Shown: piece after piece, positions 1 to 64,000 of the stretch | Layout of the letters: the number at the start of each line of letters is the position of its first letter | How positions within the stretch are numbered: position 1 is the first letter of the stretch | Assembly (NCBI GenBank): GCA_949841045.1 | Contig: CATKXS010000001.1 | Location: forward strand, 60,717 to 124,716 | Length of the DNA stretch: 64,000 bases | Direction: 5' to 3' | Source of the DNA: an uncultured Clostridia bacterium | Lineage (GTDB): Bacteria; Bacillota; Clostridia; Christensenellales; UBA1242 | Notes under the pieces: generated by a model | Databases searched by the model: none | What the model was told of the DNA's origin: nothing | What the model saw: the letters and a program-made list of their open reading frames with translations, nothing else | Program-made: the position numbers and the translations under genes

Positions 1-502
1 GGCGTATTACATGTAGGCCTGTTTTTGATAAGTATGACTTTGGTTTAAAAGTTGACAGGCGCCCCTCAAAGAAAAGTGAAAGAATAAATGTTTCAATGAA
101 GTCGTCTTTGTGGTGGCCGAGTGCGACTTTGTTGCAGCCTAAATTTTTTGCGGTTGAGTTAAGGGTGCCTCTTCTCATGTTTGCACAAAGTGAGCATGGA
201 TTTTTTTCTTTGCGGATATTGAATACAACATCAAAGATTTCTGAATTTACAATTGTTAAGTTTACATCAATGTCCTTGCAGAACTTTTTAATGGCGCTGT
301 AATCATTCTGTCCATTTGTTAGGTCAACAGCAATTGCTTCAAGCGAAAAATGCTGAGGAGAAAATCTTTGATACATTTTAAGTGCATATAAAAGTGTTAA
401 GCTATCTTTACCGCCAGAAATACCAACGGCGATTTTGTCGCCTTCCTCAATAAGAGAGTAGGTTGTGCAGGCTTTTCGGAGGACTGATAATATTTTTTGC
501 AT
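1..502 (-). CDS. ttcA: PP-loop ATPase, TtcA-like tRNA 2-thiocytidine synthase (C-terminal part lies outside the window)
   Basis: This ORF is absent from the supplied track because it has no stop inside the window. The reverse-strand ATG at 502-500 has AGAGG 5 nt upstream. My translation reads MQKILSVLRKACTTYSLIEEGDKIAVGISGGKDSLTLLYAL...KNPCSLCANMRRG...VALGHHKDDFIETFILSLFFEGRL. The SGGKDS PP-loop and the PCSLC..RRG cysteine motif are TtcA/TilS-type signatures. The + strand ORF 96-302 is its antisense shadow. Confidence 0.75.
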   Translation of the reverse strand, partial: MQKILSVLRKACTTYSLIEEGDKIAVGISGGKDSLTLLYALKMYQRFSPQHFSLEAIAVDLTNGQNDYSAIKKFCKDIDVNLTIVNSEIFDVVFNIRKEKNPCSLCANMRRGTLNSTAKNLGCNKVALGHHKDDFIETFILSLFFEGRLSTFKPKSYLSKTGLHVIR

Positions 503-521
503 AATTACCTCTTGTAGACAC

Positions 522-550
522 ATTTTACAATAAAATGCTTTAAATATCAA
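522..550 (-). promoter_or_regulatory. candidate sigma-A promoter of the ttcA-like gene
   Basis: The reverse strand reads TTGATA (550-545), a 17-nt spacer, then TAAAAT (527-522). The -10 ends 19 nt upstream of the ATG. Confidence 0.4.
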
Positions 551-771
551 GAAAATTGGGGTGGTTTGAAAAAGAGCCTGACATTTTTGGGCAAATATGG
601 CTAAAAAAACTGTTTTTAACTTGTTAAATTTGAGAAGAAAGCATTGATTAATAGACGCAGAAATCAAATAGAAACAGAGGTTTTTATCAAGGCAAAAAAC
701 GGTGGATTTGTTTAGGTAAAAAAGGCAAAAATAAAAAGTTATATATTATTTAATATATAGGCTAAATTCAT

Positions 772-800
772 TTGACTAAAAAAAGTCAAAATCTTATAAT
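772..800 (+). promoter_or_regulatory. near-consensus sigma-A promoter of giant ORF 1
   Basis: TTGACT (772-777), a 17-nt spacer, then TATAAT (795-800). The -35 lies inside the inverted repeat TTGACT-aaaaaaa-AGTCAA (772-790). This implies a 5' UTR of about 70 nt ending in AGGAGG (866-871). Confidence 0.55.
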
Positions 801-875
801 TTAATTATAGCATTTATTTTTTACTTTGGATGTTTAATTCTTAACTAAATTACAGATATTAAACAAGGAGGCAAA

Positions 876-944
876 ATGAAAAAGTTTATTGTAAGTTTAC
901 TTGGCATTTTTCTGCTCTTTGGTGCGTCAGTTTTAACAGCTTGT
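876..944 (+). other. lipoprotein signal peptide with lipobox (L-T-A-C) of giant ORF 1
   Basis: MKKFIVSLLGIFLLFGASVLTAC has a KK n-region, a hydrophobic core, and LTAC with Cys23 encoded by TGT 942-944. Confidence 0.75.
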
Positions 945-3900
945 AACAAGGGAGGCTCTTCCCTTACTTTGTCGCAAGATACTGTTGCAATTGAGCTCTT
1001 TGCAGATGACGAAGATAGTGGCTACGAATTAGTAACCGCCACTCTTTCTGGCGTGAAAGAGGGGTCCATTCAGGCTAGTGCTAGAAGTGGATTTGAAAAC
1101 ATTGTGAAGGTTACTCAGACCCGCCGCTCTTCTAACAGCATTTCAATCCGCATTGAGGCTCTTGAAGAGGGCTCAGCTCAGGTAGTAGTTCGTGGTGCGC
1201 CTGGCAATCATGTAAAATACATAAACGTAAATGTTTTTAGTTATGTAAGTTCAATGAGCCAAGTCGCTGAGGACGGGGATAAAAAGAATAATTTCTTAAT
1301 TCGTGGTAGTGAAAACATTTTAGATGAACATAAACTTATTTCATTTGCTCCTTCGGATAAGAGTTTATACAGCCTTACTTGGGATTTGTCTGAAGAAATG
1401 GCAGGCGTTCAAGATTTAGAACTTGAAGGTAATACTTTGACAGTTGGAAATAGTTTTCCAGTTGGTCAAGAAGTTAAACTTGTCGCCACAACTGAGAGAG
1501 GAGTAAGCACAACTATTACTCTTCCAGTAATCGACAAAATTGAAGATGAAATTAATTTTCAATTTTCATATAGCCAAAACTCAAGTTTTGAAGATATAAC
1601 AAGCGATAACAATTCATTTAATATTGTTCCAAATATTCCAAGCGATGCAAGCTATCAAGGCTACATTCTCCTTGACTATGCTGGCGACCTAGAAATTACA
1701 CCTTATGTACTGAATAGTGCAGGTCGTTTGACAGACGACATACAAGTTCTTGAAAATGGCAGATATAACGACAAGCCTCTTTATACTGTCTATGCAAGTA
1801 AAGATAAATCAAATATAAATGACGATTATAAAGTTGGTTTTAAAATCGGTTATAAAAACTATAACTATTTCCTCGACACAATTGAAAATAATCCTATCAT
1901 TATCAAAGCGAGAGAAATGGTCAACAGCATTATAGTTTCAACTAGAGATGCAAACAACATTGCGGGTAGTACGCAAACACTATATACAAATTACGCTGAC
2001 TCAAGCGATTCAACAATCAATGGACAACGTTTTGACCTTTCAATTACTCCAACAACGGTAGTTGATATGTCAAATAAATATAGAATTTCAGTTTCAAGAT
2101 GGAGACTTGGCGGTGAGGTGAGTAATGGCTGTCCAGTTGAAATTTGGTACAGAGATGCTGTCAATGGAAACGGCTGGAGACAGATTGATTTAAGAGAAGA
2201 TGAAAATCATAACTTTACAACCCAAAGTGATATGCTTCCAAATGTAAAAACTCTTTACATAAAAGCATCAGAAGGACTTAAAGTTCAGTCTAACAGTGAC
2301 TATCGAATCACATTCACAAGTGACGATAATCCAAATATTTCAACATACTTCAATCTTAAACTTGTAAAAAGTGCATCTATCAGTGAATTCGTTTTCAATG
2401 ATGCATCATTCAAAGTTGATAGTAGCGAACTCACTCAAGTTTACAAAAAGGTGTTCAATCTTAAAGGTCAAACAAGCATCGATGGACTTAAGATAAGAAG
2501 TGAAAGCGGAAATGTTACTTTTGGAAACATCATTCAGGTAGCTTCAGACGGCGAGTCTGTTGACTTTGAAGTGTCTTTCACTCTCAATAATTCAAGTTAT
2601 GGTGTAACAAGTCAAGATAGTTATTACATTGTTCACGAAAATGGACTTGTCAGCAGTGAATATTCAATTGATATTTTCCTGCCATTAAAACAGGCAAGCA
2701 TGCAACTTGATGTCGCAGAAAATAAATCTCAATCGGTGATTGACTATGCTCTTAGTGAAAATGTTTATGATGATTTTGGAACATCTCTTGGATTATCACA
2801 AAGCAGTTTGTCAAGTTTAACACTTAAAAACAATACTACAACTCCACTTATTTATTCATACAACAAAATTGGACAAAATAGTGCAGTAGCAAATATTTCA
2901 GTAAAATTCTATGATTATGAAGGCTTTGCTGGGACAGTCTCAGACTTTAAAGCTTTGAGTGCACTTGAAATTATAAGAGGTGCTCAAACTGACTCAAGTA
3001 ATGTGGTTTACTTTACAAGCGACTTCAGTTCAATTGTAACAAAAGGCGTTGGACGTACTTATGCGATTGTATCTTTCACTGGCAAAGGCGTGGGCGACAA
3101 CGTTGACGCAAATGGCAATGTGACATTTACAAGAATTATCTATATTGAAAGTTTGGTAACTCCAGATGGAATTAACATTGTCCCAGATGGCGACAAATAT
3201 GTCACACTTTATTCTCCAGACACGCTTGCAACAAGCGATGAAAGCCTTACTAGAAAAGATGTTAGAATAAGATTTAGTAAGGGTGATATAACTTACAAAA
3301 CAACAGCAAATGTTGAATTTATAAGTGGCAGAAATGTTATGGGAAGCCAAAGCGTCAGCGCTGACGGGACTTCAATAAGTTGGGCACAAGGCAGATATAG
3401 CCTTTCAAATGTCAATGTGTCTGGCGAAGGCATAACCTTTAATATCATTGCTGAAGACACTTATGGTGAAAACATTTTTACAGATACACTCAATGTTCAT
3501 TATGTCATTCGTGATGAAGAGCAAAAGAGAATTTATGATATTTACACAACTATTGAAATTACTATCAAGAATGCTCAAAGAGTTGAAAGTTTAAAGTGGA
3601 AGACTTATGACGCTGACGGTTTATACTTTGAGGTTGGCGACAATAGTCCACAATATTTACTTCTTGACATAAGTCCAACAAATGCTAGAAATAGAGGTGT
3701 GGCATATCTCATCACTGATGAAAAGGGTGCAGAAAGAAATTCTTTTATTACTGTAGGAGAGGGCGTTTCTTCTGATACTCTTGCAGTTAACCTTGAAAGT
3801 TCTATAAGAGAGGGTATGACTGGATACATCTATGTTTTACCAGCTGATGCAATTTACAATAATCAAATCAAGTATTACTATGTTGACAGCAAAGGCGTAG

Positions 3901-6900
3901 AGCAGTCAAATTCAATTTCTTATAACCTTCTTGCAGAAAACTATGATTATTTAGTAAGTAGCGCATATTTCAAATCAAATGCAACTGGCGGAGATGTAAG
4001 AGATGTAAAATTCTCAGATATTCTCATTAAAATAAAAGTTACCGTTGCAGACGGAAAGAGTTTTGATTATGCTTATAGAATTTATGACGCTTCAAGTTTT
4101 GCTAGTATAAGGTCAGACCTTTATTATCGCATAATGAACGATATTGATTTAAGTGGACAGTCAAGAGGAGCAATCACAAACTTCTCAGGTGGCCTTGAAG
4201 GTAAAACAAGTGATATTACAATCAAACTTGACGGTGACAATTTTGCTAGAACTCTCACTTCATCTGGTGAAATAAGAAATCTTACTTTCATTGGAAATGT
4301 TCAAGGAAATGGCTTTATTGTTGATGTCAATAATGGTGCAATTAAGAATGTAAAAATTGATGTGAATGGCCGAAAGGCAAGTACTCTCCAAGCTGGTGTT
4401 TTAGGTGGCGGTATTGCTGGCGAAAACAATAATCTTATTGAAAACGCTAGTGTACTTGGCCTTACTATTACTGCAAGAACAAGTGACAGTTATGTTGGTG
4501 GAATTGCAGGGCAAAATGACGGAAGAATTGAAGCTTCTAGAGTTGAATTCTATAACCTTGAAAAAGGCGAAGATGAAAATGGAAATATGACTTATGGCGT
4601 AAATACCTTTACAGGGAATTATGTCGGTGGTCTCGTTGGTCTTATTGGAGCTAGGTCTTCAATTAATTTCAGTTATGCATATGATTATACTCTTGCAGAT
4701 GGCAGTTCAAAATGTCTAAATGCAACAACAATCTCTGGTGCATTTGCAGGTACTGTTACTGGTAGCGGTGCTACTATCACAAACTCATTCTCAGTAATTG
4801 GCGAAGATTTGCCAAGTGACAACTATGAAAATGTGGCTTCTTCGGTGACTATTACAAGGTCATATATGTCATACTTCTCTGGCGAATATTATTCTCGTTA
4901 CTTTGATGAAAACGGAAGAAATAATTCTTCTAGCGTTGTCTTTGTTCAAAGAGACAATTCTCAATTTAAAGCATATGTAAATGGCGGAAATCCTTATCTT
5001 CCACAAATAATGCAAGATGAAAGGGTGACAACCGTTGATTATAGTGTTGCATCTGTTAAAGATGACCAAGATTACAATAAAGCGCTTGCAGTAAACAGCA
5101 CGAGAGGAATTGTATTCTTCTATAAACTTGAAAATAATGCAAGTGACCTTACAAGTTCAGAAATGGCCGACCTTAACGAACTTAATACAATTTCACTTTC
5201 TCAGCTTGTTGGGGAAGAGGTGAATAGAAATGTTATTGTTTCTTCATCAAATAGCCAAATCATAAAAACTGTTGGCTCTTCACTTATAGTTTTAAAAACT
5301 GGCGAAGTGACTCTGACATTATCTTCAAAACAAGATGTAACTCTTTCAAAAGATATTAAAGTAAATGTTGTTTATGCAATGTCTGACATGGTTATTTCAT
5401 GGGCAGATAACGCGGGAAGGGTGACAACTATTCAAGATGGAACAATGCTCGCTCTTCAAAAGACAACTTCAAGAACTTATAACATAAGTTATGATAAAAC
5501 TGAGGTTTATCTTGGCTCACTTGCATCAAGATATATCTTAGAACAAAATGAAATTACTATCAATGTTAAAAATACTCTTGCAAATGGGGCAGAAGGGAAT
5601 ATTGTTGATTACGAAATTTCTGGAAGCGACTTAAAACTTATCACTGGCAGTGACAGTGGCACGACAAACTTTGAAATTACTCCAGTTGTATTTGCTGACA
5701 GAACTCTTCAATCGGCAATTGATGGAAAATTTAAACGTAATTTCACTCTTAATCCAATTGACGGAGTTATCGACTTTGATATAGCTGGCGATGAACTTCC
5801 TATTACACCTTCTATAAAAGGCGAAATGGAAGTAAGAATTAGAACAACTGACGTTAGTGATAGTGTTTATCCAGTTATCTCATTTAATGGCGATACTCTT
5901 ATCGCAAAAGAAGAAAATGGTGTTTATAGATATTCAATAAGAGGTAGAGAGGACGCTATTTTAGAGGTTACTGTCAACCGTATTAAGGCTGAGGAAGGCA
6001 GCAATAACCTTAACACATACACATATGTTGTTACATTCTCAGTTTGTCCAGACAAGAGAGCAGAAATCTCTGAAGATATGGAATTTGACGTTTATATCAT
6101 GTCAAAGAGTGGCAACACAAGCAAAGAAGAAAATGGCGGTGAGTTTAAATTGACTCTCACTCGTCAAAACTTCACAAATATTGACGTATCGAATAAAAAA
6201 ATAAGCGAATCACATTATTACATGTCAGGTGATAATGTTGTTGAAGTGCATAGAGCAAACGAACTTACTTCTGTTCTTGCACCAGGAAATAGCTCAATAC
6301 TTGAAGTTAATGTCAACCCAAGCTATGCTTACTATGATTATGCAGAAATCACTTATAGCGGTGCGACTGTTTCAAATGCTGTCAACATTGAAGTAATGAC
6401 TCCTTATGCTGGAAGCGATGAAAACTTTATGCGCAGACCTTCTAATGGTGATATTGATGTGGTTGCAAACGCCTTAAGATTCTATCCAGATTCAGATGAA
6501 AAAGGAACGCTTTACTATAAACTTTGGATTGATACAACAGTAAATCGCGACACAACACTTCAATTTAGAATAGCCTTCTATGAAAAAGGTGGCAAAGAAA
6601 TAACTTATGTAAACTACTTTGTTTCAATAAGTTATCTCACAGAACCAGTAGTTACAATTGACGGTCAAACAACAGCTTACATTGCAAAAGGCTCAACTGC
6701 AATTGTAAAAATTGACGTTCTTGCAGACCAATCAATTGACAGCCTTATGCTTGACGGTGAAAATATCAAAGATGTAACTTTGACTCAACCTTCAAAACCT
6801 GTTGTCGATACCGTTAGAGGAATTAAAACATATGAAGCAAGACTTACAACTTTTGTGACTGCTTCAGCTGAGAATAGTACAATTTACATTCTCGCTCAAA

Positions 6901-9900
6901 TCTCTCGTGAACTCAACGGTTCAAAAGAAATCAAAAATTCTGTCGCAACTGGCGTCATTGTTAATTTCAAGATTGATGATGACATTATCATAAATGATAG
7001 GCCAGACGGCGTAATTACACTTTGGCAGGGTGTGCCAAGAGCGATAGGCGTAGATTATAACATTCTCCCAGAAAGCTATAATCTCGCCTCCGATGAGGAA
7101 AGTGAAAAAGCAATCGCTTATCTTCAAGGAGAAAGAAACATATTTAAAGATGCAGGCTTTTATCCTGCAAAAGCGGGTCAAATTGGTGGACAAAATGGAT
7201 ATGTTTCACTTGACAGACTCGAACTTGAAAATTATGACTACTTTGTAAATTACAAATATGATGAAAATAAAGAATTACAAGTTAAAAACTTGCTCGAAAG
7301 AATTTTTGTGATAAGCGGAAATGAAAGAATTCCTCTTGCTGACTCAAGCGTAAATACTCCAGTATCTTACTCATTTGATGAAATTACAAATTCTATTTCG
7401 ATGACAGGTACTAGAATTTCTAGTGGCACAAGAATGGTTCTTGAAACCTATGTTTCAGCTGGCGGAATTACTCAAACAATTGACACTTACTTTACAATCA
7501 ATGTTGAGGCTTACTCAGACCCAGACCTTCCTCTTCTTATTAAAAATGCGTCTGACTTTGAGAATTTAAGACCAACTGAAAATTCTACAGAAATAGTTAC
7601 AAATGACTATATTCTTACAAACGACATTGTACTTGAAAATTATACTTCTTTTAATACCGATTTAATTAGAAGTCTTGACGGAAATGGTTATACAATTTTC
7701 ATTAAATCATATGACGTTGAAGGTGAAGGTACGTTAAACCTTGCTCTATTCAATAGGGTTCTTGAAAATACTTTACTTAAAAATGTTAGAGTGAATCTTT
7801 ATAATGGTGGGCAACTTACTATTGATATAGATAAGCACTCCGATATTAACATTGCCGGTCTTGCAATTGAAAACAGTGGTATAATTACCAACTGTGAAGT
7901 TGTTGCTTTCTATACTGAAAGCAGGGCTATGGGTCTCGCTCTAGCACAAAATGCTTGCGAGCCACATAATGGAAAGGCTGGTTTTAATGTAAAATATATT
8001 CGTGGCGAAAATACAACAGAAAGTATTTTCATTACCGACAATCCAAACTGGTCAACACAAATGGCTGGATTTGTAATCAGTAACAGCGGTTCTATTACAA
8101 ACTCAAGAGTAGGTGGCGACAGCATTACAATTCTTGGCAGTGAAAGAACGGTGAATGGCAAGCCAAATGGCTACACTGACGCTTCAACTCTCGAACTTGG
8201 CACTTTCTATATGATAGGTCAAGGAAATATGGCAGGCTTTGTTATTACAAACTCAAGTGGAAATATCTCAACATGTTATGTGAAAAATATAGACATGGAA
8301 AACCAGTCAAATTCAACTTCATATTATGCGGTTGGCTTTGTTGGTACAAACTCAGCAAACATTAGCGTAAGCTATATTGAAGGCGTCCCAACACCAAAAT
8401 CTCAAGAGGATTCTGCTCTTTATAGTGCTTATGCTTATGAAGGCTCATCAATCAAGTCAAAAATGGGTTATGTAGTTGGTTTTGTTTATAGAAATAACAA
8501 CAGTATCAACGACTGCTACTCAAATATCTTGATTGCAAACTCAGAAGCTTCAAATAGCGTTTATCTTGCTTCAGGCTTCGTTTATGAAAACGTTGGAACA
8601 ATTGAAAATGCTTACTCAGCTTCTCAGATTAAAAATTCAATGAACACTCAGATGAACTTCTCAGGTGTTGATAAAAATGGTTATCTTCTCGCAAATGGTA
8701 CATATATTAACTGCTATTTCTTCAATAAACTTTATGAGAATTCAGAAGAGCCAACAGATAACACAACTGAAACACTTAACAATACCGGTGCAATGCTTAT
8801 TCCATCTCCAGACAATGCTTCAGACTTCTATGGCTTTGCAATTGCAAGTGGTGAGCGTGATGGTATTTGGAGAGTTGTTGAAGACGAAGGTATTTCGCTT
8901 ATAACAACTGAAATTCTTTCAATTTCTCATAGATATATATATTATGTAGATGGAGATAATTTTGAAGGTGTGACTGGCGAAGATGAAATAGGAAAATATA
9001 TTCTTCCATATTCAACTCTCTCTTACACAAATTCTTCTCTTGAAATTGACACCTCTCTTGGTGGAAGCTTTAACCCAATTATAATCTCTGATGCAGAGGA
9101 TTTTGTTGAGGTTAGTGGAACAAGTCAATCATCATATATTAGAGAGTACTTCAATAGCAGTGCTATGTGGGGAACATATAGACTTGTAAATAACATTAGT
9201 TTGACTTCTATGTCTGGCGGAGAAAGTCTTAATAATATCCCTTCTTCAGTAAAAGCATTCTCTGGTACATTCTACGGAAACAACTTCACAATTTCTGGAA
9301 TATCTCTTGCAACAGAAAACCCAGCTGTTTCAATTGGTCTATTCAAATCTATTGAAAAACGTGGACGAAATAATAATCCTATGATTATCGACCTCAACCT
9401 TGCCATAGACATGATTGACGGAAGTGTTGCTTCAATGGCGGGTGGTCTTGCAGGTTATATTAAAGACGCGATTATAGTTGGCGTAAATGTTAACTATGGC
9501 GAAAGCGGAAAGGTGACAGCACTCAACTTCGCTGGTGGTATCGCAGGACTTGTGTTCGGTGATAACAAAATAAGAAGTATTACTGTTACAAATCCAAATA
9601 TTACAGCTAAAAAATATTTAAATGATGACAACTCACAAGATGATTACTTCTTCTCAGACGAGAATAGGATTGCAGGTTCATTGCAAGCTCTCAGAACAAG
9701 CGTTGAAAACAATCTTAACTACAATACTCTTGTAAGTTCAGCGCTTATCACAAGCCTTGAAAAATATTCTTATGCTGGTGGTATATTTGGTCTTGCGGAC
9801 ATATTCGCAACTAATAATATAAACTTTGACATAAATCAAGCTGACAATTACGTTTTAAACAACGTTAGAGTAAACGGAAATGTTTATGTTGAAGGTCAAA

Positions 9901-12900
9901 TTGTCGGTGGTGCAATAGGACTTACTGGCTATCAAACAAATATCAGAGATTTGGGCGTGGTTATTAACTCAAACTCAGATTCTCATATTATCGCAACAAA
10001 ATATTATGCAGGCGGTGTAATTGGTCAATCATTTGGTTCAAACAGCAGAATTTTCGCAACCTATGACGAAGCGACTCAAGCTGTTATTGAAAACAAAATG
10101 GCTAATTTCTATGCTGGCAAAAATGATTTTGAACGCGGAAATCTCAACTTGTTCAATTTAAGTGGAACAAACTATAAACAAGTTTACATTGGCGGACTTA
10201 TCGGTGCAGCCTTTGGAGGAACACTTGAAGTATCATATTCAAAACTCAATGTAACCTCTATGACAGCTGACTATGCAGGTGGTCTCGTTGGTGGACTTAT
10301 GCTAGAAGATGCTGCGGCATATTTAGTAGATGAAAGAACTTCTATTTATTCAACATATTTCATTAAGGAAGCTTATGCAACCGGTGACGTACGTGCAAGA
10401 GTTATGGCAGGCGGAATAATTGGAAGAATAGTAAGTATTAAAGCACGCGTTGCTCTTCAATCGGTCAACGCAGTAAACTATTTCACAACTTATGATTATA
10501 TTAATGGCGTTTATGCTCCTATAAATCCAGAGATGTCAAACTTCTCAGAGATTTACAATGTAAATGCCTTTGTCGGTGAATTTGCAAAATATGATAATAG
10601 TGGCGAGATTGTGCCAGATGACCTGAACAATAAGACACTAGGCAGTGGCGAAAATACAGCCAAACCTACAGATTTTACCAACTATATTATCTTCTTGCAA
10701 AAAAATGCAGAGGGAGATAGCAGTACTGGCGAGACAGGAGCTCTTCCATCAGTTGGCTTCTATCAAGGTTATTATACTGGCAGAAATGGCGAGCCTATTT
10801 CTCTTAATATGTTTGGAAAAATCGACAGCAATATTAACACTAATCCTTATACTAGAGATGATGCTAAACTTGCGTTTGCAATTTCATCTCCAAACCTCTA
10901 TGACGGAGCGTCTGTCGGTTATCAATATACAAATGTAGCCTTTCTCGGCTCAAATGTTTGGGATGTTGCAAACTGGAAACAGGATATTGATGAACTTTTC
11001 CCAAGCATAAAATATAAGCGCTCTAGCAGTGTGTTATATCTTGATAATTACAATATAGATACAGTATTTAAGAAAATGGCGGGCGGAAATTATACTGTTT
11101 ACATTCGTGGACGTGTAGCCGAAGGCTCTGAGGAATGTGCAAACATTGACCTTATTAAGTACTATAACAATGGCGGAGCTGAATACATTGAAAGATTCTC
11201 TGGTAGACTTAGAGGTGGAATTTATCCAGTTGATAGTGACCAAAAGGTGAAGATTATCACTGACAGAACTTTCATTAAATCAGTTGCACCTGGCTTCTCA
11301 GCTACAAATGTTGAAGTTGTCTATACAAAGGAAAGTTATGAAAATTCTGCAACGTCGAATTTAGAATCAATCGCAGTTGGCAGAGTAGAAAATGATGGCG
11401 GACTCTTTATTGCAAGCGAAGCGGACAATGTTGTAATTAATAATCTTAAACTTATTCTTAATGATGAAATCAGTTTTTATTTTGCTAATGGAACAAGTAA
11501 TCAAGTGAAGTATGCAGGTCTTGTTGCTCCAACTTTGGTTAGCTCAACTCTATCTGGCATTTCAATTACAAGAACAACTGCCGGTGGCGGTTCTTCTGGT
11601 TACATAATGAATGTGAATGGCTCAAAACAAGAGGAAAGAGATTTACTTTATGTTGGTCTTATTGCTGGTTCAATTTCACAAAAAAGTACCGTTTCAACAA
11701 TGGTGATTGAAAATGTTTCTTTAGATTTTGAGGGTGACTTAATTTCTATTAATTCTGACTTAGGATTCCAAAATTATAATATTGGTACATATTTTGGTTT
11801 AGCAAATAGAGCATCAAATGCTCAGCCACTTAGAGTATCAATTTCAAAAATTGAAAGAAGTGGAGCGGTTGTAGGCAACCAAAAACCTCAAATTATTATT
11901 CAAGGTGAAAAAGCTGTCAACAGTGTAAATATTGGGGGATATATTGGTGTTGTTGCCGATGAAGGCAATGCTGGAATTGATGATTTGAGCTCTTATGCTG
12001 GAGATGCAGTTAGCGCAAATGTTACATTATGTATTTCACCTGAAGTTAAAGGGTTAATCAATGCTGGTGGAATTATTGGTTCTTTAAATAGCGCTTTAAC
12101 ATTCATTGCAGGGCAGTCAACTGTCAATGAAAGTTTAATTATTGAAAGAGATGCAAACAATGTCAATGCTGGTGGCTTTGCTGGTTATGTATCTGGTGGA
12201 GCGTTATCTGTAAATGGATTTGCAGGAATTGAATTTGGTGTATTAAATAAGGTGAATGATGCTTATAATAAAGGAACACAAATTCTCAGCGAAAAGGAAG
12301 AATTAGACGGAGGTTATGACGAAAGTTACAATGTAGAAGTCACAGGTACTGCAAACATTGGCGGACTTGTCGGTATGGCTTCAACTAGTGTTTCTTATGA
12401 TAATTCTTCAAGAGTTACTATTAATGCTAGGGTAGAAGATGACGAAAAAGTTTATGTAAATACCTTTGCTTTAAGTGCTAAAACTGTTAATGCGGGTTCA
12501 ATTATCGGCTCTTCAGTAGCAAGAGTTAAAATTTCTGCAAATGTACTCTCTAATACAGAATTTAGAGTAAAATCAACAAATGCACAAACTAATGTTGGTG
12601 GTATGGTTGGTTCAATTGTGATGCCAAATATCAGCTCTTCAGATAGTGATGTAAACATAAATACAGACTCACAAATAGGTGACACTGGTAAAACATTATT
12701 CTATGACGGTGCAACTTATTCAAATTCTAATAATTTATGCTTTGGTGGAATTCTTGGACATTATAGTGGTGAAAATGGTACAAAATTAACAATCACTAAC
12801 GCTTACTTTGGTGGTGTAGCAAAAGTTTATGGTACAAATTCTAATGGAGGAGCTGTTACTTTCGGTGGCATTCTTGGAAATGCATATATACATACTGGAG

Positions 12901-15900
12901 CAACAAATTCACAAGTTGTATTAAGTTTGAACTACACATATGGCGACATGTTTGTTGAGTATGGAACAACTCTTTCAAGTTTAAAAACGTATAACTTTGG
13001 TGGGGTTATTGGTAATCTTTTGAGTGGATTGACTTACAATGTTACTTCAAACTATTCACTTACAACCTCCCATAATGCTCGTTACAACTCTTCGATAGAA
13101 GTGTGTACACAAAATGCTCTTTTTGGAAATGGTGGTAGTGTGTTTGATGAACAAGGAAATACTTTGGGCAATAACGCTTATAACCACTCAGTTTCATTAT
13201 GTAACGACGAGTATGGAAATGATATAAGTTATAATGACTCAGCATACAATGGTTATCAAGGTGCTAGGCAAGACAACAGTTTTGTTAATACTCACTCGGA
13301 CATTGCAAGAATAATTAGTAATAATATAAGAGGTTATACAACCATTAATACTGGTCATAAACTAAGTCCAGGTAGCATTCAACTCGGAAGTTTATCTGCT
13401 GAGTTAAGCGATGCTAGTACATTTAATGGAATTACTTACTATAATATCAATAATGAAATCTTAGACCCAGGCAAAGACCAATTTGAAGAACTTAGGAATG
13501 TCGCTCTCTTTGGAAATGGTGGCAAATTAGCCTATAGAAATGAGGGAAGCTTAACAGATTTTATTACAGCAAAGTCATCTATAATAGGACTTCTAACTGG
13601 TTATTCTTCTGTTTCTGGTTTTGTACTTGATGTAAATGCTTCATATGATGTTGCCATGGCAGCTGGTGGAGAAACAGCGTTTGTTGCCCCTCTTGTAAGT
13701 CAAATGGAAGAAAACTCTATTGTTTATGCAATAAATGTGCAAGGAACATTGGACTATGGCGGTAGTGGTAACGCTATTGTTGCAGGGCTTGTGGGAAATC
13801 TTGTTTCTGGAAAGATTTTCGACTGTTCAACAGATTTGGATATAAGCTTTAGAGGAAGCCAGTTACAGAACAACGATAATGCTGGTATATTTGGCATAGC
13901 ATATATGTCGGTAAGCGAAAAACCTGATGATGATTATAGGTTGATTGAAAACACTTACTCAGCGGGTAGTATAAAGACCTATATTTCAATAGATGTCTAT
14001 GCCTTCTCAAACGAAGCAGGCTCATCAGATAAAACAAAAGTATACAACTGTTATACAATTACAAAACTTGATTTGAAAGATTATACTCGTGAGTCATTAG
14101 CAAGTAGTGGATATTTCTACACATTTGGCAAAGGTGTGAATGATAAAACATTTAATAGTTGCTTCTATGATAAAGATGCACTTAATGCAAATCTTACTTC
14201 AGGCGGCAAGTCAACAAATGTTTCTCATACAGAACTTCGCAACAATAAATATGGTGATAAAAATACTACTATATTTGCTAATGCAAGCAAGTGGACAACA
14301 GATTATGCATTTAATTATGGTTATCCAACTCTTAAGTATGGATACTTAAATCCATCATCTTATGTTGTACTTGAAAAATCAGAGTCTAAACTTAAACGAC
14401 TTCTTGATAAAGGGCAGTCAATTCTTGACCCTACAACAAGTAAATTATCAGCAGATGGAAATAACAACCTTTATGACAACTTTGTTGTAGAAAATAGTTA
14501 TTCTCGTCTTCCAAATGGCGAACAACCAAAATTTATTGATAATAAACTTACTTACGCAGGAAATGATTGCTATTACATGATTCCAAACGGGGCTATCCTT
14601 GCCAAGATGAATGAGACTTATACTTTAAATAAAGAAAATGTAGGACTTAAAAACAACTTCATTTTGAAATATGATATTAATCTTGCAAATACTTCACGTT
14701 TTACAACATCATTTAGTTATGATACAAATGTTAGTGCAATCTCAGGCTTAGACTTTACTGGAACATTTGATGGGCAAAACAAGACAATTCAAAATTCTAG
14801 AATAAACTTGTTTAGGTCGTTAAATGAAGCAACAGTAAGAAATTTAAGAATTACTGATTTCGCAAGTGCAGATAAACCAACACTTGCAAATGAAATCATA
14901 TCTTCAACTGTTTCAAATATGACCTTATCAGGTGATATAAAGGGTAGCACATCATCAATTAACATTGGCGGTTTGGCTTTAACTGCTATTAATTCTAAAC
15001 TTGAAACTATTACAAACCTTGTTTCAATAAATGTTAATGTTCAGACGAAACTTACAACTGAAATTAGTATTGCAGCAGGTGGACTTGTTGGTATTATTTC
15101 AAATACTCGAGTTGATTTCTGTTCTAACTATGGACCTATAAATGTCAGAGTTAATAATGATGGTAAGATGCTTGCAGTAGGTGGACTTGTTGGTGTTATG
15201 TATGACGGAAATGAAAATAATACTATCAGTTATAGTTACAATTCAAGTTCAGTTCTTGGTAACTATGTAAATGATTCTTCAGAGCAAACAACTCAAGGCT
15301 TGTTCTTCACGGGCGGACTTGTAGGTTATAATGTTGGTGGAGTGATTAAAAATAGTTACAACACTGGTATGGTTAAGTCTGGTAATAAATCAAACACGGC
15401 AGGAACAGAGTCAGATATATCAGAAAATAACAACAAAATAACTGCAGTAACGACAACAGGTGAAGGTTTTCAAACCGAAACAAAGCAGTCAGAATTCTGG
15501 CTTATTAATAATGAGAAAACTACCTTTAATGAAGACCAACTTTATTCTTCATATGCTGGCGGTATTGCCGGTTATATAGCAGGAGGCGTTGACAACTGCT
15601 ATAATGAAGGTACAGTTGAAGCGTTAGGAGAAAATCCACATACCAAGTGGATATGGAGAAAAGTTAATGGAGACCCTGTTGTTGCAAGAGCTGATATAAC
15701 TAGACTCTCTTATGAACAAACTTCTAATAGAAATGTTTACGCGTATGGTATTGGTGCAACCAATAACAGTTCAACCATATCAAATTCAACTATAAGGTTG
15801 TATAATATGGATTCAGACTACTCGACAATTTACAGCAATGGTGCTTCACGAGATAGTGGAGAAATTTATTGGAGAACATTTAAAGATATTATAGATAGTG

Positions 15901-18900
15901 GGGTAATGAATACATTCTATCAAGGTGAAAAGGCAATTTATTCTACGCTACATCTTTGGCAGAATCTCCCTGATATAAATATTTGGTTAGGTGCTATAGT
16001 TAGTTGGCTTTATCTCTTTGATTGGACACAGACTTGGATTGGCCGTCAAGTTGTATTTACAACTACATTTCAAATTCCTAAAGTGAATGAAGTTGCATAT
16101 GATAGCAATTTTGATGAGGTTACTGATGCTAATTTTAATTCTGACAAACCAAATCCAAATGAATGTAGCGAGTCCAACGTTGCACCTGTTAATACACTTT
16201 CAACAGATGCTCTTGGTCTTGCAATAGGATATCAGATAACTTTCCATAGTAAATACAAAGTTCAACAAAATAAATTTACTTACGCTATTAAGTCTGGTAC
16301 AGCTAATTATAGTAATTTTAATGATTTGATAAATGCTAAATGGAGTGACAAAAAGAATGAATTAGATGAAGGAATTTATGAGGATGGTGATTCTGTATCT
16401 TCAGAAAATGTTATTTCTCAAGCTTATAGCTCGTCATTGCCAGAAAATTTATACTATAAAGAGAGTTATGAAAGGAGACCGTATGAATATGACGAATTTA
16501 ATAAGTCTTTTAACTGGAACAATTTATGTTCAAATGAATATAAAGAAGGTGAAGTTAAAGTCGTTACCGATTACGATAGTTCAACAATGCGGAATATAAA
16601 AGAAAACACAAGAAGTGTGGAAGAAGAAGGCGAGATAAACAGTTTGAAAATTGCTGGTAACCCTTATTATATTCTTGACCATAATAATGTAACTTCAGTT
16701 CTAAATTCTGGTATTTTTATATCTAAACCTCAAAAAGTAAGATTTTCTTCTGATAAATTGCCTTATATAGCCAATAAGGGCCTATATTCAATGGAAATTA
16801 AGGGGCATAATGAATTAAATCCAATCATCACCTCAGTATCTCAAGAAGGTAATGAAACTATTGTTGAGTACAAAGTGAGCAGTGCTGAAGAAATTAACAT
16901 AGCTAATTGCGAAGTTATTATTTCAATGAGTTATGAGCAAGAAGTAACTTTTGATTTAAGTTCTTTAAAATATAGTTATTATGATGATTATTCAGTTGGA
17001 ATTGAAATTGGCTTGATGGATTATAGCGTTCTTGACCAATACACTTTATATTATGAAAATAGTAAAGAGCCGGATGGATTTGCAGTTAAAAACAATGTCA
17101 TTAGAATTCGCAAAGAAGGCGCAAGCAATGTTTCCGATACTGATGATGCAAACGAAAACTATATCTATCTATTCTATGATGAAGCTGAAGGTAAATTTGT
17201 TTATGTTCCTAATGCTGGTTTAATCACTTCTACAGGTAAAAAGATTGAAAAAATTAATAAGTCAAATTATTCTTTACGCGGTGATGAAAACTTTATAGAG
17301 AATGTAAAGAATATTATAAATGAACTTAAAGGAAAAACTTATTATTCAAGAGTTACTAAACAATCTTCAACATATGCAAGCTTGTTCTCAAATAATCAAT
17401 CATTATTTACTAGATACTATGAAAGCAATGGAAATTATACCGCTGGAGAGAGCAGTAAGGAAAATGCTGTAATTAAGTATGGTTCTACTGTGTCTAATGT
17501 AATTGGCGCTATGATTTATGAAAATGACGGATATGTTGTGACACTTGACAATAATGGAAAAGATATTATAGCGTTGAATGGCACAACTCCAGTAATGAGT
17601 TATAATAGTAGTACCGACTTATGGTATAGTGATATTAATTCAATAGAAGGCATGAGTGCTCAAGTTGTAGGCAATAAACTTAAGATATTGTCTTCAGAAA
17701 GCACAGAAGCACAAAATAAGATTCAAACATATCTTAATAAACTTATGTTCATCTCTGATGATTGGTCTGAGAAAGAATTTATTAGTAAATATGAAAATAT
17801 TAGAACTTCCATCAGATATAATATTCCAGAGAATGAATCGTATGGCGTTGATTTTATAAGAACAATCAAACATGACTGGATATATAACGCTGATAATAAG
17901 TTTACATTCAAAGAAATTAATAATCGTCTTTATATCGCAGTTGATAGTGATTATACTGCTTTAACAAAATATAGTTTAGGCGGTGTCACAGTAAGCTATG
18001 GCGAAGAAAATATTGAAATTACAGATAGCTATACTTCTAAGATAACAAGCTTCAGTCTTAGGTCGCCGGGACGCGTTAGTGTAGAAATATCATTCTCAAA
18101 AAATGGAACGACTCACACATTTAAGAATTTTACAAGCTCTAATAACCATAGTGCAAGTTTTGATAAAGAAATGAGTGATGCTATTACAGACGGTATCTTC
18201 AATATGCAGTTGAAATATTATCCATCATATACAACTAATTCAGTGAGTGTTGATGAGGGGTATAATTATCACTTAGTACTTGAAAAGAATGGACAAATAT
18301 ACTATGTTGAAGCTTCATTTGATGAAGAATTGATTAATAATGCACAATCTGGAATTACTGCTACAATTGATTCTGTTTCAAAAATTTATACAAGTTCGAA
18401 TGGAAATCTTCTTATAAGAGCGGAGTATCTTGAAAGTAAAACACAAGAAGGAGCAGTAAGCAAAACAAAGGTTTATTCTATAAATGGAACTAAAGTTTTA
18501 ACTATAAATGAAACTGAAGGTGAATTAGAATATACTGTTTATTATGATTCTGACGGTAATCTTCTCTATACTCCTGCAGTAGATAAAGATGGAAATCCTA
18601 TTAAAGATGAACACGGAAATGATGTGCCTCCTGTTGAGGGTGATACTACTGAAAGCAAGCCAAGTAATATTTATTACCGAAGCAACATATTCAGACCTGG
18701 AACTGCTAACCCAGAAGTTATTGACCTAATAGGAGATGGATACATTAGCAGTGTTGATGACCTGCATGACCCTTTGATTTTTAATGAATCACTCAAGATG
18801 ATTAGTGATGAACATACAGAAACGATAAAACCAGCTTCTTCAGAAGGTGCGGGTGATGGAGTGTCTGTAAAAGTTGCAAGAAGATATGTTTATCTTGAAG

Positions 18901-20288
18901 CAGATTATAAAATAATAGAAAACGCTACTATAAAGAACAATAAAGTTTATTCTGAAGATATTAAGCTATATTCAGAAGTGCAAATGAGAGAAATATCATA
19001 TAAAGAATTCTTGATGCCTGAGTATAATATGATAAATATAAGCTTTGCATATAATGGTATGAATTTTGATAAAAATGAACTCTCCAGCTTCTTTGTTGGA
19101 GCAGAGCTAATTGAAGATAAATATTACAAAGTTCAAGGTAATGCAATTGACATTTGTTTACGTAATAATGAAGAGCAAGGAATTATTAGAGGCGTTTTAG
19201 AGGGAAGTGTAAGTGAAAGCGACGTGACATTAACTGCTACTGGAACTAAAGAAGAATTTAACGTTTTACTTCGCTCAGATATTTCAGTTGATGAACAATT
19301 AAATTTCTCTGGTAAATATAATATCATAGGTGATGGTTACTATTTAGCTTTCAAATCAAACACCTTATATGCAACGATTTATAACGGAAATGGAAAATCA
19401 TTTATAAGTAATATTCTCTTCTTGGGAGATACTTATGGAGAAAAGTCGTTCTTAGTTGGAAACACCAACAATTCTACTAAATTTTATGATGTCAAACTTT
19501 ATGGAAGTGTAACAAATGCAAATAATAATAATTCTGTAATTATCAATGGTGCAAGTCAGATATTGATAGATTCATACTTGTCAATCAATGGTTATAATAC
19601 AGATAAAAATATTACGTTATATGGTTCATGTTCTTTAATTGACAGTGAAAAATCAGCAAATAAAGGTGTCATAGTAACTGCCAGAGGAAAAGATGGTTTT
19701 GGCTATGTAAATGGTGGCACTGGTAAAAAAGGTGAAGACGGTGGCAAAATTACAGCTGGTTCTGAAAATTCGAAATTAAAAATAAAGAATGCAGGTGTAA
19801 TTGTCCTAGGAAGCGGTGGTAGTGGTTATCATGGAAAAGAAAAAAGCTTTAATTACAGTCAAGCTATGGCAGAAGGTATTTCACAATATGCTGGAGGAAT
19901 CAAGGGCTCGGATGGTAAAGTTGTTGGAATAGACAATATTGAAGGGCAAGGAATGATTCATACACTTACTAATAGTGAATCAGGAAAAGCTGGCTTTATT
20001 CAAAGAGCAAGATTGGAAAATGACGTTGTACAAAAAGGGCATCTAGTACTTGTAACTAAAACGATTTCTGGCATTCTTGATGCGCAAGCTGTAGTTATCA
20101 ATGATAGCAGTAGGATTAAATATGCCAATAGTTCTGAGTTCCAAAAAGTGACGATTAGTTACGACAGAGCTGATTGCAAGCAAAATTTAAATAGCTTATT
20201 ATTCGACTTGTTTAATGTTGATAAAGTCTCAGGTTCTAAACTTGGATTGAAATCGTCTTATAACAAAGATGGTACATTACTTAAATAG
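876..20288 (+). CDS. giant surface lipoprotein (6,470 aa) with a Big_2-like N-terminal domain and multiple GLUG-motif beta-helix-like modules
   Basis: The frame is open for 19,413 nt from ATG 876 to TAG 20286-20288, with a strong RBS and a lipobox. Residues about 28-120 (LTLSQDTVAIEL...GSAQVVVRG...YINVNV) resemble a Big_2 Ig-like fold. More than 35 G-G-[LIV]-[AIV]-G type motifs are present. All reverse-strand ORFs inside it are short shadows. Confidence 0.9.
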   Translation: MKKFIVSLLGIFLLFGASVLTACNKGGSSLTLSQDTVAIELFADDEDSGYELVTATLSGVKEGSIQASARSGFENIVKVTQTRRSSNSISIRIEALEEGSAQVVVRGAPGNHVKYINVNVFSYVSSMSQVAEDGDKKNNFLIRGSENILDEHKLISFAPSDKSLYSLTWDLSEEMAGVQDLELEGNTLTVGNSFPVGQEVKLVATTERGVSTTITLPVIDKIEDEINFQFSYSQNSSFEDITSDNNSFNIVPNIPSDASYQGYILLDYAGDLEITPYVLNSAGRLTDDIQVLENGRYNDKPLYTVYASKDKSNINDDYKVGFKIGYKNYNYFLDTIENNPIIIKAREMVNSIIVSTRDANNIAGSTQTLYTNYADSSDSTINGQRFDLSITPTTVVDMSNKYRISVSRWRLGGEVSNGCPVEIWYRDAVNGNGWRQIDLREDENHNFTTQSDMLPNVKTLYIKASEGLKVQSNSDYRITFTSDDNPNISTYFNLKLVKSASISEFVFNDASFKVDSSELTQVYKKVFNLKGQTSIDGLKIRSESGNVTFGNIIQVASDGESVDFEVSFTLNNSSYGVTSQDSYYIVHENGLVSSEYSIDIFLPLKQASMQLDVAENKSQSVIDYALSENVYDDFGTSLGLSQSSLSSLTLKNNTTTPLIYSYNKIGQNSAVANISVKFYDYEGFAGTVSDFKALSALEIIRGAQTDSSNVVYFTSDFSSIVTKGVGRTYAIVSFTGKGVGDNVDANGNVTFTRIIYIESLVTPDGINIVPDGDKYVTLYSPDTLATSDESLTRKDVRIRFSKGDITYKTTANVEFISGRNVMGSQSVSADGTSISWAQGRYSLSNVNVSGEGITFNIIAEDTYGENIFTDTLNVHYVIRDEEQKRIYDIYTTIEITIKNAQRVESLKWKTYDADGLYFEVGDNSPQYLLLDISPTNARNRGVAYLITDEKGAERNSFITVGEGVSSDTLAVNLESSIREGMTGYIYVLPADAIYNNQIKYYYVDSKGVEQSNSISYNLLAENYDYLVSSAYFKSNATGGDVRDVKFSDILIKIKVTVADGKSFDYAYRIYDASSFASIRSDLYYRIMNDIDLSGQSRGAITNFSGGLEGKTSDITIKLDGDNFARTLTSSGEIRNLTFIGNVQGNGFIVDVNNGAIKNVKIDVNGRKASTLQAGVLGGGIAGENNNLIENASVLGLTITARTSDSYVGGIAGQNDGRIEASRVEFYNLEKGEDENGNMTYGVNTFTGNYVGGLVGLIGARSSINFSYAYDYTLADGSSKCLNATTISGAFAGTVTGSGATITNSFSVIGEDLPSDNYENVASSVTITRSYMSYFSGEYYSRYFDENGRNNSSSVVFVQRDNSQFKAYVNGGNPYLPQIMQDERVTTVDYSVASVKDDQDYNKALAVNSTRGIVFFYKLENNASDLTSSEMADLNELNTISLSQLVGEEVNRNVIVSSSNSQIIKTVGSSLIVLKTGEVTLTLSSKQDVTLSKDIKVNVVYAMSDMVISWADNAGRVTTIQDGTMLALQKTTSRTYNISYDKTEVYLGSLASRYILEQNEITINVKNTLANGAEGNIVDYEISGSDLKLITGSDSGTTNFEITPVVFADRTLQSAIDGKFKRNFTLNPIDGVIDFDIAGDELPITPSIKGEMEVRIRTTDVSDSVYPVISFNGDTLIAKEENGVYRYSIRGREDAILEVTVNRIKAEEGSNNLNTYTYVVTFSVCPDKRAEISEDMEFDVYIMSKSGNTSKEENGGEFKLTLTRQNFTNIDVSNKKISESHYYMSGDNVVEVHRANELTSVLAPGNSSILEVNVNPSYAYYDYAEITYSGATVSNAVNIEVMTPYAGSDENFMRRPSNGDIDVVANALRFYPDSDEKGTLYYKLWIDTTVNRDTTLQFRIAFYEKGGKEITYVNYFVSISYLTEPVVTIDGQTTAYIAKGSTAIVKIDVLADQSIDSLMLDGENIKDVTLTQPSKPVVDTVRGIKTYEARLTTFVTASAENSTIYILAQISRELNGSKEIKNSVATGVIVNFKIDDDIIINDRPDGVITLWQGVPRAIGVDYNILPESYNLASDEESEKAIAYLQGERNIFKDAGFYPAKAGQIGGQNGYVSLDRLELENYDYFVNYKYDENKELQVKNLLERIFVISGNERIPLADSSVNTPVSYSFDEITNSISMTGTRISSGTRMVLETYVSAGGITQTIDTYFTINVEAYSDPDLPLLIKNASDFENLRPTENSTEIVTNDYILTNDIVLENYTSFNTDLIRSLDGNGYTIFIKSYDVEGEGTLNLALFNRVLENTLLKNVRVNLYNGGQLTIDIDKHSDINIAGLAIENSGIITNCEVVAFYTESRAMGLALAQNACEPHNGKAGFNVKYIRGENTTESIFITDNPNWSTQMAGFVISNSGSITNSRVGGDSITILGSERTVNGKPNGYTDASTLELGTFYMIGQGNMAGFVITNSSGNISTCYVKNIDMENQSNSTSYYAVGFVGTNSANISVSYIEGVPTPKSQEDSALYSAYAYEGSSIKSKMGYVVGFVYRNNNSINDCYSNILIANSEASNSVYLASGFVYENVGTIENAYSASQIKNSMNTQMNFSGVDKNGYLLANGTYINCYFFNKLYENSEEPTDNTTETLNNTGAMLIPSPDNASDFYGFAIASGERDGIWRVVEDEGISLITTEILSISHRYIYYVDGDNFEGVTGEDEIGKYILPYSTLSYTNSSLEIDTSLGGSFNPIIISDAEDFVEVSGTSQSSYIREYFNSSAMWGTYRLVNNISLTSMSGGESLNNIPSSVKAFSGTFYGNNFTISGISLATENPAVSIGLFKSIEKRGRNNNPMIIDLNLAIDMIDGSVASMAGGLAGYIKDAIIVGVNVNYGESGKVTALNFAGGIAGLVFGDNKIRSITVTNPNITAKKYLNDDNSQDDYFFSDENRIAGSLQALRTSVENNLNYNTLVSSALITSLEKYSYAGGIFGLADIFATNNINFDINQADNYVLNNVRVNGNVYVEGQIVGGAIGLTGYQTNIRDLGVVINSNSDSHIIATKYYAGGVIGQSFGSNSRIFATYDEATQAVIENKMANFYAGKNDFERGNLNLFNLSGTNYKQVYIGGLIGAAFGGTLEVSYSKLNVTSMTADYAGGLVGGLMLEDAAAYLVDERTSIYSTYFIKEAYATGDVRARVMAGGIIGRIVSIKARVALQSVNAVNYFTTYDYINGVYAPINPEMSNFSEIYNVNAFVGEFAKYDNSGEIVPDDLNNKTLGSGENTAKPTDFTNYIIFLQKNAEGDSSTGETGALPSVGFYQGYYTGRNGEPISLNMFGKIDSNINTNPYTRDDAKLAFAISSPNLYDGASVGYQYTNVAFLGSNVWDVANWKQDIDELFPSIKYKRSSSVLYLDNYNIDTVFKKMAGGNYTVYIRGRVAEGSEECANIDLIKYYNNGGAEYIERFSGRLRGGIYPVDSDQKVKIITDRTFIKSVAPGFSATNVEVVYTKESYENSATSNLESIAVGRVENDGGLFIASEADNVVINNLKLILNDEISFYFANGTSNQVKYAGLVAPTLVSSTLSGISITRTTAGGGSSGYIMNVNGSKQEERDLLYVGLIAGSISQKSTVSTMVIENVSLDFEGDLISINSDLGFQNYNIGTYFGLANRASNAQPLRVSISKIERSGAVVGNQKPQIIIQGEKAVNSVNIGGYIGVVADEGNAGIDDLSSYAGDAVSANVTLCISPEVKGLINAGGIIGSLNSALTFIAGQSTVNESLIIERDANNVNAGGFAGYVSGGALSVNGFAGIEFGVLNKVNDAYNKGTQILSEKEELDGGYDESYNVEVTGTANIGGLVGMASTSVSYDNSSRVTINARVEDDEKVYVNTFALSAKTVNAGSIIGSSVARVKISANVLSNTEFRVKSTNAQTNVGGMVGSIVMPNISSSDSDVNINTDSQIGDTGKTLFYDGATYSNSNNLCFGGILGHYSGENGTKLTITNAYFGGVAKVYGTNSNGGAVTFGGILGNAYIHTGATNSQVVLSLNYTYGDMFVEYGTTLSSLKTYNFGGVIGNLLSGLTYNVTSNYSLTTSHNARYNSSIEVCTQNALFGNGGSVFDEQGNTLGNNAYNHSVSLCNDEYGNDISYNDSAYNGYQGARQDNSFVNTHSDIARIISNNIRGYTTINTGHKLSPGSIQLGSLSAELSDASTFNGITYYNINNEILDPGKDQFEELRNVALFGNGGKLAYRNEGSLTDFITAKSSIIGLLTGYSSVSGFVLDVNASYDVAMAAGGETAFVAPLVSQMEENSIVYAINVQGTLDYGGSGNAIVAGLVGNLVSGKIFDCSTDLDISFRGSQLQNNDNAGIFGIAYMSVSEKPDDDYRLIENTYSAGSIKTYISIDVYAFSNEAGSSDKTKVYNCYTITKLDLKDYTRESLASSGYFYTFGKGVNDKTFNSCFYDKDALNANLTSGGKSTNVSHTELRNNKYGDKNTTIFANASKWTTDYAFNYGYPTLKYGYLNPSSYVVLEKSESKLKRLLDKGQSILDPTTSKLSADGNNNLYDNFVVENSYSRLPNGEQPKFIDNKLTYAGNDCYYMIPNGAILAKMNETYTLNKENVGLKNNFILKYDINLANTSRFTTSFSYDTNVSAISGLDFTGTFDGQNKTIQNSRINLFRSLNEATVRNLRITDFASADKPTLANEIISSTVSNMTLSGDIKGSTSSINIGGLALTAINSKLETITNLVSINVNVQTKLTTEISIAAGGLVGIISNTRVDFCSNYGPINVRVNNDGKMLAVGGLVGVMYDGNENNTISYSYNSSSVLGNYVNDSSEQTTQGLFFTGGLVGYNVGGVIKNSYNTGMVKSGNKSNTAGTESDISENNNKITAVTTTGEGFQTETKQSEFWLINNEKTTFNEDQLYSSYAGGIAGYIAGGVDNCYNEGTVEALGENPHTKWIWRKVNGDPVVARADITRLSYEQTSNRNVYAYGIGATNNSSTISNSTIRLYNMDSDYSTIYSNGASRDSGEIYWRTFKDIIDSGVMNTFYQGEKAIYSTLHLWQNLPDINIWLGAIVSWLYLFDWTQTWIGRQVVFTTTFQIPKVNEVAYDSNFDEVTDANFNSDKPNPNECSESNVAPVNTLSTDALGLAIGYQITFHSKYKVQQNKFTYAIKSGTANYSNFNDLINAKWSDKKNELDEGIYEDGDSVSSENVISQAYSSSLPENLYYKESYERRPYEYDEFNKSFNWNNLCSNEYKEGEVKVVTDYDSSTMRNIKENTRSVEEEGEINSLKIAGNPYYILDHNNVTSVLNSGIFISKPQKVRFSSDKLPYIANKGLYSMEIKGHNELNPIITSVSQEGNETIVEYKVSSAEEINIANCEVIISMSYEQEVTFDLSSLKYSYYDDYSVGIEIGLMDYSVLDQYTLYYENSKEPDGFAVKNNVIRIRKEGASNVSDTDDANENYIYLFYDEAEGKFVYVPNAGLITSTGKKIEKINKSNYSLRGDENFIENVKNIINELKGKTYYSRVTKQSSTYASLFSNNQSLFTRYYESNGNYTAGESSKENAVIKYGSTVSNVIGAMIYENDGYVVTLDNNGKDIIALNGTTPVMSYNSSTDLWYSDINSIEGMSAQVVGNKLKILSSESTEAQNKIQTYLNKLMFISDDWSEKEFISKYENIRTSIRYNIPENESYGVDFIRTIKHDWIYNADNKFTFKEINNRLYIAVDSDYTALTKYSLGGVTVSYGEENIEITDSYTSKITSFSLRSPGRVSVEISFSKNGTTHTFKNFTSSNNHSASFDKEMSDAITDGIFNMQLKYYPSYTTNSVSVDEGYNYHLVLEKNGQIYYVEASFDEELINNAQSGITATIDSVSKIYTSSNGNLLIRAEYLESKTQEGAVSKTKVYSINGTKVLTINETEGELEYTVYYDSDGNLLYTPAVDKDGNPIKDEHGNDVPPVEGDTTESKPSNIYYRSNIFRPGTANPEVIDLIGDGYISSVDDLHDPLIFNESLKMISDEHTETIKPASSEGAGDGVSVKVARRYVYLEADYKIIENATIKNNKVYSEDIKLYSEVQMREISYKEFLMPEYNMINISFAYNGMNFDKNELSSFFVGAELIEDKYYKVQGNAIDICLRNNEEQGIIRGVLEGSVSESDVTLTATGTKEEFNVLLRSDISVDEQLNFSGKYNIIGDGYYLAFKSNTLYATIYNGNGKSFISNILFLGDTYGEKSFLVGNTNNSTKFYDVKLYGSVTNANNNNSVIINGASQILIDSYLSINGYNTDKNITLYGSCSLIDSEKSANKGVIVTARGKDGFGYVNGGTGKKGEDGGKITAGSENSKLKIKNAGVIVLGSGGSGYHGKEKSFNYSQAMAEGISQYAGGIKGSDGKVVGIDNIEGQGMIHTLTNSESGKAGFIQRARLENDVVQKGHLVLVTKTISGILDAQAVVINDSSRIKYANSSEFQKVTISYDRADCKQNLNSLLFDLFNVDKVSGSKLGLKSSYNKDGTLLK
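4400..4800 (+). repeat. GLUG-type glycine-motif block 1 (coding, giant ORF 1)
   Basis: LGGGIAGENNN, YVGGIAGQNDG, YVGGLVGLIGA and ISGAFAGTVTG, following the module head YYRIMNDIDLSG...FSGGLEGKTSDITI at 4122. Confidence 0.7.
7850..8625 (+). repeat. GLUG-type glycine-motif block 2 (G-F-V variant)
   Basis: IAGLAIENSG, MAGFVISNSG, MAGFVITNSSG, AVGFVGTNSAN, VVGFVYRNNNS and ASGFVYENVG, following the head NDYILTNDIVLEN...SLDGNGYTIFI at 7602. Confidence 0.7.
9434..10440 (+). repeat. GLUG-type glycine-motif block 3
   Basis: MAGGLAGYIKD, FAGGIAGLVFG, YAGGIFGLADI, IVGGAIGLTGY, YAGGVIGQSFG, YIGGLIGAAFGG, YAGGLVGGLML and MAGGIIGRIVS, following the head GTYRLVNNISLTS...FSGTFYGNNFTISGI at 9171. Confidence 0.75.
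11511..13030 (+). repeat. GLUG-type glycine-motif block 4
   Basis: YAGLVAPTL, YVGLIAGSISQ, NIGGYIGVVAD, NAGGIIGSLNS, NAGGFAGYVSGG, NIGGLVGMAST, NVGGMVGSIVM, FGGILGHYSG, FGGILGNAYI and FGGVIGNLLSG. Confidence 0.7.
13775..13905 (+). repeat. GLUG-type glycine-motif block 5 (short)
   Basis: IVAGLVGNLVSGKIFDC and NAGIFGIAYMS. Confidence 0.5.
14961..15612 (+). repeat. GLUG-type glycine-motif block 6
   Basis: NIGGLALTAIN, AAGGLVGIISNTRVDFCSNYG, AVGGLVGVMYDG, FTGGLVGYNVGGVIKNSYNTG and YAGGIAGYIAGGVDNCYNEG, following the head NFILKYDINLAN...FTGTFDGQNKTIQN at 14651. Confidence 0.75.
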
Positions 20289-20648
20289 TAGGTAGGCTAA
20301 AAGAAGGGTGAGCAGGGATGCTGCGAAGGCTGATAGGAAAGTCGTAAGTACGGCTTGCCAGAGGCGAGGGGGATTTTCTCCCTCCCTTTTTTTATTCGTT
20401 TCAGCCTCTAAAATTTCACTTCCATAGGGCAGAAGGCAGAGGCAATACACGCCGTCATCGTCATATTTGATTGAAATATATTCTTGGCGTTCAAGATAAA
20501 TCAAAATGTTGTCCAGCCCGTCCAAATCGACACGATATTTATTAGGCATGGCAGAAATAATGTCCTTCGCTTCCACTATATTGAAAGCTCCATTTGGACA
20601 TTCCTTTGCGAGTATTTTTAACACTAGTTTTGATTTTATATCAAGCAT
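20277..20648 (-). CDS. small winged-helix-like protein with a C-terminal transmembrane tail anchor (123 aa)
   Basis: I trimmed track ORF 20277-20840 to the internal ATG at 20648. The upstream 64 codons are Phe/Ile/Ser-rich junk that runs across the divergent gene. The sequence is MLDIKSKLVLKILAKECPNGAFNIVEAKDIISAMP...LDNILIYLERQEYISIKYDDDGVYCLCLLPYGSEIL, followed by a basic linker and the hydrophobic tail LWQAVLTTFLSAFAASLLTLLLAYLLFK. Its stop overlaps the end of giant ORF 1 by 12 nt. Confidence 0.6.
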   Translation of the reverse strand: MLDIKSKLVLKILAKECPNGAFNIVEAKDIISAMPNKYRVDLDGLDNILIYLERQEYISIKYDDDGVYCLCLLPYGSEILEAETNKKREGENPPRLWQAVLTTFLSAFAASLLTLLLAYLLFK

Positions 20649-20724
20649 TAAATAATTTTTGCCACTGTGGGGTAATTGTAAACTTAAATTATGTATGTTT
20701 TTTAAAGAAAATGGCAATAAAAAA

Positions 20725-21093
20725 ATGAAAATTATGCAAGAACGAAAGGAAAAATTGGTTTTAAAATATTTGTGCAGGGTATGTTCTGGAAAGAAAACAT
20801 ATCTTATTTCTCCGCACGATATAGCAAAAGAGGTGTGCAATAAAGTTATATTATCAGTGAACGAAATTGATGAGATTATGACAGGGCTTTCTATGCAAAA
20901 TTATATTGATTTTGTAGTGTCTGACAGTAAAAATGGCTATTTTTATTGTGTAAAACTCAAGAAAAAAGGGCAGACCTATTTGTCTGATGCAAAAAAGCAG
21001 AAAAAAGCACTCATGATGCTTGTGCTTCGAAGCATGTTTTTGGCAACAGTCAGTTTTGTATTTGGACTTATTCTAAAGGCAATTTTTAAGTAA
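20725..21093 (+). CDS. paralogous small winged-helix-like protein with a C-terminal transmembrane tail anchor (122 aa)
   Basis: I trimmed track ORF 20659-21093 (TTG start) to ATG 20725; ATG 20734 is an alternative. The sequence is MKIMQERKEKLVLKYLCRVCSGKKTYLISPHDIAKEV...IDEIMTGLSMQNYIDFVVSDSKNGYFYCVKLKKKGQTYL, followed by a KK-rich linker and the tail ALMMLVLRSMFLATVSFVFGLILKAIFK. It aligns with the divergent neighbour at KLVLK.L..C, DI, YI, Y.C..L and G..L, and has the same architecture. No clear SD is present. Confidence 0.55.
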   Translation: MKIMQERKEKLVLKYLCRVCSGKKTYLISPHDIAKEVCNKVILSVNEIDEIMTGLSMQNYIDFVVSDSKNGYFYCVKLKKKGQTYLSDAKKQKKALMMLVLRSMFLATVSFVFGLILKAIFK

Positions 21094-21190
21094 ATTTTCT
21101 TGCGAAACAATGTAAGATGTTGTACAATATATGTATTAAAAAAATGTCAACTTATTTGCGATGGCAAATGTTTAAACAAAGGGTTAAATA

Positions 21191-23143
21191 ATGGAATATG
21201 ATTTAGTATCAAAATATACGCCTGCAGGCGACCAGCCAGAGGCGATAAGAGAACTTGTGCAAGGTTTTAAGGAAGGTTTGAAAGAACAGGTATTGTTGGG
21301 AGTGACTGGCAGTGGTAAAACTTTTACTATGGCAAACCTTATTAAAGAGATGAAAAAGCCAACATTGGTTATTGCTCATAATAAGACGCTAGCTGCTCAA
21401 CTTTGCAATGAATTTAGAGAATTTTTTCCGCACAATCGGGTTGAATATTTTGTGTCCTATTATGATTATTATCAGCCTGAGGCATATATTGTTTCCTCTG
21501 ACACTTACATTGAAAAGGATATGGCAATCAATGATGAAATAGACAAATTGCGTTCAAGTGCGACCTCGTCTATACTTGAAAGAGATGATGTAATCATTGT
21601 TGCCTCTGTTTCTTGTATTTATGGTCTTGGAAATCCTGAAGAATATTACAATCTCCACATTTCTCTAAGAGAGGGCGATTTAATAGACCGTGACGAGGTT
21701 ATTTCAAGACTTATTGATATTCAATACATGCGAAATGACATAGATTTTAAGAGGTCCACTTTTAGGGTAAAAGGCGATACGCTTGATATATTTCCAGCAA
21801 ACCAGTCAGAACTTGCTATAAAAGTTCAGTTTTTTGGCGATGAAATTGATAAAATCTATAATTTTGACCCTGTAAGTGGTAATTTAGTAAACGAACTTAA
21901 GCATGTGGCTGTTTATCCTGCAACGCATTATGCTGTAGGAAAATCGCGCATGGAAAATGCTTTAAGACAGATAGAAGTAGACCGCGAGTTTGCTATAAAA
22001 GATTTTGAACAAAATGGCAAGCTTATAGAGGCCGAAAGAATTGGACAACGAGTCGCTTATGACATTGAAATGATGAGAGAAGTGGGCTACTGCAGTGGAA
22101 TAGAAAATTATTCAAGATACTTTGATGGCAGAAAACCTGGTGAGCCGCCTTATACTTTGATTGACTATTTTCCAAAGGATTTTTTAACTATTATTGATGA
22201 AAGCCATATGACCCTTCCTCAGATTAGGGCGATGTATAATGGTGATAAGGCTAGAAAGCAGTCGCTAGTTGAATATGGCTTTAGACTTGAAGCGGCACGA
22301 GATAATAGACCATTGACTTTTGATGAATTTAATACAAAACTTGGACACGTTATGTATGTGTCGGCTACACCAGCACAATATGAACTTTCAAAGGCTGGAC
22401 AAGTTGTCAAGCAGGTAATTAGACCGACAGGTCTTCTTGACCCTATCATTGAAGTAAGGCCAATAAAAAATCAAATTGAAGAACTTATGGTTGAAATTAA
22501 AAAGACAACTCAACGAGGTGCCCGCGTGCTGGTAACAACTTTAACCAAGAAAATGGCAGAAAGTTTGACTGTTTATCTTCAAGAGCATAATTTTAAAACC
22601 AAATATATGCATTCAGAGATAGACACTATGGAAAGGGTAGAGATTGTCAACGGACTTCGAGCTGGTGAGTTTGACGTACTTGTTGGTATCAACCTTTTGC
22701 GTGAAGGACTGGATATGCCAGAGGTCGAACTTGTGTGCATACTTGACGCTGATAAAGAAGGCTTCTTGCGTAGTGAGGGTGCACTTATTCAAACGATAGG
22801 AAGAGCGGCAAGAAATGCAAACGGGAGAGTAATAATGTTTGCAGATGTTATAACCGATTCAATGCAGAGGGCAATAGATACAACAAAAGAGAGAAGGGCG
22901 CTTCAAGAGGAATTCAATAAAAAGCATGGAATTGTTCCTAAGACAATTATCAAAGATATTAAAAACACGCTTGAGATAACCAAAAAAGTATCTGACACAA
23001 AACTCAGAAAAGATGAGATTCCTTCGCAGATAGAAAAGCTCACAGCAATGATGAAAGTTGCCTCAGGCGCTCTTGACTTTGAAAGAGCGATTGAACTTAG
23101 AAATGAGATTCAAAAACTTAAAAAACGCTTAAATGGTAAATAA
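21191..23143 (+). CDS. uvrB: excinuclease ABC subunit B
   Basis: 650 aa. It has the N-terminus [11 protein letters not shown], Walker [13 protein letters not shown], a DESH box ([11 protein letters not shown]), helicase C motifs, and a C-terminal UVR domain ([19 protein letters not shown]). Confidence 0.97.
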
Positions 23144-23213
23144 TTTAATGAAAACGACAATATTTTTATTAAAAAAGTCATAATTTAACGTCTTGCGTGC
23201 TGAAATTTGCCTA

Positions 23214-23242
23214 TTGACATGATATAAGAAAGGTGATATAAT
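23214..23242 (+). promoter_or_regulatory. perfect consensus extended -10 sigma-A promoter
   Basis: TTGACA (23214-23219), a 17-nt spacer, then TATAAT (23237-23242), with TGa immediately upstream of the -10 (23234-23236). It is followed by AGGAGG and ATG 23268. Confidence 0.65.
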
Positions 23243-23267
23243 TTAAACAAGATTAGGAGGACAAGCT

Positions 23268-23735
23268 ATGGTTAAAATTAATGAAGAAGATGCAAAACTT
23301 TTGAAGCTTGCGTCACAAATTAAACCTATGGTTAGAGCTAAAAATAGAAAAAGAGCTTTAAGTTATATTGAGCCTGTTGATTTAAATGAAAATTATTTGA
23401 AAAATCCAAAGTTATGTTGCAAAGCTCCAAAAGTAAAGGTAATTGCAACAATCATGACAAGTCATGCAAATGCTATAAATTCAATTTTTACTTCAAGCGA
23501 GAAAGAAGTGTTGACTCAAATTGGAGAAAACTGTGATGAAGAAGTACTTGAAAATGCAATTGGTTTTCAAACTAAAATGATTGGATATTCAGATATGAGA
23601 AATCTTCAATTTTCAAGAACTGAAATTTATGGACTTGAAAAGGAAGAAAATATTCCAGCAAGAATTAAATCTCAAAATGTAATTTTGAATGGTAAAGAAT
23701 TTTCAAATGACGAGATTGGCGAAATTGAAATTTAA
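23268..23735 (+). CDS. hypothetical protein (155 aa) inserted between uvrB and uvrA
   Basis: It has a strong RBS (TAGGAGG), its own promoter and its own terminator. I recognise no motif. It is acidic and has no TM segment. Confidence 0.7.
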   Translation: MVKINEEDAKLLKLASQIKPMVRAKNRKRALSYIEPVDLNENYLKNPKLCCKAPKVKVIATIMTSHANAINSIFTSSEKEVLTQIGENCDEEVLENAIGFQTKMIGYSDMRNLQFSRTEIYGLEKEENIPARIKSQNVILNGKEFSNDEIGEIEI

Positions 23736-23745
23736 TGAAAAAGCG

Positions 23746-23776
23746 AAAATCAACGTAATAGTTGATTTTTGTTTTT
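23746..23776 (+). terminator. rho-independent terminator of the 155-aa gene
   Basis: The stem AAAATCAAC (23746-23754) pairs with GTTGATTTT (23761-23769) around the loop GTAATA, followed by TGTTTTT. Confidence 0.55.
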
Positions 23777-23795
23777 ATTATTGTAGAAAAAGAGG

Positions 23796-23801
23796 TATAA
23801 T
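23796..23801 (+). promoter_or_regulatory. -10 box placed for a leaderless uvrA mRNA
   Basis: TATAAT at 23796-23801 lies exactly 6 nt upstream of the uvrA ATG (23808). The only purine run (AGAGG, 23791-23795) is 12 nt from the ATG. The -35 is weak. Confidence 0.4.
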
Positions 23802-23807
23802 ATAGGC

Positions 23808-26645
23808 ATGTTAGATAAAATCATTATTAAAGGTGCAAGAGAAAACAACTTGCAAAGTGTAAACCTTGAAATTCCCAAAAATAAATTAATTGTTTTTACA
23901 GGTGTGAGCGGTTCAGGCAAATCCAGTCTTGCTTTTGGCACAATTTTTGCAGAAGGACAAAGAAGATATGTTGAAAGTCTTTCTTCTTATGCACGTCAAT
24001 TTTTAGGCCAGGCACAAAAGCCAGATGTAGAGCTAATAGAAGGGCTTAGTCCTGCAATATCAATCGACCAAAAGACGACAAACCATAACCCACGTTCAAC
24101 AGTAGGAACAGTTACTGAAATTTATGATTTTCTACGTCTTTTATTTGCTAGAGTGGGTACTCCTTTTTGCCCTCATTGTAACAAACCTATTGAGCAACAA
24201 ACGGTTGACCAAATAGTAGATAGTATTGAAAATTATCAAATGGGTAGTAAAATTACAATTCTTGCACCAACGGTTAGAGGCCAAAAGGGGGCATTTGTTA
24301 AAAATTTTGAAAGTTATAGAAAATCAGGTTTTGTTAGAGTTAAGGTTGACGGAAACATCTATACTCTTGATGAAGAAATAAATCTTGATAAAAATGTTAA
24401 ACACAATATAAGTGTGGTGATAGATAGAATTGTATTAAAAGAGGGGATTACTTCAAGACTTACAGACAGTGTTGAGACTGCCTTAAAACTTGCAGAAGGC
24501 TTGGTTGTTGTGGATAATGACGGAGAAGAAAATCTTTATAGCACAAATTATGCTTGTCCGCATTGTGGTTGGACACTTGAAGAAGTCTCTCCACGACTAT
24601 TTTCTTTCAATGCGCCTTATGGTGCATGTCCAAAATGTGCTGGTCTTGGAACATACTCTGATATTGCAGAGTCGACAGTTTTACGTGACGGCAATCTCTC
24701 TATCAATGAAGGTGCTCTCGACCATACAGGTTGGAAGATAGACAATGGCGGATTAGCAGCTAGATATTTAAACGCGCTTGCAAAAAAATACAATATAGAT
24801 TTTGACGCTCCGCTCAAAAATTTGCCTAGAAAACAACTTGATTTGCTTTTGTATGGCAATGACGGAGAAAAACTTGATATTTATGAAAATGAGGCTAGAA
24901 ATAAGACTTTTGAGCATTTTAACGGCAAAAAAGCATTGTCTTTTGAGGGAATTATCAATAATTTAAAGAGAAGGCTTGCAGAAAGCAAGAGCGAGTTTGT
25001 AAGATTTGAACTTGGTAAGTTTGTTCAAGAGATGACCTGCCCAAAATGTAAAGGAAAAAGACTGAATGAAAGTGCATTGTCAATTAGGATTGACAACAAA
25101 AATATTGCAGAGGTTTGTGATATGCCAGTCTCTAAACTTAAAGTCTTTTTTAGAGATTTAAAACTTACCCCAGAGAAGGAAGAAATAGCCAAGAGCATTT
25201 TAAAGGAAATTAATGCAAGAATTAACTTTTTATCAGATGTTGGGCTTGATTATTTGACACTTTCTCGCTCGGCTGAGACTTTGTCGGGCGGTGAGGCACA
25301 AAGAATTAGACTTGCAACTCAAATAGGTAGCGGGTTGTCTGGCGTTATGTATATCTTAGATGAACCTTCAATTGGTCTTCATCAACGCGATAATGACAGG
25401 CTAATTGGAACACTTGAACATTTACGGGACCTTGGCAACACATTGATTGTCGTAGAACATGATGAAGATACAATAAGATGCGCTGATTGGATTGTCGATG
25501 TCGGTCCATTTGCAGGAGTTCATGGTGGTCAAATTGTTGGAAACGGCAAATTAGAGGATATTATCAATTCATCTAAATCAATCACTGCTAAATTCTTGCG
25601 AGGCGAAGAAAAAATTGAAGTGCCACAAAAAAGAAGAGAACATAAAAATTATCTTCTTGTAAAAGGTGCGAAAGAGAACAATTTAAAAAATATTGACGTA
25701 AAAGTCCCTTTGGGTGTCTTTACTTGCATAACGGGTGTTTCTGGAAGTGGAAAATCTTCCCTTTTAAATAATATTATTTTTCCATATTTGTCAAACAATC
25801 TAAATAACAGCAGACTTGAACAGGGCCATTTTGCTAAAATTGAGAATGTTGATTTTCTTGACAAAGTAATTAATATAGACCAGTCTCCAATAGGACGAAC
25901 TCCGCGTTCTAACCCTGCGACCTATGTAGGTTTATTCTCTTATATTCGGGACCTTTTTGCTGCCACACCAGACGCTAAAGCGCGTGGTTATAGTTCGGGT
26001 AGATTTAGTTTTAATGTCAAAGGTGGACGCTGTGACGCTTGTGAGGGTGCGGGTGTAAAGGAAATTGAAATGTATTTTCTTCCAGATATTGTTGTTCCGT
26101 GCGATGCTTGCAAAGGCAAGCGTTACAACAGAGAAACGTTGGAAGTCAGATATAAAGGCAAAACCATTTCAGATGTTCTTGATATGACTGTTGAGGAGGC
26201 TTTAAAATTCTTTGAGAATATCCCTTCTATTAAAAACAAGGTGCAAGCACTCCATGACGTTGGACTAGACTATATTAAACTAGGTCAACCAGCGACCACA
26301 CTCTCGGGTGGTGAAGCACAAAGAGTTAAACTTGCGACCGAACTTTCAAAACGTTCAACTGGAAAGACGATATATCTTCTAGATGAACCTACAACAGGTC
26401 TTCACATGTATGATATAAAGAAGTTGATTACAATTTTAAATAGACTGGTAGAAAATGGTAACACTGTTGTAGTTATTGAGCATAACCTTGACGTTATTAA
26501 ATGTGCCGACCATATTATCGACCTTGGACCAGAAGGAGGAGATGGTGGTGGACAGATAGTCGCTCAAGGCACGCCAGAGGAAGTTGCAAAATGCGACAAA
26601 TCATATACTGCAAAATATCTCAAAAAGATGTTAAATATTAAATAA
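23808..26645 (+). CDS. uvrA: excinuclease ABC subunit A
   Basis: 945 aa. It has the N-terminus [43 protein letters not shown] and a second Walker [13 protein letters not shown]. Two LSGGEAQR signatures and several CxxC zinc modules (CPHCNK, CPHCGW...CPKCAG, CPKCKGK, CDACEG...CDACKGK) are present. Confidence 0.97.
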
Positions 26646-26745
26646 TTAATAAAAAAGTGCTTATTTTTAATTAATTTTTTGTTAAAAACTTGTAATTAAA
26701 CGAAAGAGGGGAATTATCCCAATAAAATTTTATAAATTGATGCAC

Positions 26746-26777
26746 AAAAAAAGCTACGATAATTCGTAGCCTTTTTT
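26746..26777. terminator. bidirectional rho-independent terminator between uvrA and the convergent 615-aa gene
   Basis: An A7 run, the stem GCTACG (26753-26758), the loop ATAATT, the stem CGTAGC (26765-26770), then C and T6. Confidence 0.6.
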
Positions 26778-26796
26778 ATTATTTAAAACCATGCAA

Positions 26797-28644
26797 TTAT
26801 AACATATTTGTCATTCTTTCTTTTTCTTCTTCAGAAAGGTTAGAATCTAAGATTGCCTTTTCTTTATCATTTTTGCTTTTCTTAGAATTTGCTACTGTGT
26901 GGTAAACTTCATCGTATTCAGGATTAGTTGTTCCATCAACATTGACATACTTTTCATCAAGCATTTTGATAAGTTCATCTTTCTGTGAAATTTGGAAGTT
27001 TTGCATAAGTCTTGAAAGTTCTGGGTATTCTTCGTTTTCATAAACAGAATTTTTGAGCTCAGATAAAATCATCTTAGGTGTTTTTATTCTGTATCTATCA
27101 TCTGTGTTGCCTTTAAGAATAGGGTCCATAGAAAGTGCTCTGTAATATTCCTTAATAACTCTTTCGTGAAGGTCAGTTGCTATAACTTCATCTTTCTTTA
27201 AAAGTTTTTTATCGAATGAAAGGTCATCAATGTCAAGGTTTGTCTTTTGACTAGATTTTACTCTGCTGTAAATCTTTTCCATTCTGTTAAGTTCGTCATA
27301 TCTTCTAAGAGCTTCAGTTTTTAAAGTTGCAAGATTTTCACGAAGTCTTTCGTCAGCAGTTGGTTCTTTTGCTTTTTCGTCTACAATAGCTACGTCTGCT
27401 GTTGGTTGAGCTATTTTTTCTTCTGATTTCTTTGTAAGGTCAATTCCGAGTTCATTTGCAAGGTAGTTAAGAGTATCTTCTACGCTGTTTGAGCCTTTAT
27501 ATGTTCTTCCTTCATATCTGTGTTCAATATGAGTGATTGTTTTTAAAAGGTCTTCACAGTAGTCAAGGTTTGGAGCAATAAGTTTGCCAAAAGCGTTGAT
27601 ATTTGATTTGATATAAGCGTCTTTGTTTCCAACTTTGAATTCAGCCTTAGGAATTCTAAATCTGTTTGCAGCACTTTCTTTGAAAATGCTTCTTCCAAGA
27701 ATAAGGCTTGCAATTCTTCCAGCTTGGTCTTCAAGAGCATTAAGTTCGTTTGAAATGCCTGATAAGATGTGAGAGCTGCTAAGTCTTTCTTGAGCAGCAA
27801 GAAGTTTTGCAGTTAAATTTAGACCGATAAAGTTGTCTTTATCAAAATCAGGAAGATGTTTGTATGTCTCATTTGCAATAGCAAAGATGATGAGATATGC
27901 TTTATAGTTTTGGTCATCTTCAGAAGAGCAGTAACCATCTTTGCCAATTTCCCTTTCGCTAAGATAATTAGCTCTGATATAATCAAGGGCAAGTTGGTAG
28001 TTGTTCTTATCTGATAAAGCTTGCAAGAGGTCCTCTTTAGAATTTATTTTCATGGTAGGGGACAAAGTAGCTGAATCAAGAGTATCAAAATCGAACCAAG
28101 TATCTGAAGATTGAATTTCCTCATTTAAAAGGAGTGCATAAGATACATAAGTCTTAATTGCTTCTTCAAGCTTAGGTGATTTTTGAACAACTTCTCTCAA
28201 ATCATTGCAAAGGTCTTTGATGTTTCTTTGTGAATCTTGCAAACTATAGCAAACTGCAGTTAAAGCATGTTTGATAGCGTCAGGGTTAACATCTTTGTTC
28301 TCAAGATTGTTTAAAATAGCAGAAAGCCAAATGATAGTTGAAGCTTTTTTATCTTCGCAATCAAACCTTGTTTTGAGTTCTTCCAAGAGCTGTGCATAAT
28401 TTTCACTGTTATCAAGCTTGCTAGTTTTCTCAATGATTTCATCAACTGTAGAGTTATCATTTAAGCCGTCAAGCATATTAGGGTCAAAGTTCAATAAGTT
28501 GAGAAATGAATATTGATAAAGTGGTGCATTGAAGAATCCCATGAGTTCTTGTGTGAGGTCATCAGGATTGGTAATTTTCTTTTTAAGCCAATCAGAATCC
28601 TCGTTTGTGATTAAATTAGGTAATATGTTAATCAATTTTTCCAT
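26797..28644 (-). CDS. hypothetical protein (615 aa), acidic, predicted helical, no TM
   Basis: A long ORF with a GGAGGG RBS. I recognise no catalytic or binding motif by eye. The nested ORF 27543-27800 is a frame shadow. Confidence 0.8.
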   Translation of the reverse strand: MEKLINILPNLITNEDSDWLKKKITNPDDLTQELMGFFNAPLYQYSFLNLLNFDPNMLDGLNDNSTVDEIIEKTSKLDNSENYAQLLEELKTRFDCEDKKASTIIWLSAILNNLENKDVNPDAIKHALTAVCYSLQDSQRNIKDLCNDLREVVQKSPKLEEAIKTYVSYALLLNEEIQSSDTWFDFDTLDSATLSPTMKINSKEDLLQALSDKNNYQLALDYIRANYLSEREIGKDGYCSSEDDQNYKAYLIIFAIANETYKHLPDFDKDNFIGLNLTAKLLAAQERLSSSHILSGISNELNALEDQAGRIASLILGRSIFKESAANRFRIPKAEFKVGNKDAYIKSNINAFGKLIAPNLDYCEDLLKTITHIEHRYEGRTYKGSNSVEDTLNYLANELGIDLTKKSEEKIAQPTADVAIVDEKAKEPTADERLRENLATLKTEALRRYDELNRMEKIYSRVKSSQKTNLDIDDLSFDKKLLKKDEVIATDLHERVIKEYYRALSMDPILKGNTDDRYRIKTPKMILSELKNSVYENEEYPELSRLMQNFQISQKDELIKMLDEKYVNVDGTTNPEYDEVYHTVANSKKSKNDKEKAILDSNLSEEEKERMTNML

Positions 28645-28715
28645 AATTCCCTCCGTTTATACTTAATATTTTAGCATATATTTTGACAAATATCAATACT
28701 TATTTGAAAATTTTT

Positions 28716-29498
28716 CTATTTTAGTTTAAACATTGCACCGATATTTGGGGTTGCAACGTCAATTTTTATGTCTTCGCCCTCTATAATTCCCTCTTTTTTT
28801 ATGTCTTCACAGACGCTGTTATAGGCAAGAGAAGGTGAATTATTCTCTTCTGAGAGGTGAGATAGAACAAATTGTCTTGTTCCAGTTGCCGAAAGATATT
28901 CGACCGCTTTGCTTGTTACGCTGTTGCATAGGTGTCCGTTTGGACCGTCAATTCTCATTTTTAAACTCAGCGGATATTTTGTGCCAGACATCAACATCTT
29001 TCTATCGTAGTTTGCCTCAAGATATACGATTGCGCTTCCTCTGGCAGAAGCAAGTATTCTATCATTTATATGCCCAAGGTCTGTCAGAACGCTAATCTTT
29101 CTTTGTCCTTCGCTTACCGAATAACCAAAGCATTTGACATCATGGGGAAGTTCGATAGGGTCTATTTGAAGGTCGAGTAGATTAAAACTTTCTTCATATT
29201 CCTTTCTGTTTAGAGAGGATACTTTCTTTAATTTGTCATCAAGTCCAAGCCATACACTTTTGTGTGCATAGACGGGTATATTGAATTTGCTTGACAGAAC
29301 GTCCACGCCTTTTATGTGGTCGCTGTGCTCATGGGTGATTAGAATGGCCGAGAGTTCATTAGGAGCGACATTTATTTTTTCAAGACGCTTAACTGTTTCA
29401 GCACAAGAAAGGCCATCATCAATTAAGATTTTGGCCCCATCACTTTCAAGATATGTAAGATTGCCTTTGCTTCCAGAAGCGAGGTTGATTATTTTCAT
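28716..29498 (-). CDS. MBL-fold metallo-hydrolase (YycJ/WalJ-like), 260 aa
   Basis: I trimmed the track ORF to ATG 29498 (MKIINLASGSKGNLTYLESDGAKILIDDG). It carries the HxHxDH motif ITHEHSDHIKG and downstream His/Asp ligands. Confidence 0.85.
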   Translation of the reverse strand: MKIINLASGSKGNLTYLESDGAKILIDDGLSCAETVKRLEKINVAPNELSAILITHEHSDHIKGVDVLSSKFNIPVYAHKSVWLGLDDKLKKVSSLNRKEYEESFNLLDLQIDPIELPHDVKCFGYSVSEGQRKISVLTDLGHINDRILASARGSAIVYLEANYDRKMLMSGTKYPLSLKMRIDGPNGHLCNSVTSKAVEYLSATGTRQFVLSHLSEENNSPSLAYNSVCEDIKKEGIIEGEDIKIDVATPNIGAMFKLK

Positions 29499-29504
29499 AT
29501 GTAT

Positions 29505-29513
29505 ATTATAACA
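29505..29513 (-). promoter_or_regulatory. extended -10 box placed for a leaderless MBL-hydrolase mRNA
   Basis: The reverse strand reads TGT-TATAAT-atacat-ATG. TATAAT is at 29510-29505 and TGT at 29513-29511, with the ATG at 29498. There is no purine-rich SD in the 30 nt upstream. Confidence 0.45.
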
Positions 29514-29612
29514 TATATTAAATATAATTGCAATACTATATGGCATTAAACCTTGTGAGAGCTTTGTTAGAAGTTGATTTTTGTGTGAGATTTAAAATAA
29601 ATTTCTGCATTT

Positions 29613-29798
29613 TTATTCGGTTTGGGTTTCTTCATATTGAGCTAGTTTTTCTTTGCATATATCCAAATTTCTCTCGGCAAAAATCCCAAAGCGAGCAGGG
29701 GCTTTGTCGTCATTTAACTTTATTCCAATCATTGTTGTTGCCCAAACGGTAAGTATAAGCAGGGCAATGCCAATAAAAAACAAGATATGATTTTTCAT
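29613..29798 (-). CDS. possible small membrane protein (61 aa)
   Basis: It has one hydrophobic helix (ILFFIGIALLILTVWATTMIG). No SD or promoter is evident, so this is weak. Confidence 0.3.
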   Translation of the reverse strand: MKNHILFFIGIALLILTVWATTMIGIKLNDDKAPARFGIFAERNLDICKEKLAQYEETQTE

Positions 29799-29914
29799 TT
29801 ATAATATTTTAACACAATCTTAAATTTCTTTAAGAAAGTAAAATAAAAAATCAAATCGTATAAACGCGAAATGTGGTAAAAGATAGCGAGATTTCTTTAA
29901 GCACTTAAGATTGC

Positions 29915-29943
29915 TTGACAATTTTTTTTTTGAATGCTAACAT
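29915..29943 (+). promoter_or_regulatory. candidate extended -10 promoter of metG
   Basis: TTGACA (29915-29920), a 17-nt spacer containing a T10 run, then TGc-TAACAT (29935-29943). Confidence 0.45.
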
Positions 29944-29970
29944 TGTAAAAGATAATTTTAAGGAGATAGC

Positions 29971-31545
29971 ATGAAAGAAAAATTTTATATTACAACACCA
30001 ATATATTATCCTAGCAATAAGTTTACTCTAGGAAATTCATATACCACTATTGTCTGTGACGCAATTGCAAGATTTAATAAAAAACTTGGCAAAGATGTGT
30101 TCTATTTGACAGGGACTGATGAACATGGTCAAAAGATAACTCAGTCGGCATCAAAGGTTGGCAAAAGTGAAAAAGAATATTTGGACGAAATTGTAAGTGA
30201 CGCTAAAGACCTTTGGAAGCTTCTCGATATTGAATATGACAAGTTTATTAGAACAACTGACGATTATCACGAGAAGGCAGTGCAAGAAATATTTACTAAG
30301 CTATACGAAAAGGGATTTATCTATAAGAGTTCATATAAAGGTTGGTATTGCACACCATGTGAATCTTTCTGGACAGAAAGTCAGCTTGCAGACGGCAAAT
30401 GCCCAGACTGCGGAAGAGAGGTGAAATTCCAAGAGGAAGAGGCATACTTTTTCAAACTTTCAGAGTTTGGCGACAAACTCATTGACTTATATAAATCTCA
30501 CCCAGAATTTCTTCAACCTGAAAGTCGCGTGAACGAAATGATTAACAACTTTATCAAACCTGGACTTAATGACCTTTGTGTATCAAGAACCTCTGTTAAG
30601 TGGGGAGTGCCAGTTGAGTTTGATACTAAGCATACAATCTACGTTTGGATAGACGCACTTTCAAACTATATTACAGCGCTCGGTTATGATAGTGAAAATG
30701 ATGAAAACTTTAAAAAATATTGGCCAGCAGATGTGCATGTAATCGGAAAAGAAATTGTACGATTCCACTCAATCATTTGGCCAGCTATTCTTATGGCTCT
30801 TGACCTTCCAATTCCAAAACGCATATTTGCTCATGGCTGGATTTTATTTGGCGGGGATAAGCTTTCAAAGAGTAAAGATACAGACGAAAAAGAATGTGTT
30901 GACCCACGCGTGCTTGTTCCTCTTTATTCAGCAGATGCAATTAGATATTTCCTATATAGAGAAATTCCATTTGGAAGTGACGGCAATTATTCTACTCAAG
31001 CCTTCCTCTCAAGATTCAACGCTGACCTTTCAAACAACTATGGCAACCTTGTTTCAAGGACCTTTTCAATGGTTAAAAAATACTTTGATGGCATTGTTCC
31101 AAAAGAGGGCGTAGTAAGTGAAGATGACAGTCAATTTAAGACTGACGTAATAAAAGAAGCTACGCTTGTTAAGGATTATATGAAAGACCTTGACTTAACC
31201 AAAGCGGTGACCTCAGTGTTCAATATTTTCACCCTTGCAAACACATATATTCAGAAGGTTCAACCATGGGCTGTTATGAAAGAAGAGGGCGGCGAAAAAC
31301 GTACTCAAACGATTATGAAATATCTCCTTGAAGCAATTAGAATTGGAACACATCTTCTTTATAGTTTCATGCCAAATGCGTCTACAAAAGTTCTTGACGC
31401 TATGGGCGAAAATGCAAGGGGAGAATTTGAAAATCTTGATAACTTCAATGGCGTTAAAGAGGGCTTATCGTTAGGAGAACTTGGAGTACTTTTCCCAAGA
31501 CTTGACATTCAAGCTGAAATAGAACGCCTTAAGTCGCTCGCTTAA
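29971..31545 (+). CDS. metG: methionine--tRNA ligase (short form without a C-terminal tRNA-binding domain)
   Basis: 524 aa. It has FYITTPIYYPS, GTDEHGQKI, the CTPCESF...CPDCGRE zinc knuckle, a KLSKS (KMSKS) loop, and an AAGGAG RBS. The expected HIGH motif reads TLGN (30025-30036). Confidence 0.9.
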   Translation: MKEKFYITTPIYYPSNKFTLGNSYTTIVCDAIARFNKKLGKDVFYLTGTDEHGQKITQSASKVGKSEKEYLDEIVSDAKDLWKLLDIEYDKFIRTTDDYHEKAVQEIFTKLYEKGFIYKSSYKGWYCTPCESFWTESQLADGKCPDCGREVKFQEEEAYFFKLSEFGDKLIDLYKSHPEFLQPESRVNEMINNFIKPGLNDLCVSRTSVKWGVPVEFDTKHTIYVWIDALSNYITALGYDSENDENFKKYWPADVHVIGKEIVRFHSIIWPAILMALDLPIPKRIFAHGWILFGGDKLSKSKDTDEKECVDPRVLVPLYSADAIRYFLYREIPFGSDGNYSTQAFLSRFNADLSNNYGNLVSRTFSMVKKYFDGIVPKEGVVSEDDSQFKTDVIKEATLVKDYMKDLDLTKAVTSVFNIFTLANTYIQKVQPWAVMKEEGGEKRTQTIMKYLLEAIRIGTHLLYSFMPNASTKVLDAMGENARGEFENLDNFNGVKEGLSLGELGVLFPRLDIQAEIERLKSLA

Positions 31546-31611
31546 AAGTTATCCAAAATAATCTAATTTTTAACTTTAGTAAGCTTAAAAAACTTAATTT
31601 TATATAAAAGC

Positions 31612-31639
31612 AAAAAAGCAGTGTAAATCACTGCTTTTT
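31612..31639. terminator. bidirectional terminator between metG and nrdG
   Basis: An A6 run, the stem GCAGTG (31618-31623), the loop TAAAT, the stem CACTGC (31629-31634), then T5. Confidence 0.6.
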
Positions 31640-31675
31640 GTATTTTGTATTTCATGTAACCTACAAAATGTTGTA

Positions 31676-32188
31676 TTAAACCCATCTTGGGTCTTTTGAT
31701 AAAACTACTTGTCCAGCCTTTAAAGATGACTGTACATCAATCGTTCTTTGATTACCAGAGCCTTTAAATTTGAGCTCAAGACTTCGCTCTTTAAGTACAA
31801 ATCTGCCGTCAATTAAAATGTCGACATAGGAAAGAAGTTCTTTTGCAAAAGGTACATATCCGCTTAGGAGTGCCTCATATGTATAACCCGTGTAACATGC
31901 AAGTTCAAGCCCTCTTTCCTTTACAAATTTCGCAATAGGAATAAGCCCTTTTGCTTGCATGAAAGGGTCACCACCAGAAAAGGTTACGCCTTGAAGAAGT
32001 GGGTTTGAAGCTATATCTTTTTTAATCTTTCTAAGACTTGTTTTTTTACCACCTTTCATAGGGTGTGTTTGGGGATTGTGACAGCCCTCGCAGTTATGGG
32101 GACAGCCTTGCGTAAATATTGTAAAACGTAGACCTGGCCCGTCTACAATTGAGTCATTTACTATTCCAGATATTCTTATTCTTGCCAT
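31676..32188 (-). CDS. nrdG: anaerobic ribonucleoside-triphosphate reductase activating protein
   Basis: 170 aa. It has the N-terminus ISGIVNDSIVDGPGLRFTIFTQGCPHNCEGCHNP with the radical-SAM Cx3Cx2C motif, and an AGAGGAAA RBS. Confidence 0.93.
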   Translation of the reverse strand: MARIRISGIVNDSIVDGPGLRFTIFTQGCPHNCEGCHNPQTHPMKGGKKTSLRKIKKDIASNPLLQGVTFSGGDPFMQAKGLIPIAKFVKERGLELACYTGYTYEALLSGYVPFAKELLSYVDILIDGRFVLKERSLELKFKGSGNQRTIDVQSSLKAGQVVLSKDPRWV

Positions 32189-32225
32189 GATTTCCTCTTT
32201 GTTAAAATTTGAATTTTTAAAGATT

Positions 32226-32250
32226 AAAACGAGCAGGATTTGCTCGTTTT
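32226..32250 (-). terminator. intercistronic hairpin (terminator or attenuator-like) between nrdD and nrdG
   Basis: A 10-bp stem, AAAACGAGCA paired with TGCTCGTTTT, with a 5-nt loop. On the reverse strand the stem ends in UUUU followed by AAUCUUU, about 37 nt before the nrdG ATG. Confidence 0.4.
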
Positions 32251-32260
32251 AACCTAAACT

Positions 32261-32372
32261 ATTAAACATTTTTTTTACTTTGTTTGTAATTAAACATTTT
32301 TTTTACATTGTTTGTAATTAAACATTTTTTTTACATTGTTTGTAATTAAGCATTTTTTTTACTTTGTTTGTA
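32261..32372. repeat. 28-bp tandem repeat x4 derived from the nrdD 3' end
   Basis: Units start at 32261, 32289, 32317 and 32345 and read ATTAAACATTTTTTTTAC(A/T)TTGTTTGTA; unit 4 has AAGC. The next period (32373-) is the real nrdD stop and last codons, ATTAAACATTGTGTTTTACACGG. Confidence 0.9.
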
Positions 32373-32373
32373 A

Positions 32374-34692
32374 TTAAACATTGTGTTTTACACGGTCATG
32401 TTCTTCAGCACGTTTTCCGTTATTGAATCTGTCAAGAGTCCCAACAAGGTAACCAGTAATTCTTCTGATTCTTTCAAATTCGCCTTTGCCGTCATGCTCA
32501 TCTCTTCCACAGTAAGGGCAGTGGTCGCCGATAATTCCATTATATCCGCAAACAGGGTCTCTGTCAATTGGGTGGTTGATTGCACCATAACCAATTCCTT
32601 TTTCTTTCATATGTCTGATAATTCTCTCAAATGCATCAAGGTTTTGAGATGGGTCGCCATCAAGTTCAATATATGAAATGTGACCGCCATTGCAAAGTGC
32701 ATGGAATGGAGCTTCAAGGTCAACTTTCTTTTCAGCGCTGATTGGATAGTATACAGGGACGTGGAAGCTGTTTGTATAATAATCTCTGTCAGTAATTCCT
32801 TTGATAACGCCATATTTGTTTTTGTCAATTTTGATAAATCTTCCGCTTAAGCCTTCGGCAGGAGTTGCGATAACTGAGAAGTTGAGTTTGTATTTATCTG
32901 CCATTTTGTCAGCGAAGTCACGCATGTATTTCACAATGTCGTAACCAATCTGCCATGATTTTTCGCTTTCGCCATGGTGTTTACCAGTAAGAGCAACAAG
33001 TGCTTCAGCAAGTCCGATAAAACCATAGGTGAGTGTACCATGTTTAAGAATTTCAGCAACTGAGTCGCCTCTTCCAAGTTTATCAGAGTCAATCCAAACA
33101 CCTTGTCCCATAAGGAAAGGATAGTTGTAAACATGTTTAGATTGTTGAATTTTAAATCTATCTAGAAGCTGGTCAGTAACAAGCTCAAGCATTTCATCGA
33201 GGCGAGCATAAAACTTCTTCAAATCGCCTTTAGCATCAATTGCAATACGAGGAAGGTTGATTGAAGTGAATGAAAGATTTCCTCTTCCGTATGTAATAGA
33301 CCTTTCTGGGTCATATACGTTTGCCATAACTCTTGTACGGCAACCCATATATGCGACTTCTGTCTCAGGGTGACCCTCTTTATAATATTCAAGGTTGAAT
33401 GGAGCGTCAATGAATGAGAAGTTAGGGAACATTCTCTTAGCAGAGCATGCAATAGCCTCTTTGAATAAGTCATAGTTAGGGTCGCCTGGGTTGTAGTTGA
33501 CGCCTTCCTTAACTTTGAAGATTGAGATAGGGAATATAGGAGTTTCTCCATTTCCAAGACCTTCTTCAGTTGCTTTAAGGAAATTTCTGATAACCATTCT
33601 TCCTTCTGGTGAGGTGTCTGTACCAAAGTTCAATGATGAGAATGGCACTTGAGCACCAGCACGAGAGTGCATTGTGTTGAGGTTATGAACAAGCGCTTCC
33701 ATAGCTTGGTGAGTTGCGCTGTCTGTTTCTTTAAGACTTGTTTTAGTTGCAAAGTCTTTAATCTTATTATATAGTTCATCATTAATATCGCTAAATGCCC
33801 CTCTTTCAGCTTTGTCATAAGCTTTGTTTTCTGCAAGCGTAGGGTAAACGCCTTTTTCATTTTCGATATTTTTAATTTTTTCGCAAACTTCTTCTTCAGT
33901 TAACGCTCCTGCCTCTTTGAGAACATAAGCTTTTGCGAAGTTTGTTCTATAAATCTTTTTGTATGTCTTCATAACGCCAGGTGCACACCCAAAGTCAAAG
34001 TTTGGTACGCTTTGTCCGCCATGTTGGTCATTTTGGTTAGCTTGAATGGCGATGCAGACAAGGGCAGCGTAAGTTCTGATGTCGTTAGGTTCTCTTATGT
34101 AGCCATGTCCTGTGTGAAAACCGCCTTTGAAAAGACTTAATACGTCAATTTGGCAACAAGTTTCAGTGAGAGTGTAGAAATCAAAGTCGTGAATATGAAT
34201 GTCTCCACTTTGGTGAGCTTTTGCCTGCTCTGGTGCAACAATAGCTTTTGTGAAATAGTTTTTTGCCGATTCTGAACCAAATTTAAGCATAACCCCCATT
34301 GGTGTATCACCATCAATGTTTGCGTTTTCACGTTTAAGGTCAACGTCTTTTGCATCACTGTTGTTGATTTTATCAAAAGTTTTCATCAAATTGGAATTAA
34401 GTTCTCTTGCAATGTTACGTTTGTTTCTATAAAGTATGTAAGCTTTTGCAACGTCATCGTGACCTTTTTTCATAAGCACACTTTCAACAATGTCTTGAAT
34501 TTCTTCAACTGTTGGAACAGCGCCGTCCTGATATTTTTTATCAAGTTCGTCTGCAACCGCGCTAGCAAGTTTGTGAGCAAGCTTAAGTTCACGGTCTCCA
34601 ACTGCATTCATTGCTTTAGAAATGGCAGTTTCAATCTTTTCAAGGTCGAAGGCTGTAAGTCTTCCGTCACGTTTCATAATGTTTTTTACCAT
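32374..34692 (-). CDS. nrdD: anaerobic ribonucleoside-triphosphate reductase
   Basis: I trimmed the track ORF to ATG 34692, which has an AAAGGAG RBS. It has an ATP-cone N-terminus (VKNIMKRDGRLTAFDLEKIETAISKA), a C-terminal Zn site (CGYNG...CPYCG) and the glycyl-radical motif RRITGYL. Confidence 0.95.
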   Translation of the reverse strand: MVKNIMKRDGRLTAFDLEKIETAISKAMNAVGDRELKLAHKLASAVADELDKKYQDGAVPTVEEIQDIVESVLMKKGHDDVAKAYILYRNKRNIARELNSNLMKTFDKINNSDAKDVDLKRENANIDGDTPMGVMLKFGSESAKNYFTKAIVAPEQAKAHQSGDIHIHDFDFYTLTETCCQIDVLSLFKGGFHTGHGYIREPNDIRTYAALVCIAIQANQNDQHGGQSVPNFDFGCAPGVMKTYKKIYRTNFAKAYVLKEAGALTEEEVCEKIKNIENEKGVYPTLAENKAYDKAERGAFSDINDELYNKIKDFATKTSLKETDSATHQAMEALVHNLNTMHSRAGAQVPFSSLNFGTDTSPEGRMVIRNFLKATEEGLGNGETPIFPISIFKVKEGVNYNPGDPNYDLFKEAIACSAKRMFPNFSFIDAPFNLEYYKEGHPETEVAYMGCRTRVMANVYDPERSITYGRGNLSFTSINLPRIAIDAKGDLKKFYARLDEMLELVTDQLLDRFKIQQSKHVYNYPFLMGQGVWIDSDKLGRGDSVAEILKHGTLTYGFIGLAEALVALTGKHHGESEKSWQIGYDIVKYMRDFADKMADKYKLNFSVIATPAEGLSGRFIKIDKNKYGVIKGITDRDYYTNSFHVPVYYPISAEKKVDLEAPFHALCNGGHISYIELDGDPSQNLDAFERIIRHMKEKGIGYGAINHPIDRDPVCGYNGIIGDHCPYCGRDEHDGKGEFERIRRITGYLVGTLDRFNNGKRAEEHDRVKHNV

Positions 34693-34713
34693 AGTTACTC
34701 CTTTAATGAAAAC

Positions 34714-34760
34714 ACACAATATATAGTATGCTGAAAATTTCAGCTTAGCACATTTTGTGT
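34714..34760 (-). promoter_or_regulatory. tandem NrdR boxes upstream of nrdD
   Basis: Box 1 (34714-34729, ACACAATATATAGTAT) matches the 16-bp NrdR consensus acaCwAtATaTwGtgt at 15 of 16 positions. Box 2 (34745-34760, TTAGCACATTTTGTGT) matches at 10 of 16, with a good right half. The centre-to-centre distance is 31 bp, the usual three helical turns. Confidence 0.6.
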
Positions 34761-34772
34761 CGTTCGAGATAT

Positions 34773-34801
34773 ATCTTATAACTTTTAAAAATGAAAGTCA
34801 A
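34773..34801 (-). promoter_or_regulatory. candidate nrdD promoter
   Basis: The reverse strand reads TTGACT (34801-34796), a 17-nt spacer, then TAAGAT (34778-34773). This places the NrdR boxes just downstream of the predicted start site. Confidence 0.4.
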
Positions 34802-34967
34802 TAAAATTTGACAACAATTTTTTGCATTTTGAGGGGTAAGTTATTTTATTATAACGTATTCCTTTTTGAGAAAGGAGGAAAGAGGATAAAAATTTTTTTT
34901 GCCTATAAATAAATGTTTGAAATCACCCCTAGAGGGAAAAAATATTTTATAAAATTTAAAGTTTTGA

Positions 34968-34996
34968 TTGATTACTTTCTCTTCATATGTTAGAAT
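34968..34996 (+). promoter_or_regulatory. candidate extended -10 promoter of the CvpA-fusion/rsmH block
   Basis: TTGATT (34968-34973), a 17-nt spacer, then TAGAAT (34991-34996) preceded by TGt. Confidence 0.45.
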
Positions 34997-35023
34997 AAGA
35001 TAGTATTAAAAAAGGAGACTAAA

Positions 35024-37546
35024 ATGAGTGCTAGTTTAATAGGCTGGGGTATTACTTTATTTTTCGTAATACTTTTGGTAGGCGGGTTTTTGGTTGGTTT
35101 TTGGCGCGGCTTTAAAAAATCAACAGCGAATCTTGTGATTTCGATAATTGGAGTTATTGTCGCTTTCTTTGTGACACCTGTAATCACAAATTCTATTTTG
35201 GGAATTAAGGTGACATCGGATGGGACAAAAATGTCAATTAAAAATGCTCTTCTTAATATGATTTATTCAACTAAAGAGGTGGGCAGTTTGACAGAAAATA
35301 ATCCAAACTTGAAAACCTTAATAGACAATCTTCCTTCAGCAGTATTCAACACAATAATTTTTATCTTTGTGACGATTGCTATTGAAATAGTTTGCTATAT
35401 TGTCTTTAAGATTTTAGGCATTGCACTTTTTAAAGGCAAGAAAAGGGGAAGATTATTTGGCGGACTCGTTGGAGTGGTGAAAACCTTTATCGTGGCCGTA
35501 ATCGCTTGTATGCCACTTGCTGCTCTTATTGGGCTTGCAAACGATATGACAAAGTCTCAAGACTATGGAATTTCAACTTCGGCGTCTGCAAGTGCAAACA
35601 TTGTGAATGATTATCTTCCAAATGAAGCCACTATTGTTATAGAGGGACTTGAGTCTAATATGCTTGTAAAATGTGCGGGGATATTCGGACTTGATAATGC
35701 AATGTTTGATTACTATGCTAATGTAAAAGTTGGCGGAGAAAAGGTAAAACTTCGCCAAGAAATCAAATCTCTTTATGATGTTGCAGATTTAGGCTATCAA
35801 CTTTCAAAAAGTGATTTGAACGAAATTGATTATACAAAAGTAAATTATGATAAACTCGAGGGTACAATTAATAGATTGACAAGTACTCCTATGTATAGAC
35901 AAGTTTTAGCTAAGACAATTTCAGATGTTATAGTTAATTACAATGATTATTCATTCTTGCCTTCAAGCATTACGTCAAACAGTGAAATCTTAGATGAATT
36001 AGGGGCAAGCCTTGAAGCCAGCGAAAATGTTGCTGATTATTTCAGAGAAGATTTGCTTAATATTGTTGAATGTATTAAATTGCTTGGAGAGGGCGGAATT
36101 ATTGATGAAATAATCGACAATAAAGGCGAAGGTATTGAAAAGGTACTTTCTGCTATAACAAGCGAAGATAAAATATCTGCCTTTGAAAATGGCGTTAAAA
36201 AGGTGTTTGACCTTAACTTAATTCAAGATTGTGCAACAAGCGTTGTCAATATGGCTATTGATAAAGTTAAGCTAGAGATTGACAAAGTTGGAAGTTCAAG
36301 CGAAATCACTGATGAAGAATGGGATGGCGTTGCGACATCACTCACAAACATTGCCTCTTCATTTGGAGAACTTTCAAAACTTGTTAATATAGGTGACGTA
36401 ATTAAAGACCCAACCATACTTTTAGATGAAGAGAAAAATTATAATATAAATTCTATTACACAACTTCTTGGTGAAATGCTCGACAATGTAAGAAATAATA
36501 GATTATTGCTTACAGCCGAGAAAAAACCTATTGTTGACAAACTTCTTGAGAAAAACAATCTTTCTCTCCCAACTGAAAAAGTAATTGACTCAGAAGGGCA
36601 AGAGGTGTCTCTTGATAGTTATACAAAATATTTCGCATTCCTTTCACCATCTCTCACAAAATTGAAAGATGAAAAAATCTATCATATGATAACTAAAGAG
36701 GGTGCAAGTGCAAATTCAATTATGCTTGAGTTTGCATATAAGCTTTCAGAAGAGGGCAAGGAAAACTTATTGAGTGAGATTATGTTGCCACTCACTCAAG
36801 TGGAACCTACAAAATCGCTTATTGTTGATAAGCTTTCTGATGTTGCAGGTGATACATTCGTAAACTTCGGTCTTTTGACAACTTATGAGGACTGGAATAG
36901 CGACCTAGCAAACATTTCAAAAATGCTTATTGCTCTAAATACTGCAAGATATGATGATAATAATTCATATTTGGATCTTGCATTAAAGGGTGAATATACT
37001 AAAATTATCAAAAACATTAGCGAAAGCAACATTGAAAACATTTTAGTTCCACTTCTTGAAGGTAAATCAACAGTAGGCGTTAAAGAGCCACTGTTTGCAA
37101 GCTTAAAGACAGAAATTGACAACTTGACAGGAACAGAATGCGCATTGTCTATAGCAAATGCTTCATTTGTAGGCGATGAAAGCCAGACACAAGAAGTTGT
37201 AAACATATTCAAAAAATTCGTTGCAGTAAACAATGCACAAGGCGCAAATTCTTCACTTGCAAGAGTTGATAAAACGATTTTAAGCGAGCTTCTCAACACT
37301 ATGAAAGTCAACGCTTATAGAGTAGAGAATGGTGGCAAGACTGAAGAAGGAATATTTAAGTCAAGCTTTACATGCATTGTCAATAAACTCAAAGTTGATT
37401 ATAGTGACGAAGTTGAAATAATCGCAAATGACAAAGACATCTTAAATGAACTTGGCGTAGAAGATTTAAGTGAAAATAGTTATTCAAAACTTGATTTTGC
37501 ACAACTTTTAACTGTTATAAATCAGATTCAAGACTTGAATATATAG
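35024..37546 (+). CDS. membrane protein: N-terminal CvpA-like domain fused to a roughly 670-aa extension (840 aa)
   Basis: The first 170 aa or so have four hydrophobic helices and CvpA-family landmarks (GFLVGFWRGFKKS...; RLFGGLVGVVKTFIVAVIACMPL). I do not recognise the remainder. It has an AAGGAG RBS. Confidence 0.8.
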   Translation: MSASLIGWGITLFFVILLVGGFLVGFWRGFKKSTANLVISIIGVIVAFFVTPVITNSILGIKVTSDGTKMSIKNALLNMIYSTKEVGSLTENNPNLKTLIDNLPSAVFNTIIFIFVTIAIEIVCYIVFKILGIALFKGKKRGRLFGGLVGVVKTFIVAVIACMPLAALIGLANDMTKSQDYGISTSASASANIVNDYLPNEATIVIEGLESNMLVKCAGIFGLDNAMFDYYANVKVGGEKVKLRQEIKSLYDVADLGYQLSKSDLNEIDYTKVNYDKLEGTINRLTSTPMYRQVLAKTISDVIVNYNDYSFLPSSITSNSEILDELGASLEASENVADYFREDLLNIVECIKLLGEGGIIDEIIDNKGEGIEKVLSAITSEDKISAFENGVKKVFDLNLIQDCATSVVNMAIDKVKLEIDKVGSSSEITDEEWDGVATSLTNIASSFGELSKLVNIGDVIKDPTILLDEEKNYNINSITQLLGEMLDNVRNNRLLLTAEKKPIVDKLLEKNNLSLPTEKVIDSEGQEVSLDSYTKYFAFLSPSLTKLKDEKIYHMITKEGASANSIMLEFAYKLSEEGKENLLSEIMLPLTQVEPTKSLIVDKLSDVAGDTFVNFGLLTTYEDWNSDLANISKMLIALNTARYDDNNSYLDLALKGEYTKIIKNISESNIENILVPLLEGKSTVGVKEPLFASLKTEIDNLTGTECALSIANASFVGDESQTQEVVNIFKKFVAVNNAQGANSSLARVDKTILSELLNTMKVNAYRVENGGKTEEGIFKSSFTCIVNKLKVDYSDEVEIIANDKDILNELGVEDLSENSYSKLDFAQLLTVINQIQDLNI

Positions 37547-37565
37547 GAGTTAAATAATTCGACAG

Positions 37566-38498
37566 ATGGAATTTAAACATATACCAGTTCTTCTTGAACC
37601 TGTTCTTGATGGACTGAACATAAAAAGTGATGGAATATACATTGATTGCACGATGGGTGGCGGTGGTCATTCAAGCGAGATATTAAAAAGACTATCTCTT
37701 AAAGGTCGACTTATCGGTTTTGATCGCGATGATGACGCCGTAGCCGTGTGCAAAGAACGTTTTAAAAATAATAAAAATGTTAAAGTTGTAAAAGCAAATT
37801 TTAAAGATGCACCAGCCATTTTAAAGGAAATGGGCGTTCAAAATGTAGACGGTGTACTTGTCGACCTTGGTGTAAGCTCATATCAACTTGACAATGGAGA
37901 GCGTGGTTTTAGTTATTTCCATGAAGGCAGACTTGATATGCGTATGGATAGAACTCAGGACATTGACGCCTATTACGTTGTAAACAATTATTCAAAAGAT
38001 AAGCTCACCAGTATTCTATATAAATATGGCGAGGAAAGTAACGCAAAGAGGATTGTCGAAAATATCTTATTAAGGCGTGCTCAAAAGCCTATTGAGACAA
38101 CTGGCGAGCTTAAAGAGATAATTGAAAGCGCCTTTCCAAAGAAAGTAATATTTGGAAAGGGTGGCGTTTCAAAAAAGACCTTTCAAGCAATCAGAATTGA
38201 GGTTAATGGAGAGCTTTCTGGACTTGAAGAGTTTATAAGAGAGTTTGTGCCAATGCTTAATAAAGGTGGAAGAATGGGGATTATTTCATTCCATAGCCTT
38301 GAAGACCGCATTGTAAAAAATGCATTTAAAGAACTTGCAACGGACTGCATTTGTCCACCGAAAACACCAGTTTGCATATGTGGCCATAAATCGCAGGTTA
38401 AACTTGTAAATCATAAACCAATTATTGCGGACGAAAATGAACTTGAAGAGAATTCGAGAAGTAGCAGTGCAAAACTTAGAATAGTCCAAAAATTGTAA
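37566..38498 (+). CDS. rsmH: 16S rRNA (cytosine1402-N4)-methyltransferase
   Basis: 310 aa with HIPVLLEPVL, DCTMGGGGHS, DLGVSSYQLD and SFHSLEDRIVK. Confidence 0.95.
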   Translation: MEFKHIPVLLEPVLDGLNIKSDGIYIDCTMGGGGHSSEILKRLSLKGRLIGFDRDDDAVAVCKERFKNNKNVKVVKANFKDAPAILKEMGVQNVDGVLVDLGVSSYQLDNGERGFSYFHEGRLDMRMDRTQDIDAYYVVNNYSKDKLTSILYKYGEESNAKRIVENILLRRAQKPIETTGELKEIIESAFPKKVIFGKGGVSKKTFQAIRIEVNGELSGLEEFIREFVPMLNKGGRMGIISFHSLEDRIVKNAFKELATDCICPPKTPVCICGHKSQVKLVNHKPIIADENELEENSRSSSAKLRIVQKL

Positions 38499-38524
38499 TA
38501 CATAACAAAGGAGGTGAATACTAT

Positions 38525-39169
38525 ATGAGAGAGAAAACTTTGCTCGAAAAGGCAATTGAAGAGAAGAAAGCTGAGTCAGAAGTTGTTACTGAAAAAGTAA
38601 AATCTGAACCTGTCGTAGAAAAGCAAGTGAAAGAAGTGGAAACGAAAAAAGTATTTTCGTCAGCCACCTTTCCAGCGATTGAACTTGAAAAACTTCGCAG
38701 GAAATATCAAAGCGAAGAAGATGAAGAGTTAGACAAGATTGAAGTTAGCAAGTTTTCTCAAGTAGTAGAAAAGCCTAATTATGATACAATGCAGACGCTT
38801 ACTGAGGTCGAACGAAAAAAGATTTTTAAAGTAGAAGGGGGCGAGGAGGCGAATAAGCCTAAACAAAACAAGTTTAAGATTTTTATAATATCTCTTCTTA
38901 TTGCGCTGTTTGGTGTTTGGGGAATTATAAATCTTGCGACAATTGATAATGTTTCAAGTCAAATTTCCAACTTGACAACGCAGTATGAACTTAACCTTGC
39001 AAATTATCTTAAAAATCTTTATACTCTTGATGCGACAAACTCAGAGAATATGAACAATCTCTTTGAGACAATTCCTGAAGAGGAAACACTTCCTAATGTT
39101 ATCAAGGATAAATCAAACGGGTTCGACAGATTTTGCAATTTCATTTCAGGCTTATTTGGAGCGAATTAG
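38525..39169 (+). CDS. FtsL-like bitopic cell-division protein with a long K/E-rich N-terminal extension (214 aa)
   Basis: It occupies the slot between rsmH and the class B PBP. It has a single TM (IFIISLLIALFGVWGIINLATI) followed by a short coiled-coil-like segment, and an AGGAGGTG RBS. Its last five codons and stop lie inside the 66-nt repeat element. Confidence 0.55.
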   Translation: MREKTLLEKAIEEKKAESEVVTEKVKSEPVVEKQVKEVETKKVFSSATFPAIELEKLRRKYQSEEDEELDKIEVSKFSQVVEKPNYDTMQTLTEVERKKIFKVEGGEEANKPKQNKFKIFIISLLIALFGVWGIINLATIDNVSSQISNLTTQYELNLANYLKNLYTLDATNSENMNNLFETIPEEETLPNVIKDKSNGFDRFCNFISGLFGAN

Positions 39170-39221
39170 TCGCTGTACGAACAATCGTTCAAGTGTTCGT
39201 ACACCAATTAATTTGGTGGAG
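39155..39221 (+). repeat. 66-nt repeat element, copy A (contains CGAAC-N4-GTTC)
   Basis: TTTGGAGCGAATTAGTCGCTGTACGAACAATCGTTCAAGTGTTCGTACACCAATTAATTTGGTGGAG is about 84 percent identical to 45519-45584. It can form the hairpins AGCGA/TCGCT and GTACGAACA/TGTTCGTAC. Confidence 0.85.
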
Positions 39222-39276
39222 CAACTTAGCTAATGTGTAAACATGTGTTTAGTGTGTTCACTCGCCAAATATTTGT

Positions 39277-41166
39277 GTGGAGGTTAACTTGCAAAAAGCC
39301 TATTCATTATTTTCTTTAAAAAAGAGGATATTAGCAGTACTTCTGGTAATATCCTTTATTTTTTGTTCGCTAATAGTCAGACTTTTTGTCATTCAAATTA
39401 TAAATGGAAAAAGTTTGCAGTCACGTGCGACCGACCAGTGGACTAGAGACCTTTCAATCGTTGCGCCTCGCGGGACAATCTATGATAGAACAGGCTCTAC
39501 TCTTGCTGTGAGTTATACCACTTATAATGTCTATGTCAGAGGACGAGAAGTCATAGATAAGTCTGAAATTTCTGTTCATTTATCTCAAATATTAGATTTA
39601 TCATTCGAAAGTGTTTACACGAAATTAACCAAGAAAAATGCCAGCGAAGTTTTGATTAAAATGCAGATTGAAGGTGATAAAGCGGAAGAGATTTATAGAC
39701 TCGGTCTTCCAGGCGTTTACCTTGCGGAAAACTCAAATAGATATTATCCTTATGGAAATCTTCTTTCTCAGGTGCTTGGGTTTATAAGTGTTGATAATGC
39801 TGGACAGACGGGAATTGAGGCCTATTATAATGATTATCTAAAGGGTAAAGATGGTTATAGTTATGTTCAAAGCGACCTACAGGGAAAGGAAATAGGTGGT
39901 TCGCTCAGATACTATGTTGGCGCAACTGCAGGCAAAGATTTAAACCTTACAATTGATAGTAAAATGCAACTTATCGTTGAACAAGCGCTGGAAAAAATAA
40001 TGGTGGAACAAAAAGCAAAAAGTGCAACGGGTATTATATTAGATGCCAAGACTGGCGAAGTGCTATCGCTTTCAACCAAGCCAAGTTTTGATTTAAACGA
40101 AGTACCTCGTGATGACCTCGAAGCACTATTTGAACAAAGTAAAGTTAAACCTGCAACAGATATTTATGAGCCAGGTTCAACTTTTAAAATTCTTACCGTT
40201 GCAGCAGCACTCGAGGAGGGGCTTACAAACCTTGAAGATAGGTTCTATTGTCCAGGATACCGCGTTATAGATGGCATTAGAATAAAGTGTTGGAGAACTA
40301 TCGGACATGGTAGTCAGACCCTTTCTGAAGCCTTTGCAAACTCATGTAACTGCTGTTTTATGGACCTCGCTTTAAGGCTTGGTGTCGACAAGTTTTATAG
40401 TTATATGGAAAAATTTGGTCTTGGCAAGAAAACAGGACTAGATGTGACAGGAGAGGCAAGTGGAATTTTAATGGCGAAAAAACTGGTTAAAAATGTTGAC
40501 CTTGCTCGTATGGGCTTTGGTCATGCTATTGCTCTTACTCCAATGCAACTTCTGTCAGCTGTTTCATCAATTGTCAATGGTGGAACATTCAATAGTCCGC
40601 ATTTAACACAAACTCAGACCTCTTCACAAATGAGAAAACAAAGCGGTATTATAAGCGCAAAAACCTCTCAAACTGTCAATGGACTTCTCGAATTTGCCGA
40701 AAATAAAACTGGGAAATATACCTTTGTAGAAGGCTATAATGTAGGTGGAAAGACGGGTACAGCTCAGAAATATAAGGAGACAGGCGGAATTGACAGCGGA
40801 AAGTACGTTTCCAGTTTTGTTGGGACTTATCCAGCAGACAACCCACAATATATTGTGTTTGTCATGGTAGACGAGCCAAGTAATGGTGCATATTATGGAA
40901 GTATTGTTGCTGCTCCTTATGGCAAAGAAATATTTTTAAACCTATTTGATTATCTTGACGAAAAGAAACAAGATGAGAGTGCTGTGGTCGAATATGTGCC
41001 AATGCCTGACCTTGTTGGAAAAAGCCTTGCCGAATGTGCGGTTATTTTAAAGGAAATCGGACTTGAATATGAACTTGACGGAGAAGGTGAATATATAGAA
41101 AGACAACTTCCACCAATCGGAACTTCACTTGCAAAAGGCTCAGTAATCCTCTTGGTTACAACTTGA
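39277..41166 (+). CDS. class B penicillin-binding protein (FtsI/PBP2B type) with a C-terminal PASTA domain
   Basis: It has an N-terminal TM, the transpeptidase motifs STFK, SCN and KTGT, and a PASTA-like C-terminus (VPMPDLVGKSLAECAVILKEIGLEYEL). The track start is GTG 39277. TTG 39289 sits 5 nt after GGAGG (39279-39283) and may be the real start. The stop is TGA 41164-41166. Confidence 0.9.
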   Translation: MEVNLQKAYSLFSLKKRILAVLLVISFIFCSLIVRLFVIQIINGKSLQSRATDQWTRDLSIVAPRGTIYDRTGSTLAVSYTTYNVYVRGREVIDKSEISVHLSQILDLSFESVYTKLTKKNASEVLIKMQIEGDKAEEIYRLGLPGVYLAENSNRYYPYGNLLSQVLGFISVDNAGQTGIEAYYNDYLKGKDGYSYVQSDLQGKEIGGSLRYYVGATAGKDLNLTIDSKMQLIVEQALEKIMVEQKAKSATGIILDAKTGEVLSLSTKPSFDLNEVPRDDLEALFEQSKVKPATDIYEPGSTFKILTVAAALEEGLTNLEDRFYCPGYRVIDGIRIKCWRTIGHGSQTLSEAFANSCNCCFMDLALRLGVDKFYSYMEKFGLGKKTGLDVTGEASGILMAKKLVKNVDLARMGFGHAIALTPMQLLSAVSSIVNGGTFNSPHLTQTQTSSQMRKQSGIISAKTSQTVNGLLEFAENKTGKYTFVEGYNVGGKTGTAQKYKETGGIDSGKYVSSFVGTYPADNPQYIVFVMVDEPSNGAYYGSIVAAPYGKEIFLNLFDYLDEKKQDESAVVEYVPMPDLVGKSLAECAVILKEIGLEYELDGEGEYIERQLPPIGTSLAKGSVILLVTT

Positions 41167-41473
41167 GGAGGCTTAGGCAGATTATTGCGGAACAATTTTG
41201 ACTGGTGATTTCAACCTGCTTAACTATAAAATGTGGCTAAGCCTCTTGCGGAACAGAAAAAACTAAGATTGTATATACTTCAAAAAACAAAGTGGCTAAG
41301 CCACACGATAAAAAGCGAATAATACGCGCGGATAATCTGCGGAATGAAACGAGTTTAAAATAGTAATATACTTTACGATAAAAAAGCAGATAATCTGCAA
41401 AAAGCGGATAATCTGTGGAACAGAATAAATTTAATATTGAAATATACTTTACGATAAAAAGCGGATAATCCGC
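41167..41473. repeat. palindrome-rich degenerate tandem repeat region
   Basis: It contains 13-bp odd-centred palindromes: GTGGCTAAGCCAC 41292-41304, GCGGATAATCTGC 41328-41340, GCAGATAATCTGC 41386-41398, GCGGATAATCTGT 41404-41416 and GCGGATAATCCGC 41461-41473. ATATACTT(T)ACGATAAAAAGC units begin at 41273, 41366 and 41442. T(G/C)(C/T)GGAA(C/T) follows four of the motifs. GAGGCTTAG (41168-41176) is complementary to CTAAGCCTC (41237-41245). Confidence 0.85.
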
Positions 41474-41502
41474 TTGGTTAAAAATTAAAAATATAGTATA
41501 AT
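41474..41502 (+). promoter_or_regulatory. promoter placed for a leaderless mRNA of the first YugP-like gene
   Basis: TTGGTT (41474-41479), a 17-nt spacer, then TATAAT (41497-41502), then atagtt and ATG 41509. No SD is present. Confidence 0.45.
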
Positions 41503-41508
41503 ATAGTT

Positions 41509-42231
41509 ATGGTAAAAACTTGGATAATAATTATAGGCATAATTGCTGTTTGCTTACTTTTATGCTTTCTTCTTGCAATTGCAAATTTTTCTGGCGAACG
41601 CTTTATGGAAAAATATGAAAAGATGAATGGAATTGATGCAAATACAAATTTATCGCCACTTGAATTTATAAATTATGTTTTGGGTAAATTCTTTGGCTGT
41701 AAAATGGAAATTGTTCAAATTTCAAACATAGCGGGAGACGCTTATAGCAAAGGCAAACTTTTTCTTTCAGGAAATACTTTGCATTTAAGAACACTTGCCT
41801 CTTATACCATAATTGCTCACGAAATGGGGCATGCAATGCAAGATAAAACGGGCAACAAATTAAAACGCCTTGCCCTCTTAAGAAAACTTGGTCGTGTGCT
41901 TGGAAGACTTATGATGCCAAGCATAATTGCTGGAATAATTTTACTCTTTTTTGGCCAAACACTTTTTATAGTGGGGTGCACCTTAATTGCACTTGGAATT
42001 TTAATTTTTATCCTTGCACTCATTATCAAACTCATGACAATATCCATTGAAAAAGATGCGTCAAACAATGCAATGAAATTTCTCGCTGAAATATTTGAAG
42101 ATGACCAACTTAAAGTTTGCAAGAAATTCCTAAATGACGCACGACTTACTTACTGGGCAGAATTTTTAAGAATTATTCTTGGCTGGACGGGTGCTTCACG
42201 AAAGGGCAAATTGTTTAATTTGATAAGATAA
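41509..42231 (+). CDS. YugP-family (Zn_peptidase_2) membrane zinc metallopeptidase, paralog 1
   Basis: 240 aa. It has an N-terminal TM, the HExxH motif IIAHEMGHAMQD, and central TM helices. Confidence 0.8.
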   Translation: MVKTWIIIIGIIAVCLLLCFLLAIANFSGERFMEKYEKMNGIDANTNLSPLEFINYVLGKFFGCKMEIVQISNIAGDAYSKGKLFLSGNTLHLRTLASYTIIAHEMGHAMQDKTGNKLKRLALLRKLGRVLGRLMMPSIIAGIILLFFGQTLFIVGCTLIALGILIFILALIIKLMTISIEKDASNNAMKFLAEIFEDDQLKVCKKFLNDARLTYWAEFLRIILGWTGASRKGKLFNLIR

Positions 42232-42262
42232 ACTTTAGATAAAACTAAAATTTGGAGGGAAT

Positions 42263-42979
42263 ATGGAATATTATTTAGGCTATATTATTTGCGGATTTGT
42301 TGTCGTGCTTGCAATCATTATTGCTGGTATTGCACAGGTAAAAGTAAGTTCAGCTTACAGTAAATACAAAGAGGTCTCATCTTCACTTGATATGACTGGC
42401 GGAGAACTTGCACAAAAGCTTGCTAGTGAACATGGAATAAATATAACAATTGCCTCAGCGCATGGTCATTTAATTGATAATTATAACTCTGCCAATAAGA
42501 CTCTGACGCTTTCAGAAGAAAACTATAACTCACGCTCACTTGCATCTCATGCAATCGTAGCTCATGAATTTGGTCATGCTCTTCAAGATGCGAAAGGATA
42601 TAAACCGCTTTTTATTCGCCAGGCAGTAATTAAAACCGCAAACTTCATTTCATCAATGCTTTTGCCAATGCTAATAATAGGAGTGCTTTTAGAGCTCTTT
42701 TGGTTTGCGGGTGTTGGAAATATTGTAATTTATATTTACGTTGGCATTTATGCGGTATCAGTAATTTGTTCGCTTGTGACTCTGCCAGTTGAATTTAATG
42801 CTTCCTCGCGTGCAAAGAAAATATTGTATGAAATGGGGTGCAACAGTCGTGAAGAAAGTGAGGGTGTAGATAGAGTGCTGAACGCTGCCGCAATGACATA
42901 CGTTGCTTCACTTCTTGTATCGCTTGCCTTCTTTATGAGAATGCTCTTCCTTCTATTGTCAATCACTCGCGATAGATAA
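42263..42979 (+). CDS. YugP-family (Zn_peptidase_2) membrane zinc metallopeptidase, paralog 2
   Basis: 238 aa. It has the N-terminal TM and QVKVSSAYSKY typical of YugP, the motif IVAHEFGHALQD, and a GGAGGG RBS. Confidence 0.85.
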   Translation: MEYYLGYIICGFVVVLAIIIAGIAQVKVSSAYSKYKEVSSSLDMTGGELAQKLASEHGINITIASAHGHLIDNYNSANKTLTLSEENYNSRSLASHAIVAHEFGHALQDAKGYKPLFIRQAVIKTANFISSMLLPMLIIGVLLELFWFAGVGNIVIYIYVGIYAVSVICSLVTLPVEFNASSRAKKILYEMGCNSREESEGVDRVLNAAAMTYVASLLVSLAFFMRMLFLLLSITRDR

Positions 42980-43095
42980 AATGCCTTCAATAAATCATAT
43001 GCTATTTTTATGCTACTAAAAAACATCTCAATAAATTCGCATCGTTTGCAAATCTAAAGAAATTAACGATAAACCTTAGGCAGTATTGTACTCAT

Positions 43096-43127
43096 AAAAA
43101 AATCCACGACAAATGCGTGGTTTTTTT
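43096..43127. terminator. bidirectional terminator downstream of glyQS and the YugP pair
   Basis: An A7 run, the stem CCACG (43104-43108), the loop ACAAATG, the stem CGTGG (43116-43120), then T7. Confidence 0.55.
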
Positions 43128-43131
43128 ATTT

Positions 43132-44508
43132 TTAGTTGAATTTTACACTATCTTGAATATATTTTGCAAGTTCATCAATATTTAATCTGATTTGTTCCAT
43201 GCTGTCGCGGTTACGAATTGTAACGGTGTTATTTTCAAGTGTGTCAAAATCTATTGTTACACAGAAAGGTGTTCCTATTTCGTCCTGACGGCGATAACGT
43301 TTCCCGATAGAGCCAGCTTCATCATAGTCGCACATGAATTCTTTGCTTAACATGCTATAAACTTCTTTTGCTTTTTCAGAAAGATTCTTTTGAAGTGGAA
43401 GAATTGCAACCTTGTATGGTGCAAGTGCAGGAAGTATGTGCATTACAACGCGAGTCTCACCATTTTCAAGCTCTTCTTCATCATATGCTTCACAAAGAAG
43501 TGCAAGGGTGAGTCTGTCAGCACCGATAGAATACTCAATAACAGTTGGAAGATATTTTTCGTTTGTTATAGGGTCAAGATAATTCATGTTTTTGCCACTG
43601 AACTCTTGGTGACGAGATAAGTCCCAAGTCCCGCGGTGGTGAATTCCATTAAGCTCTTGCCAGCCCATTGGAAATAAATATTGAATATCACATGCGGCTT
43701 TTGCATAGTGGGCGAGTTTGTCGTGGTCGTGGTATCTTAAATGGTCAGAAGCAAGCCCTAAGTCCTCAACAAAATTTAATGCACGATTTTTGTAATCATT
43801 ATAAATGTCCATGCTGTCACTATCTTTGCAGAACTTTTGAAGCTCCATTTGTTCAAATTCTATTGTTCTAAAAAGAAAGTTGCCTGGTGTGATTTCATTT
43901 CTGAATGATTTTCCTATTTGAGCAATTGCAAAAGGTACTTTCGCACGGGTGGTCCTTTGAACATTTAAAAAGTTCACATATTCGCCTTGACATGTCTCTG
44001 GTCTGAGATAAACAACATCACTTGCGTCACCAGTCATAGCACGAGAGGTGGTGAACATTGGATTAAATTTTCTAATAGCTGTGAAATCTCTCTTTCCACA
44101 AACAGGGCATTTTACGTCATGCTCTTCAATATATGCTTCCATTTCTTCGTTAGTCATGCCTTCTGCAGAGATTTTGCCTTTGCTGTGCGCTTCAATTAAA
44201 GTGTCAGCGCGGTGTCTTGTTTTACAATTTTTACAGTCCATTTTAGGGTCGCCAAAACTTTCAACGTGACCAGAAGCCTGCCAAACAGTAGGGTTCATAA
44301 GAATTGCTGCGTCAACTCCATAAGTTGTTGGGTCTTCTTGAACAAATCTTTTCCACCATGCTCTTTTAATGTTGTTTTTGAATTCTACACCAATAGGTCC
44401 GAAGTCCCAAGTGTTTGCAAATCCACCATAAATTTCACTTCCTGGGAAGATAAATCCGCGAGATTTACAAAGGTTGACAATTTTGTCCATAGTTACTTTT
44501 TTATCCAT
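43132..44508 (-). CDS. glyQS: glycine--tRNA ligase (dimeric class II type)
   Basis: 458 aa with the N-terminus MDKIVNLCKSRGFIFPGSEIYGGFANTWDFGPIGVEFKNNIKRAWW, class II motifs (FRNEITPGNFLFRTIEFEQME; GADRL), and an AAGGAG RBS. Confidence 0.95.
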   Translation of the reverse strand: MDKKVTMDKIVNLCKSRGFIFPGSEIYGGFANTWDFGPIGVEFKNNIKRAWWKRFVQEDPTTYGVDAAILMNPTVWQASGHVESFGDPKMDCKNCKTRHRADTLIEAHSKGKISAEGMTNEEMEAYIEEHDVKCPVCGKRDFTAIRKFNPMFTTSRAMTGDASDVVYLRPETCQGEYVNFLNVQRTTRAKVPFAIAQIGKSFRNEITPGNFLFRTIEFEQMELQKFCKDSDSMDIYNDYKNRALNFVEDLGLASDHLRYHDHDKLAHYAKAACDIQYLFPMGWQELNGIHHRGTWDLSRHQEFSGKNMNYLDPITNEKYLPTVIEYSIGADRLTLALLCEAYDEEELENGETRVVMHILPALAPYKVAILPLQKNLSEKAKEVYSMLSKEFMCDYDEAGSIGKRYRRQDEIGTPFCVTIDFDTLENNTVTIRNRDSMEQIRLNIDELAKYIQDSVKFN

Positions 44509-44570
44509 AATTTACTCCTTTTTATTGTTTTTTAAGCGTTTTTTGATGTATTTTTTAGCATTTTTGCAGT

Positions 44571-44770
44571 AAAAACAAAAAATCCCTACTGCTAACTAAG
44601 CAATAGGGGCGAGAGGATGCCTCACGCTGTTCCACCCTAATTCATAACTTAGACTTCAAATAAACTTCGCATTTCTTCATTTATTTTCAGTTTTAAGTCA
44701 CCTTCATTATGTCTTTACGCCGACACGCGTTAAGTTCGGGAGTTGCCAATTCCGTCATCACTATAAAAGT
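44571..44770 (-). promoter_or_regulatory. T-box riboswitch leader (glycine) with terminator
   Basis: The reverse strand carries the T-box sequence AATTAGGGTGGAACAGCGTGAGG (44642-44620). It also carries the terminator CCCTATTGCTTAGTTAGCAGTAGGG (44608-44584) followed by ATTTTTTGTTTTT, and a 5' UGAUGA GA-motif. The bulge UGGA fits the U73 discriminator of bacterial tRNA-Gly. Candidate specifier codons are GGC (44721-44719) or GGU (44702-44700); I cannot choose between them. Confidence 0.8.
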
Positions 44771-44799
44771 ATTGTATTCATTTTTTGAACTTTTGTCAA
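44771..44799 (-). promoter_or_regulatory. promoter of the glyQS T-box leader
   Basis: The reverse strand reads TTGACA (44799-44794), a 17-nt spacer, then TACAAT (44776-44771). Confidence 0.6.
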
Positions 44800-44803
44800 C
44801 TAT

Positions 44804-45376
44804 TTACTTTATTATTTCAAAATCATTGTAATCATTTATATTTTGATACTTAGGGTCATAATTTGTCTTAATTGTATCATTTGCTTCTTGTTTTTCTTTA
44901 AATTCGGCACGCTTTGCCTTTTTATCCATAGAACCTGCCACACTAAAAACAGTGATTAATGTTATTAATGGAGGAGGCAGGGCAATCCCCAGTGCTGTTC
45001 CGAGAGTTTTAAGAATGTGTGCATCGTAAAAATTGTTGTATTTTTCCTTTTCTTCGGCTGATGCATAATTATCAAAATAGTCATTTTTATCTTTGAGATT
45101 TTCGGTAAGAGAATCGTGTTCGTTTTGAGTAATACTTCCATTATTTAAAGATTCATCATATTCAGCAGTTTTTTCTTCAACATATTCATAATAATTTGTT
45201 TCAGAATGTAAAAAATCGTCAGCTATTTTGTTGCCAATATGAGAAACGGTTATTGTGCTTGCTCCGGTAAGTAATATACTAGCAAAAAGAACGCCCATTA
45301 ATATTGAAGGGCTATCAAGTCGTTTAGCCCATTTTTTGTAATATGCTGATGATTTAAGTTGAGAAAGTGGTTTCAT
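44804..45376 (-). CDS. hypothetical membrane protein (190 aa, two TM segments)
   Basis: It has a TAGGAG RBS and the TM segments ILMGVLFASILLTGASTITV and LGIALPPPLITLITVFSVAG. The loop between them is acidic and Tyr/Asn-rich. Confidence 0.7.
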   Translation of the reverse strand: MKPLSQLKSSAYYKKWAKRLDSPSILMGVLFASILLTGASTITVSHIGNKIADDFLHSETNYYEYVEEKTAEYDESLNNGSITQNEHDSLTENLKDKNDYFDNYASAEEKEKYNNFYDAHILKTLGTALGIALPPPLITLITVFSVAGSMDKKAKRAEFKEKQEANDTIKTNYDPKYQNINDYNDFEIIK

Positions 45377-45464
45377 TTTTACTCCTAAATATATCTAATA
45401 TATATATTAACATAAATACAGCGGATAGTCAATATTGAAATTTTAAAAACTATAATAATTAAAC

Positions 45465-45493
45465 TTTACATATTGATTTTTTTGTGATAGAAT
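45465..45493 (+). promoter_or_regulatory. candidate extended -10 promoter upstream of repeat copy B
   Basis: TTTACA (45465-45470), a 17-nt spacer, then TAGAAT (45488-45493) preceded by TGa. Confidence 0.45.
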
Positions 45494-45518
45494 AAGTCCT
45501 ATAGGAGCATTTATCCCT

Positions 45519-45584
45519 TTTGGAGCGACTTAGTCGCTATGCGAACATTCGTTCAAATGTTCATACACTAAATGTTTGGTGGAG
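45519..45584 (+). repeat. 66-nt repeat element, copy B (contains CGAAC-N4-GTTC), forming the 5' UTR of the 191-aa gene
   Basis: TTTGGAGCGACTTAGTCGCTATGCGAACATTCGTTCAAATGTTCATACACTAAATGTTTGGTGGAG. Its GGTGGAGG end serves as the SD for ATG 45590. Confidence 0.85.
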
Positions 45585-45589
45585 GAAAA

Positions 45590-46165
45590 ATGATAAGAGA
45601 GTTTAAATCTTTAGATGGGATTTCTACGCTGAAGCTTGAATTTTCCAAAGTAGATTTATTGGGGACAGAAAATATTAAAGAAACGCTTTCTGATATAATT
45701 GACGGAAACATTTTCTATGCGAAAAAAGATATAAGCGTCTATGTTTCTAACGCAAGACAAAGGGAGAGTATTGACTCTAGACAAAGATTTAGTTTGAATG
45801 GCAAAGTATACCTATTGACAGAAGAAAAATATAAAGTTACCGAAATGGACGAAGAGGCTTATTCAAAAGTAATTCATTATACAGACGGGCAAGAGGCTCT
45901 CGTAAAGGGTGGAAGATTCGACCAAGATTACGAGCTTGAGGTGAAAGATTGGGATTTGTTTAAACCAATTGATACACCAAAAAAGTTTTCTACCATTACA
46001 AAAAATGTGTATTTCAAAACGCCTTGGGGTGAGCGTGTGTTTGCTCCAAAAGGTAGCAAAATTTGCATTGAATATGCTGAGACGCGTGACTTTTTCATTG
46101 TGACAAATTCACTTTTCAAAGTTGCCTATCAAAAAATGGGTGACACTTATAAATCTTTTGATTAA
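45590..46165 (+). CDS. hypothetical protein (191 aa)
   Basis: I trimmed the track ORF to ATG 45590, which lies 5 nt after GGAGG. It looks soluble and I recognise no motif. Confidence 0.7.
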   Translation: MIREFKSLDGISTLKLEFSKVDLLGTENIKETLSDIIDGNIFYAKKDISVYVSNARQRESIDSRQRFSLNGKVYLLTEEKYKVTEMDEEAYSKVIHYTDGQEALVKGGRFDQDYELEVKDWDLFKPIDTPKKFSTITKNVYFKTPWGERVFAPKGSKICIEYAETRDFFIVTNSLFKVAYQKMGDTYKSFD

Positions 46166-46218
46166 AAAATTAATAAAAGAACATAAAAAATATTCACCAT
46201 TTGAAAGGTGGATATTTT

Positions 46219-46413
46219 GGGTATTATACCCTTTTTTATTATATGAAATATCTTTTTTTGTATACTTTTCAACGTATTCCTGAGGGCATTATGCCCTTTT
46301 TATTATGTGAAATAATTTTATTTTGAATATTTTTCGACATATTCTTGAGGGCATTATGCCCATTTTATTAAACAAATATTGTTATTTAGAATACTTTTCA
46401 ACGTATTCTTGGT
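46219..46413. repeat. 65-bp tandem repeat x3, each unit a terminator hairpin plus a copy of the ABC-F gene 3' end
   Basis: The hairpins are GGGTATTATACCC 46219-46231, GGGCATTATGCCC 46284-46296 and GGGCATTATGCCC 46349-46361. Each is followed by a T-run on the + strand. The period is exactly 65 bp, and the fourth period is the real coding end of the reverse-strand ABC-F gene. Confidence 0.9.
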
Positions 46414-47962
46414 ATGTGCCTGTAAAATCTATAATTTTATTTTCATCGACAATATCTATAATTCTGTTTGCAACAGTCTCAATAATTTCTTGGTCATGTG
46501 TTGCAAATAGAAGGTTGCCTCTGAAGTTTAACATTCCTTTATTGAGGGCAGTGATAGATTCAAGGTCGAGGTGGTTTGTTGGCTCGTCGAGGAGAACGAG
46601 GTTGCCTTGTTCAAGCATCATTTTTGCGAGCATACAGCGTACGCGTTCACCACCAGAAAGCACGTTTGCAGGCTTGAGGTTTTCTTCGCCAGTGAAGAGC
46701 ATTCTTCCAAGCCAACTTCTTATATATGTTTCGTTTTGGTCAGTTGAAAATTGTCTGAGCCAGTCAACAATTGAAGATGTATTTCCTTCAAAATATTCAT
46801 TGTTATTTTGAGGTAAATTTGTCATTTTTATTGTCTTTCCGACGAACACTTGACCGTGGTCTGGTTTTTCATTTCCGAGGATAATATTGAATAAAGTGGT
46901 TAAAATTTGGCTATTTTTTGCAAAAAAAGCCACTTTTTGCCCCTTTTCTATGTTAAAACTGAGATTTTTGAACATTCCAGACTTGGTAAGGTGGTCAACT
47001 TTCAAAATTTCTTTTCCAATCTCTTGAGTGTATTCAAAGTTGATATAAGGATACTTCCTTGAAGAAGGTTTAATGTCTTCAATAGTAAGTCTTTCGAGTT
47101 CACGTTTACGGCTTGTAGCCTGCTTTGATTTTGAGGCATTTGCAGAGAAACGGGCAATGAATTCTTTAAGTTCTTTGGCGCGTTGTTCTGCCTTTTTATT
47201 TTGGTCTTTCATCTGTCTTAAAATAAGTTGACTTGACTCATACCAGAAATCGTAGTTTCCGATGAACATGTTGATTTTGCCATAGTCAACGTCGCAAATG
47301 TGAGTGCAGACTTTGTTTAAAAAGTGACGGTTGTGGGATACGATAATGACAATGTTTTCAAAGTCTAAGAGATACTCTTCAAGCCAGCGAGAGGTTTTAA
47401 AGTCGAGGTTGTTTGTAGGTTCGTCCAAGATAAGAATATCAGGATTTCCAAAAAGTGCTTGAGCAAGCAAAATTTTAACTTTGACTTTTGCGTCAAGACT
47501 TCCCATTGTCTGTTCAAAGAGAGCCTCTTCAATTCCTAAGTTTTGAAGTAAACTTTTTGCTTCGCTTTCAGCTTCCCAGCCACCAAGCTCAGCAAATTCA
47601 GTTTCAAGTTCTCCTGCGCGAATTCCGTCAGCTTCGGTAAAGTCCTCTTTCATATAGAGTTCATCTTTTTCCTTTTGAACCTGCATAAGTCTTTTGTGGC
47701 CAAGTAGGACGGTGTTTAAAACTGTTTCATTGTCGTATGCGTTTTGGTTTTGGGCAAGAACAGACATGCGTTCACCAGGCGTGATAAAAATTTCACCGGT
47801 GTTAGGTTCGATTTCCCCAGTGATTATTTTGAGAAGGGTGGATTTTCCAGCGCCATTTGCGCCGATAACTCCATAACAATTACCTTTTGTAAATTTAAGG
47901 TTAACGTCTTTATAAAGCACTCGTCCACCAAAGGCGAGTGAGATGTTTGATACTTGTAACAT
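46382..47962 (-). CDS. ABC-F family ATPase (YbiT/YkpA-like, soluble tandem-NBD protein)
   Basis: 526 aa with two NBDs and no TM domain. NBD1 has Walker A GANGAGKST, and there is a charged inter-domain linker. NBD2 has the signature LSGGERVR and Walker B LVLLDEPTNHLD. The NBD2 Walker A is degenerate (AKNSQILTT). It has an AAGGAG RBS. Confidence 0.9.
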   Translation of the reverse strand: MLQVSNISLAFGGRVLYKDVNLKFTKGNCYGVIGANGAGKSTLLKIITGEIEPNTGEIFITPGERMSVLAQNQNAYDNETVLNTVLLGHKRLMQVQKEKDELYMKEDFTEADGIRAGELETEFAELGGWEAESEAKSLLQNLGIEEALFEQTMGSLDAKVKVKILLAQALFGNPDILILDEPTNNLDFKTSRWLEEYLLDFENIVIIVSHNRHFLNKVCTHICDVDYGKINMFIGNYDFWYESSQLILRQMKDQNKKAEQRAKELKEFIARFSANASKSKQATSRKRELERLTIEDIKPSSRKYPYINFEYTQEIGKEILKVDHLTKSGMFKNLSFNIEKGQKVAFFAKNSQILTTLFNIILGNEKPDHGQVFVGKTIKMTNLPQNNNEYFEGNTSSIVDWLRQFSTDQNETYIRSWLGRMLFTGEENLKPANVLSGGERVRCMLAKMMLEQGNLVLLDEPTNHLDLESITALNKGMLNFRGNLLFATHDQEIIETVANRIIDIVDENKIIDFTGTYQEYVEKYSK

Positions 47963-48175
47963 ATTAACTCCTTAAAATTTAGTATAAGGTAAAAAATGGA
48001 CAATGTCAATCTTTTTAAATAACCTAAAATTTTTTTTAAAACTTTTGGGTTTTTAAAGCTCTATTTTATCCGCAAAATAACTTCAAAATTATCATAATAT
48101 TTTTGCGCATTATATTTATAATATAATTGTAATTAAAATATTTTAATTGATTGCCTAAAAATGCTACAAATTTAT

Positions 48176-48204
48176 TTGCCTTTTTTAATAATAAAATTTA
48201 TACT
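48176..48204 (+). promoter_or_regulatory. candidate promoter of giant ORF 2
   Basis: TTGCCT (48176-48181), a 17-nt spacer, then TATACT (48199-48204), in a very AT-rich 277-bp divergent spacer. Confidence 0.35.
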
Positions 48205-48251
48205 ATAAATAGTACATTTTGATTTAACCAAAAAAAGAAATGAGGTGTCAA

Positions 48252-51200
48252 ATGAGAAAAAAGAATAGCGAAAAGAAGAAAGACTCAAAGTTGAGGATTA
48301 AATGGAAAACCTGGATGACGGTTGTGACCGTTATTGCGGTTGTATTTTTAATCAGCGGAGCAACCGTGCTTGGCGTATATTTGTCAGGTGGTTTTAACGA
48401 AAAGGTTGTTTATCCAGAGAGCATTGAATTCGATTATGGAAATAACCGCTTTGTAAATAATCAACTTGAAGTAGAGGAAGACTTTACACTTACTATCACC
48501 ACGCCAACGAATCAAGTCACTCGTGATACTTTGACATTGTCTTTTGCAGGTGATGGAATTATTGAATCGAGAGATGGCAAAATTTCAAATGGTTCTATCG
48601 AAGTCCCTCAAACTGTTACCATTGGCAGACCTTTCACTGTGCACCTTTTGACTAAAAACTTGGTTGATGAGAATGGGACGCCAGTTCTTGATTTAAATGG
48701 AAATTACATAGACTGGATTGCAGGCGGCATTTCAACACTTGTAGCTCAGTCGCAAAACATTCAAATTCCTTCAATAAGCGTTCGTATCGCAGTAGACGTT
48801 CCTGTCTATGACACTCAAACTATTATTTACAATTCTCTAGGTGAAGAGGTTACTCAGGTTGTTAAAAATGAAAGTTTTACTGTTAAGACAAAATTCTTGC
48901 CTGCAAACAGCGAATATATGTACAGTGATGACCTAAGTAGTAAGGCTGAAAACGAAAAACGCAAAAAGACCTCTTTCTATGAAGCAGTAAGCACAGAAAA
49001 TCTTACAACTGTCTATGACAGCAAAACTGAAGTTCATTTTGTGGCAAAGAATGTCATTGATGACGGAATTACAATCAACAATTATACTTTTAAAAATGCA
49101 ATCAGTCAGCTTAACTATGAGGCAGAAAATGAAGAGACGACAAATGGCGAACTTTATTATAACGATGCTTTGAGATATTTAAGTGACAATTCAAGCATAG
49201 CAAAACTTTCACGTGCGGTTGTTTCAATCGGAGATGAAAGTGTAGGCAACTTTACAGTTACAAAAGAAGGGCAAAACCTTTCAATGAAAGTGGAAGAGCC
49301 ATTAAAGTTATATCTCAACAATTATCCTTATGAGGCACTCGCCGATTATCTTGGTATAAATATCTATTCAACCTCAGGAAGAATTCTTGATAACCTTCTT
49401 CCAAACATAGTTTTAAGTTTTGATTATAACGGCAAAGACCCAACACTCGGTGATGACAAAATACTTGAAATCAGCGGTGGAGAGGTGATTGACTTTGAAG
49501 GCACGCGTTACTATAAACCTTTCTCAGAGGGAATAAACAACTTCCGCTATTCTTACTGGAACATTTCAGCTAAGGAAGAGGGGGATGTAACAGTATTTAT
49601 TTCACTTCTTTTGAATGATGACACAACTCTTTTTGAGCAGGTGGCTGGCACTCCATTTAGAAGAAATGTTAGACTAACAATAAAAAAACATGAGGAGCTT
49701 CCTCCAGTTTGGCTTGACCAAACTAGAGAAGATGTACTTCTTGACTATACTGTTGTAGAAGGTGTAAGCACGTTGGCTCCTAAGACAATCGACCTTGGAA
49801 GCAAGGTGGAAGTCCCAAGCGAGAATATTTACAAAGATTACGTATTCTTTGCTTGGTTTGGAAATGGACAAATTGAAGACTACACTGAGAAAGCAAATTC
49901 TATTCTAAGAAATGGTTATATTAGAGAAAGGTCAAAAATTTATGAAACAACAAGTGGAAGGCTTACACTTTTCGCACTTGACGGAACGAGCATAACTCTA
50001 TATGATACGGGTGAATTTTCAATTTATGTTGCCACTATCAGACCAGAACTTACTGATGACGGCTATTATCAAATCGTTGAACTAGCAAGTGGGTCAAAAA
50101 GTGTTGTTGTAAAAAAATCACTTTACACAGACTCAGTAGAGGAGTTTACACTTGATGTTGCAGATTTCCCTTCGATGGGAGCAAATGAAATCAGCATAAA
50201 TCAGGGCAGTGAATCAACCTTTGGAATAAGTTTCATTGTTGGTGCAACATCTGTACCAGTTTTCAAAGATGAATTCCAAAAAGGATTTATGACTCCAAAA
50301 ATTTTGGATATTGCAGGAAACGATATTACAGATTACTTCAACTTTAATGAAGGCACTCTTACTACTGGTGACGAATCCGAAAATGCAACTTTAGAATATA
50401 GAGTAAGCGCAAAACCTTCTGTTCAACTTGAACAAACATTAGGTGTTTATCTTGGTTATGTTGCACTTAATTATAATAACGGCGAAAATGACATTACTTG
50501 GGAAATGCCTCTAGGAAGCGACCAAAGAATAAATGTTTATAAACCACAAGCTTCACTTATTGAACTTAGTGACAATGAGATTAAAAATGCTTTGCTTGGT
50601 GGCGGAGATATAGAAGTTGAACAATACTTAACTTCGGCCGGCGTATTTAATACAACGATAGTTGTTTCACTTCCAAATGGTAATGAAAGAAGATTCTCAA
50701 ATGTTAGCGATTTTGTAAATGCTTTTGTAGGGGTTGATGGTGCTCTTATAAAAATTACCGACCAAAAATCCAAAACAGACACTTTGACTGGGCAATGGAA
50801 TTTTGTTATAAGCGGAGATGAGACAGGCGCTATTGAACTCTCTTCTGATGGCAAGTCATTTACATTTAAGAATACCGATTCTGAAGATTTTGTTCCCGTT
50901 TCACTTCTTCTTCAAAGTACAGACGGAAACGCAACCGTAAAGGGGAATAATAACCAAAATCTCGTTATAAACTTTAAAGTAAATTCAACTGGAATTACAA
51001 AAATAGCGTATGATAACGAAACATTAAAAACATATAATTCAATCCTTTCAGCACCAACTGAAGAGACAGCAAAAGCTGTTGTAAGTAAATATGGCGCAAA
51101 AGGAAATGGCTCAGAGGTTATCACCTTAAAGAGTTTAATTAATTTCTATTGCATGGATAATAGTGGCAATGATATGGAATATACAAGAGTTTCATTTAAA

Positions 51201-54200
51201 TTCAATCCACAATATTATTCAAGTGCAAATCTTTCAGATACTCAAATTGTTGACCTTTATGGCCCAGACGGCATGCTTACGCTCTATAATGGCGACAATG
51301 TTTTGAGCTTTAGCGGAGATTATTCTGCTGAGAATATTAGAAGTACTCTTGCTTCAGCAATAATTTCAAATATTAAAATCAACAAAAACTTTGCTTCTTA
51401 TCATACTGTTCAACTTATGGTTACAGATGAAAGTGGTGCAGTAAATACAAGCTTTGACCTTGAACTTCGTCCAAATTATGTAGTAACTAGAGAAAATTAT
51501 TCTCAATATGCTGGCTCAAACTTTAGGCTTGCAAACACTGTTTCAAACCTAAATTTAGATGGCATACAAGATAGAATTGATACTCTATTCGACCCAAATG
51601 CAACTTATTATGTAGTGCTTGATAATATTGCTGGAAGTTATAAACTTGTTAAAAGCACGCAAGCAGTTATTGGAGCTATAGGAACATACAATCCTGGCAG
51701 TTCAACAATTACATTTGCAGACTTCTGGGATACTGAGCAAAAGATTTTCACAGTTCAATTCCAACCAGAAGGAGAAAACACATTTGCTCTTAATCATTCA
51801 ATAACCTTTACAATCAACCGCGACCTCGTGGTAACAGACGAAAAGGGTGTGTTCTTCGTACTTGGTCAAGCAATGGAAATTTCTGACTTTGCAAAGATTA
51901 CAAGACATGACGGAAGTCCAATAAACAACTTGAGCGTATCTTATACCTTTGAAGATTATCTTATGATGAATGGCTCAAGAGTTGTAAGAAAGGAAGACAG
52001 TGATTTCTTCTTTGATTATAATCAGATTTCACTCCAAACAAAACTTACAATTTCAAATGGAAACACTATATTTGATGAATTTAATGTTACAATTAAACTT
52101 TATGACACAGATGACGTTTACAATTTCCTTGCAAGTAAATTTACAATTGACACAAACAATGAGAGCATGAAAGGTCTTTCAGCTCGCAGCCAAATTGTCA
52201 ATAATGGAAAAGAAGATGTAAATTATATTGTTTTCCCAGCAAACGTTGGTGCAAGCTGGAATGTTGCAAACATTGACGATTACAAACTTCAACCAATGAT
52301 GGTTGACCATGACAACAATAAACTGCAGAACTTCTATGAAGTTGTAAATACTCGCATCACATTCAAAATGCAAAATCTTCACATTCTTCTCACTGGCTTA
52401 AATGATAATACAAGATATATAGCTGTCAGACTTCAAGCAAACAATGTTGTACTTGCGACAATGAATATTCCTGTCATCATTTCTCAAATTGGATTTGACA
52501 GTGTTGTTTATGAAAATGGAGAAATTGCTGATAATAGAGTTCTTGAAACAGCGCTCACTCGTCCTGAAACATTGATAGCAAATGGTATCTATAATGAGAT
52601 TACAGCTGGTCAACTTTCAGAAATATTGACTCAATATGATATGTCAGTTTATAGAAAAGAAAGTGAAAATAATGGAAGTGGCGAGGCCGAAGTTATTTGG
52701 AATGGAAATATAGAGAAGGGCGGTCTTTACATGCTTAAAGACTTCACTCCTTCATTTGAGACATATCTTCTTGACAATAACTATGATAATTATGCAGGTT
52801 TAGTAAAGACAAGACAAGTTACTAGAGAAAATGCAAGTCTTTTACTTAACCACTTAAATGATAACGTATCGGACGCTTATATCGCATTTATTTTTACAAT
52901 TAATAAGAGTGGAAGTGGCAACAGCCAATCATTCTATTATGTATTGAAAGTTAAACCTGATGTTAAAGTGGAAAATTCTCTTTATGCTTATAATGGCAAT
53001 GTTGAATACATTAAAGGTCAAAGCGATTATAATAATGAAATTGACCTCGAAGCACTTTTCAATAATACGACATTAAATGAAGGGTTAAAGAGATTTATGG
53101 TAAGTAAAACTCTTACCATGCAGAGCAGTTATGAACTTGAACTTAACGTAACGACAAGAAGTAGCATAAGATTCACTTTTGGTGAAGATGAGATTTTAAG
53201 AAGTTATGGAGTGGGAACAGTTACTGTTGACTTAAATGATTATTTTAAAGGTGCACTAGTAGACGGCGCTGAAATTGAGATTACTATCATTGAAGGCGAT
53301 GCTACAATCAGCTACAAAGGCGTTAAAGTATTCAAAACACTTAAGTTTACAAATAAAGTCACATCAGTTGTGGTAGGTGAAAAGACTTACACAACTCAAG
53401 ACGCCTGGAAAGATACAATTGCTCTATCATTCTCAGACGATGGAAGAAAACTTATCTATAGACCTCTTATTACAAATAGAATTACATTTACAATTGAGCG
53501 AAGCTATATAGGTGGCGGTGAAGATGACCTCGCGGTCATTGGTGGAGTTCAAACCTTTACATTTATTCTCAATGATGACGAAGAAATTCTTGCAGTCAAC
53601 TTTGGAAATGAAGAAAGTACAGACTATGTAGTTGAAATCAAAAATGGTAGCATTTCAAGTTATGAAATGAATATAAACCTTATCAAGAAAGAAATGTCTG
53701 GCTCTACAATCGGAATTACTATTTACGATAGACTTAACATAAGTCTTATTAGTGGAGGCGAAAATGTAGCTGGATATACTTATGACAATTCTAGGGAGAG
53801 TCAGGGTAAATTTACTCTCAATCTTAAAAATTATATCAATTCTGACAAAAAAGTAGTGTTTGCAGTGTATACAGCTCAAGGCTATCTTGCAACTCTTACT
53901 TTTGAACTTAAAGCAAATGTTACTTATTATCCAAATGAAAGTACAACTACTCTCGAAGGTGGAAAAGATTATATCTTAAATACACAAGAATTTATGAAGC
54001 TTACTGTTCCTTCTAAAACTGAAGAGGGAAGAGAGGAAATTCTTACAAGTGGACACTTTAATATAACCGATGTAACAATCTCTGGCACTGGCAAAGACTT
54101 TGTCAAGATTAGCGGAAATAATATGGAAATTGCCGACCTTATTTCAGATAAAGAGGTTACAATTACTTATACAGTTACATTCACTTCTCTTGCTTCTGAA

Positions 54201-57200
54201 TTTGGAATTGAAGATTTGACATTCATTTTCTCTCAAACTTATGTTTTGAAACAAAATGTCAGTGCAAAGACTTCTGTCGCATCTTCAGTAGAAACAATCG
54301 CAGGACAAAATCATGTTATTGATACAACAAGTCTTTATAATATGATTACAGGAGAAAGTCTGCGCGATGACACCAAAATAAAAATTGAAGCTTCATCTTC
54401 AAGCCCAGCTTTTGGTGGAATTACAGATAATATTATATCGACAAACTATATTGCAAGCAGTGTAATGCTTGAACTTACATTAAACGTTTCAATTTCAAAC
54501 GATGATAAGACTTGGCAAAACTTTGCACTTTCTTATTCATTCGCAGTTTTACCTGCAGTAAAATTTGAGACAAATTATCCAATTCCAAACTCAAATGGAG
54601 AAATGGAATTTGAATATATTGAAAACGATTCAACTTTTGCAAACATTTTGACAAATTTCTTGTCAAATAATGCAATCTTTAGCGATAAGGCTCGTATTGA
54701 AGCATTTGAAGCAGTAACTGATAATGGAAAGGTAAGTTATCAAACCACTTCATCACCAATCACTGCTGAAAACTTAAGTATACTTGTTAACTCAAGAACA
54801 AACGCAACAGTGCTGGCTGATGGAAGAATTATTGGCGACAATGAACAAATTCCAAATGGAGCAGAAGTCAAATTCTCTCGCGGTTCAACCAGTGGAAATG
54901 ACGCAGTTGTAGAACTTGGAATTACTTACAAAGCGGTTTATATTACCTATAAAATCAAGATTATTAGCAATTCAATTACGCTTACTCCTCAATCGGTAAC
55001 AAACTATAGCCTCTCTGGTTCTTACACAGCTGAGGGCGGAAATGACACAGTATCTTATGAAAAGATATATATAGATAAGACTTCATCAAACAATATATTT
55101 GCTGGTGAAAGACTTGTTTATGCTCAGCTTAGCGATGTTATGGCAACTTATGCTAATGAATACTATTTCGTATTTAGAAAGGTTGTCGAAAGTGAAATTA
55201 ATGGCGACCAAGAAAGTGATGTCTACAATTATTACGCTTCTTATCCAATTTACATTGCTTCAAGTGACCAAAGTAATACTCGTTATTATGACCTTGGAAT
55301 TTCATTTGCAGGCAAGGAGTTTGTAGGTGCTTATGAAGCCTCATTATTTGAAAAGAGACAAATAAGCATCAATGGAGAAGAAAGGCAATTAAAAATTAAA
55401 GAAATAATTGTTTCAGAAAATGAACAACAAGTTGTTGAAAGTGACATTACATCAGAAGATAAACTTCCAGCAAACTTAGCTTATACTTTATTTAAACTTG
55501 ATGAAGAAAAGCCTATTGTTAAACTTGCAAATAGACTTCAACTCATCTATGGTGTTGACGAGCAGGGAGAAGATATTCTTGTAGATTATGAAAAATATTC
55601 TTACTTAGGCGAGTCACTTATTAAAGAGTTCAATCTTACTAAGGCAAACACAGTTCTCAACGAAATAAGAAAAGAGCCGGTTCAAATTACTCTTTCAAGA
55701 AATGACGGTTCTGGCAAAAGCCATAACTTTAGTGTAAACTATTATTATATGGCAAGCATTGATGTCGATGTGGAAGAAAAGGCGACAACCCTTGCAAATA
55801 CTGTACCAGTTGAAGTTAACAAAGAAGAGTCAAGTATAAATTCTCTTCTTGGAATCAAGCATCCTACAACAGGAAGAATAATTTCAGCTTCTGATTTTAC
55901 AATGGGTGATAGACTTACTTTCAATATAATCTATTCTTCTGTTGAGACTTTAAGGGGAGAAAATTCCTCTGTTGACGAAAATTATAGAGATATAGTTGAT
56001 TCATACTACACGAAATTGAAAATTAATTCTTTCAATCGCTATGTAGATGATAAAGGTATTGCTCCTACAGATGGTAAAAATATTTACCTATATAGAAGTG
56101 CGATAAGCAATTCAAGTGATTGCGTTTATGATTACAGTATAATGCCATTTGGTGCAAAAAACCTTGGTGATTATGTACTTGGTGAAATTGTTTATAGCGT
56201 AGGTGAATTTGAACTTAAATTCTATGTAGTATTCCATATCAGTCCAGACTATGTTGTTAAATTTAAGGGCAATGTTGAAAATTCAGTTACAGAAGCAGAT
56301 GGTGCAATAATTTCAAACTTTGGTGATAACCTTATTGAAACTATTGCTGAAACAAAACTTGATAATGGAAGTATTGTATATGAAGATTTCATCTTGACTG
56401 GTGAAAAGGGTGTTGTTTCAATAATTCATGATAACAGTACTGGCGAGAAGTATGAACAGGCAGTAAGAAACTTTAAGCTTTATATGCCTCTTAATACTAT
56501 TGTTGAATCAAGAACATATAATAAGCAGGATAATATAGAACAAAAGATATTCTATGATAATAATACTGCTGTAAACGCGAATTGGGAATACAACGAAGAG
56601 ACTTTAAGCTATGATTATAAACTTGCTCAAGTATCTCCATATACCGATGTGACATTCACAAAAGTCAAAGAAGTAATTTTCGCAGAACAATACTATATGA
56701 TTGAAGGCGTTGACCCTTACTATTATACTTACAGATTGTATTTCAAACTGGCGGTTACAAAGGGCACACCAAGAATCTTAGGAAGTATGTCAATTGTCGA
56801 AGATGAACTATTCGATTTTGGTGTTCAATATCAACAAGTGACAATGAATTCAGCGGGAAAACGTCAAGAAGATAGCAAAAATATTTATACTTACAATATG
56901 AATGCATCTTCTCTTCGTACGCCAGCTTCAACAGATGGAAATGTGAAACTTCTTAACTTCACAGGTATTGAAGCATGGGAATTTGACCTTGATTATACTA
57001 ACGAACATGTAAATGCAGTATTGAACTTGCCTTCAATCCTTGATTATAATACCGATGAAAAAACGGAAAATAAACAGGTTTATAAACCTGGTGCAACCGA
57101 GATTGATAATGGAGAATATGAGGAGGGTACAGGAAGAACCGGTCACATTGAAGTGCTTGACGGTGAGGAATACTTCAGTTATCCATCACTTGATTACATT

Positions 57201-58691
57201 TCAATTGATAGCGTTGCATTGTATGACCCTAACACTGACACAATTTTAAGTGAAGTACTTACAAATGGTGGAGAGAAGGGCATCGCGTCTCCAAGAGAAG
57301 ACGCAAATTCATCTTCTTGGGTATTTGCAACAAACGGAGCTGATAAATTTGGAAGAATTGTAACAGAAACGGTTGGCGATGAAACAGAGACAGAAGAGCC
57401 TGTTACTATTGAAAGTGGCAACAGAGTTAGAGGTGTCTATGGCATGAAAGAAGATGGCAAGACTTATAATGACAATCTTTGGAAGATGCCAAGACTAAAA
57501 GAGTCTTCAATATTCAATGGTGCACCATCAGTCAAATTAAGACTTGTTGTAACTCTTAAATATTATGACGAAAAGAGCGGAATTACCGAATTTTGTGATT
57601 GTCCAGTTGAAATAACTGTAGTCAAGAAGGCAAATGTTGTTTCAGGTGATGATAGAGTTGTTAGAGATGGTCAAACTTTTGCAGTTGAAGATAAATTAAT
57701 TATTCCAGAAACACTTGAAGATGACGTAAGAATAACAAAATATCTTAACGATACGCTCGAAGTGCTTGTTCCAGCAAATCAAACAATAAGCGTTGATATT
57801 GAATTGACAAGACCAGGCCGCGAAGAGCCATTTACAGGCAGAATATCTCTTCCTGAGTCGGGCATTGCAGCTAGCTATGCAAGAACGTCTTATGTATCAA
57901 TTTCAAATGTACTTGGAATAACAGTAGCGCAGGGAGATACACTTAGAATTACAAATGTGTCAAACAATTCAACAGAATTCTACTATATTACAAATAGCGG
58001 TGAAAACAATGCTATTGTAAATAACAAAATTCTTGGAAGCGAAATTGCTGACAAACACTTTACTATTTCACAAATATTCAATGACGTTGTATATGTTGAA
58101 AATGCTTCGCTTTTAGGCTCTAGTGCAAGTTATGGCATTACCAAATCTTATATTGCTCTTTGCCAATATACTGCTACAGAAAAAGATTCTGAGGGCAATG
58201 ATGTACTTATTGATAATCATGAATATGCTTATCAAGTAAATGCTCCATATGTTGTTACAGGTTATATCTACAAGCTTGAAAGAAATTACAATTATGAAAT
58301 CGGCTTTGAAATTGAAACTACTTTTGAAAATGGACAATGGACAAAGGCAGAACTTTCAAATTGGGAAACAGCTTATAATCTCATTTTAGGCGAAACTAAG
58401 AATGGTGGAGGAATATCTAACGGTCAAATTGATGTAGACTTCAAGATTACTAGAGATAACTTCAACTACTTTAGATTCTCAAGTGCAACAGCTGGCGTGG
58501 GAGAAACAAGCGTTGGTAAGGCGATTGTCAACTCTGACGGTAGCATTCAGCTTGACCCAAGCTTTACAAAAGACCAGTATATGAAACTTGTGCTCGAACT
58601 TGCTGTTTCTGGCGCGGACAGAGATATAACAAATGACAGCGATGCAACTTATCTCAGACTTGATACTTTAAATCTTGGTGTAAAATCATAA
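48252..58691 (+). CDS. giant membrane-anchored surface protein (about 3,480 aa), no recognisable domains
   Basis: The frame is open from 48240 to 58691. I prefer ATG 48252, which follows GAGGTG (48242-48247). The N-terminus is MRKKNSEKKKDSKLRIKWKTW followed by the single TM MTVVTVIAVVFLISGATVLGVYL. The rest is Asn/Thr/Ser/Val/Tyr/Glu-rich and almost Cys-free, with no further hydrophobic segment. Confidence 0.9.
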   Translation: MRKKNSEKKKDSKLRIKWKTWMTVVTVIAVVFLISGATVLGVYLSGGFNEKVVYPESIEFDYGNNRFVNNQLEVEEDFTLTITTPTNQVTRDTLTLSFAGDGIIESRDGKISNGSIEVPQTVTIGRPFTVHLLTKNLVDENGTPVLDLNGNYIDWIAGGISTLVAQSQNIQIPSISVRIAVDVPVYDTQTIIYNSLGEEVTQVVKNESFTVKTKFLPANSEYMYSDDLSSKAENEKRKKTSFYEAVSTENLTTVYDSKTEVHFVAKNVIDDGITINNYTFKNAISQLNYEAENEETTNGELYYNDALRYLSDNSSIAKLSRAVVSIGDESVGNFTVTKEGQNLSMKVEEPLKLYLNNYPYEALADYLGINIYSTSGRILDNLLPNIVLSFDYNGKDPTLGDDKILEISGGEVIDFEGTRYYKPFSEGINNFRYSYWNISAKEEGDVTVFISLLLNDDTTLFEQVAGTPFRRNVRLTIKKHEELPPVWLDQTREDVLLDYTVVEGVSTLAPKTIDLGSKVEVPSENIYKDYVFFAWFGNGQIEDYTEKANSILRNGYIRERSKIYETTSGRLTLFALDGTSITLYDTGEFSIYVATIRPELTDDGYYQIVELASGSKSVVVKKSLYTDSVEEFTLDVADFPSMGANEISINQGSESTFGISFIVGATSVPVFKDEFQKGFMTPKILDIAGNDITDYFNFNEGTLTTGDESENATLEYRVSAKPSVQLEQTLGVYLGYVALNYNNGENDITWEMPLGSDQRINVYKPQASLIELSDNEIKNALLGGGDIEVEQYLTSAGVFNTTIVVSLPNGNERRFSNVSDFVNAFVGVDGALIKITDQKSKTDTLTGQWNFVISGDETGAIELSSDGKSFTFKNTDSEDFVPVSLLLQSTDGNATVKGNNNQNLVINFKVNSTGITKIAYDNETLKTYNSILSAPTEETAKAVVSKYGAKGNGSEVITLKSLINFYCMDNSGNDMEYTRVSFKFNPQYYSSANLSDTQIVDLYGPDGMLTLYNGDNVLSFSGDYSAENIRSTLASAIISNIKINKNFASYHTVQLMVTDESGAVNTSFDLELRPNYVVTRENYSQYAGSNFRLANTVSNLNLDGIQDRIDTLFDPNATYYVVLDNIAGSYKLVKSTQAVIGAIGTYNPGSSTITFADFWDTEQKIFTVQFQPEGENTFALNHSITFTINRDLVVTDEKGVFFVLGQAMEISDFAKITRHDGSPINNLSVSYTFEDYLMMNGSRVVRKEDSDFFFDYNQISLQTKLTISNGNTIFDEFNVTIKLYDTDDVYNFLASKFTIDTNNESMKGLSARSQIVNNGKEDVNYIVFPANVGASWNVANIDDYKLQPMMVDHDNNKLQNFYEVVNTRITFKMQNLHILLTGLNDNTRYIAVRLQANNVVLATMNIPVIISQIGFDSVVYENGEIADNRVLETALTRPETLIANGIYNEITAGQLSEILTQYDMSVYRKESENNGSGEAEVIWNGNIEKGGLYMLKDFTPSFETYLLDNNYDNYAGLVKTRQVTRENASLLLNHLNDNVSDAYIAFIFTINKSGSGNSQSFYYVLKVKPDVKVENSLYAYNGNVEYIKGQSDYNNEIDLEALFNNTTLNEGLKRFMVSKTLTMQSSYELELNVTTRSSIRFTFGEDEILRSYGVGTVTVDLNDYFKGALVDGAEIEITIIEGDATISYKGVKVFKTLKFTNKVTSVVVGEKTYTTQDAWKDTIALSFSDDGRKLIYRPLITNRITFTIERSYIGGGEDDLAVIGGVQTFTFILNDDEEILAVNFGNEESTDYVVEIKNGSISSYEMNINLIKKEMSGSTIGITIYDRLNISLISGGENVAGYTYDNSRESQGKFTLNLKNYINSDKKVVFAVYTAQGYLATLTFELKANVTYYPNESTTTLEGGKDYILNTQEFMKLTVPSKTEEGREEILTSGHFNITDVTISGTGKDFVKISGNNMEIADLISDKEVTITYTVTFTSLASEFGIEDLTFIFSQTYVLKQNVSAKTSVASSVETIAGQNHVIDTTSLYNMITGESLRDDTKIKIEASSSSPAFGGITDNIISTNYIASSVMLELTLNVSISNDDKTWQNFALSYSFAVLPAVKFETNYPIPNSNGEMEFEYIENDSTFANILTNFLSNNAIFSDKARIEAFEAVTDNGKVSYQTTSSPITAENLSILVNSRTNATVLADGRIIGDNEQIPNGAEVKFSRGSTSGNDAVVELGITYKAVYITYKIKIISNSITLTPQSVTNYSLSGSYTAEGGNDTVSYEKIYIDKTSSNNIFAGERLVYAQLSDVMATYANEYYFVFRKVVESEINGDQESDVYNYYASYPIYIASSDQSNTRYYDLGISFAGKEFVGAYEASLFEKRQISINGEERQLKIKEIIVSENEQQVVESDITSEDKLPANLAYTLFKLDEEKPIVKLANRLQLIYGVDEQGEDILVDYEKYSYLGESLIKEFNLTKANTVLNEIRKEPVQITLSRNDGSGKSHNFSVNYYYMASIDVDVEEKATTLANTVPVEVNKEESSINSLLGIKHPTTGRIISASDFTMGDRLTFNIIYSSVETLRGENSSVDENYRDIVDSYYTKLKINSFNRYVDDKGIAPTDGKNIYLYRSAISNSSDCVYDYSIMPFGAKNLGDYVLGEIVYSVGEFELKFYVVFHISPDYVVKFKGNVENSVTEADGAIISNFGDNLIETIAETKLDNGSIVYEDFILTGEKGVVSIIHDNSTGEKYEQAVRNFKLYMPLNTIVESRTYNKQDNIEQKIFYDNNTAVNANWEYNEETLSYDYKLAQVSPYTDVTFTKVKEVIFAEQYYMIEGVDPYYYTYRLYFKLAVTKGTPRILGSMSIVEDELFDFGVQYQQVTMNSAGKRQEDSKNIYTYNMNASSLRTPASTDGNVKLLNFTGIEAWEFDLDYTNEHVNAVLNLPSILDYNTDEKTENKQVYKPGATEIDNGEYEEGTGRTGHIEVLDGEEYFSYPSLDYISIDSVALYDPNTDTILSEVLTNGGEKGIASPREDANSSSWVFATNGADKFGRIVTETVGDETETEEPVTIESGNRVRGVYGMKEDGKTYNDNLWKMPRLKESSIFNGAPSVKLRLVVTLKYYDEKSGITEFCDCPVEITVVKKANVVSGDDRVVRDGQTFAVEDKLIIPETLEDDVRITKYLNDTLEVLVPANQTISVDIELTRPGREEPFTGRISLPESGIAASYARTSYVSISNVLGITVAQGDTLRITNVSNNSTEFYYITNSGENNAIVNNKILGSEIADKHFTISQIFNDVVYVENASLLGSSASYGITKSYIALCQYTATEKDSEGNDVLIDNHEYAYQVNAPYVVTGYIYKLERNYNYEIGFEIETTFENGQWTKAELSNWETAYNLILGETKNGGGISNGQIDVDFKITRDNFNYFRFSSATAGVGETSVGKAIVNSDGSIQLDPSFTKDQYMKLVLELAVSGADRDITNDSDATYLRLDTLNLGVKS

Positions 58692-58722
58692 AACAAAAAT
58701 CATACTATTAAAAGGAGCGAAA

Positions 58723-60180
58723 ATGTTTGGCGAGATTTTAAAATATGTTATTACCATCGGTGCAGGCATAAACTTTTTGCTCCTAATAGGTATGGTTTTC
58801 CTTGAAAGAAGAAAGCCCGATAATATAATTGCATGGCTTACCATTTTGACTTTCTTGCCAATTGTTGGTTTTGTGCTTTATGTTATATTCGGAAGTGGTC
58901 TCAGCGTGAGAACGAGACGAATGATTAAAAAGAAATCAATTTCAGAACGAGACATCATAAGAAATATTGATGGAATCCAAACCATTGAGCAGGCGAGGCT
59001 TGATGGAATACTAAAAGCAGACCGCGAATTAGTCTCGCTATGCTATTCTTTTGGAGCTTATCCATTACCAAGAAACAATATAAAAGTTTATACAAGCGGT
59101 GACGAAAAGATTAAAGCATTGAAACAAGACCTTTTGAGTGCGAAATCTTCAATTAATATTGAATATTATATCTTTGCTAATGATAGAGTGGGCAAAGAAA
59201 TTATGGAAATTCTTTGTCAAAAAGCAAGAGAAGGGCTTGATGTAAGGTTAATATATGACGCTATAGGTTCTCGTAAGGCTCCAAGACGCTTTTTTAGACA
59301 ACTTGAGAAAGCGGGTGGACAAGTTGGTGAATTCTTTCCTCCTTTTATGAGTATAAGACTTATAAATTTAAAAATAAACTACCGCAACCACAGGAAAGTG
59401 GTGGTAATTGATGGGAAGATTGGTTATACTGGTGGAGTTAATATTAGAGACGACCACATGAGTCGCGACAAAAAACTTAGACCTTGGCGAGATACGCATA
59501 TCAGGCTAGAGGGCAGTGGGGTGTATGGACTTCAAAATATATTTCTAGATGATTGGAGATATTGCAAGAATGACAACACTCCTCCGCGATTATATCTAGA
59601 AAATGGTTTTTTCCCTAGTCCAAAAATCTGCGGAGATGCAACAGTTCAAATATTGTCGTCTGGACCAGATAGTCAAATAAAACAGATTCGAGAAACTTTT
59701 GTTAAAATGATTACCTCAGCAAAGGAGAGAGTCTATATTCAAACTCCATACTTCATACCCGATGATGTATTCTTCTCGGCGCTGAGAATTGCAGTCAAGA
59801 GTGGTGTAGACGTGCGTATAATGGTGCCAAAAGTGCCAGATAAAAGGGCGGTATATTTCGCAACAACATCGTACTTAAAAGAGATGTCTGAAATGGGAAT
59901 AAAAACCTATCTCTATAATGGATTTTTACATAGCAAAGTTATGATAGTAGATAATAATCTACTTTCCATTGGAACATGTAATATGGATAATAGGTCGTTT
60001 GGCTTAAATTTTGAAAATACCGTTTTGATATATTCAGAAATGCTAAACAAACAGCATCAAGAAATCTTTAAAAAAGATATAGAAAACTCATATGAAGTCA
60101 ACATAAACTACTTTCAAAAAAAGAATTCGCTTACAAAAATGTTGCAGGCGATTTTCAGATTGTTGTCTTCATTATTCTAA
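58723..60180 (+). CDS. cls: cardiolipin synthase
   Basis: 485 aa. It has two N-terminal TM helices and two HKD motifs (NYRNHRKVVVIDG; LHSKVMIVDN). An AAAGGAG RBS is present, and the gene starts 31 nt after giant ORF 2. Confidence 0.93.
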   Translation: MFGEILKYVITIGAGINFLLLIGMVFLERRKPDNIIAWLTILTFLPIVGFVLYVIFGSGLSVRTRRMIKKKSISERDIIRNIDGIQTIEQARLDGILKADRELVSLCYSFGAYPLPRNNIKVYTSGDEKIKALKQDLLSAKSSINIEYYIFANDRVGKEIMEILCQKAREGLDVRLIYDAIGSRKAPRRFFRQLEKAGGQVGEFFPPFMSIRLINLKINYRNHRKVVVIDGKIGYTGGVNIRDDHMSRDKKLRPWRDTHIRLEGSGVYGLQNIFLDDWRYCKNDNTPPRLYLENGFFPSPKICGDATVQILSSGPDSQIKQIRETFVKMITSAKERVYIQTPYFIPDDVFFSALRIAVKSGVDVRIMVPKVPDKRAVYFATTSYLKEMSEMGIKTYLYNGFLHSKVMIVDNNLLSIGTCNMDNRSFGLNFENTVLIYSEMLNKQHQEIFKKDIENSYEVNINYFQKKNSLTKMLQAIFRLLSSLF

Positions 60181-60186
60181 AAATAC

Positions 60187-60226
60187 AAAAAAAGACGTAA
60201 TTTTGATGAAAATTACGTCTTTTTTA
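60187..60226. terminator. bidirectional terminator after cls
   Basis: The 13-bp stem AAGACGTAATTTT (60192-60204) pairs with AAAATTACGTCTT (60209-60221) around the loop GATG. It is flanked by an A-run and a T-run. Confidence 0.7.
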
Positions 60227-60242
60227 TTAAATTATCTTTAAT

Positions 60243-61496
60243 TTATGCGTTTGGCGTTCTTCCAAGCTCAGTATTATCTTTGGTTCTTGATTTCAAAGCT
60301 TTAATTGGATTTTCTTTGTCTTGAACACGATAATCCTCGCCAAATTTTTTAATATGATTTTCAATTACAATGTGAGAAGGTGCCTTGTCTGCGTTTTTGA
60401 TATATTTCTTTTGATAAATAAAGAAGTCGCTGTTCGCTGGCAATTTTTTGACATTTATATAACTCTCTCGATTTCCAGTATTATTGACAGTTTTTGCAAT
60501 GATTTCTCTTATATAATCCTTTTGAGGTCTGAATTTTAAAAGCTCTGGGAATTCACCTTTTGGCATAACATCTTGCCAGTCTTTCTTTTCATATTTTCTA
60601 AGAAGTGCGAGTGCCTCATGCAGGTGAGCAAGCTCTTGTTCATAACAAAGTGACCAAATCTCTTTTATATATGGGTCTACCTCATCATTGAGCATTGAAT
60701 AGTAGAGATAGCATTCGACATATTCGTGCATAAGCATATCAACAAATGGAGACGCTGTTGGGTCTATCAAAGAACCATATTGAGTGACATGTTCTTCTTC
60801 AACCATAGCAATCTCACTATAAATTTCACGACCCACTTTATGCTTGTAGAAAGCTCCAAGATTCATATAATAATTCATTGTTTGTTGTTCTGCTGCTGTG
60901 ATGATTGAGACGTCACATAATGCATATGGGTCAGCAGTTTTGTTGTTTATTGGATATTTTACATTGTCAAAAGGGTGTCTAGCGTGAGCTACTGTAGGTC
61001 TAGCTGGCATAATTTCAGTATAGCTTCCAACATAGTTTTCAGCATGCTCTTTCATGTCTGTTTCTAGTAAATTTGCATAACGATAAAGATGGTCAAAGTC
61101 TTCAAGAAGCGCAAAGTCTAAAGCATTCTTAACATTTTTATCTATCTGCCTTTGGGCAAGAATTGCGGTAAGGTCTACAGCAAGCTGTTCATAACCTATA
61201 GTTGTCTCAAGAATATTTTCGTCTGCTGGTTTAAGCGCAGCAATCAACTTTTGCTGTTGTTGTTCGATACTGCGACAAAGCGCCACACGGCGTCTTATAT
61301 CATTGTCAGGACAATGTCTATGAAAATGGTGTTTTGACCAAACGGCTTCATATTCTGTACCATTCATGAGAATGCATCTAACACGCGTGTAAGGGTCAAC
61401 TTCATTTTTGTCATATGGCTTTGGTGCCATTGCTTTTAAACTTAGAATTGTGCTTTCAATTTTTTTTGGTTTTTCTAAAAACGGATTTAAACTCAT
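60243..61496 (-). CDS. ferritin-like (putative di-iron carboxylate) domain protein, 417 aa
   Basis: It has a GGAGG RBS. The helices carry an E / ExxH-like / E / ExxH pattern (GYEQLAVD; LLEDFDHLYRY; TAAEQQTMNYY; MVEEEHVTQY; YEQELAHLHE). The functional call is tentative. Confidence 0.45.
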   Translation of the reverse strand: MSLNPFLEKPKKIESTILSLKAMAPKPYDKNEVDPYTRVRCILMNGTEYEAVWSKHHFHRHCPDNDIRRRVALCRSIEQQQQKLIAALKPADENILETTIGYEQLAVDLTAILAQRQIDKNVKNALDFALLEDFDHLYRYANLLETDMKEHAENYVGSYTEIMPARPTVAHARHPFDNVKYPINNKTADPYALCDVSIITAAEQQTMNYYMNLGAFYKHKVGREIYSEIAMVEEEHVTQYGSLIDPTASPFVDMLMHEYVECYLYYSMLNDEVDPYIKEIWSLCYEQELAHLHEALALLRKYEKKDWQDVMPKGEFPELLKFRPQKDYIREIIAKTVNNTGNRESYINVKKLPANSDFFIYQKKYIKNADKAPSHIVIENHIKKFGEDYRVQDKENPIKALKSRTKDNTELGRTPNA

Positions 61497-61594
61497 ATAA
61501 TTCCTCCAGTATTATGATTACCATTTTAAAAGATAAAATACCAAATAAAGGAGGGAAAGATGAAAATTATTTTTTACAACAAATGTTGATAGCG

Positions 61595-61625
61595 AAAAAA
61601 AAGATGCAAAATTTGCACCTTTTTA
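61595..61625 (-). terminator. terminator of the lipoprotein gene
   Basis: The reverse strand reads GGTGCAA-ATT-TTGCATC (7-bp stem with one G-U pair) followed by T8. Confidence 0.5.
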
Positions 61626-61668
61626 AAATGTTTAAATTTAGTTTTGCTCCTTAAATAACTGGCGATTC

Positions 61669-62592
61669 TTATTGTGGAAGGTAACCGTTCATATCAAGCT
61701 CTTGATAACCGTTAAAACTTGGCATTGAAAGATTGCCAGTGTATTTAGTTACATTCAAGCTTTCTTTAACTGATATAGTAACATTTTCTTGAAGTGTTTC
61801 AACTTTATCAGCGTAAACGGTGAGTGTTGCACTGAAGTTTGCTGCAAAACCTTCAAGCTCATTGTCATTAAATACAATATATACAGTAATGTCATCTAAG
61901 TTGTCGATTGAAAGCATGCTCATATCAGGATTTTCGCTAATGCTAGCGTTAAGAGCAGATTTTACATATTCGCCATTAATTGTAATTTTAAGTTTTGTTG
62001 TTTTTCCGTTTACATATTTTTCAATTAGAATATCTTCACCCCAAGTTGACTCATCAGGGAATAACTCTAAAATTGATGAAAAATCAGTTGTTGTTTCAAT
62101 TGATTCGAGAGGGTATTCGCTCTTTATTCCGTCTAATGCAATATAATATTTTGAGTTTTGTTCAGGATTTTTAATAATCTCAGAAGCGTCAATGTATGCT
62201 TTTGCATCATCAATATAAGCGTTTACATCATAAGTTGATTTTTGGTCACCCATAGGAATTTTAATTGTGTTTTTGCTTACAACTTGAACTTCATCACCTT
62301 TTTCAGTGCCGATATAAGTTAAGTTTTTAGTTTTAGTGTCAGATTTTAGACTGATTTTTAAACCTGAGAAATCAATTTCAGCTTCAGAAAGAATTCTCAT
62401 GTTGTTTGCAAAACTACTAATGTCAGTATTGCAAGCTGAAAGTGTTTCAGAATAACTGCTTGTGCTTACTTCAGTGTAATTTCCTTTTACATCAACTTTA
62501 CCAGCTGGTTCTTTGCTACCACACGCAGTAAGTACTAATGCGCAAGGAACAACAGCAAGACCAAGAGCTAAACATTTAATAGATTTTTTCAT
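61669..62592 (-). CDS. hypothetical lipoprotein (307 aa)
   Basis: MKKSIKCLALGLAVVPCALVLTACGS carries a signal peptide with an LTAC lipobox. It has a GGAGG RBS. Confidence 0.8.
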   Translation of the reverse strand: MKKSIKCLALGLAVVPCALVLTACGSKEPAGKVDVKGNYTEVSTSSYSETLSACNTDISSFANNMRILSEAEIDFSGLKISLKSDTKTKNLTYIGTEKGDEVQVVSKNTIKIPMGDQKSTYDVNAYIDDAKAYIDASEIIKNPEQNSKYYIALDGIKSEYPLESIETTTDFSSILELFPDESTWGEDILIEKYVNGKTTKLKITINGEYVKSALNASISENPDMSMLSIDNLDDITVYIVFNDNELEGFAANFSATLTVYADKVETLQENVTISVKESLNVTKYTGNLSMPSFNGYQELDMNGYLPQ

Positions 62593-62739
62593 TGTTAATA
62601 TCCTCCATTTTTTTACTAAAACTATTATAATCCTCTTGTTTCAAGTTTGTCAATAGATTTTGTAACAATCTTCAAAATTTTTATATGCCTTATTAATGTT
62701 TTGTGTTAACTTTTTATGACTTTAAACACCATGCTTTAG

Positions 62740-62768
62740 TTGTAAAAAGCAAGCATATATGTTATAAT
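62740..62768 (+). promoter_or_regulatory. extended -10 promoter placed for a leaderless U32 peptidase mRNA
   Basis: TTGTAA (62740-62745), a 17-nt spacer ending in TGt, then TATAAT (62763-62768), then aaagtt and ATG 62775. No SD is present. Confidence 0.5.
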
Positions 62769-62774
62769 AAAGTT

Positions 62775-64000
62775 ATGGAAAAGAGTGTTAAAAAGCCAGA
62801 GCTTCTTGCGCCGGCTGGTAATTATGAAAGCTTTATGTCTGCATTAAACAGTGGTGCAGATGCTATATATTTAGGGCTTGGGGATTTTAATGCACGAGGA
62901 AATATAGAAAACTTTAATAGTGAAAATCTTCGTAAAACGATAGAAAAAGCCCATCTTTTTGGTGTAAAAGTTTATTTAACCATAAATACGCTTGTGAAAA
63001 ATGAGGAAATTGACGATATTTTAAATTTGGTTAGATTTGCTCTTAAAAGCAAAGTCGACGCTTTTATAATTCAAGACATCGGTCTTGCATATCTTTTATC
63101 TAAGAAATTTAAAGGCATTGAACTTCACGCTAGTACTCAAATGGGCATTCACAATCTTGAAGGTGTGAAATTTTTGGAACAACTTGGCTATTCAAGAGTT
63201 GTTCTTGCAAGAGAAACACCACTAAGCGAAATTAGAAGAATAAAAGAGGGAAGTAAAGTTGAAATTGAATATTTTATTCAAGGTGCGTTGTGCGTAGGTT
63301 TTTCTGGCAATTGTTATCTGTGCTCTCTACTTGCTGGTGCGAGTGGGAATCGTGGAAAATGTAAGCAGTTTTGTAGACTTCCGTTTAGGCTAGATGGAAA
63401 AGAAGGCTACTATCTAAGTACAAAAGATTTTTGTATGTTGCCTTCACTTAAAGAGCTTGTTGATAGTGGGGTGACAAGTTTAAAAATCGAAGGAAGAGCG
63501 AGAAGACCAGCCTATGTTGCATCAGCGGTGAATGTCTATCGAAAGGCTATTGATAAGGAATTTGACTATGATAAAAAAGACATAGAAAAACTCAAAAAGG
63601 TTTTCAATAGAGGAGATTTTATTGAGGGATATTTTAAAAACGAAAAAATAATTTATCCTTTTGCTCAAAATCATATGGGAGTTGAAATTGGTGAAATAAT
63701 CAATTTTAAAAAGGGAAAAAGATTTAATGAAGCTACTTTAAAATCAAGTCATAATCTCATAAAAGGCGACACAATTAAATTATTTGAGGGTAAAAAAGAG
63801 GTTGCTGTTGTAAGCCCTGTTGATATAAAGACGATAGGAAAAGACTTGTATGTTTTTACCACGACTGCAAACTTAAAAAGGGGATTAAAAGCAAATCTTA
63901 TTGTTGATAGTCAGCTTGAAAAAGAAGAACTTAGCAAAAAGAGGACATTAAATTTAACCGCTTTTGTAGAGGCATTTGAAGGAAAGCCAGCAAAACTTTC
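62775..64000 (+). CDS. peptidase U32 family protein (N-terminal part; continues beyond the window)
   Basis: This ORF is absent from the track because it has no stop inside the window. My translation reads MEKSVKKPELLAPAGNYESFMSALNSGADAIYLGLGDFNARG...VYLTINTLVKNEE...ELHASTQMGIHNLEG...VVLARE...EYFIQGALCVGFSGNCYLCSLLAGASGNRGKCKQFCRLPF. This includes the U32 signature E-x-F-x-x-G-A-L-C-x4-G-x-C-x-L-S. Confidence 0.85.
   Translation, partial: MEKSVKKPELLAPAGNYESFMSALNSGADAIYLGLGDFNARGNIENFNSENLRKTIEKAHLFGVKVYLTINTLVKNEEIDDILNLVRFALKSKVDAFIIQDIGLAYLLSKKFKGIELHASTQMGIHNLEGVKFLEQLGYSRVVLARETPLSEIRRIKEGSKVEIEYFIQGALCVGFSGNCYLCSLLAGASGNRGKCKQFCRLPFRLDGKEGYYLSTKDFCMLPSLKELVDSGVTSLKIEGRARRPAYVASAVNVYRKAIDKEFDYDKKDIEKLKKVFNRGDFIEGYFKNEKIIYPFAQNHMGVEIGEIINFKKGKRFNEATLKSSHNLIKGDTIKLFEGKKEVAVVSPVDIKTIGKDLYVFTTTANLKRGLKANLIVDSQLEKEELSKKRTLNLTAFVEAFEGKPAKL

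Follow-up and report, generated by a model that had tools for sequence, protein, structure and literature searches.

A giant putative lipoprotein of uncultured gut Clostridia with seven modules of the GLUG type

To our knowledge, the GLUG module has been little studied, its structures being limited to IgA1 proteases and a single structural-genomics entry, and we know of no established function for the GLUG motif itself. An adhesin role has been proposed for GLUG proteins of gut archaea (PMC9723798). The IgA1 protease has one small helix that acts as a gate to its active site (PMC7695701). The beta-solenoid domains of SRRP and of A. kunkeei Giant1-4 mediate binding, and the extracellular proteins Giant1-5 of A. 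kunkeei span 3,000-8,000 aa, a size class comparable to that of the protein described here (PMC12863079). We analysed a stretch of 64,000 nucleotides from an uncultured Clostridia bacterium (the window) and focused on one giant open reading frame.

The ORF is single and intact, with a strong Shine-Dalgarno sequence (AAGGAGG) immediately 5' of it. Residues 1-24 of the product read MKK, a hydrophobic stretch and LTA followed by C, which fits the lipobox pattern [LVI][ASTVI][GAS]C. This signal peptide is the sole strongly hydrophobic segment of the 6,470-aa protein (KD 2.38), and a hydrophobicity scan detected no internal membrane segment. A lipobox-type N-terminus was found in 50 of the 81 family sequences, and several of the remaining 31 are 5'-truncated ORFs. 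By this pattern, the giant product is a putative bacterial lipoprotein (Lgt/Lsp substrate). The next gene downstream is uvrB, which also lies downstream of the giant ORF in relatives whose loci extend far enough. Very long ORFs are sometimes artefactual and the source is a metagenome-type assembly, so a chimeric contig or fused genes might be suspected. However, an identical protein is on record in the public protein library (P0003), and in 67 independent assemblies from different hosts the ORF is collinear, is at least 5,200 aa long and keeps an identical module order, which leaves an assembly or annotation artefact with a negligible probability.

We found that the product comprises seven modules, A-G, of the GLUG or IgA1-protease N-terminal-domain type (Table 1). 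The module plan is a cap and a head (Y-x-L-x-x-D-I-x-L ... F-x-G-x-F-D-G-N-G-x-x-I) followed by a stack of rungs of ~25-45 residues whose turns read G-G-hydrophobic-x-G or G-F-V. The stretches between modules measure 100-1,200 residues and hold no recognisable domain. No domain was detected over about two thirds of the sequence, both in the window protein and in three diverse orthologues, and catalytic or other activity could hide in this part. An initial annotation of the same DNA had described four heads and at least six blocks. All four heads are present, at aa 1083 (nt 4122), aa 2243 (nt 7602), aa 2767 (nt 9174, given earlier as 9171) and aa 4594 (nt 14655, given earlier as 14651); the number of modules is seven, and two heads that had been overlooked, at aa 3422 (nt 11139) and ~aa 4205 (nt 13488), were added by profile comparison. 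A regular expression for the head matched 3 times against 0.015 expected (2,000 shuffles), and GG[LIVFM][AIVLGT]G matched 20 times against 0.48 expected (shuffle maximum 4). Counting family-conserved G..G cores gives ~33-39 rungs. The claimed abundance of rungs (more than 35 copies) falls within the range given by these cores but was not confirmed as stated: the exact pattern given with it matches once (21 times with a looser core). The G-F-V variant, already recognised as a distinct variant used in the second block, occurs 5 times within nt 8061-8588 (0.27 expected), with IAGLAIEN at nt 7851 in addition. The variant is conserved in all orthologues, and GGxxG is absent from module B in every one of them. 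Conservation in the giant product is highest in module B, which could mean a specific activity, not a passive spacer.

Table 1. Coordinates of the giant ORF and its features in the window
Feature	Position (nt)	Residues (aa)	Strand	Description
Giant ORF	876..20288		+	6,470 aa; sequence, identical public protein and collinear orthologues
Putative lipoprotein signal peptide	876..944		+	lipobox (MKKFIVSLLGIFLLFGASVLTA followed by C); direct sequence reading
Module A	4059..4775	1062-1300	+	cap, head YYRIMNDIDL..FSGGLEGKTSDITI, ~4 glycine-core rungs
Module B	7518..8675	2215-2600	+	head NDYILTNDIVL..SLDGNGYTIFI, G-F-V-variant rungs
Module C	9108..10475	2745-3200	+	head TYRLVNNISL..FSGTFYGNNFTISGI, 8 conserved GGxxG rungs
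Module D	11136..13085	3421-4070	+	degenerate head ANIDL..ERFSGRLRGG, 11-13 rungs, conserved glycine cores
Module E	13425..14135	4184-4420	+	degenerate head ..ELRNVALFGNGGKLAY, ~3 rungs (VAGLVGN, AGIFGIA, YAFSN)
Module F	14562..15635	4563-4920	+	canonical head NFILKYDINL..FTGTFDGQNKTIQN, 4-5 rungs
Module G (moderately supported)	19245..19685	6124-6270	+	diverged head FNVLLRSDISV..NIIGDGYYLAF; rungs without glycine core
Glycine-rich cluster	19698..19925		+	GGTGKKGEDGG..GSGGSGYHGK..GGIKGSDGK; family-conserved, not GLUG-type

The expectation that the Pfam GLUG model (PF07581) would recognise the blocks held for module F, the sole block to pass the gathering score of 20.5 (23.8 bits over aa 4591-5050), but modules A (18.5 bits) and C (8.1 bits) stayed below it and modules B, D, E and G gave no match. 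The Pfam model has 28 positions and spans one rung, with the head excluded. Equating the head-plus-rung arrangement with the Pfam motif, as had been done, is right with respect to module homology but not for the head. For annotation, the lesson is that Pfam's single-rung model recovers just one of the seven modules.

Deep profiles of modules A-F matched each other and an external GLUG profile with 92-99.9% hhalign probability, compared with at most 6% for non-GLUG control regions of the giant protein (<0.2% for these controls against the external profile). Against the external GLUG profile, the probabilities were 99% for A, 96.4% for B (head only), 99% for C, 92-97% for D, 96% for E, 99.9% for F and 78% for G. 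Module A matched F at 98.5% (E 2e-15) and B at 98%, B also matched F at 96%, and C matched F at 98.8% (E 5e-17). The head of module D (3421-3618) matched C (2771-2911) at 95% and A at 91.5%, while its rungs matched C at 97.6% and F at 97.2%. Module E matched A at 93.5% from A's head onward (4184-4367 to 1079-1273) and F at 96.2%. For module G, whose family consensus is IILxxDI...NIIGNGYxISY....LF, the best probability in a first alignment was 18.7%; with 38 orthologues realigned it matched F at 88.4% (E 3e-6) and B at 86.6%, with E-values of ~3e-6 to 5e-6. The degenerate head reported at 19267 is present as a string (aa 6128, nt 19257), and the hhalign values of 86-88% give moderate support to its assignment to a GLUG-type module. 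When compared with PDB sequences, the module F profile matched IgA1 proteases, with E 1e-19 for the chains 6xjb/6xja/7jgj and ~1e-17 to 1e-18 for 7uvl/7uvk; the matched region is the N-terminal-domain beta-helix of IgA1 protease (PMC7695701). The profiles of modules D, E and G found no match among PDB sequences, and profile-profile comparison is the sole source of support for these three. Taken together, the Pfam score and the profile homology argue that the giant product belongs to the GLUG-motif family.

In IgA1 protease, the beta-helix to which module F is homologous gates substrate access (PMC7695701). This homology, along with a weak Peptidase_M26_N match, could indicate an M26-like enzyme or else a partner that captures substrate for one. 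We consider this reading largely refuted, and highly improbable, for lack of the catalytic domain; the homology is limited to the beta-helix. The Peptidase_M26_N match scored 14.3 bits against a cutoff of 27.7, with only the last 70 positions of the model aligned, and the end of that model is a weak match to the head. HExxH does not occur in the 6,470 aa, Pfam gave no match to the Peptidase_M26_C catalytic domain or to G5, and a C-terminal LPXTG is absent. On these grounds, identity as an M26 IgA1-specific metalloprotease was rejected. Searches of Pfam and NCBIfam returned no further family besides the GLUG signal.

We modelled two stretches with AlphaFold, each as one chain: modules B and C entire, and late D with E and F (aa 3860-5050). 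The models are partly confident, with mean pLDDT of 63 and 66. In the first model, pLDDT was 85-95 over aa 2215-2615, which has a short-strand beta pattern, and 60-90 in module C; in the second it was 55-88 in module E and 82-97 in module F. Foldseek, run on each model as one chain, placed 3n6z and IgA1 proteases first and generic right-handed beta-helices after them. The best match of the B and C model was 3n6z, and those of the F-containing model were 7uvk, 3n6z, 6xjb and 6xja. These best matches had probabilities of 0.7-1.0 with modest E-values (4e-4 to 5e-3). Both modelled stretches are predicted to adopt a right-handed beta-helix like that of 3n6z and the IgA1-protease N-terminal domain. 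The models point to beta-helices and not to unrelated folds, and the link to IgA1 proteases and right-handed beta-helices drawn in the initial annotation agrees with these matches as well as with the module F profile.

The Foldseek list also includes PL6 alginate lyases, pectin methylesterases, tailspike depolymerases and GH110. Given the unusual conservation of module B and the two thirds of the protein that are unannotated, the modules or the spacers could be enzymatic, as in a giant cell-bound glycan depolymerase, lyase or esterase resembling a PL6 lyase, a pectin methylesterase or a phage tailspike. However, the enzyme folds matched with low probabilities (0.03-0.9) and with TM-scores typical of generic beta-helix similarity, whereas the best matches with probability 1.0 were non-catalytic GLUG/IgA1-protease helices. 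In addition, the module sequences group with the GLUG family, and no CAZy-type Pfam family was detected in the giant protein. We therefore regard an enzymatic function as quite unlikely.

The giant ORF contains no long DNA repeat (>32 nt); the longest families of direct repeats measure 20-32 nt, mostly located on GGxxG-coding cores, in line with the absence of long identical repeats noted initially. No meaningful tandem repeat was detected in its DNA, and BLASTP of the protein against itself gave no self-hits. There are 318 related loci in species-representative genomes, of which the best 80 are all from gut Clostridia MAGs and all have collinear giant ORFs. Dozens of MAGs carry a collinear orthologue of 5,300-6,800 aa, and those that are named belong to GTDB family UBA1242. 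Among the 67 long orthologues, modules A-F are collinear in 65-67, and every module is conserved collinearly in 57-67, at 13-69% identity. Because DNA repeats and BLASTP self-hits are absent and the modules are collinear across orthologues, we conclude, as had been suggested, that the modules are old and not a recent expansion. Judged from the sequences, they appear to be products of ancient duplication or acquisition, with number and order fixed across the orthologous family.

Conservation is uneven along the protein, with orthologue identity of 50-70% over aa 1-3200 and 10-35%, with low occupancy, over aa 5000-6470. A conserved N-terminal part joined to a highly variable C-terminal part, with the conserved glycine-rich cluster close to the C-terminus, could be expected of a polymorphic toxin or contact-dependent effector in which a stalk delivers a variable payload. 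We consider this very unlikely, because the variable part of ~1,500 aa is unlike a short toxin tip, toxin and immunity families were not detected, and the downstream neighbour is uvrB and not an immunity gene. The strong conservation of the membrane-proximal two thirds, the module number and order kept across many species, and the synteny with housekeeping genes would also fit a structural envelope component, such as a spacer, a sheath or an S-layer-like fibre, which determines surface architecture and has no specific ligand. Such a component is an unlikely explanation, as the variable C-terminal 1,500 aa better fits an exposed, selected tip and Pfam detected no S-layer-homology or cell-wall-binding domain in the giant protein.

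On balance, we lean towards a giant cell-surface lipoprotein with seven beta-helix modules that functions as a non-enzymatic adhesive or spacing fibre and not as a protease. Through a lipid-modified Cys24, the protein would be anchored on the outer side of the cytoplasmic membrane. Its conserved N-terminal two thirds would make up a rigid, segmented stalk, with the beta-helix modules perhaps serving as stiff spacers and lateral binding surfaces. The C-terminal 1,500 residues, which are poorly conserved and include module G, may form an exposed, fast-evolving tip. Stalk, tip and membrane tether would together make an adhesive or spacing fibre without an enzymatic role; by analogy with the GLUG proteins of gut archaea and with the beta-solenoid domains of SRRPs and Giant1-4, that of an adhesive surface fibre is the most likely role. 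This provides a testable architecture (lipid anchor, seven beta-helix modules, variable tip) for one of the largest genes in a widespread uncultured gut Clostridia lineage, and suggests that proteins other than proteases can use the GLUG module several times over as a scaffold. It also draws attention to ~4,000 residues in each protein for which current domain libraries have no description. In a more speculative and rather doubtful extension, lipid-anchored envelope fibres of ~5,300-6,800 aa would form a family that is inherited vertically throughout the clade, with this protein as its founding member, and that is characteristic of UBA1242 and relatives (hundreds of species; mouse, human, ruminant, rabbit and chicken guts). 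The fixed seven-module scaffold and ~4,000 domain-less residues might then constitute a previously undescribed surface organelle dominating the contact of these small-genome commensals with host or other cells.

Compared with known systems, the giant product shares its head-plus-rung module with GLUG proteins (PF07581) such as BACOVA_03286 of Bacteroides ovatus, whose structure (3n6z) ranks first or second among the fold matches of both models. In the canonical GLUG protein P0002, GGLxG rungs come after an identical head (YVLTDDINA...FTGTFDGQNHSI). GLUG proteins among the matches are typically 300-1,800 aa, whereas the giant product has 6,470 aa, a predicted lipid anchor and seven modules set between long unannotated regions; one of its modules reaches the Pfam threshold, and in module B G-F-V replaces GGxxG. 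With the M26 IgA1 proteases of S. pneumoniae (6XJA/6XJB) and G. haemolysans (7UVK/7UVL), module F is homologous over ~240 beta-helix residues, but the giant product lacks their middle and C-terminal catalytic domains, and its seven helices have no enzyme to gate. The L. reuteri SRRP binding region (5nxk), among the fold matches, likewise belongs to a large Firmicute surface protein with a right-handed beta-solenoid as its binding element. However, SRRP and Giant1-5 combine one N-terminal solenoid with serine-rich or alpha-helical rods, differ in anchoring and repeat types, and have no detected sequence relationship to the giant product. Pfam detected no SRR-type domains in the giant protein; identity as a serine-rich-repeat or Giant1-5-type solenoid adhesin was rejected, the match to 5nxk being just a generic fold match (probability 0.66). 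Autotransporter passengers (Ag43, pertactin, Hbp) also use a long right-handed beta-helix as a surface-exposed adhesive scaffold, but they are weak fold matches (Foldseek probabilities 0.03-0.18) without the GLUG head or rung signature, and they differ in their Gram-negative type V secretion, C-terminal barrel and one continuous helix. Stacking of six modules had been called unusual, which is weakly true: multi-module GLUG proteins are known elsewhere, so stacking is not unique, and the unrelated GLUG proteins P0011 (1,656 aa) and P0030 have five and four heads, respectively. Though large, the giant product can be recognised as belonging to a known surface-protein class, and its unusual aspects are its size, its predicted lipid anchor and its Pfam-dark spacers.

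ORF 1, the giant open reading frame on the forward strand at 876-20288, runs unbroken through the window for 6,470 codons and encodes a protein that is already on public record as an identical entry (P0003). Its N-terminus, MKKFIVSLLGIFLLFGASVLTAC, is a lipoprotein signal with a lipobox. In a hydropathy scan of the whole protein the signal peptide was the sole strongly hydrophobic stretch, and a second membrane-spanning segment, considered around aa 5040, was rejected. From the surrounding housekeeping genes (uvrB, uvrA, metG, nrdD, rsmH, a gene for a SpoVD-type PBP, and glyS) and a G+C content of about 35%, we conclude that the locus is chromosomal and the host an anaerobic Firmicute of low G+C. 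A 187-aa ORF with a TTG start (20277-20840) overlaps the 3' end of ORF 1 by 12 nt on the opposite strand and may be spurious. A second giant ORF (48240-58691, forward strand, 3,483 aa) has an N-terminal membrane-like segment, and the two giant ORFs together make up about 47% of the 64-kb window. The second one has no GLUG-type motifs, which led us to reject it as a paralogue of ORF 1, and a Pfam scan at E <= 1e-3 gave no match for it; a PLD/cardiolipin-synthase-like gene (58723-60180) follows. Elsewhere, an 840-aa protein (35024-37546, forward strand) matches the Colicin V production (CvpA) family at its N-terminus, and a 615-aa protein (26797-28644, reverse strand) had no match in a Pfam/NCBIfam scan.

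We labelled the modules of ORF 1, each a head motif followed by glycine-core rungs, A to G (see the table) and searched for relatives. When all 1.84 billion representatives were scanned by HMMER with module F (E <= 1e-3), only 56 proteins matched, among them P0004, a collinear orthologue of 6,358 aa with 46% identity over 5,500 residues. A cluster look-up added P0058, a family member of 6,737 aa, and a word-indexed homologue search with modules D and E returned no matches. With one genome per GTDB species, 318 loci encode a relative of the B and C region. The best 80 of these 318 are without exception from MAGs of uncultured gut Clostridia (hosts: mouse, human, deer, rabbit, chicken) and share 30-69% identity across all 1,186 residues of that region; in nearly all, the ORF is either giant (5,300-6,800 aa) or broken by a contig end. 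The sole named genera, Ca. Caccovivens and Ca. Caccopulliclostridium, belong to GTDB family UBA1242 (PMC8035907). In the three relatives whose loci extend so far, uvrB lies downstream of the orthologue. Of the 67 orthologues with 5,200 aa or more, 65-67 have modules A-F at collinear positions and 57 have G. With so many independent collinear copies, we rejected an assembly artefact as the source of the giant ORF.

Conservation is graded along the protein. Across 81 aligned sequences it is high in the N-terminal two thirds, where module B is the most conserved segment of all, and low in the final 1,500 residues, which often have gaps. The closest orthologues share 50-70% identity with ORF 1 over aa 1-3200 and 28-44% over aa 3500-4100; between aa 5000 and 6470 the figure drops to 10-35%, with many gaps. 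The proximal part of the protein is thus conserved and the distal part variable.

The initial annotation had described ORF 1 as a series of heads opening runs of GLUG rungs, and every head string that it quoted was found within a few bases of its assigned position. Relative to 2,000 shuffles of the protein, the head regular expression matched three times (0.015 expected) and GG[LIVFM]xG 20 times (0.48 expected). The G-F-V variant noted in block B was likewise confirmed, with six occurrences in ORF 1 against 0.27 expected, five of them inside B, and none of the 67 long orthologues (5,200 aa or more) has GGxxG in B. The estimate of more than 35 rungs held roughly, at about 33-39 G..G cores that 70% or more of the 81 family members share, counted from sequence only, although the regular expression offered for the rung matched just once; a looser core matched 21 times. 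We counted family-conserved cores because an iterated single-rung HMM drifted to canonical rungs, so that the count fell, and an external rung HMM recognised just 11-15 rungs. The assignment to Pfam GLUG passed the gathering score only in aa 4591-5050 (23.8 bits); A scored 18.5 bits, C 8 bits, and B and D nothing. In the same scan the head of F weakly matched the last 70 positions of Peptidase_M26_N; an NCBIfam scan of the protein returned no family. As had been claimed, long DNA repeats are absent: matches within ORF 1 are only 20-32 nt, mostly on GGxxG-coding cores, and no meaningful tandem repeat was found in its DNA. One 20-nt direct repeat (13116-13135 and 13503-13522, 95% identity) specifies two ALFGNGG segments, one where module D ends (aa 4081) and one in the head motif of module E (aa 4210).

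The modules have diverged so far that comparing them required family profiles. When 150-aa windows of ORF 1 were compared with the protein itself by BLASTP, there was no self-match at E <= 1e-3 and lax settings gave marginal ones only; the modularity is therefore invisible to pairwise methods. Profiles from three orthologues gave weak hhalign signals (E 1e-4 to 6e-3), and a clear signal required profiles from the 81-sequence alignment. With these, six non-GLUG control regions of ORF 1 reached at most 6% against anything. An external profile, built from unrelated GLUG proteins among the matches, gave 92-99.9% against A-F and less than 0.2% against the controls.

Modules of ORF 1 and their hhalign comparisons (aa positions in parentheses; G after realigning 38 orthologues)
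Module	Compared with	Probability	E	Extent
A (1062-1300)	F (4563-4920)	98.5%	2e-15	202 columns, cap through rungs
A	B (2215-2600)	98%		
C (2745-3200)	F	98.8%	5e-17	
D (3421-4070), head	C, head	95%		3421-3618 against 2771-2911
D, rungs	C	97.6%		
D, rungs	F	97.2%		
E (4184-4420)	A	93.5%		begins at the head of A
E	F	96.2%		
G (6124-6270)	F	88%		
G	B	87%		
G	External GLUG profile	78%		

The four heads and one degenerate head listed initially are all present, but two more, at aa 3422 and near aa 4205, had been overlooked. The degenerate head, near 19267, initially reached 18.7% at best, and realignment raised it to the value against F in the table; the family consensus of module G, IILxxDI...NIIGNGYxISY....LF, is head-like. 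On these comparisons, with moderate support for realigned G, we count seven modules, each with its own head. Divergence among them is extreme: a module is about as near to an unrelated GLUG protein as to the other modules of ORF 1. A recurring C-terminal "tail" (C-Y-Y...W...[YF]-P-x-L) spotted by eye was unsupported in the profile comparison. The N-terminal spacer regions show weak mutual profile similarity (E 0.007-0.02), which hints at an undetected repeated domain.

The fold of the modules was approached through PDB searches and AlphaFold2. A profile containing F matched IgA1 protease chains of S. pneumoniae (6xjb, 6xja and 7jgj, E 1e-19) and G. haemolysans (7uvl and 7uvk, about 1e-17 to 1e-18) at the sequence level over about 240 residues. 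The matched residues lie in the part of the N-terminal domain described as a small beta-helix controlling access to the active site (PMC7695701). PDB sequence searches with the D and E profile and with the G profile returned no matches. Model 1 (aa 2215-3400, nine-sequence alignment) had the short-strand pattern of a beta-helix, with pLDDT 85-95 in B and 60-90 in C. Its best fold match was 3n6z, the B. ovatus "putative IgA1 protease" (probability 1.0, E 4e-4, target TM-score 0.46), followed by generic right-handed beta-helices and IgA1 proteases. Model 2 (aa 3860-5050), which covered D in part from a shallow alignment, had pLDDT 82-97 in F and 55-88 in the end of D and in E; it best matched 7uvk, 3n6z, 6xjb and 6xja, each with probability 1.0. 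Spacer stretches were of low confidence in the models.

HExxH is absent from the entire protein, and we found no M26 catalytic domain, G5, LPXTG or other Pfam or NCBIfam family in it. About 4,000 residues lack any such family (876-4058, 5076-7517 and 15876-19244; aa 1-1061, 1401-2214 and 5001-6123), and the non-GLUG regions are Pfam-dark in ORF 1 and in three diverse orthologues. An enzymatic beta-helix, or an enzyme concealed in these dark regions, may be an alternative, but beyond generic fold similarity it has no positive support. Near the C-terminus, a family-conserved glycine-rich cluster (19698-19925, aa 6275-6350: GGTGKKGEDGG .. GSGGSGYHGK .. GGIKGSDGK; family consensus GxxGxxG / GxGGNGGxG) is unlike the GLUG rungs; it had no PDB match as a profile and no Pfam match with the window's sequence.

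Taken together, ORF 1 encodes a lipobox followed by seven GLUG-type beta-helix modules in fixed order. A lipidated N-terminal cysteine would tether the protein to the cell, from which it could jut as a segmented fibre. The beta-helices would make this fibre stiff and offer flat faces for binding, and its exposed end would be the variable C-terminal part. The most likely function is adhesion, by analogy with beta-solenoid surface proteins (PMC12863079) and with GLUG proteins of gut archaea, for which an adhesin role has been proposed (PMC9723798); our literature search found almost nothing on GLUG function. The protein may instead have a purely structural role in the envelope, or act as a toxin-delivery device, yet generic fold similarity is again all that speaks for either.

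Stacking of modules had been thought unusual, a view that external GLUG proteins weaken. Proteins with more than one head motif are not rare among the external matches: P0011 (1,656 aa) carries five, P0030 four, and several more proteins two or three. Stacking as such is thus ordinary for the GLUG family. Less ordinary in ORF 1 are its size, its lipid anchor, its long unannotated spacers and the extreme divergence of sister modules, as is an architecture fixed throughout one uncultured gut lineage.

Follow-up and report, generated by a model that had tools for sequence, protein, structure and literature searches.

Two small genes, here called A and B, lie back to back in the window, a 64,000-nucleotide stretch of a contig (CATKXS010000001.1) from an uncultured Clostridia bacterium. 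Both ORFs of the original prediction are found (A 123 aa, B 122 aa), and they sit between a giant ORF on one side and uvrB and uvrA on the other (Table 1). Both are real genes under purifying selection: comparison with nine relatives gives a dN/dS of 0.08-0.14 (A) and 0.03-0.14 (B). In most B homologs translation begins at an in-frame M4 (MQERKEK, 20734); with this conserved start B would be 119 aa long and the A/B spacer would measure 85 nt instead of 76 nt. The overlap of A with the giant ORF at 20277-20288 is present as first described, except that each strand contributes three sense codons and the stop where four codons and the stop had been given. The shared FK ending is likewise present in A and B, and its conservation is confined to the B family.

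Table 1. Coordinates of the A/B locus and its neighbours in the window.
Feature	Position	Strand	Description and evidence
Giant lipoprotein-type ORF	876..20288	+	6470 aa; convergent neighbour; context, not an established system member
Coding overlap, 12 nt	20277..20288	convergent	giant ORF ...TLLK-TAG; gene A ...LFK-TAA
Gene A	20277..20648	-	ORF, 123 aa; A-type family member; 264 homologs at 60-100% identity
A, predicted tail-anchor TM helix	20283-20363		residues ~96-122
A, Lys/Glu-rich linker	20364-20429		residues 74-95
Intrinsic-terminator-like hairpin	20366..20393	+	GAGGGGGATTTTCTCCCTC then T-run; deltaG -18 kcal/mol, extended fold
A, predicted winged-helix domain	20430-20648		residues 1-73
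Divergent A/B spacer	20649..20733		must hold both promoters
Inverted repeat I6	20656-20664 / 20712-20720		in A/B spacer
Promoter-like site for A	TTGCCA 20717-20712; CATAAT 20693-20688	-	18 nt between boxes; promoter scan
Gene B	20725..21093	+	ORF, 122 aa from 20725; B-type family member
B, predicted winged helix	20734-20961		wing 3 residues longer
B, basic juxtamembrane stretch	20962-21009		
B, predicted TM helix	about 21010-21087		LRSMFLATVSFVFGLILKAIFK; nearly invariant
B-uvrB spacer	21094..21190	+	97 nt
Promoter-like site in B-uvrB spacer	21100-21128	+	TTGCGA, 17 nt, TACAAT; promoter scan
uvrB	21191..23143	+	conserved partner downstream of B; domain calls in related loci; window's own uvrA
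uvrA	23808-26645		after uvrB; domain calls

A and B were proposed to be paralogs, and profile comparisons agree. BLASTP detects no significant similarity between A and B (E 0.26). Comparison of 35-sequence profiles by hhalign nevertheless yields a probability of 94.6% (E 6.4e-8, 97 columns); the A-type HMM matches B at 2.9e-13, and its B-type counterpart matches A at 4.4e-16. The merged MAFFT alignment shows full-length collinearity, essentially recovers the landmark pattern noted at the outset and contains common L13, C17, L52, Y68, C69 and G76. The two are ancient, distant paralogs. The family has no match in Pfam, NCBIfam, PADLOC, PHROG or Rfam, so the initial failure to place the pair in a named family stands. 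It is an undescribed family of ~120 aa proteins in uncultured gut Clostridia. At E <= 1e-3 the family search returned 498 representatives, of which almost all measure 115-128 aa and match over their full length. The ~500 clusters (counted at 50% identity) have a common architecture and form two groups, A-type and B-type, with 57 and 46 classified members, respectively. The pair is neither mobile nor associated with defence.

The C-terminal helix of A and B is predicted to be a true transmembrane tail anchor. Its 19-residue Kyte-Doolittle maximum is 2.23 in A and 2.16 in B, and its hydrophobic moment is low. In 103 family members the protein ends just 0-7 residues after the last hydrophobic run, which leaves no extracytoplasmic domain, as had been claimed along with the single anchor. 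A basic linker, which fits the positive-inside rule, is found in the family. Small-xxx-small motifs are present in the TM helix of 57/57 A-type and 40/46 B-type sequences.

The cytoplasmic domain is modelled as a winged helix with a PadR-s2/MarR-like fold, in line with the fold suggested from the sequence landmarks. AlphaFold places a winged helix (element order H1-b1-H2-H3-b2-b3) before a long C-terminal helix in both A (pLDDT 75.5) and B (pLDDT 83.7). In Foldseek, A matches MarR, PadR, AspA and TubR, and B matches PadR-s2/LmrR with a TM-score of 0.6-0.7 (rmsd about 3 A over about 104 residues); PadR-s2/LmrR and MarR regulators are the closest structures to the two models.

Within this clade the giant gene shows conserved synteny: 52 of 81 loci have an ORF of 2000 aa or more upstream, and in 51 of those 52 radC is located between this ORF and A. 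Distant lineages (35-61% GC) have no giant neighbour beside the pair and show the order A->B->uvrB instead. The suggested tie between A/B and the giant gene is thus not upheld by the neighbourhoods. The predicted overlap of the convergent transcripts does hold, as the only terminator-like site of the giant gene is inside A, about 80-105 nt into it. This strong hairpin lies 78 nt beyond the giant ORF stop and is antisense to linker codons of A (KKREGENPPR). A hairpin with deltaG <= -10 and a T-run, ending 103-122 nt from the A 3' end, is present in 43 of 72 clade species and in 9 of 324 random 250-nt windows. The stem sequences vary among species. Of the 7 loci in which A has no convergent neighbour, 6 lack the hairpin. 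The upstream gene, which is radC in most relatives and the giant ORF here, would terminate at this hairpin antisense to the A linker. The contact between A and the giant gene may be a side effect of the tight packing of convergent genes.

The deepest conserved neighbour of A and B is uvrB, not the giant surface gene. In this clade A is divergent from B and B is followed by uvrB; A adjoins B in 73 of 81 loci, and in 71 uvrB lies downstream of B and on its strand. The distance from B to uvrB does not exceed 150 nt in 49 of the 81 loci and is 8-14 nt in about 12. In the 97-nt spacer of the window there is no terminator-like site on the + strand and no Cheo/LexA box. The promoter-like site here belongs to uvrB itself, an observation that speaks against the reading favoured below. 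All five distant B-carrying lineages (GC content 35 to 61%) have uvrB immediately 3' of B, and UvrB is 64-73% identical to that of the window in the three measured (L092, L094, L095). Distant lineages arrange the genes as A->B->uvrB(->uvrA), and the junctions frequently overlap or span 3-14 nt; A and B are tandem in L091, L092, L094, L095 and L096, where the genes overlap or are 4-11 nt apart. Since these lineages keep A->B->uvrB without a giant gene, uvrB/uvrA is the conserved partner. Part of the synteny within the clade is simple inheritance, since the clade comprises a narrow group of uncultured Clostridia. Obligate 1:1 pairing is not proven, given several species that have B-uvrB but lack A within 10 kb (L045-47, L063, L081, L088) and two distant loci, one with A beside secA and no B (L093) and one with B and no A (L098).

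A small regulator heading an operon is a classic autoregulator arrangement, and the placement of A and B fits this layout. Every close structural neighbour of the pair is a DNA-binding regulator, the first helix of B is basic, and the B wing retains SD.KG, which resembles the DxR wing of MarR. A sense-oriented TGGCAA(A/T)AAA-like box is found 15-20 nt upstream of each ATG, in 17 of 73 species for A and 19 of 81 for B (about a quarter; background 0.107 per 50 nt); the spacer alignment covers 45 species. However, the net charge of the putative recognition helix H3 is -4 for A and -3 for B, with family means of -1.0 (A-type) and -2.4 (B-type), whereas values of +1 to +3 are seen in the helices aligned to it from two MarR-family proteins. 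The wing tip of A is also acidic (DDDG), and the TM helix of B is almost invariant. The acidic recognition helices make classical operator binding doubtful, and with it both the DNA binding originally envisaged and the reading of A and B as operator-binding repressors. Together with the acidic A wing and the near-invariant B TM helix, they suggest winged helices that are mainly protein-binding, or DNA-mimicking.

We tentatively favour a reading in which A and B form a membrane-anchored heteromer with a functional link to uvrBA, at somewhat below even odds. A and B would act jointly as a hetero-oligomer on the cytoplasmic membrane face, held together by TM helices with small-xxx-small motifs. 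They would head the uvrB-uvrA transcription unit, as A->B->uvrB->uvrA in distant lineages and as B->uvrB in this clade, and would belong functionally with uvrB-uvrA and nucleotide excision repair. The winged-helix domains may tether a cytosolic partner to the membrane or sequester it there, and this partner would most plausibly be a component of the uvrBA pathway or one of its regulators.

The back-to-back pair of small genes beside uvrB, here called A (minus strand) and B (plus strand), is found in both the ORF listing and the raw sequence, as the original prediction had it. Most homologs of B start at an in-frame MQERKEK. The likely start of B is therefore 20734, which would give a protein of 119 aa and a spacer of 85 nt between A and B, not 76 nt. 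Each gene has ~260-310 homologs at 60-100% identity. These come from uncultured Clostridia MAGs throughout, and all are either unnamed or labelled "hypothetical." Against nine relatives, dN/dS is 0.08-0.14 for A and 0.03-0.14 for B. Both are evidently real genes.

Positions of the genes, cysteine codons and terminator-like site at the A/B locus. Positions are those of the window, except for radC, which is given for two related loci.
Feature	Position	Strand	Description
Gene A	20648..20277	-	123 aa (MLDIKSKLVLKIL...LLAYLLFK)
Gene B	20725..21093	+	122 aa
Giant ORF (first giant gene of the window)	876..20288	+	6470 aa
Cysteines of A, residues 17 and 69	20598-20600, 20442-20444		codons
Cysteines of B, residues 20 and 75	20782-20784, 20947-20949		codons
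Terminator-like site	20366-20393		GAGGGGGATTTTCTCCCTC + T-run, 78 nt past the giant ORF stop
radC, locus L001	10311-11060		between giant gene and A
radC, locus L004	10296-11087		between giant gene and A

A and B are conserved paralogs, as profile comparison has shown. In pairwise BLASTP the two do not match significantly, and hence profiles are needed. With hhalign the two are matched at 94.6% probability (E 6.4e-8, 97 columns), and the HMM of each subfamily matches the opposite paralog (E 2.9e-13 and 4.4e-16). When aligned jointly, the two proteins are collinear over their whole length from Met1 onward, and L13, C17, L52, Y68, C69, and G76 are common to both. The string of landmarks proposed earlier was essentially correct. 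A profile search of 1.84 billion cluster representatives yields 498 matches at E <= 1e-3, of which 159 reach E <= 1e-10. Nearly all of the 498 are 115-128 aa long and aligned over their full length. Among 103 members of the family, 57 are A-type, with a short acidic wing and an LPKGR motif, while 46 are B-type, with a wing that is 3 residues longer and an SD.KG motif. This split indicates that the duplication is old and that both copies were retained. No family in Pfam, NCBIfam, PADLOC, or PHROG matches the proteins, in agreement with the earlier failure to place them in a named family, and no Rfam family matches the locus. Only scattered sub-threshold matches to assorted winged-helix models are obtained when the 103 members are scanned singly. 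The best PADLOC match (LmuC, E 0.003, 15 bits) and the best PHROG match (E 0.002) are below significance, and tblastn finds nothing for B in phage and plasmid collections or for A in the plasmid collection. On these grounds, membership of any known family of anti-phage defence or phage proteins was rejected. A literature search found no account of such proteins. The family, its paired tail-anchored architecture, and its association with uvrBA are without description in Pfam, NCBIfam, or the searched literature. The fold itself is already known.

The AlphaFold models rest on alignments of 35 sequences and have a pLDDT of 75.5 for A and 83.7 for B. Both models comprise a winged helix (H1-b1-H2-H3-b2-b3, where H3 is the recognition helix) and then a long C-terminal helix. 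In Foldseek searches of the PDB, the neighbours of B are PadR subfamily-2 (PadR-s2) proteins (5h20, LmrR 3f8b/3f8f, and others; E down to 1.5e-4, TM-score 0.6-0.7, rmsd ~3 A over ~104 residues, C-terminal helix included), and the neighbours of A are MarR, PadR, AspA, and TubR (E ~2e-3). The winged-helix layout read from the bare sequence is borne out by these models and by their wHTH neighbours. The C-terminal helix is not amphipathic; its 19-residue Kyte-Doolittle maxima are 2.23 (A) and 2.16 (B), with a low hydrophobic moment. Across the family only 0-7 residues lie beyond this transmembrane (TM) helix, which agrees with the claim that an extracytoplasmic domain is absent, and the linker before it is strongly basic (+2.5 to +3.3). 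C-tail-anchored membrane proteins, as a topological class, lack a signal peptide and have one TM helix in the last ~30 residues and a cytoplasmic N-terminal domain. The hydrophobic C-terminus, minimal overhang, and basic linker place A and B in this class. They fit an N-in, C-tail-anchored topology, with A and B presumably inserted in the membrane. Within the clade of close relatives of the window's source, the TM helix of B is almost invariant and that of A is variable. The B-type consensus is lA.lSFivG.iLkaIF, and small-xxx-small motifs are present in the TM helix of 57/57 A-type and 40/46 B-type members. A cysteine pair, with one residue at the H1 C-cap and one in b3, is also conserved. The H1 and b3 cysteines are kept in 48/57 and 57/57 A-type and in 35/46 and 38/46 B-type members, respectively, and the pair could function as a thiol switch or form a metal half-site.

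Several known systems resemble A and B in part. LmrR (3f8b) and the PadR-like protein of B. fragilis (5h20) are similar in size (~105-120 aa), and PadR-s2 arranges its elements in the same way, with one long C-terminal helix after the winged helix. The AlphaFold and Foldseek results place A and B with PadR-s2 in having a winged-helix core plus a single C-terminal helix in ~110 aa. However, the C-terminal helix of PadR-s2 is amphipathic and makes the dimer, whereas that of A and B is uniformly hydrophobic and of membrane type. PadR-s2 is one protein that forms homodimers, while A and B are two diverged paralogs with an acidic recognition helix. PDB-profile matches to LmrR are at E 0.06-0.5. A match of A or B to the PadR profile PF03551 is not listed at any E <= 10, and this profile is absent from the 25 families most frequently matched by the 103 members (E <= 0.1); by the curated sequence threshold A and B fall outside the PadR family. 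Judged from the models, the dimerisation helix of a PadR-like winged-helix protein has apparently turned into a C-terminal membrane anchor, and the protein has been duplicated into two conserved paralogs. The best PDB-profile match to MarR-family chains (E 1.6e-3) covers only H3 and the wing. MarR proteins have ~140-150 aa and dimerisation helices on both the N- and the C-terminal side of the wHTH; this family was rejected because A and B, at 120 aa, lack the helix pair N-terminal to the wHTH.

ToxR, TcpP, and CadC share with A and B a cytoplasmic N-terminal winged-helix domain and a single TM tether. In Vibrio, two membrane-bound winged-helix proteins, ToxR and TcpP, act together. In ToxR, TcpP, and CadC the wHTH is of the OmpR/PhoB type and is combined with a periplasmic sensor domain, whereas the winged helix of A and B is PadR/MarR-like, with doubtful DNA-binding surfaces, and only 0-7 residues lie outside the membrane. 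A ToxR-like regulator was rejected: Trans_reg_C is not reported, there is no sensor domain, and the single TM helix is left as the only common feature. RodZ is a membrane-anchored HTH protein that binds MreB and not DNA, and so provides a precedent for a membrane-anchored HTH that is used as a protein-binding module. Its HTH is of the XRE type, its extracytoplasmic part is large, and it has neither homology nor a common gene context with A and B. ElaB, YqjD, and YgaM of E. coli are small C-tail-anchored proteins that hold a cytosolic machine at the membrane. Like A and B, they end in a TM helix that is preceded by a cytoplasmic domain, but this N-terminal domain is DUF883 and not a winged helix, and they have no paralog pair and no uvrB linkage. 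SOS-induced division inhibitors of the YneA/SosA type are controlled by a LexA box and have an N-terminal TM helix and an extracellular C-terminal domain. The topology of A and B, with the TM helix at the C-terminus, is the opposite. This class was rejected on topology and because no Cheo/LexA box is found near A, B, or uvrB at up to two mismatches. Elsewhere in the window there are two Cheo/LexA-like sites with one mismatch each: CGAACATTCGTTCA (45542-45555) lies between divergent ORFs without a Pfam match (44804-45376, minus strand; 45572-46165, plus strand), and CGAACAATCGTTCA (39178-39191) lies just upstream of a PBP gene at 39277. Shuffled sequence has at least as many such sites in total as the window. 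Just upstream of rsmH and the FtsI-like PBP cluster is the gene for an 840-aa protein (35024-37546) whose N-terminal domain is CvpA (Colicin_V production), and two tandem Zn_peptidase_2 paralogs (41509-42979) come after that cluster.

Gene neighbourhoods were compared in the window and 80 related loci, one each from 80 species genomes, of 173 matched, retrieved with the B alignment. This retrieval is biased to one clade; alignment A2 was used, and the diverse alignment A4 has no conserved stretch. The 81 loci were analysed by tblastn, subfamily HMMs, and ORF lengths. A is divergent from B in 72 loci (55 with a spacer <= 250 nt) and in tandem with B in one; it is not found in the flank in eight, two of which are at contig ends. 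uvrB lies 3' of B on the same strand in 71 loci, with a gap <= 150 nt in 49 and of 8-14 nt in ~12. A radC gene (JAB domain, HNHPxG motif, 240-290 aa) adjoins A convergently in 51 loci, and its 3' end often overlaps that of A by 35-89 nt. In the distant lineages L092 (49% GC), L094 (61% GC), L095 (35% GC), and the SpoIVA-encoding L096/L097 (52% GC), A, B, and uvrB, in this order and with or without uvrA after them, are read from one strand. The A/B junctions in these lineages overlap or measure 4-11 nt, and the genes upstream of the pair are ordinary (4HBT thioesterase, homoserine dehydrogenase, cupin). The UvrB proteins of L092, L094, and L095 are 64-73% identical to that of the window. L091 has A followed by B, L093 has A and then secA, and in L098 uvrB begins 2 nt past B. 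The pair heads the uvrB-uvrA unit across lineages with 35-61% GC. Judged by gene order, the partnerships that recur across deep divergences are those of A with B and of B with uvrB, and they do not include the giant gene. The uvrB-uvrA gap holds a 155-aa ORF without a Pfam match in the window (23268-23735), is filled by a 105-aa ORF without a Pfam match in L010, and contains a Big_3 gene in L001-L003, where a NUDIX gene also lies between B and uvrB.

The predicted overlap of A with the giant ORF at 20277-20288 stands, although it consists of three codons plus stop on each strand and not four. The claim that the convergent transcripts overlap is supported and can be extended, because the hairpin and T-run of the convergent gene are located inside A. 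In the window this site is antisense to the codons of the linker KKREGENPPR and is the only such site downstream of the giant ORF. A hairpin with deltaG <= -10 kcal/mol and a T-run is present on the opposite strand, with its end 103-122 nt from the 3' end of A, in 43/72 clade species, compared with 9/324 random 250-nt windows. It occurs mostly where the convergent ORF overlaps or abuts A, and 6/7 loci in which A points the same way as the genes around it lack the site. Stem sequences vary, with examples being GAGAGGAT/ATCCTCTC, GCGAGGGGA/TCCCCTCGT, and ACGAGGAAAGGC/GCTTTTCCTTGT. RNAalifold finds no consensus in the MAFFT alignment of this hairpin, since the 3' arms do not line up in it; per-sequence folding and the random-window control were used in its place. 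A terminator for A itself within 250 nt is found in only 9/72 species. The upstream gene, whichever it is, evidently ends inside A, and its transcript would be antisense to ~110 nt of the 3' end of A in the 43 species. One stretch of DNA has two roles, as a protein linker on one strand and a terminator on the other. The variable, low-confidence linker of A is apparently co-constrained by the embedded terminator, and the dual role appears to be kept through coordinated changes in both stem arms. A second, weaker hairpin with a T-run (CAGACAAATAGGTCTG + CCCTTTTTTC; 20971-20986, minus strand) is antisense in the Lys-rich linker of B. No convergent gene needs it, and it may be a by-product of AAA/AAG codons.

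The original prediction connected the pair with the giant gene. According to this explanation, A and B regulate the giant surface-protein gene or are co-regulated with it, either as transcription factors or by antisense interference, to which the terminator inside A would be suited. The giant gene is syntenic in the clade, and an ORF >= 2000 aa (cut by the 10-kb flank) lies upstream in 52/81 loci. This was scored by ORF length within the flank, a better test than tblastn with the C-terminus of the giant ORF, which badly undercounted giant genes in relatives. Genes for large surface proteins with a C-terminal TM anchor also immediately precede A or B on the same strand in L093 (2705-6127, 1140 aa) and L098 (5566-10011, 1481 aa, overlapping B by 11 nt). 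However, radC is usually interposed between the giant gene and A and is the convergent neighbour in the 51 loci noted; it is missing in the window (20286-20290) and its nearest relatives L011-L016, and direct abutment of the giant ORF on A is therefore confined to that sub-clade. L045-L047 keep an upstream ORF of 1900-2242 aa but have no A, and at the distant loci L092, L094, L095, and L096 the pair is not flanked by a large surface gene. BLASTP finds no similarity between the giant ORF of the window and the large proteins of L093 and L098, which are alike only at the anchor (E 2.6e-6); their position could be a coincidence or a weak real association. No copy of A or B is found near the second giant ORF of the window (48240-58691). 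This ORF encodes 3483 aa and has no BLASTP similarity to the first. This comparison of loci does not support the proposed link, and we consider it very unlikely that the pair serves the giant gene. A less improbable alternative, though still an unlikely one, is that heterodimers or homodimers of A and B are a membrane-tethered transcription factor, a PadR-like autoregulator that also regulates uvrBA independently of LexA. The operator would lie in the spacer of the pair and/or the uvrB leader, sensing would take place within the membrane or via the cysteines, and the logic would be like that of ToxR/TcpP without the outside sensor. All of the good Foldseek neighbours are wHTH regulators that bind DNA, there are weak MarR profile matches, the genes come first in the operon before uvrBA, and a Cheo box is absent near them in the window. 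The conserved cysteines could be the thiol switch, and B has a basic H1 (+2.1) and keeps a Lys in its wing. A box resembling TTGNCAAWAA is found in sense orientation 15-20 nt before both ATGs in ~25% of species, but it could be a promoter or UTR element. The predicted DNA-binding function gains from the winged-helix fold but suffers from the charge of its surface. H3 is acidic in both paralogs (VDLDGLDNILIYLERQEY in A, net -4; LSVNEIDEIMTGLSMQNY in B, net -3), with family means of -1.0 for A-type and -2.4 for B-type, whereas the equivalent helices of the MarR-family proteins FabT 6jbx and 3nrv carry +1 and +3 in the same profile alignment, and the FabT wing +3. The A-type domain as a whole has a mean charge of -2.7, and the wing tip of A is DDDG. 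The acidic H3 of both proteins and the acidic wing of A argue against classical major-groove recognition; DNA binding seems possible from the modelled fold but doubtful from the surface charge. There is also no Pfam match to PadR or MarR, and an alignment of the spacers of 45 species reveals no conserved palindromic operator of the kind that PadR-s2 proteins, as soluble dimers, bind through recognition helix and wing.

A and B might instead be housekeeping membrane proteins, accessory to the envelope, division, or secretion, that are next to uvrBA only for shared expression or through an old neighbourhood. The A gene that adjoins secA in L093 without B or uvrB, the insertions of 0.4-2.5 kb that split A from B in ~17 clade loci, and the nearly invariant TM helix of B, which suggests an intramembrane partner, are consistent with this. 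A has a promoter-like site on the minus strand, and uvrB has one of its own in the window and at least three relatives, as read from their upstream sequences. No terminator is found in the B-uvrB interval. We regard the housekeeping explanation as unlikely, more so than the transcription-factor pair, because the adjacency of B and uvrB persists at 64-73% UvrB identity and 35-61% GC, often with gaps of 3-14 nt, and such conservation is unusual for functionally unrelated genes. Our preferred reading, which we put forward tentatively and at somewhat less than even confidence, is that the pair forms a membrane-anchored heteromer with a role tied to the uvrBA unit. The C-terminal helices of A and B would anchor this heteromer, and the acidic winged helices would act as protein-binding or DNA-mimicking modules and not as readers of operators.

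A more specific proposal, improbable as it stands, is that the two proteins are a dedicated, LexA-independent module for control or localisation of nucleotide excision repair. As a tail-anchored heterodimer, they would keep UvrB/UvrA, or else a regulator of uvrBA, bound to the membrane and would free or activate this partner upon a membrane or thiol signal, read via the invariant TM helix of the B-type proteins or via the conserved cysteine pair. If so, the envelope would be connected with DNA repair in anaerobic gut Clostridia in a way not known before. Excision repair is usually regarded as purely nucleoid-based and LexA-controlled. If the pair does act on it, a membrane-linked layer would be added to this pathway, and a function would be provided for ~500 clusters of proteins, unnamed or called "hypothetical protein" where sampled, in abundant uncultured gut Clostridia.

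Follow-up and report, generated by a model that had tools for sequence, protein, structure and literature searches.

How a single short sequence came to lie directly in front of two genes 6.4 kb apart, and what it does there, is the question raised by the stretch of DNA analysed in this work (64 kb, referred to below as the window; G+C content of 35%), which comes from an uncultured organism that is sparsely represented in public collections. The original prediction had left three answers side by side: an SOS operator, a structured cis-regulatory RNA, or a small dispersed repeat ending in a Shine-Dalgarno (SD) sequence. For the last of these, the part that holds is the repeat with its SD end, which fits the data best, whereas its dispersal is at present limited to two known loci. 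Sequence comparison leads us to propose that the element is a species-specific, hairpin-forming insertion unit of ~60 nt, similar in kind to MIRU, REP or MITE elements, which splits an SD sequence and regenerates it. We would give this reading a probability of about one half.

The repeat itself is well defined. Between 39155-39221 (copy A) and 45519-45585 (copy B), where a 66-nt element had been proposed, 57 of 68 aligned columns match (84%), and a profile HMM built from both copies scores each of them at E ~1e-20 to 1e-21. The profile search recovered only these two intact copies in the 64-kb window, and the sub-patterns GGAGCGANTTAGTCGCT and CGAACANTCGTTCAANTGTTC are likewise restricted to them over the 64 kb (shuffle expectation of 0.1 and 0.04, respectively). 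A third unit, A2, was detected by nhmmer at 39217-39282, abutting copy A (E = 0.0016; z ~3.4 in a shuffle control). It is a decayed unit, 62-65% identical to A1 (the intact unit of copy A) and to B, as judged from a hand alignment and from MAFFT. Site A is thus made of two tandem units, one intact and one decayed, and site B of a single unit. The repeat consensus reads CGAnTTAGTCGCT nTn CGAACAnTCGTTCAAnTGTTCnTACACnAA..TTTGGTGGAG.

Every unit falls exactly between TTTGGAG and the G of a TTTGGAGG ribosome-binding site and is co-oriented with transcription. The left flank consists of the same 7 nt, TTTGGAG, at both sites (39155-39161 and 45519-45525); A1 (39162-39221, 60 nt) and B (45526-45584, 59 nt) both end with TTTGGTGGAG, and A2 (39222-39282, 61 nt) ends with TTTGTGTGGAG, all of these features being on the plus strand. 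A substitute ...TGGAG is present at the 3' end of each unit, by which the downstream gene retains GGAGG at a normal spacing to its start codon. The window contains TTTGGAG 13 times, as expected by chance, and three of these occurrences are TTTGGAGG sites before start codons. Two of these three are occupied, the unoccupied SD being located at 42251-42258, before the second Zn-peptidase gene (start at 42263). At both sites, the units show no sequence difference in other assemblies of this species (two other assemblies in the case of unit B).

The strongest evidence for an insertion comes from site A. Its 5' neighbours are mraW and, in the position of FtsL, a gene for a membrane protein of 214 aa, and its 3' neighbour encodes a SpoVD/FtsI-type penicillin-binding protein (PBP) with one PASTA domain, as recognised by Pfam and NCBIfam matches. 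The protein in the FtsL position (38525-39169, plus strand) has itself no Pfam or NCBIfam assignment, and the C-terminus of its family (P0004-P0054) is strongly conserved as SNWFDR(F/I)CNF(I/L)xGLFGG. In this family, the codons of the last two glycines (GGA GGT) serve at the same time as SD for the PBP gene, whose start codon follows the stop after 3-5 nt. Our comparison covered 52 FtsL-like homologues, 51 of them from other species, together with the DNA at the junction of the FtsL-like and PBP genes from three other species (L002/L003, L012/L013 and L014/L015). L002/L003 represent a contig from one related species that is syntenic and has an identical gene order. Among the 51 proteins of other species, 50 end with ...GLFGG and one with ...SLFGR, and none with the GLFGAN ending, which is found in the 52 homologues only in this species (P0003 and a strain variant, P0055). 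At the DNA level, the relatives' junction reads GGCTTATTTGGAGGTTAA..TTG, with variants of the form GGCTT(A/G)TTTGGAGGTTA(A/G). In L002/L003, the FtsL-like gene ends with GGC TTG TTT GGA GGT TAG and is followed by CC and the TTG start of the PBP gene; the junction is GGCTTATTTGGAGGTTAAAATTTG in L012/L013 and GGCTTATAGGAGGTTAAACTTTG in L014/L015. Taken together, L002, L012/L013 and L014/L015 display empty sites of the type GGCTT(A/G)T(TT/A)GGAGGTTA(A/G)..TTG, without any spacer.

When positions 39162-39282 (121 nt) are removed from the window, what remains is GGCTTATTTGGAG joined to GTTAACTTG, in which GLFGG-stop is restored and GGAGG doubles as the SD of the PBP gene. Because the junctions of the relatives match the window with these positions deleted, the 121 nt are best seen as an insertion into TTTGGAG/G, an empty site that is found both in the DNA of relatives and in the C-termini of the proteins. 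The ancestral left half of the SD, TTTGGAG (39155-39161, plus strand), still encodes the last original codons of the FtsL-like gene, with the insertion point after G39161, and A1 supplies the alanine, the asparagine and the stop codon. Copy A thereby contains four terminal codons and the stop (TTT GGA GCG AAT TAG, or F-G-A-N-stop) rather than the five initially counted. The present SD of the PBP gene is rebuilt from the last five bases of A2 and the ancestral G39283. A PBP start 56 nt past copy A (GTG at 39277) had been assumed, but the alignment with relatives makes the TTG at 39289 the likelier one. From this comparison with empty sites, the PBP gene most likely starts at TTG 39289, with GGAGG at 39279-39283 as its SD (SD and start codon together spanning 39279-39291, plus strand). 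The insertion accounts for the odd GLFGAN C-terminus, where the family has GLFGG, and for the 121-nt interruption of an FtsL-PBP junction that is otherwise tightly coupled.

At site B, the unit lies in the leader of a gene coding for a 191-aa protein (gene B, 45590-46165, plus strand). A promoter-like sequence, TTTACA-17-TAGAAT with a TG extension, is located at 45465-45493 (plus strand) on the basis of a consensus match; it predicts a transcription start near 45500, and unit B would then span roughly +19 to +85 of a 5'UTR of ~90 nt. The unit is followed by the SD GGAGG (45581-45585), an AAAA spacer and the ATG at 45590 (45581-45592 as a whole, plus strand), and deleting 45526-45584 leaves TTTGGAGGAAAAATG, a canonical initiation region. 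The unit is absent from the 5'UTRs of gene-B homologues in three other species, where the promoter-to-start distance is ~20-60 nt, a comparison that for this site is one between non-alignable UTRs of distant relatives. In the syntenic contig of the related species, the product of gene B is 54% identical.

The product of gene B belongs to a family of 25 representatives at 50% clustering (exhaustive HMMER search), and the protein itself matches no Pfam or NCBIfam entry; the Pfam family PGDYG is touched by four of 22 family members. The confidence of its AlphaFold model was low at first (pLDDT of 35) and rose to 95.5 with 22 homologues. This model has no structural neighbour in the PDB and resembles only uncharacterised proteins of phages and giant viruses (TM of 0.5-0.6, E down to 5e-8). 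No link to cell-wall or SOS functions emerged from these structure and family data. On the upstream side of gene B, a predicted membrane protein of 190 aa without family assignment is encoded at 44804-45376 (minus strand), between the T-box/glyQS and the gene-B promoters; L002 and L018 have no gene at this position. A T-box leader precedes the glycine-tRNA ligase gene (44602-44767, minus strand; E = 4e-6), which is missed at the Rfam threshold because its 34 bits fall below the gathering score of 93, and a terminator-like hairpin is found nearby at 44608-44584.

Outside these two loci, the element was not encountered. No further copy was detected by the profile search in the remaining 57 kb of the window, and the profile had no match across the 118 kb of relatives' loci that were fetched for comparison. 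The P2 core of the element (see below), searched as an exact pattern against 185,579 GTDB species-representative genomes, among which the source genome does not figure, gave three chance matches only, in Pelagibacteraceae, Gastranaerophilales and Bacteroidales, with dissimilar flanks. JGI metagenomes, which likewise do not include the source genome, yielded no match to the P1 pattern and three chance matches to the P2 core; the P1 and P2 patterns had no match each in IMG/VR, and blastn against plasmids and phages gave none. As a proxy for extra copies, the peptide tails encoded by the three open frames of the unit were sought among 15 billion proteins, where none was found. The JGI contig Ga0224523_1003950 (L009, 2610-2870), retrieved solely through a common CGAACAATCGTTCAA core, carries an unrelated array of ~60-nt repeats, each with the palindrome GGAACAATCGTTCGATTGTTCC.

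Repeats of other kinds occupy several spacers of the window. Six to seven hairpins with GC stems and TAA loops (GCGGATAATCCGC, GCAGATAATCTGC, GTGGCTAAGCCAC and others), several of them followed by GGAACA, are located between the PBP and the first Zn-peptidase genes (41170-41480), along with a 76-nt direct repeat (41328-41384 and 41404-41460). These hairpins are terminator-like, with a T-run, on the minus strand, both flanking genes being on the plus strand. In the nrdD-nrdG intercistronic spacer (32261-32400, genes on the minus strand), the 28-nt unit ATTAAACATTTTTTTTACWTTGTTTGTA is repeated ~4.5 times in tandem, and three tandem units of ~65 nt, each with a terminator hairpin of the GGGCATTATGCCC type, lie between the convergent genes for the 191-aa protein and an ABC-F protein (46219-46434). 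Elsewhere, the window contains two giant open reading frames, one of 6470 aa (876-20288, plus strand) and one of 3483 aa (48240-58691, plus strand), the latter without Pfam domain but with a counterpart of 3558 aa in a related species.

Both copies are predicted to fold stably, with minimum free energy (MFE) z-scores of -3.4 (copy A) and -2.8 (copy B), into three adjacent hairpins and a 4-bp closing helix. The two hairpins proposed at the outset, AGCGA/TCGCT and, in copy A, GUACGAACA/UGUUCGUAC, are both recovered by RNA folding as P1 (AGCGA/UCGCU) and P2, the latter taking the form GAACAUU/AAUGUUC in copy B. P3 (ACCAA/UUGGU) had been overlooked and overlaps the terminal SD. The predicted hairpins extend over 39160-39174 (P1), 39175-39202 (P2) and 39203-39217 (P3) in A1, and over 45524-45538, 45543-45562 and 45566-45581, respectively, in unit B, all on the plus strand. 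The two substitutions of copy B that had been said to add pairs at the top of the second stem do so in the predicted folds; copy B additionally loses one C-G pair lower in this stem. The predicted MFE fold of copy B leaves no base of the gene-B SD unpaired, the pairing being provided by P3 and the 4-bp closing helix. Relative to A1 and B, both half-sites are altered together in A2 and pairing is kept (GAAC/GTTC to AAAC/GTTT). A covariation count over the three sequences is too small a sample for inference, the observed value being reached by 60 of 500 shuffles, and the three sequences fit a 9-bp P2 as well as an alternative GAAC/GTTC hairpin.

These folds bear directly on the two regulatory readings. 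If LexA were to bind the CGAAC-N4-GTTC box, PBP expression would be coupled to DNA damage, and the box is indeed present in both copies with 13 of the 14 positions of CGAACNNNNGTTCG, these being the sole sites of the window at no more than one mismatch. However, 11 of 100 shuffles reach two such matches, and the Cheo consensus (CGAACRNRYGTTYC, or CGAAC-N4-GTTCG) is not followed at the last base nor at position three of the N4 stretch. The consensus scan places the box at about +42 to +55 of the sole promoter-like site near copy B and reveals no promoter-like site within ~250 nt upstream of copy A (39025-39289), positions that do not suit an operator. As noted from the beginning, no box precedes uvrB (21191) or uvrA (23808), a result that holds at up to two mismatches and also counts against an SOS operator. 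The genes recA and lexA lie outside the window. At the loci compared, the box came with an insertion that is missing from every relative examined. The motif is moreover accounted for by hairpin P2, and the pair-preserving changes in A2 fit a hairpin rather than a protein-binding site. The promoter position, the uvr genes and the empty sites of relatives thus leave the proposed Cheo/LexA operator without support, and we regard it as very improbable. In the predicted fold, CGAAC-N4-GTTC is the 5' arm and loop of P2 and most probably no SOS operator, and more generally, a motif of this kind within a hairpin repeat should not be taken for an SOS box. Operators of WalR, CtsR, Rex, cre, CIRCE and BlaI/MecI were also compared by eye, through their consensus sequences, and none fits. 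A recently acquired cis-regulatory RNA is easier to entertain but still rather unlikely: the three-hairpin module would mask the SD, switch between open and closed states in response to a protein, a small RNA, a ligand or temperature, and place both the division PBP and the 191-aa protein under a common translational control. Such a role would agree with the sense orientation of both intact copies directly 5' of a start region, with their stable folds and the paired SD of copy B, with several differences between A1 and B that are structure-neutral or pair-adding, and with the far better preservation of A1 and B than of A2. It agrees poorly with the rest. Searches against Rfam 15 gave no match at the gathering score over the whole window and nothing relevant at E <= 10 for both loci; the element is missing upstream of the orthologous PBP genes and of gene-B homologues in every relative examined; and covariation over three sequences is uninformative. 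At site A, the SD of the intact unit is unused and the decayed A2 intervenes before the PBP gene. Finally, the PBP and gene B have no evident common function, the product of the latter resembling phage proteins. The structured RNA that had been suggested, as a conserved regulator, is borne out neither by Rfam nor by conservation upstream of orthologues.

How the units arrived is a separate matter, for which the main competitor of an insertion repeat is an origin without mobility. A 5'UTR segment could have been copied between the two loci by template switching or gene conversion, using the microhomologies of the SDs (TTTGGAG at the left junction, TGGAGG at the right one), and then duplicated locally in tandem, which would require no dedicated machinery and predict no further copies. 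The distance of only 6.4 kb between the loci, the lack of another copy in the window, junctions that both lie within 5-7 nt of common sequence, and the several small tandem duplications found elsewhere between genes of this genome are all in line with this scenario, as are the absence of terminal inverted repeats (TIRs), of a transposase among the window ORFs scanned, and of hits in the peptide-tail search. As to the TIRs, the ends CGAATTAG... and ...AATTTGG(TGGAG) match at 6-7 of 9 positions in A1 and at 3 of 9 in B. What makes this scenario rather unlikely in our view is that its source UTR is seen in no relative examined, and that A2 is 62-65% identical to the other units whereas A1 and B share 84%, a difference that implies two or more events at different times at sites of the same kind, provided that A2 is not simply the one unit free to decay. 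Since the divergence of A2 far exceeds that between A1 and B, at least two insertion events can be postulated; a process that recurs is then more plausible than an isolated accident, and a small repeat that is non-autonomous and prefers TTTGGAG SDs is favoured. The insertion repeat is also consistent with the identical left flanks and right ends, the empty sites, the tandem A2, the fixation within the species and the stable predicted folds. The counterpoint is that only three units at two loci support it and that one TTTGGAGG site (42251) is empty. Under the preferred reading of an insertion unit, copying into SD sites would have occurred at least twice, at different times, either through a trans-acting recombinase or transposase with a preference for TTTGGAG targets or through microhomology-guided copying. 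TGGAG borders every unit on both sides and is common to all sites, where it could represent a 5-bp duplication or a target together with an element-borne end. Regeneration of the SD would allow the insertion to survive within an essential cell-division operon. Once transcribed, the unit would fold into three short hairpins, of which the third and the short closing helix may pair with the SD, and its likely physiological effect would be confined to modest alterations of translation initiation or of mRNA stability for the PBP and 191-aa genes. A more specific and tentative version, which we consider possible but on balance unlikely, is that of a mobile 'Shine-Dalgarno-homing' miniature element, for which a recombinase or copying mechanism recognises TTTGGAG/G and the spare SD permits the colonisation of essential operons without polar damage.

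By analogy, the closest counterpart of the unit appears to be the MIRU of mycobacteria, and the wider class would be that of REP/BIME and BOX/RUP/SPRITE repeats. As described in the accounts consulted, MIRUs are sequences of 40-100 bp in the intercistronic spacers of operons, co-oriented, often in tandem and with ends overlapping the flanking genes; they are apparently mobile and insert at start codons with downstream expression preserved (PMC3184786, PMC12548453, citing Supply et al. 1997). The units described here are similarly short (59-61 nt) and co-oriented, with A1 and A2 in tandem at the FtsL-PBP junction, a translation-initiation site, where they provide the stop codon of the FtsL-like gene and the SD of the PBP gene. 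They differ from MIRUs in that unit B occupies a 5'UTR and not an intercistronic spacer, and in that they share no sequence similarity with them and reside in a low-GC (35%) uncultured bacterium rather than in Mycobacterium. In the same accounts, downstream expression is maintained in MIRUs by translational coupling between a short internal ORF and the start codon, whereas here the SD is split and a substitute is supplied; the open frames of the unit do not end at the start codon of the PBP gene or of gene B, and the MIRU type of coupling is thus not found. Some 40-50 loci are given there for MIRUs, against the two loci from which the present unit is known. The splitting and regeneration of the SD would therefore be a different way of keeping expression, so far documented at two loci.

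REP/BIME and the pneumococcal BOX/RUP/SPRITE elements are short, non-coding, hairpin-forming and species-restricted; they are co-transcribed with neighbouring genes and thought to affect mRNA structure, their copy numbers range from tens to hundreds, most copies being located 3' of genes or in spacers between convergent ones, and RUP and BOX possess TIRs and target-site duplications (PMC3184786, PMC3049150). Our unit shares the first four properties but lacks TIRs, its copies lie strictly at SD sites, and three units are present in the 64-kb window. Similarly, the MITE class is approached by the empty sites and not by the ends of the element, which lack TIRs. Palindrome-associated elements derived from IS200/IS605 have hairpins near both ends, a single orientation, and an insertion point 3' of a short specific sequence without clear duplication. 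The end hairpins, the single orientation and the insertion 3' of TTTGGAG recall this arrangement; by contrast, no Y1 transposase was seen among the window ORFs scanned, P1 is unlike P3, and the geometry of IS608 is not matched, as the left hairpin takes in two target bases. With the Cheo box recognised by LexA (DinR) in Bacillota, the unit has the CGAAC-N4-GTTC core in common, and it departs from it by its position relative to promoters, its absence at uvrBA, its lack of conservation in relatives and its location in a hairpin that is part of an inserted repeat.

To conclude, the significance of the element depends on how far it has spread. If it is limited to these two loci, it is a minor lineage-specific oddity. 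If the idea of an SD-homing element proved true, it would be the low-GC counterpart of the MIRU strategy, with SD regeneration in the place of translational coupling. If the unit is dispersed, it would offer a clear case of a selfish repeat shaped to enter and repair a ribosome-binding site, provide a second and mechanistically different example beside MIRUs, and explain the presence of such repeats inside essential operons.

Follow-up and report, generated by a model that had tools for sequence, protein, structure and literature searches.

Tandem hairpin-bearing repeats between a PBP gene and the yugP1 promoter in an uncultured Clostridia bacterium

The REP/BIME repeats of Proteobacteria are repetitive extragenic palindromes that are present in hundreds of copies per genome, in alternating orientation, and are associated with RAYT (Y1 transposase). 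The BOX elements of Streptococcus pneumoniae are modular intergenic repeats arranged as boxA-boxB(n)-boxC. The spacer that we describe here lies between a PBP gene and yugP1 in a stretch of 64,000 nt (the window, positions of which are used throughout), and it shares with BOX elements the plan of Firmicute intergenic modules of ~45-60 nt that are tandem-amplified and predicted to form stem-loops, but it has no distinct terminal modules and the sequences are unrelated. From the PBP stop to the yugP1 ATG at 41509 the spacer is about 342-345 nt long and is stuffed with hairpin repeats (41167-41511). We think it probable, with some reserve, that a short repeat family bearing a hairpin has formed a tandem cluster here, specific to this lineage and placed between the PBP stop codon and an intact ancestral yugP1 promoter, that the cluster grew by slippage or unequal recombination, and that it has no dedicated regulatory role.

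A preliminary description of the spacer had listed a series of palindromes, two near-copies (41177-41189 and 41315-41327) and a set of TGCGGAACA words, and on reading the sequence directly we found all of these in their places. It had also divided the region into three units of 93, 76 and 67 nt. The ATATACTT words that start them are indeed at 41273, 41366 and 41442, but these units are composites and not the basic repeat, which is 57-58 nt long. We observed four full basic units (a, b, e and g) head-to-tail, with extra duplications of the hairpin only (Table 1). Within a unit, a GC-rich palindrome of 13 nt (with a TAA loop on a 5-bp stem) is followed by a (T)GGAACA(G)AAWAAA box, then by an AT-rich body of ~20 nt with ATATACTT, and then by ACT..ACGATAAAAA, which leads into the next palindrome. 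TTGCGGAACA is present twice, and TGCGGAAT and TGTGGAACA are variants of it. Inserts that contain the hairpin alone, one of 18 nt and one of 23 + 13 nt, make up the extra length of the composites, and the hairpin-only duplications run from c to d to e and from f to g, the last step being an 18-nt repeat with 94% identity. Units e and g form a 57-nt direct-repeat pair (41328/41404) with 82% identity. TRF gives periods of 76 and 18 for the spacer, which together with the 57-58-nt units makes it a tandem repeat of degenerate head-to-tail units, and every unit and flank is in direct orientation.

Table 1. Features of the PBP-yugP1 spacer and its flanking genes, in window coordinates.
Feature	Position	Strand	Basis or remark
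PBP gene 3' end (...AKGSVILLVTT, TGA 41164-41166)	41127..41166	+	ORF 39277-41166; last 21 nt resemble 41466-41486
Long-range stem, arms 41168-41183 and 41230-41245	41168..41245	+	inverted repeat; in MFE and centroid folds
Unit a, most diverged: TGCGGAACA box, body, hairpin b GTGGCTAAGCCTC (41233-41245)	41186..41245	+	nhmmer E = 1e-11
Unit b: TGCGGAACAGAAAAAA, body with ATATACTT, perfect hairpin c GTGGCTAAGCCAC (41292-41304)	41247..41304	+	alignment and HMM
Hairpin-only duplications: ACGATAAAAA, hairpin d GCGAATAATACGC (41315-41327), hairpin e GCGGATAATCTGC (41328-41340)	41305..41340	+	direct repeats
Unit e: GCGGAATGAAA box, body with ATATACTTTACGATAAAAAA, perfect hairpin f GCAGATAATCTGC (41386-41398)	41339..41398	+	82% identity to unit g
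18-nt hairpin-only duplicate: AAAAA and hairpin g GCGGATAATCTGT (41404-41416)	41399..41416	+	TRF period 18, 1.9 copies, 94% matches
Unit g: GTGGAACAGAATAAA box, body with ATATACTTTACGATAAAAA, perfect hairpin h GCGGATAATCCGC (41461-41473)	41415..41473	+	best HMM match, E = 3e-13; in L001 and L002
yugP1 predicted leaderless promoter: -35 TTGGTT 41474-41479, 17-nt spacer, -10 TATAAT 41497-41502, 6 nt, ATG 41509-41511	41474..41511	+	seven-genome alignment; no Shine-Dalgarno
yugP1 (Zn_peptidase_2), first of two tandem paralogs	41509..42231	+	ORF and protein family match

The palindrome motif is strongly concentrated in the array. Searching the 64-kb window on both strands for GCRGATAATCYGC with at most one mismatch gave 7 matches, compared with 0.13 ± 0.39 in shuffles; all 7 are within 41328-41473 and the rest of the 64 kb has none. 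Two independent assemblies, L001 and L002, encode a YugP1 identical to that of the window, and they contain the array from 41293 onward (L001, with 4 SNPs) and from 41444 onward (L002). Since the right two-thirds of the array were recovered in these two assemblies, it is not an assembly artefact. Both contigs break off inside the array, so that it evidently breaks short-read assemblies. An exact-sequence look-up of the PBP and FtsL-like proteins for further strains returned no record.

Across 12 hairpin copies, 95.8% of the cells are paired and four of the six pairs have changes on both sides (C-G to U-A, G-C to A-U, G-C to C-G, and A-U to C-G); these values of pairing and covariation were reached by none of 500 shuffles. 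That the arms co-vary favours a hairpin or a template-switch process over a fixed protein operator. Template switching is able to generate perfect stems, and to preserve them, without any selection (PMC8794818). The conserved structure that RNAalifold finds, on both strands, is the 5-bp hairpin only. Hairpin energies on the plus strand are -2 to -5.6 kcal/mol; on the minus strand the stems have -0 to -5.6 kcal/mol and hairpins e and g do not fold, so these two, which keep G-U pairs, fold only as plus-strand RNA. The terminators that we used for comparison are stronger, at about -10 to -12 kcal/mol for two in the window and -15.7 kcal/mol for the central one in the metagenomic contig L061. The spacer as a whole folds better than its shuffles, with -81 kcal/mol (z = -4.2) on the plus strand and -66.7 kcal/mol (z = -3.2) on the minus strand. 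A long-range complement of 41168-41176 with 41237-41245, which the preliminary description had pointed out, was borne out, the inverted repeat being even longer (16 nt, 88% complementary). The 78-nt stem-loop that it closes in both predicted folds starts 1 nt past the PBP stop codon, encloses the degenerate hairpin a (41177-41189) and the body of unit a, and contains GGAGG. As had also been noted, three hairpins look like terminators on the minus strand, where T5-T6 follows them; this gives 3 terminator-like sites in the array, compared with 1.2 ± 1.2 expected.

An RNA-level cis element, in which the hairpins and the 78-nt stem-loop stabilise the 3' end or partly insulate the dcw genes from yugP, or in which minus-strand terminators stop antisense transcription into the PBP gene, seems unlikely to us. 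It would account for the folding of the spacer on both strands, for the co-varying arms, for the G-U pairs of hairpins e and g, for the T5-T6 runs and for the onset of the array directly after a stop codon, and joint termination of transcription has been proposed for clusters of small hairpins close to stop codons (PMC8355165), but the single hairpins are weak, not one of them is followed by a U-tract on the plus strand, conservation of structure ends with the hairpin, and relatives manage without the array (see below). In addition, glyS has its own bidirectional terminator at 43104-43120.

The unit family is known from two loci, counting the 64-kb window, ~250 kb of related DNA and a metagenome scan. 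The scan, with a 22-nt unit pattern, returned 12 stretches, of which 11 were chance coding matches on contigs with 42-57% GC, including a recurring NDKKRIIRA coding stretch, and were rejected. The twelfth, L046, has 29% GC and contains homologous units. These form a second locus between convergent GluRS and 12TM_1 ABC-permease genes on six metagenomic contigs. Three of the contigs (L061, L062 and L064) carry housekeeping genes at 36% GC, and the other three (L046, L053 and L057) have an extra four-gene island inserted beside the array, encoding an AAA ATPase, a radical-SAM protein and two proteins of unknown function. The second locus has two units (u1 and u2) and three hairpins: GCGGATAATCCGC, GCGGATAAT(A/C)CGC and GTGCCTAAGGCAC. 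An HMM built from the window units alone picked up the entire length of u1 at E = 1e-5 to 2e-4 (250 kb), and outside the search pattern u1 has exact GGAACAGA and AAATTTAA words in register. Relatives of the second locus with 84% (L070) and 71% (L071) permease identity have no units there, and L070 shares 16 nt with the body of u2. Searches of the 64-kb window and of ~250 kb of related low-GC DNA turned up no other copy.

The second locus is informative about the RNA-level element considered above. Its units are all in the sense of the upstream GluRS gene and so stand in both senses relative to the two convergent mRNAs, and the T-run is not preserved there (TTACTATCG in two of the three copies), both of which weigh against such an element. 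The preliminary description had suggested that the region might encode a structured RNA. A dedicated structured RNA is unlikely, since conservation is limited to the 5-bp hairpin and since the orientation of this hairpin to transcription is not the same from one context to another, and Rfam has no match at gathering thresholds (best E = 1.1-8.2, far below the cut-offs). A modest RNA-level effect could nevertheless be present: the array might protect mRNA 3' ends, shield yugP in part from dcw read-through, or weakly terminate antisense transcription. The covariation and the flanks GGAACA and ACGATA, which are conserved between the two loci, could alternatively reflect selection for function.

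Comparison with relatives places the array as an addition to an older junction. The gene order rsmH, ftsL-like, PBP, yugP1, yugP2 is kept in six other genomes, as far as their contigs reach upstream, with YugP1 identities of 48-78% (L034 being the closest). In five of them the PBP-to-yugP1 spacer is only 41 nt (L030), 46 nt (L004), 58 nt (L034), 65 nt (L037) or 71 nt (L003), and in the sixth (L031) it is a 244-nt expansion made of unrelated direct repeats, so the array is lineage-specific. None of the six has the palindromes, and the array is missing at the same site in all of them, whereas the promoter is shared. A TTG-type -35 is common to all seven genomes in the alignment, and the 17-nt spacer and a TAAAAT or TATAAT -10 exactly 6 nt before the ATG are found in six of the seven. 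Seventeen of the 22 window genes have a Shine-Dalgarno sequence and yugP1 has none. The leaderless promoter that had been predicted (TATAAT-N6-ATG) is thereby supported at the level of sequence, by its conservation over seven genomes and by the missing Shine-Dalgarno, and the last perfect palindrome does abut its -35 (TTGGTT). We infer from this comparison that the putative leaderless promoter is ancestral and conserved and that the array is a young, lineage-specific addition upstream of it.

The abutting palindrome would also suit an operator array, that is, 13-bp palindromes binding a dimeric transcription factor that controls the yugP promoter, with the last site centred near -42. This had been proposed in the preliminary description, and the perfect 6-1-6 repeats and their strong local over-representation are what one would look for, but we consider it highly improbable. 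The palindrome is in none of the six relatives with the same promoter, the half-sites (GCGGAT, GCAGAT, GTGGCT and GTGCCT) differ by compensatory changes as fits a hairpin, and the motif is nowhere else in 64 kb. Identical palindromes are located between two convergent 3' ends at the second locus, which has no promoter to regulate. Nor are the neighbours rsmH, ftsL-like, PBP, yugP1, yugP2 and glyS regulators, and a Pfam scan of ten window proteins showed no transcription factor among them. The absence of the sites at orthologous promoters, the compensatory half-sites, the gene-end location elsewhere and the lack of a regulator among the flanking and scanned proteins together make an operator array unlikely. 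Searching by eye, we found no Fur, Zur, DnaA-box, LexA or CsrA-type motif within one mismatch or at a conserved position.

Several partial similarities bear on the origin of the units. The PBP 3' end (41144-41164) and 41466-41486 are an 86% identical, 21-nt direct repeat, with a local alignment score of 27 compared with 15.2 ± 2.3 in shuffles (3/2000, p about 0.0015). The PBP gene ends in three consecutive minor codons (ATC, CTC and TTG) and has the sole TGA stop among 13 genes. The junction in L034 aligns with units g and e over ~50 nt, at scores reached by 2/500 and 1/500 shuffles (p about 0.002-0.005) and by 0.24-0.48% of AT-rich control windows; this likeness, on sequence grounds, is suggestive only. 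The units might on this evidence have arisen in situ, by tandem duplication of the ancestral junction (the final codons of the PBP gene together with the promoter region) and decay of the copies, with the GluRS/ABC copy being secondary, and this genome does make arrays from gene ends. We find such an origin decidedly doubtful, since the p-values are borderline after multiple testing, the hairpin-plus-flanks HMM misses the PBP end and every relative's junction, and the similarity to the yugP1 5' end is not significant (518/2000). Furthermore, the promoters of the relatives align with the -35 region next to hairpin h, which therefore need not duplicate the PBP end, and the 16 nt of u2 that are orthologous to local sequence at the second locus point in the opposite direction. 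The three partial similarities (PBP end, L034 junction, u2/L070), as alignments, point in different directions on the origin of the array.

Several other readings were tried and dropped. A junction duplicate running from the PBP end to the first yugP1 codons, with a GGATAATCC core at the joint, was abandoned because of the non-significant yugP1 5' similarity and because the unit is also found at the second locus. An origin from a pseudogene was dismissed because the translated units carry stop codons, and small ORFs of 20-34 aa within the array have no Shine-Dalgarno and are not credible. An IS200/IS605-style logic of TTAC with an AAAG guide was rejected, as TTAC is not conserved at the second locus. 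We found no mobility signature in the form of a transposase or of terminal repeats with target duplications, no blastn match of the array in plasmid and phage collections, and nothing related in viral contigs with three patterns, where the single match (L073) is coding. A literature search on the palindrome string yielded no paper.

Returning to the tandem cluster that we favour, its growth would be explained by replication slippage or unequal recombination between modules of an A-tract plus a hairpin, and duplications are visible at the 18-, 58- and 76-nt scales. The complementarity of the arms may be kept by weak selection for the hairpin or by template-switch (quasi-palindrome) correction. 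Such an array would serve no dedicated regulatory purpose, and it probably has modest side effects: it would put the dcw-cluster PBP gene at a distance of ~300 nt from the yugP promoter and place eight small hairpins and the 78-nt stem-loop in any read-through transcript, and three of its copies may resemble weak terminators on the minus strand. For annotation, we suggest that the region should not be labelled an operator array or a small-RNA gene. More generally, arm covariation in short DNA palindromes can arise in repeat families that have neither a protein nor an RNA function. The predicted leaderless promoter of the yugP zinc-peptidase pair, conserved across seven genomes, is a by-product of this analysis.

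A second array in the window, at 46219-46408, consists of tandem copies of the last 30 nt of an ABC-F gene plus a hairpin, and the ABC-F C-terminus QEY(V/I)EKYSK is conserved in relatives that do not have it. At 32261-32392 the last ~20 nt of nrdD are repeated. The 46219-46408 array and the one described here are alike in their ~60-nt head-to-tail units, which combine an A-tract and an AT-rich body with a 13-nt palindrome that has ATAAT at its core, in starting at a gene 3' end, and in being absent from relatives. They differ in that the former is plainly made of ABC-F 3'-end copies, whereas a local origin of the focal array is only suggestive and its unit is also at a second locus. The preliminary description had offered decayed copies of a terminator-bearing repeat as one reading; this is the closest of its readings to ours, but the kinship that it drew with the 46219-46408 array does not hold, as the HMM gives non-significant E = 4.7-9.6 there and we rejected that array as a member of the same family. 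A further by-product is the evidence that tandem arrays made of gene 3' ends and hairpins have formed repeatedly in this genome, and the readiness with which it builds such gene-end-plus-hairpin arrays supports a mutational rather than a functional explanation.

Among other known classes, intrinsic terminators resemble the array in the T5-T6 that follows three of its eight hairpins on the minus strand. However, the array stems are weak and 5 bp long, the genes on its two sides both read along the plus strand, and family members at other sites do not keep the T-run. We therefore rejected an intrinsic terminator, there being no U-tract on the plus strand and stems of just -0 to -5.6 kcal/mol on the minus strand. 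A CRISPR array was likewise rejected, as the stretches between hairpins are mutually homologous (82%) and no cas genes were seen. With respect to MITEs, palindromes at unit ends are trivially inverted repeats and relatives have empty sites at both loci; there is no clear target duplication, and the 21-nt direct repeat 41144-41164/41466-41486 is ambiguous.

The array has no sequence similarity to REP, and it departs from REP/BIME in that its palindrome is just 13 nt with a 5-bp stem, its units are all direct where REP alternates, and its family is known here from two loci compared with hundreds of copies per genome. We found no RAYT transposase gene in the 64-kb window. A bolder reading, to which we give little credence, is that the units belong to an undescribed, mobile or copy-pasted hairpin-bearing repeat family of uncultured low-GC gut Clostridia, one that settles just past stop codons, has its hairpin under selection and modulates the 3'-end stability or read-through of the upstream gene. 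It would then be for Firmicutes what REP is for Proteobacteria, and an enzyme of its own, as yet unseen, would mobilise it. Should the family turn out to be dispersed and under selection, uncultured Clostridia would gain a REP-like class of elements. The array and REP/BIME have in common that short, GC-rich palindromes flanked by conserved sequence lie in intergenic DNA of higher AT content, that they cluster just past stop codons in 3' UTRs or intercistronic spacers, and that their arms are kept complementary. We regard the array as a further case of the short hairpin-bearing intergenic repeats (REP/BOX/minisatellite-like), and one that probably lacks a dedicated function.

The junction between the cell-wall gene PBP and yugP1, a Zn_peptidase_2 gene, seems to be tolerant of insertions, because in the separate lineage of L031, a syntenic relative, the spacer has expanded independently and with different repeats, made of direct repeats (AAATCAAT…AAAATCACAAAAA, present twice) other than those of the focal array, the hairpin-bearing units that occupy this spacer in the window. 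A leaderless-type promoter upstream of yugP1 is conserved in seven genomes spanning 48-100% YugP1 identity (the window, L003, L004, L030, L031, L034 and L037), with a TTG-type -35, a 17-nt spacer in most genomes, a TAAAAT/TATAAT -10, 6 nt and the ATG, and no Shine-Dalgarno sequence.

The 3' end of PBP uses three minor codons in succession (ATC, CTC, TTG) and a TGA stop that is unique to it among 13 long genes, and the perfect GGAGG directly after this stop is the foot of a 78-nt stem-loop. At the other end of the gene, the ORF start at 39277 is a GTG that was called mechanically; this GTG has no Shine-Dalgarno sequence, we found no record of the exact product of the ORF from 39277, and the true start probably lies further downstream.

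Two other tandem arrays in the window resemble the gene ends that they adjoin. In the array at the ABC-F gene, each unit copies the gene's last ~30 nt and continues through ~20 nt to the hairpin GGGCATAATGCCC. This array is a local duplication of the gene end plus hairpin, because L066 and L030 retain the conserved ABC-F C-terminus but have no such array. Between nrdD and nrdG, the unit is similar to the last ~20 nt of nrdD, stop codon included, and each unit can be read on the plus strand as a hairpin, weak and AT-rich, with T8 after it.

Elsewhere in the window, a further perfect palindrome of 13 nt, centred on TAA (GCGACTAAGTCGC), is situated in a divergent spacer and adjoined by the inverted repeat GAACATT…AATGTTC. 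The two giant ORFs have homologues of 2693-3603 aa in L066-L069, where they flank the same neighbourhood.

Locations of the features described
Feature	Location	Strand	Remarks
Giant ORF	window 876-20288		6470 aa
Giant ORF	window 48240-58691		3483 aa
nrdD/nrdG array	window 32261-32392		28-nt unit, 4.7 copies
PBP 3' end	window 41140-41175		
yugP1 promoter	window 41474-41511		
Divergent spacer	window 45377-45571		
Palindrome	window 45525-45537		
ABC-F array	window 46219-46408		65-nt unit, 2.9 copies
ABC-F gene	window 46382-47962	minus	C-terminus …QEYVEKYSK*
PBP-to-yugP1 spacer	L031 3757-4000		244 nt
GluRS/ABC spacer	L070 4597-5044		448 nt
Four-gene island	L046 2790-8510		same locus in L053

At the second locus, between GluRS and an ABC-permease gene, the spacer of L070, a relative without the units, includes ~75 nt enclosed by a perfect inverted repeat of 24 bp (CGGCTCCTTGACACGGCAAGCGAA and its complement), as well as a terminator that has a perfect 13-bp stem and has one half in common with unit u2 of L061. 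In the metagenomic contig L046, a four-gene island lies just downstream of GluRS, inside the loop of the hairpin AGAATAAACCTTATTCT. The island, also found in L052 and L054-L060, encodes an AAA ATPase (608 aa), a radical-SAM protein (181 aa) and two proteins whose functions are unknown (722 and 366 aa); its terminus reads …GGTACTGACCTT(A), and its right flank differs in most carrier contigs. It looks like a mobile cassette, possibly a defence-related one.
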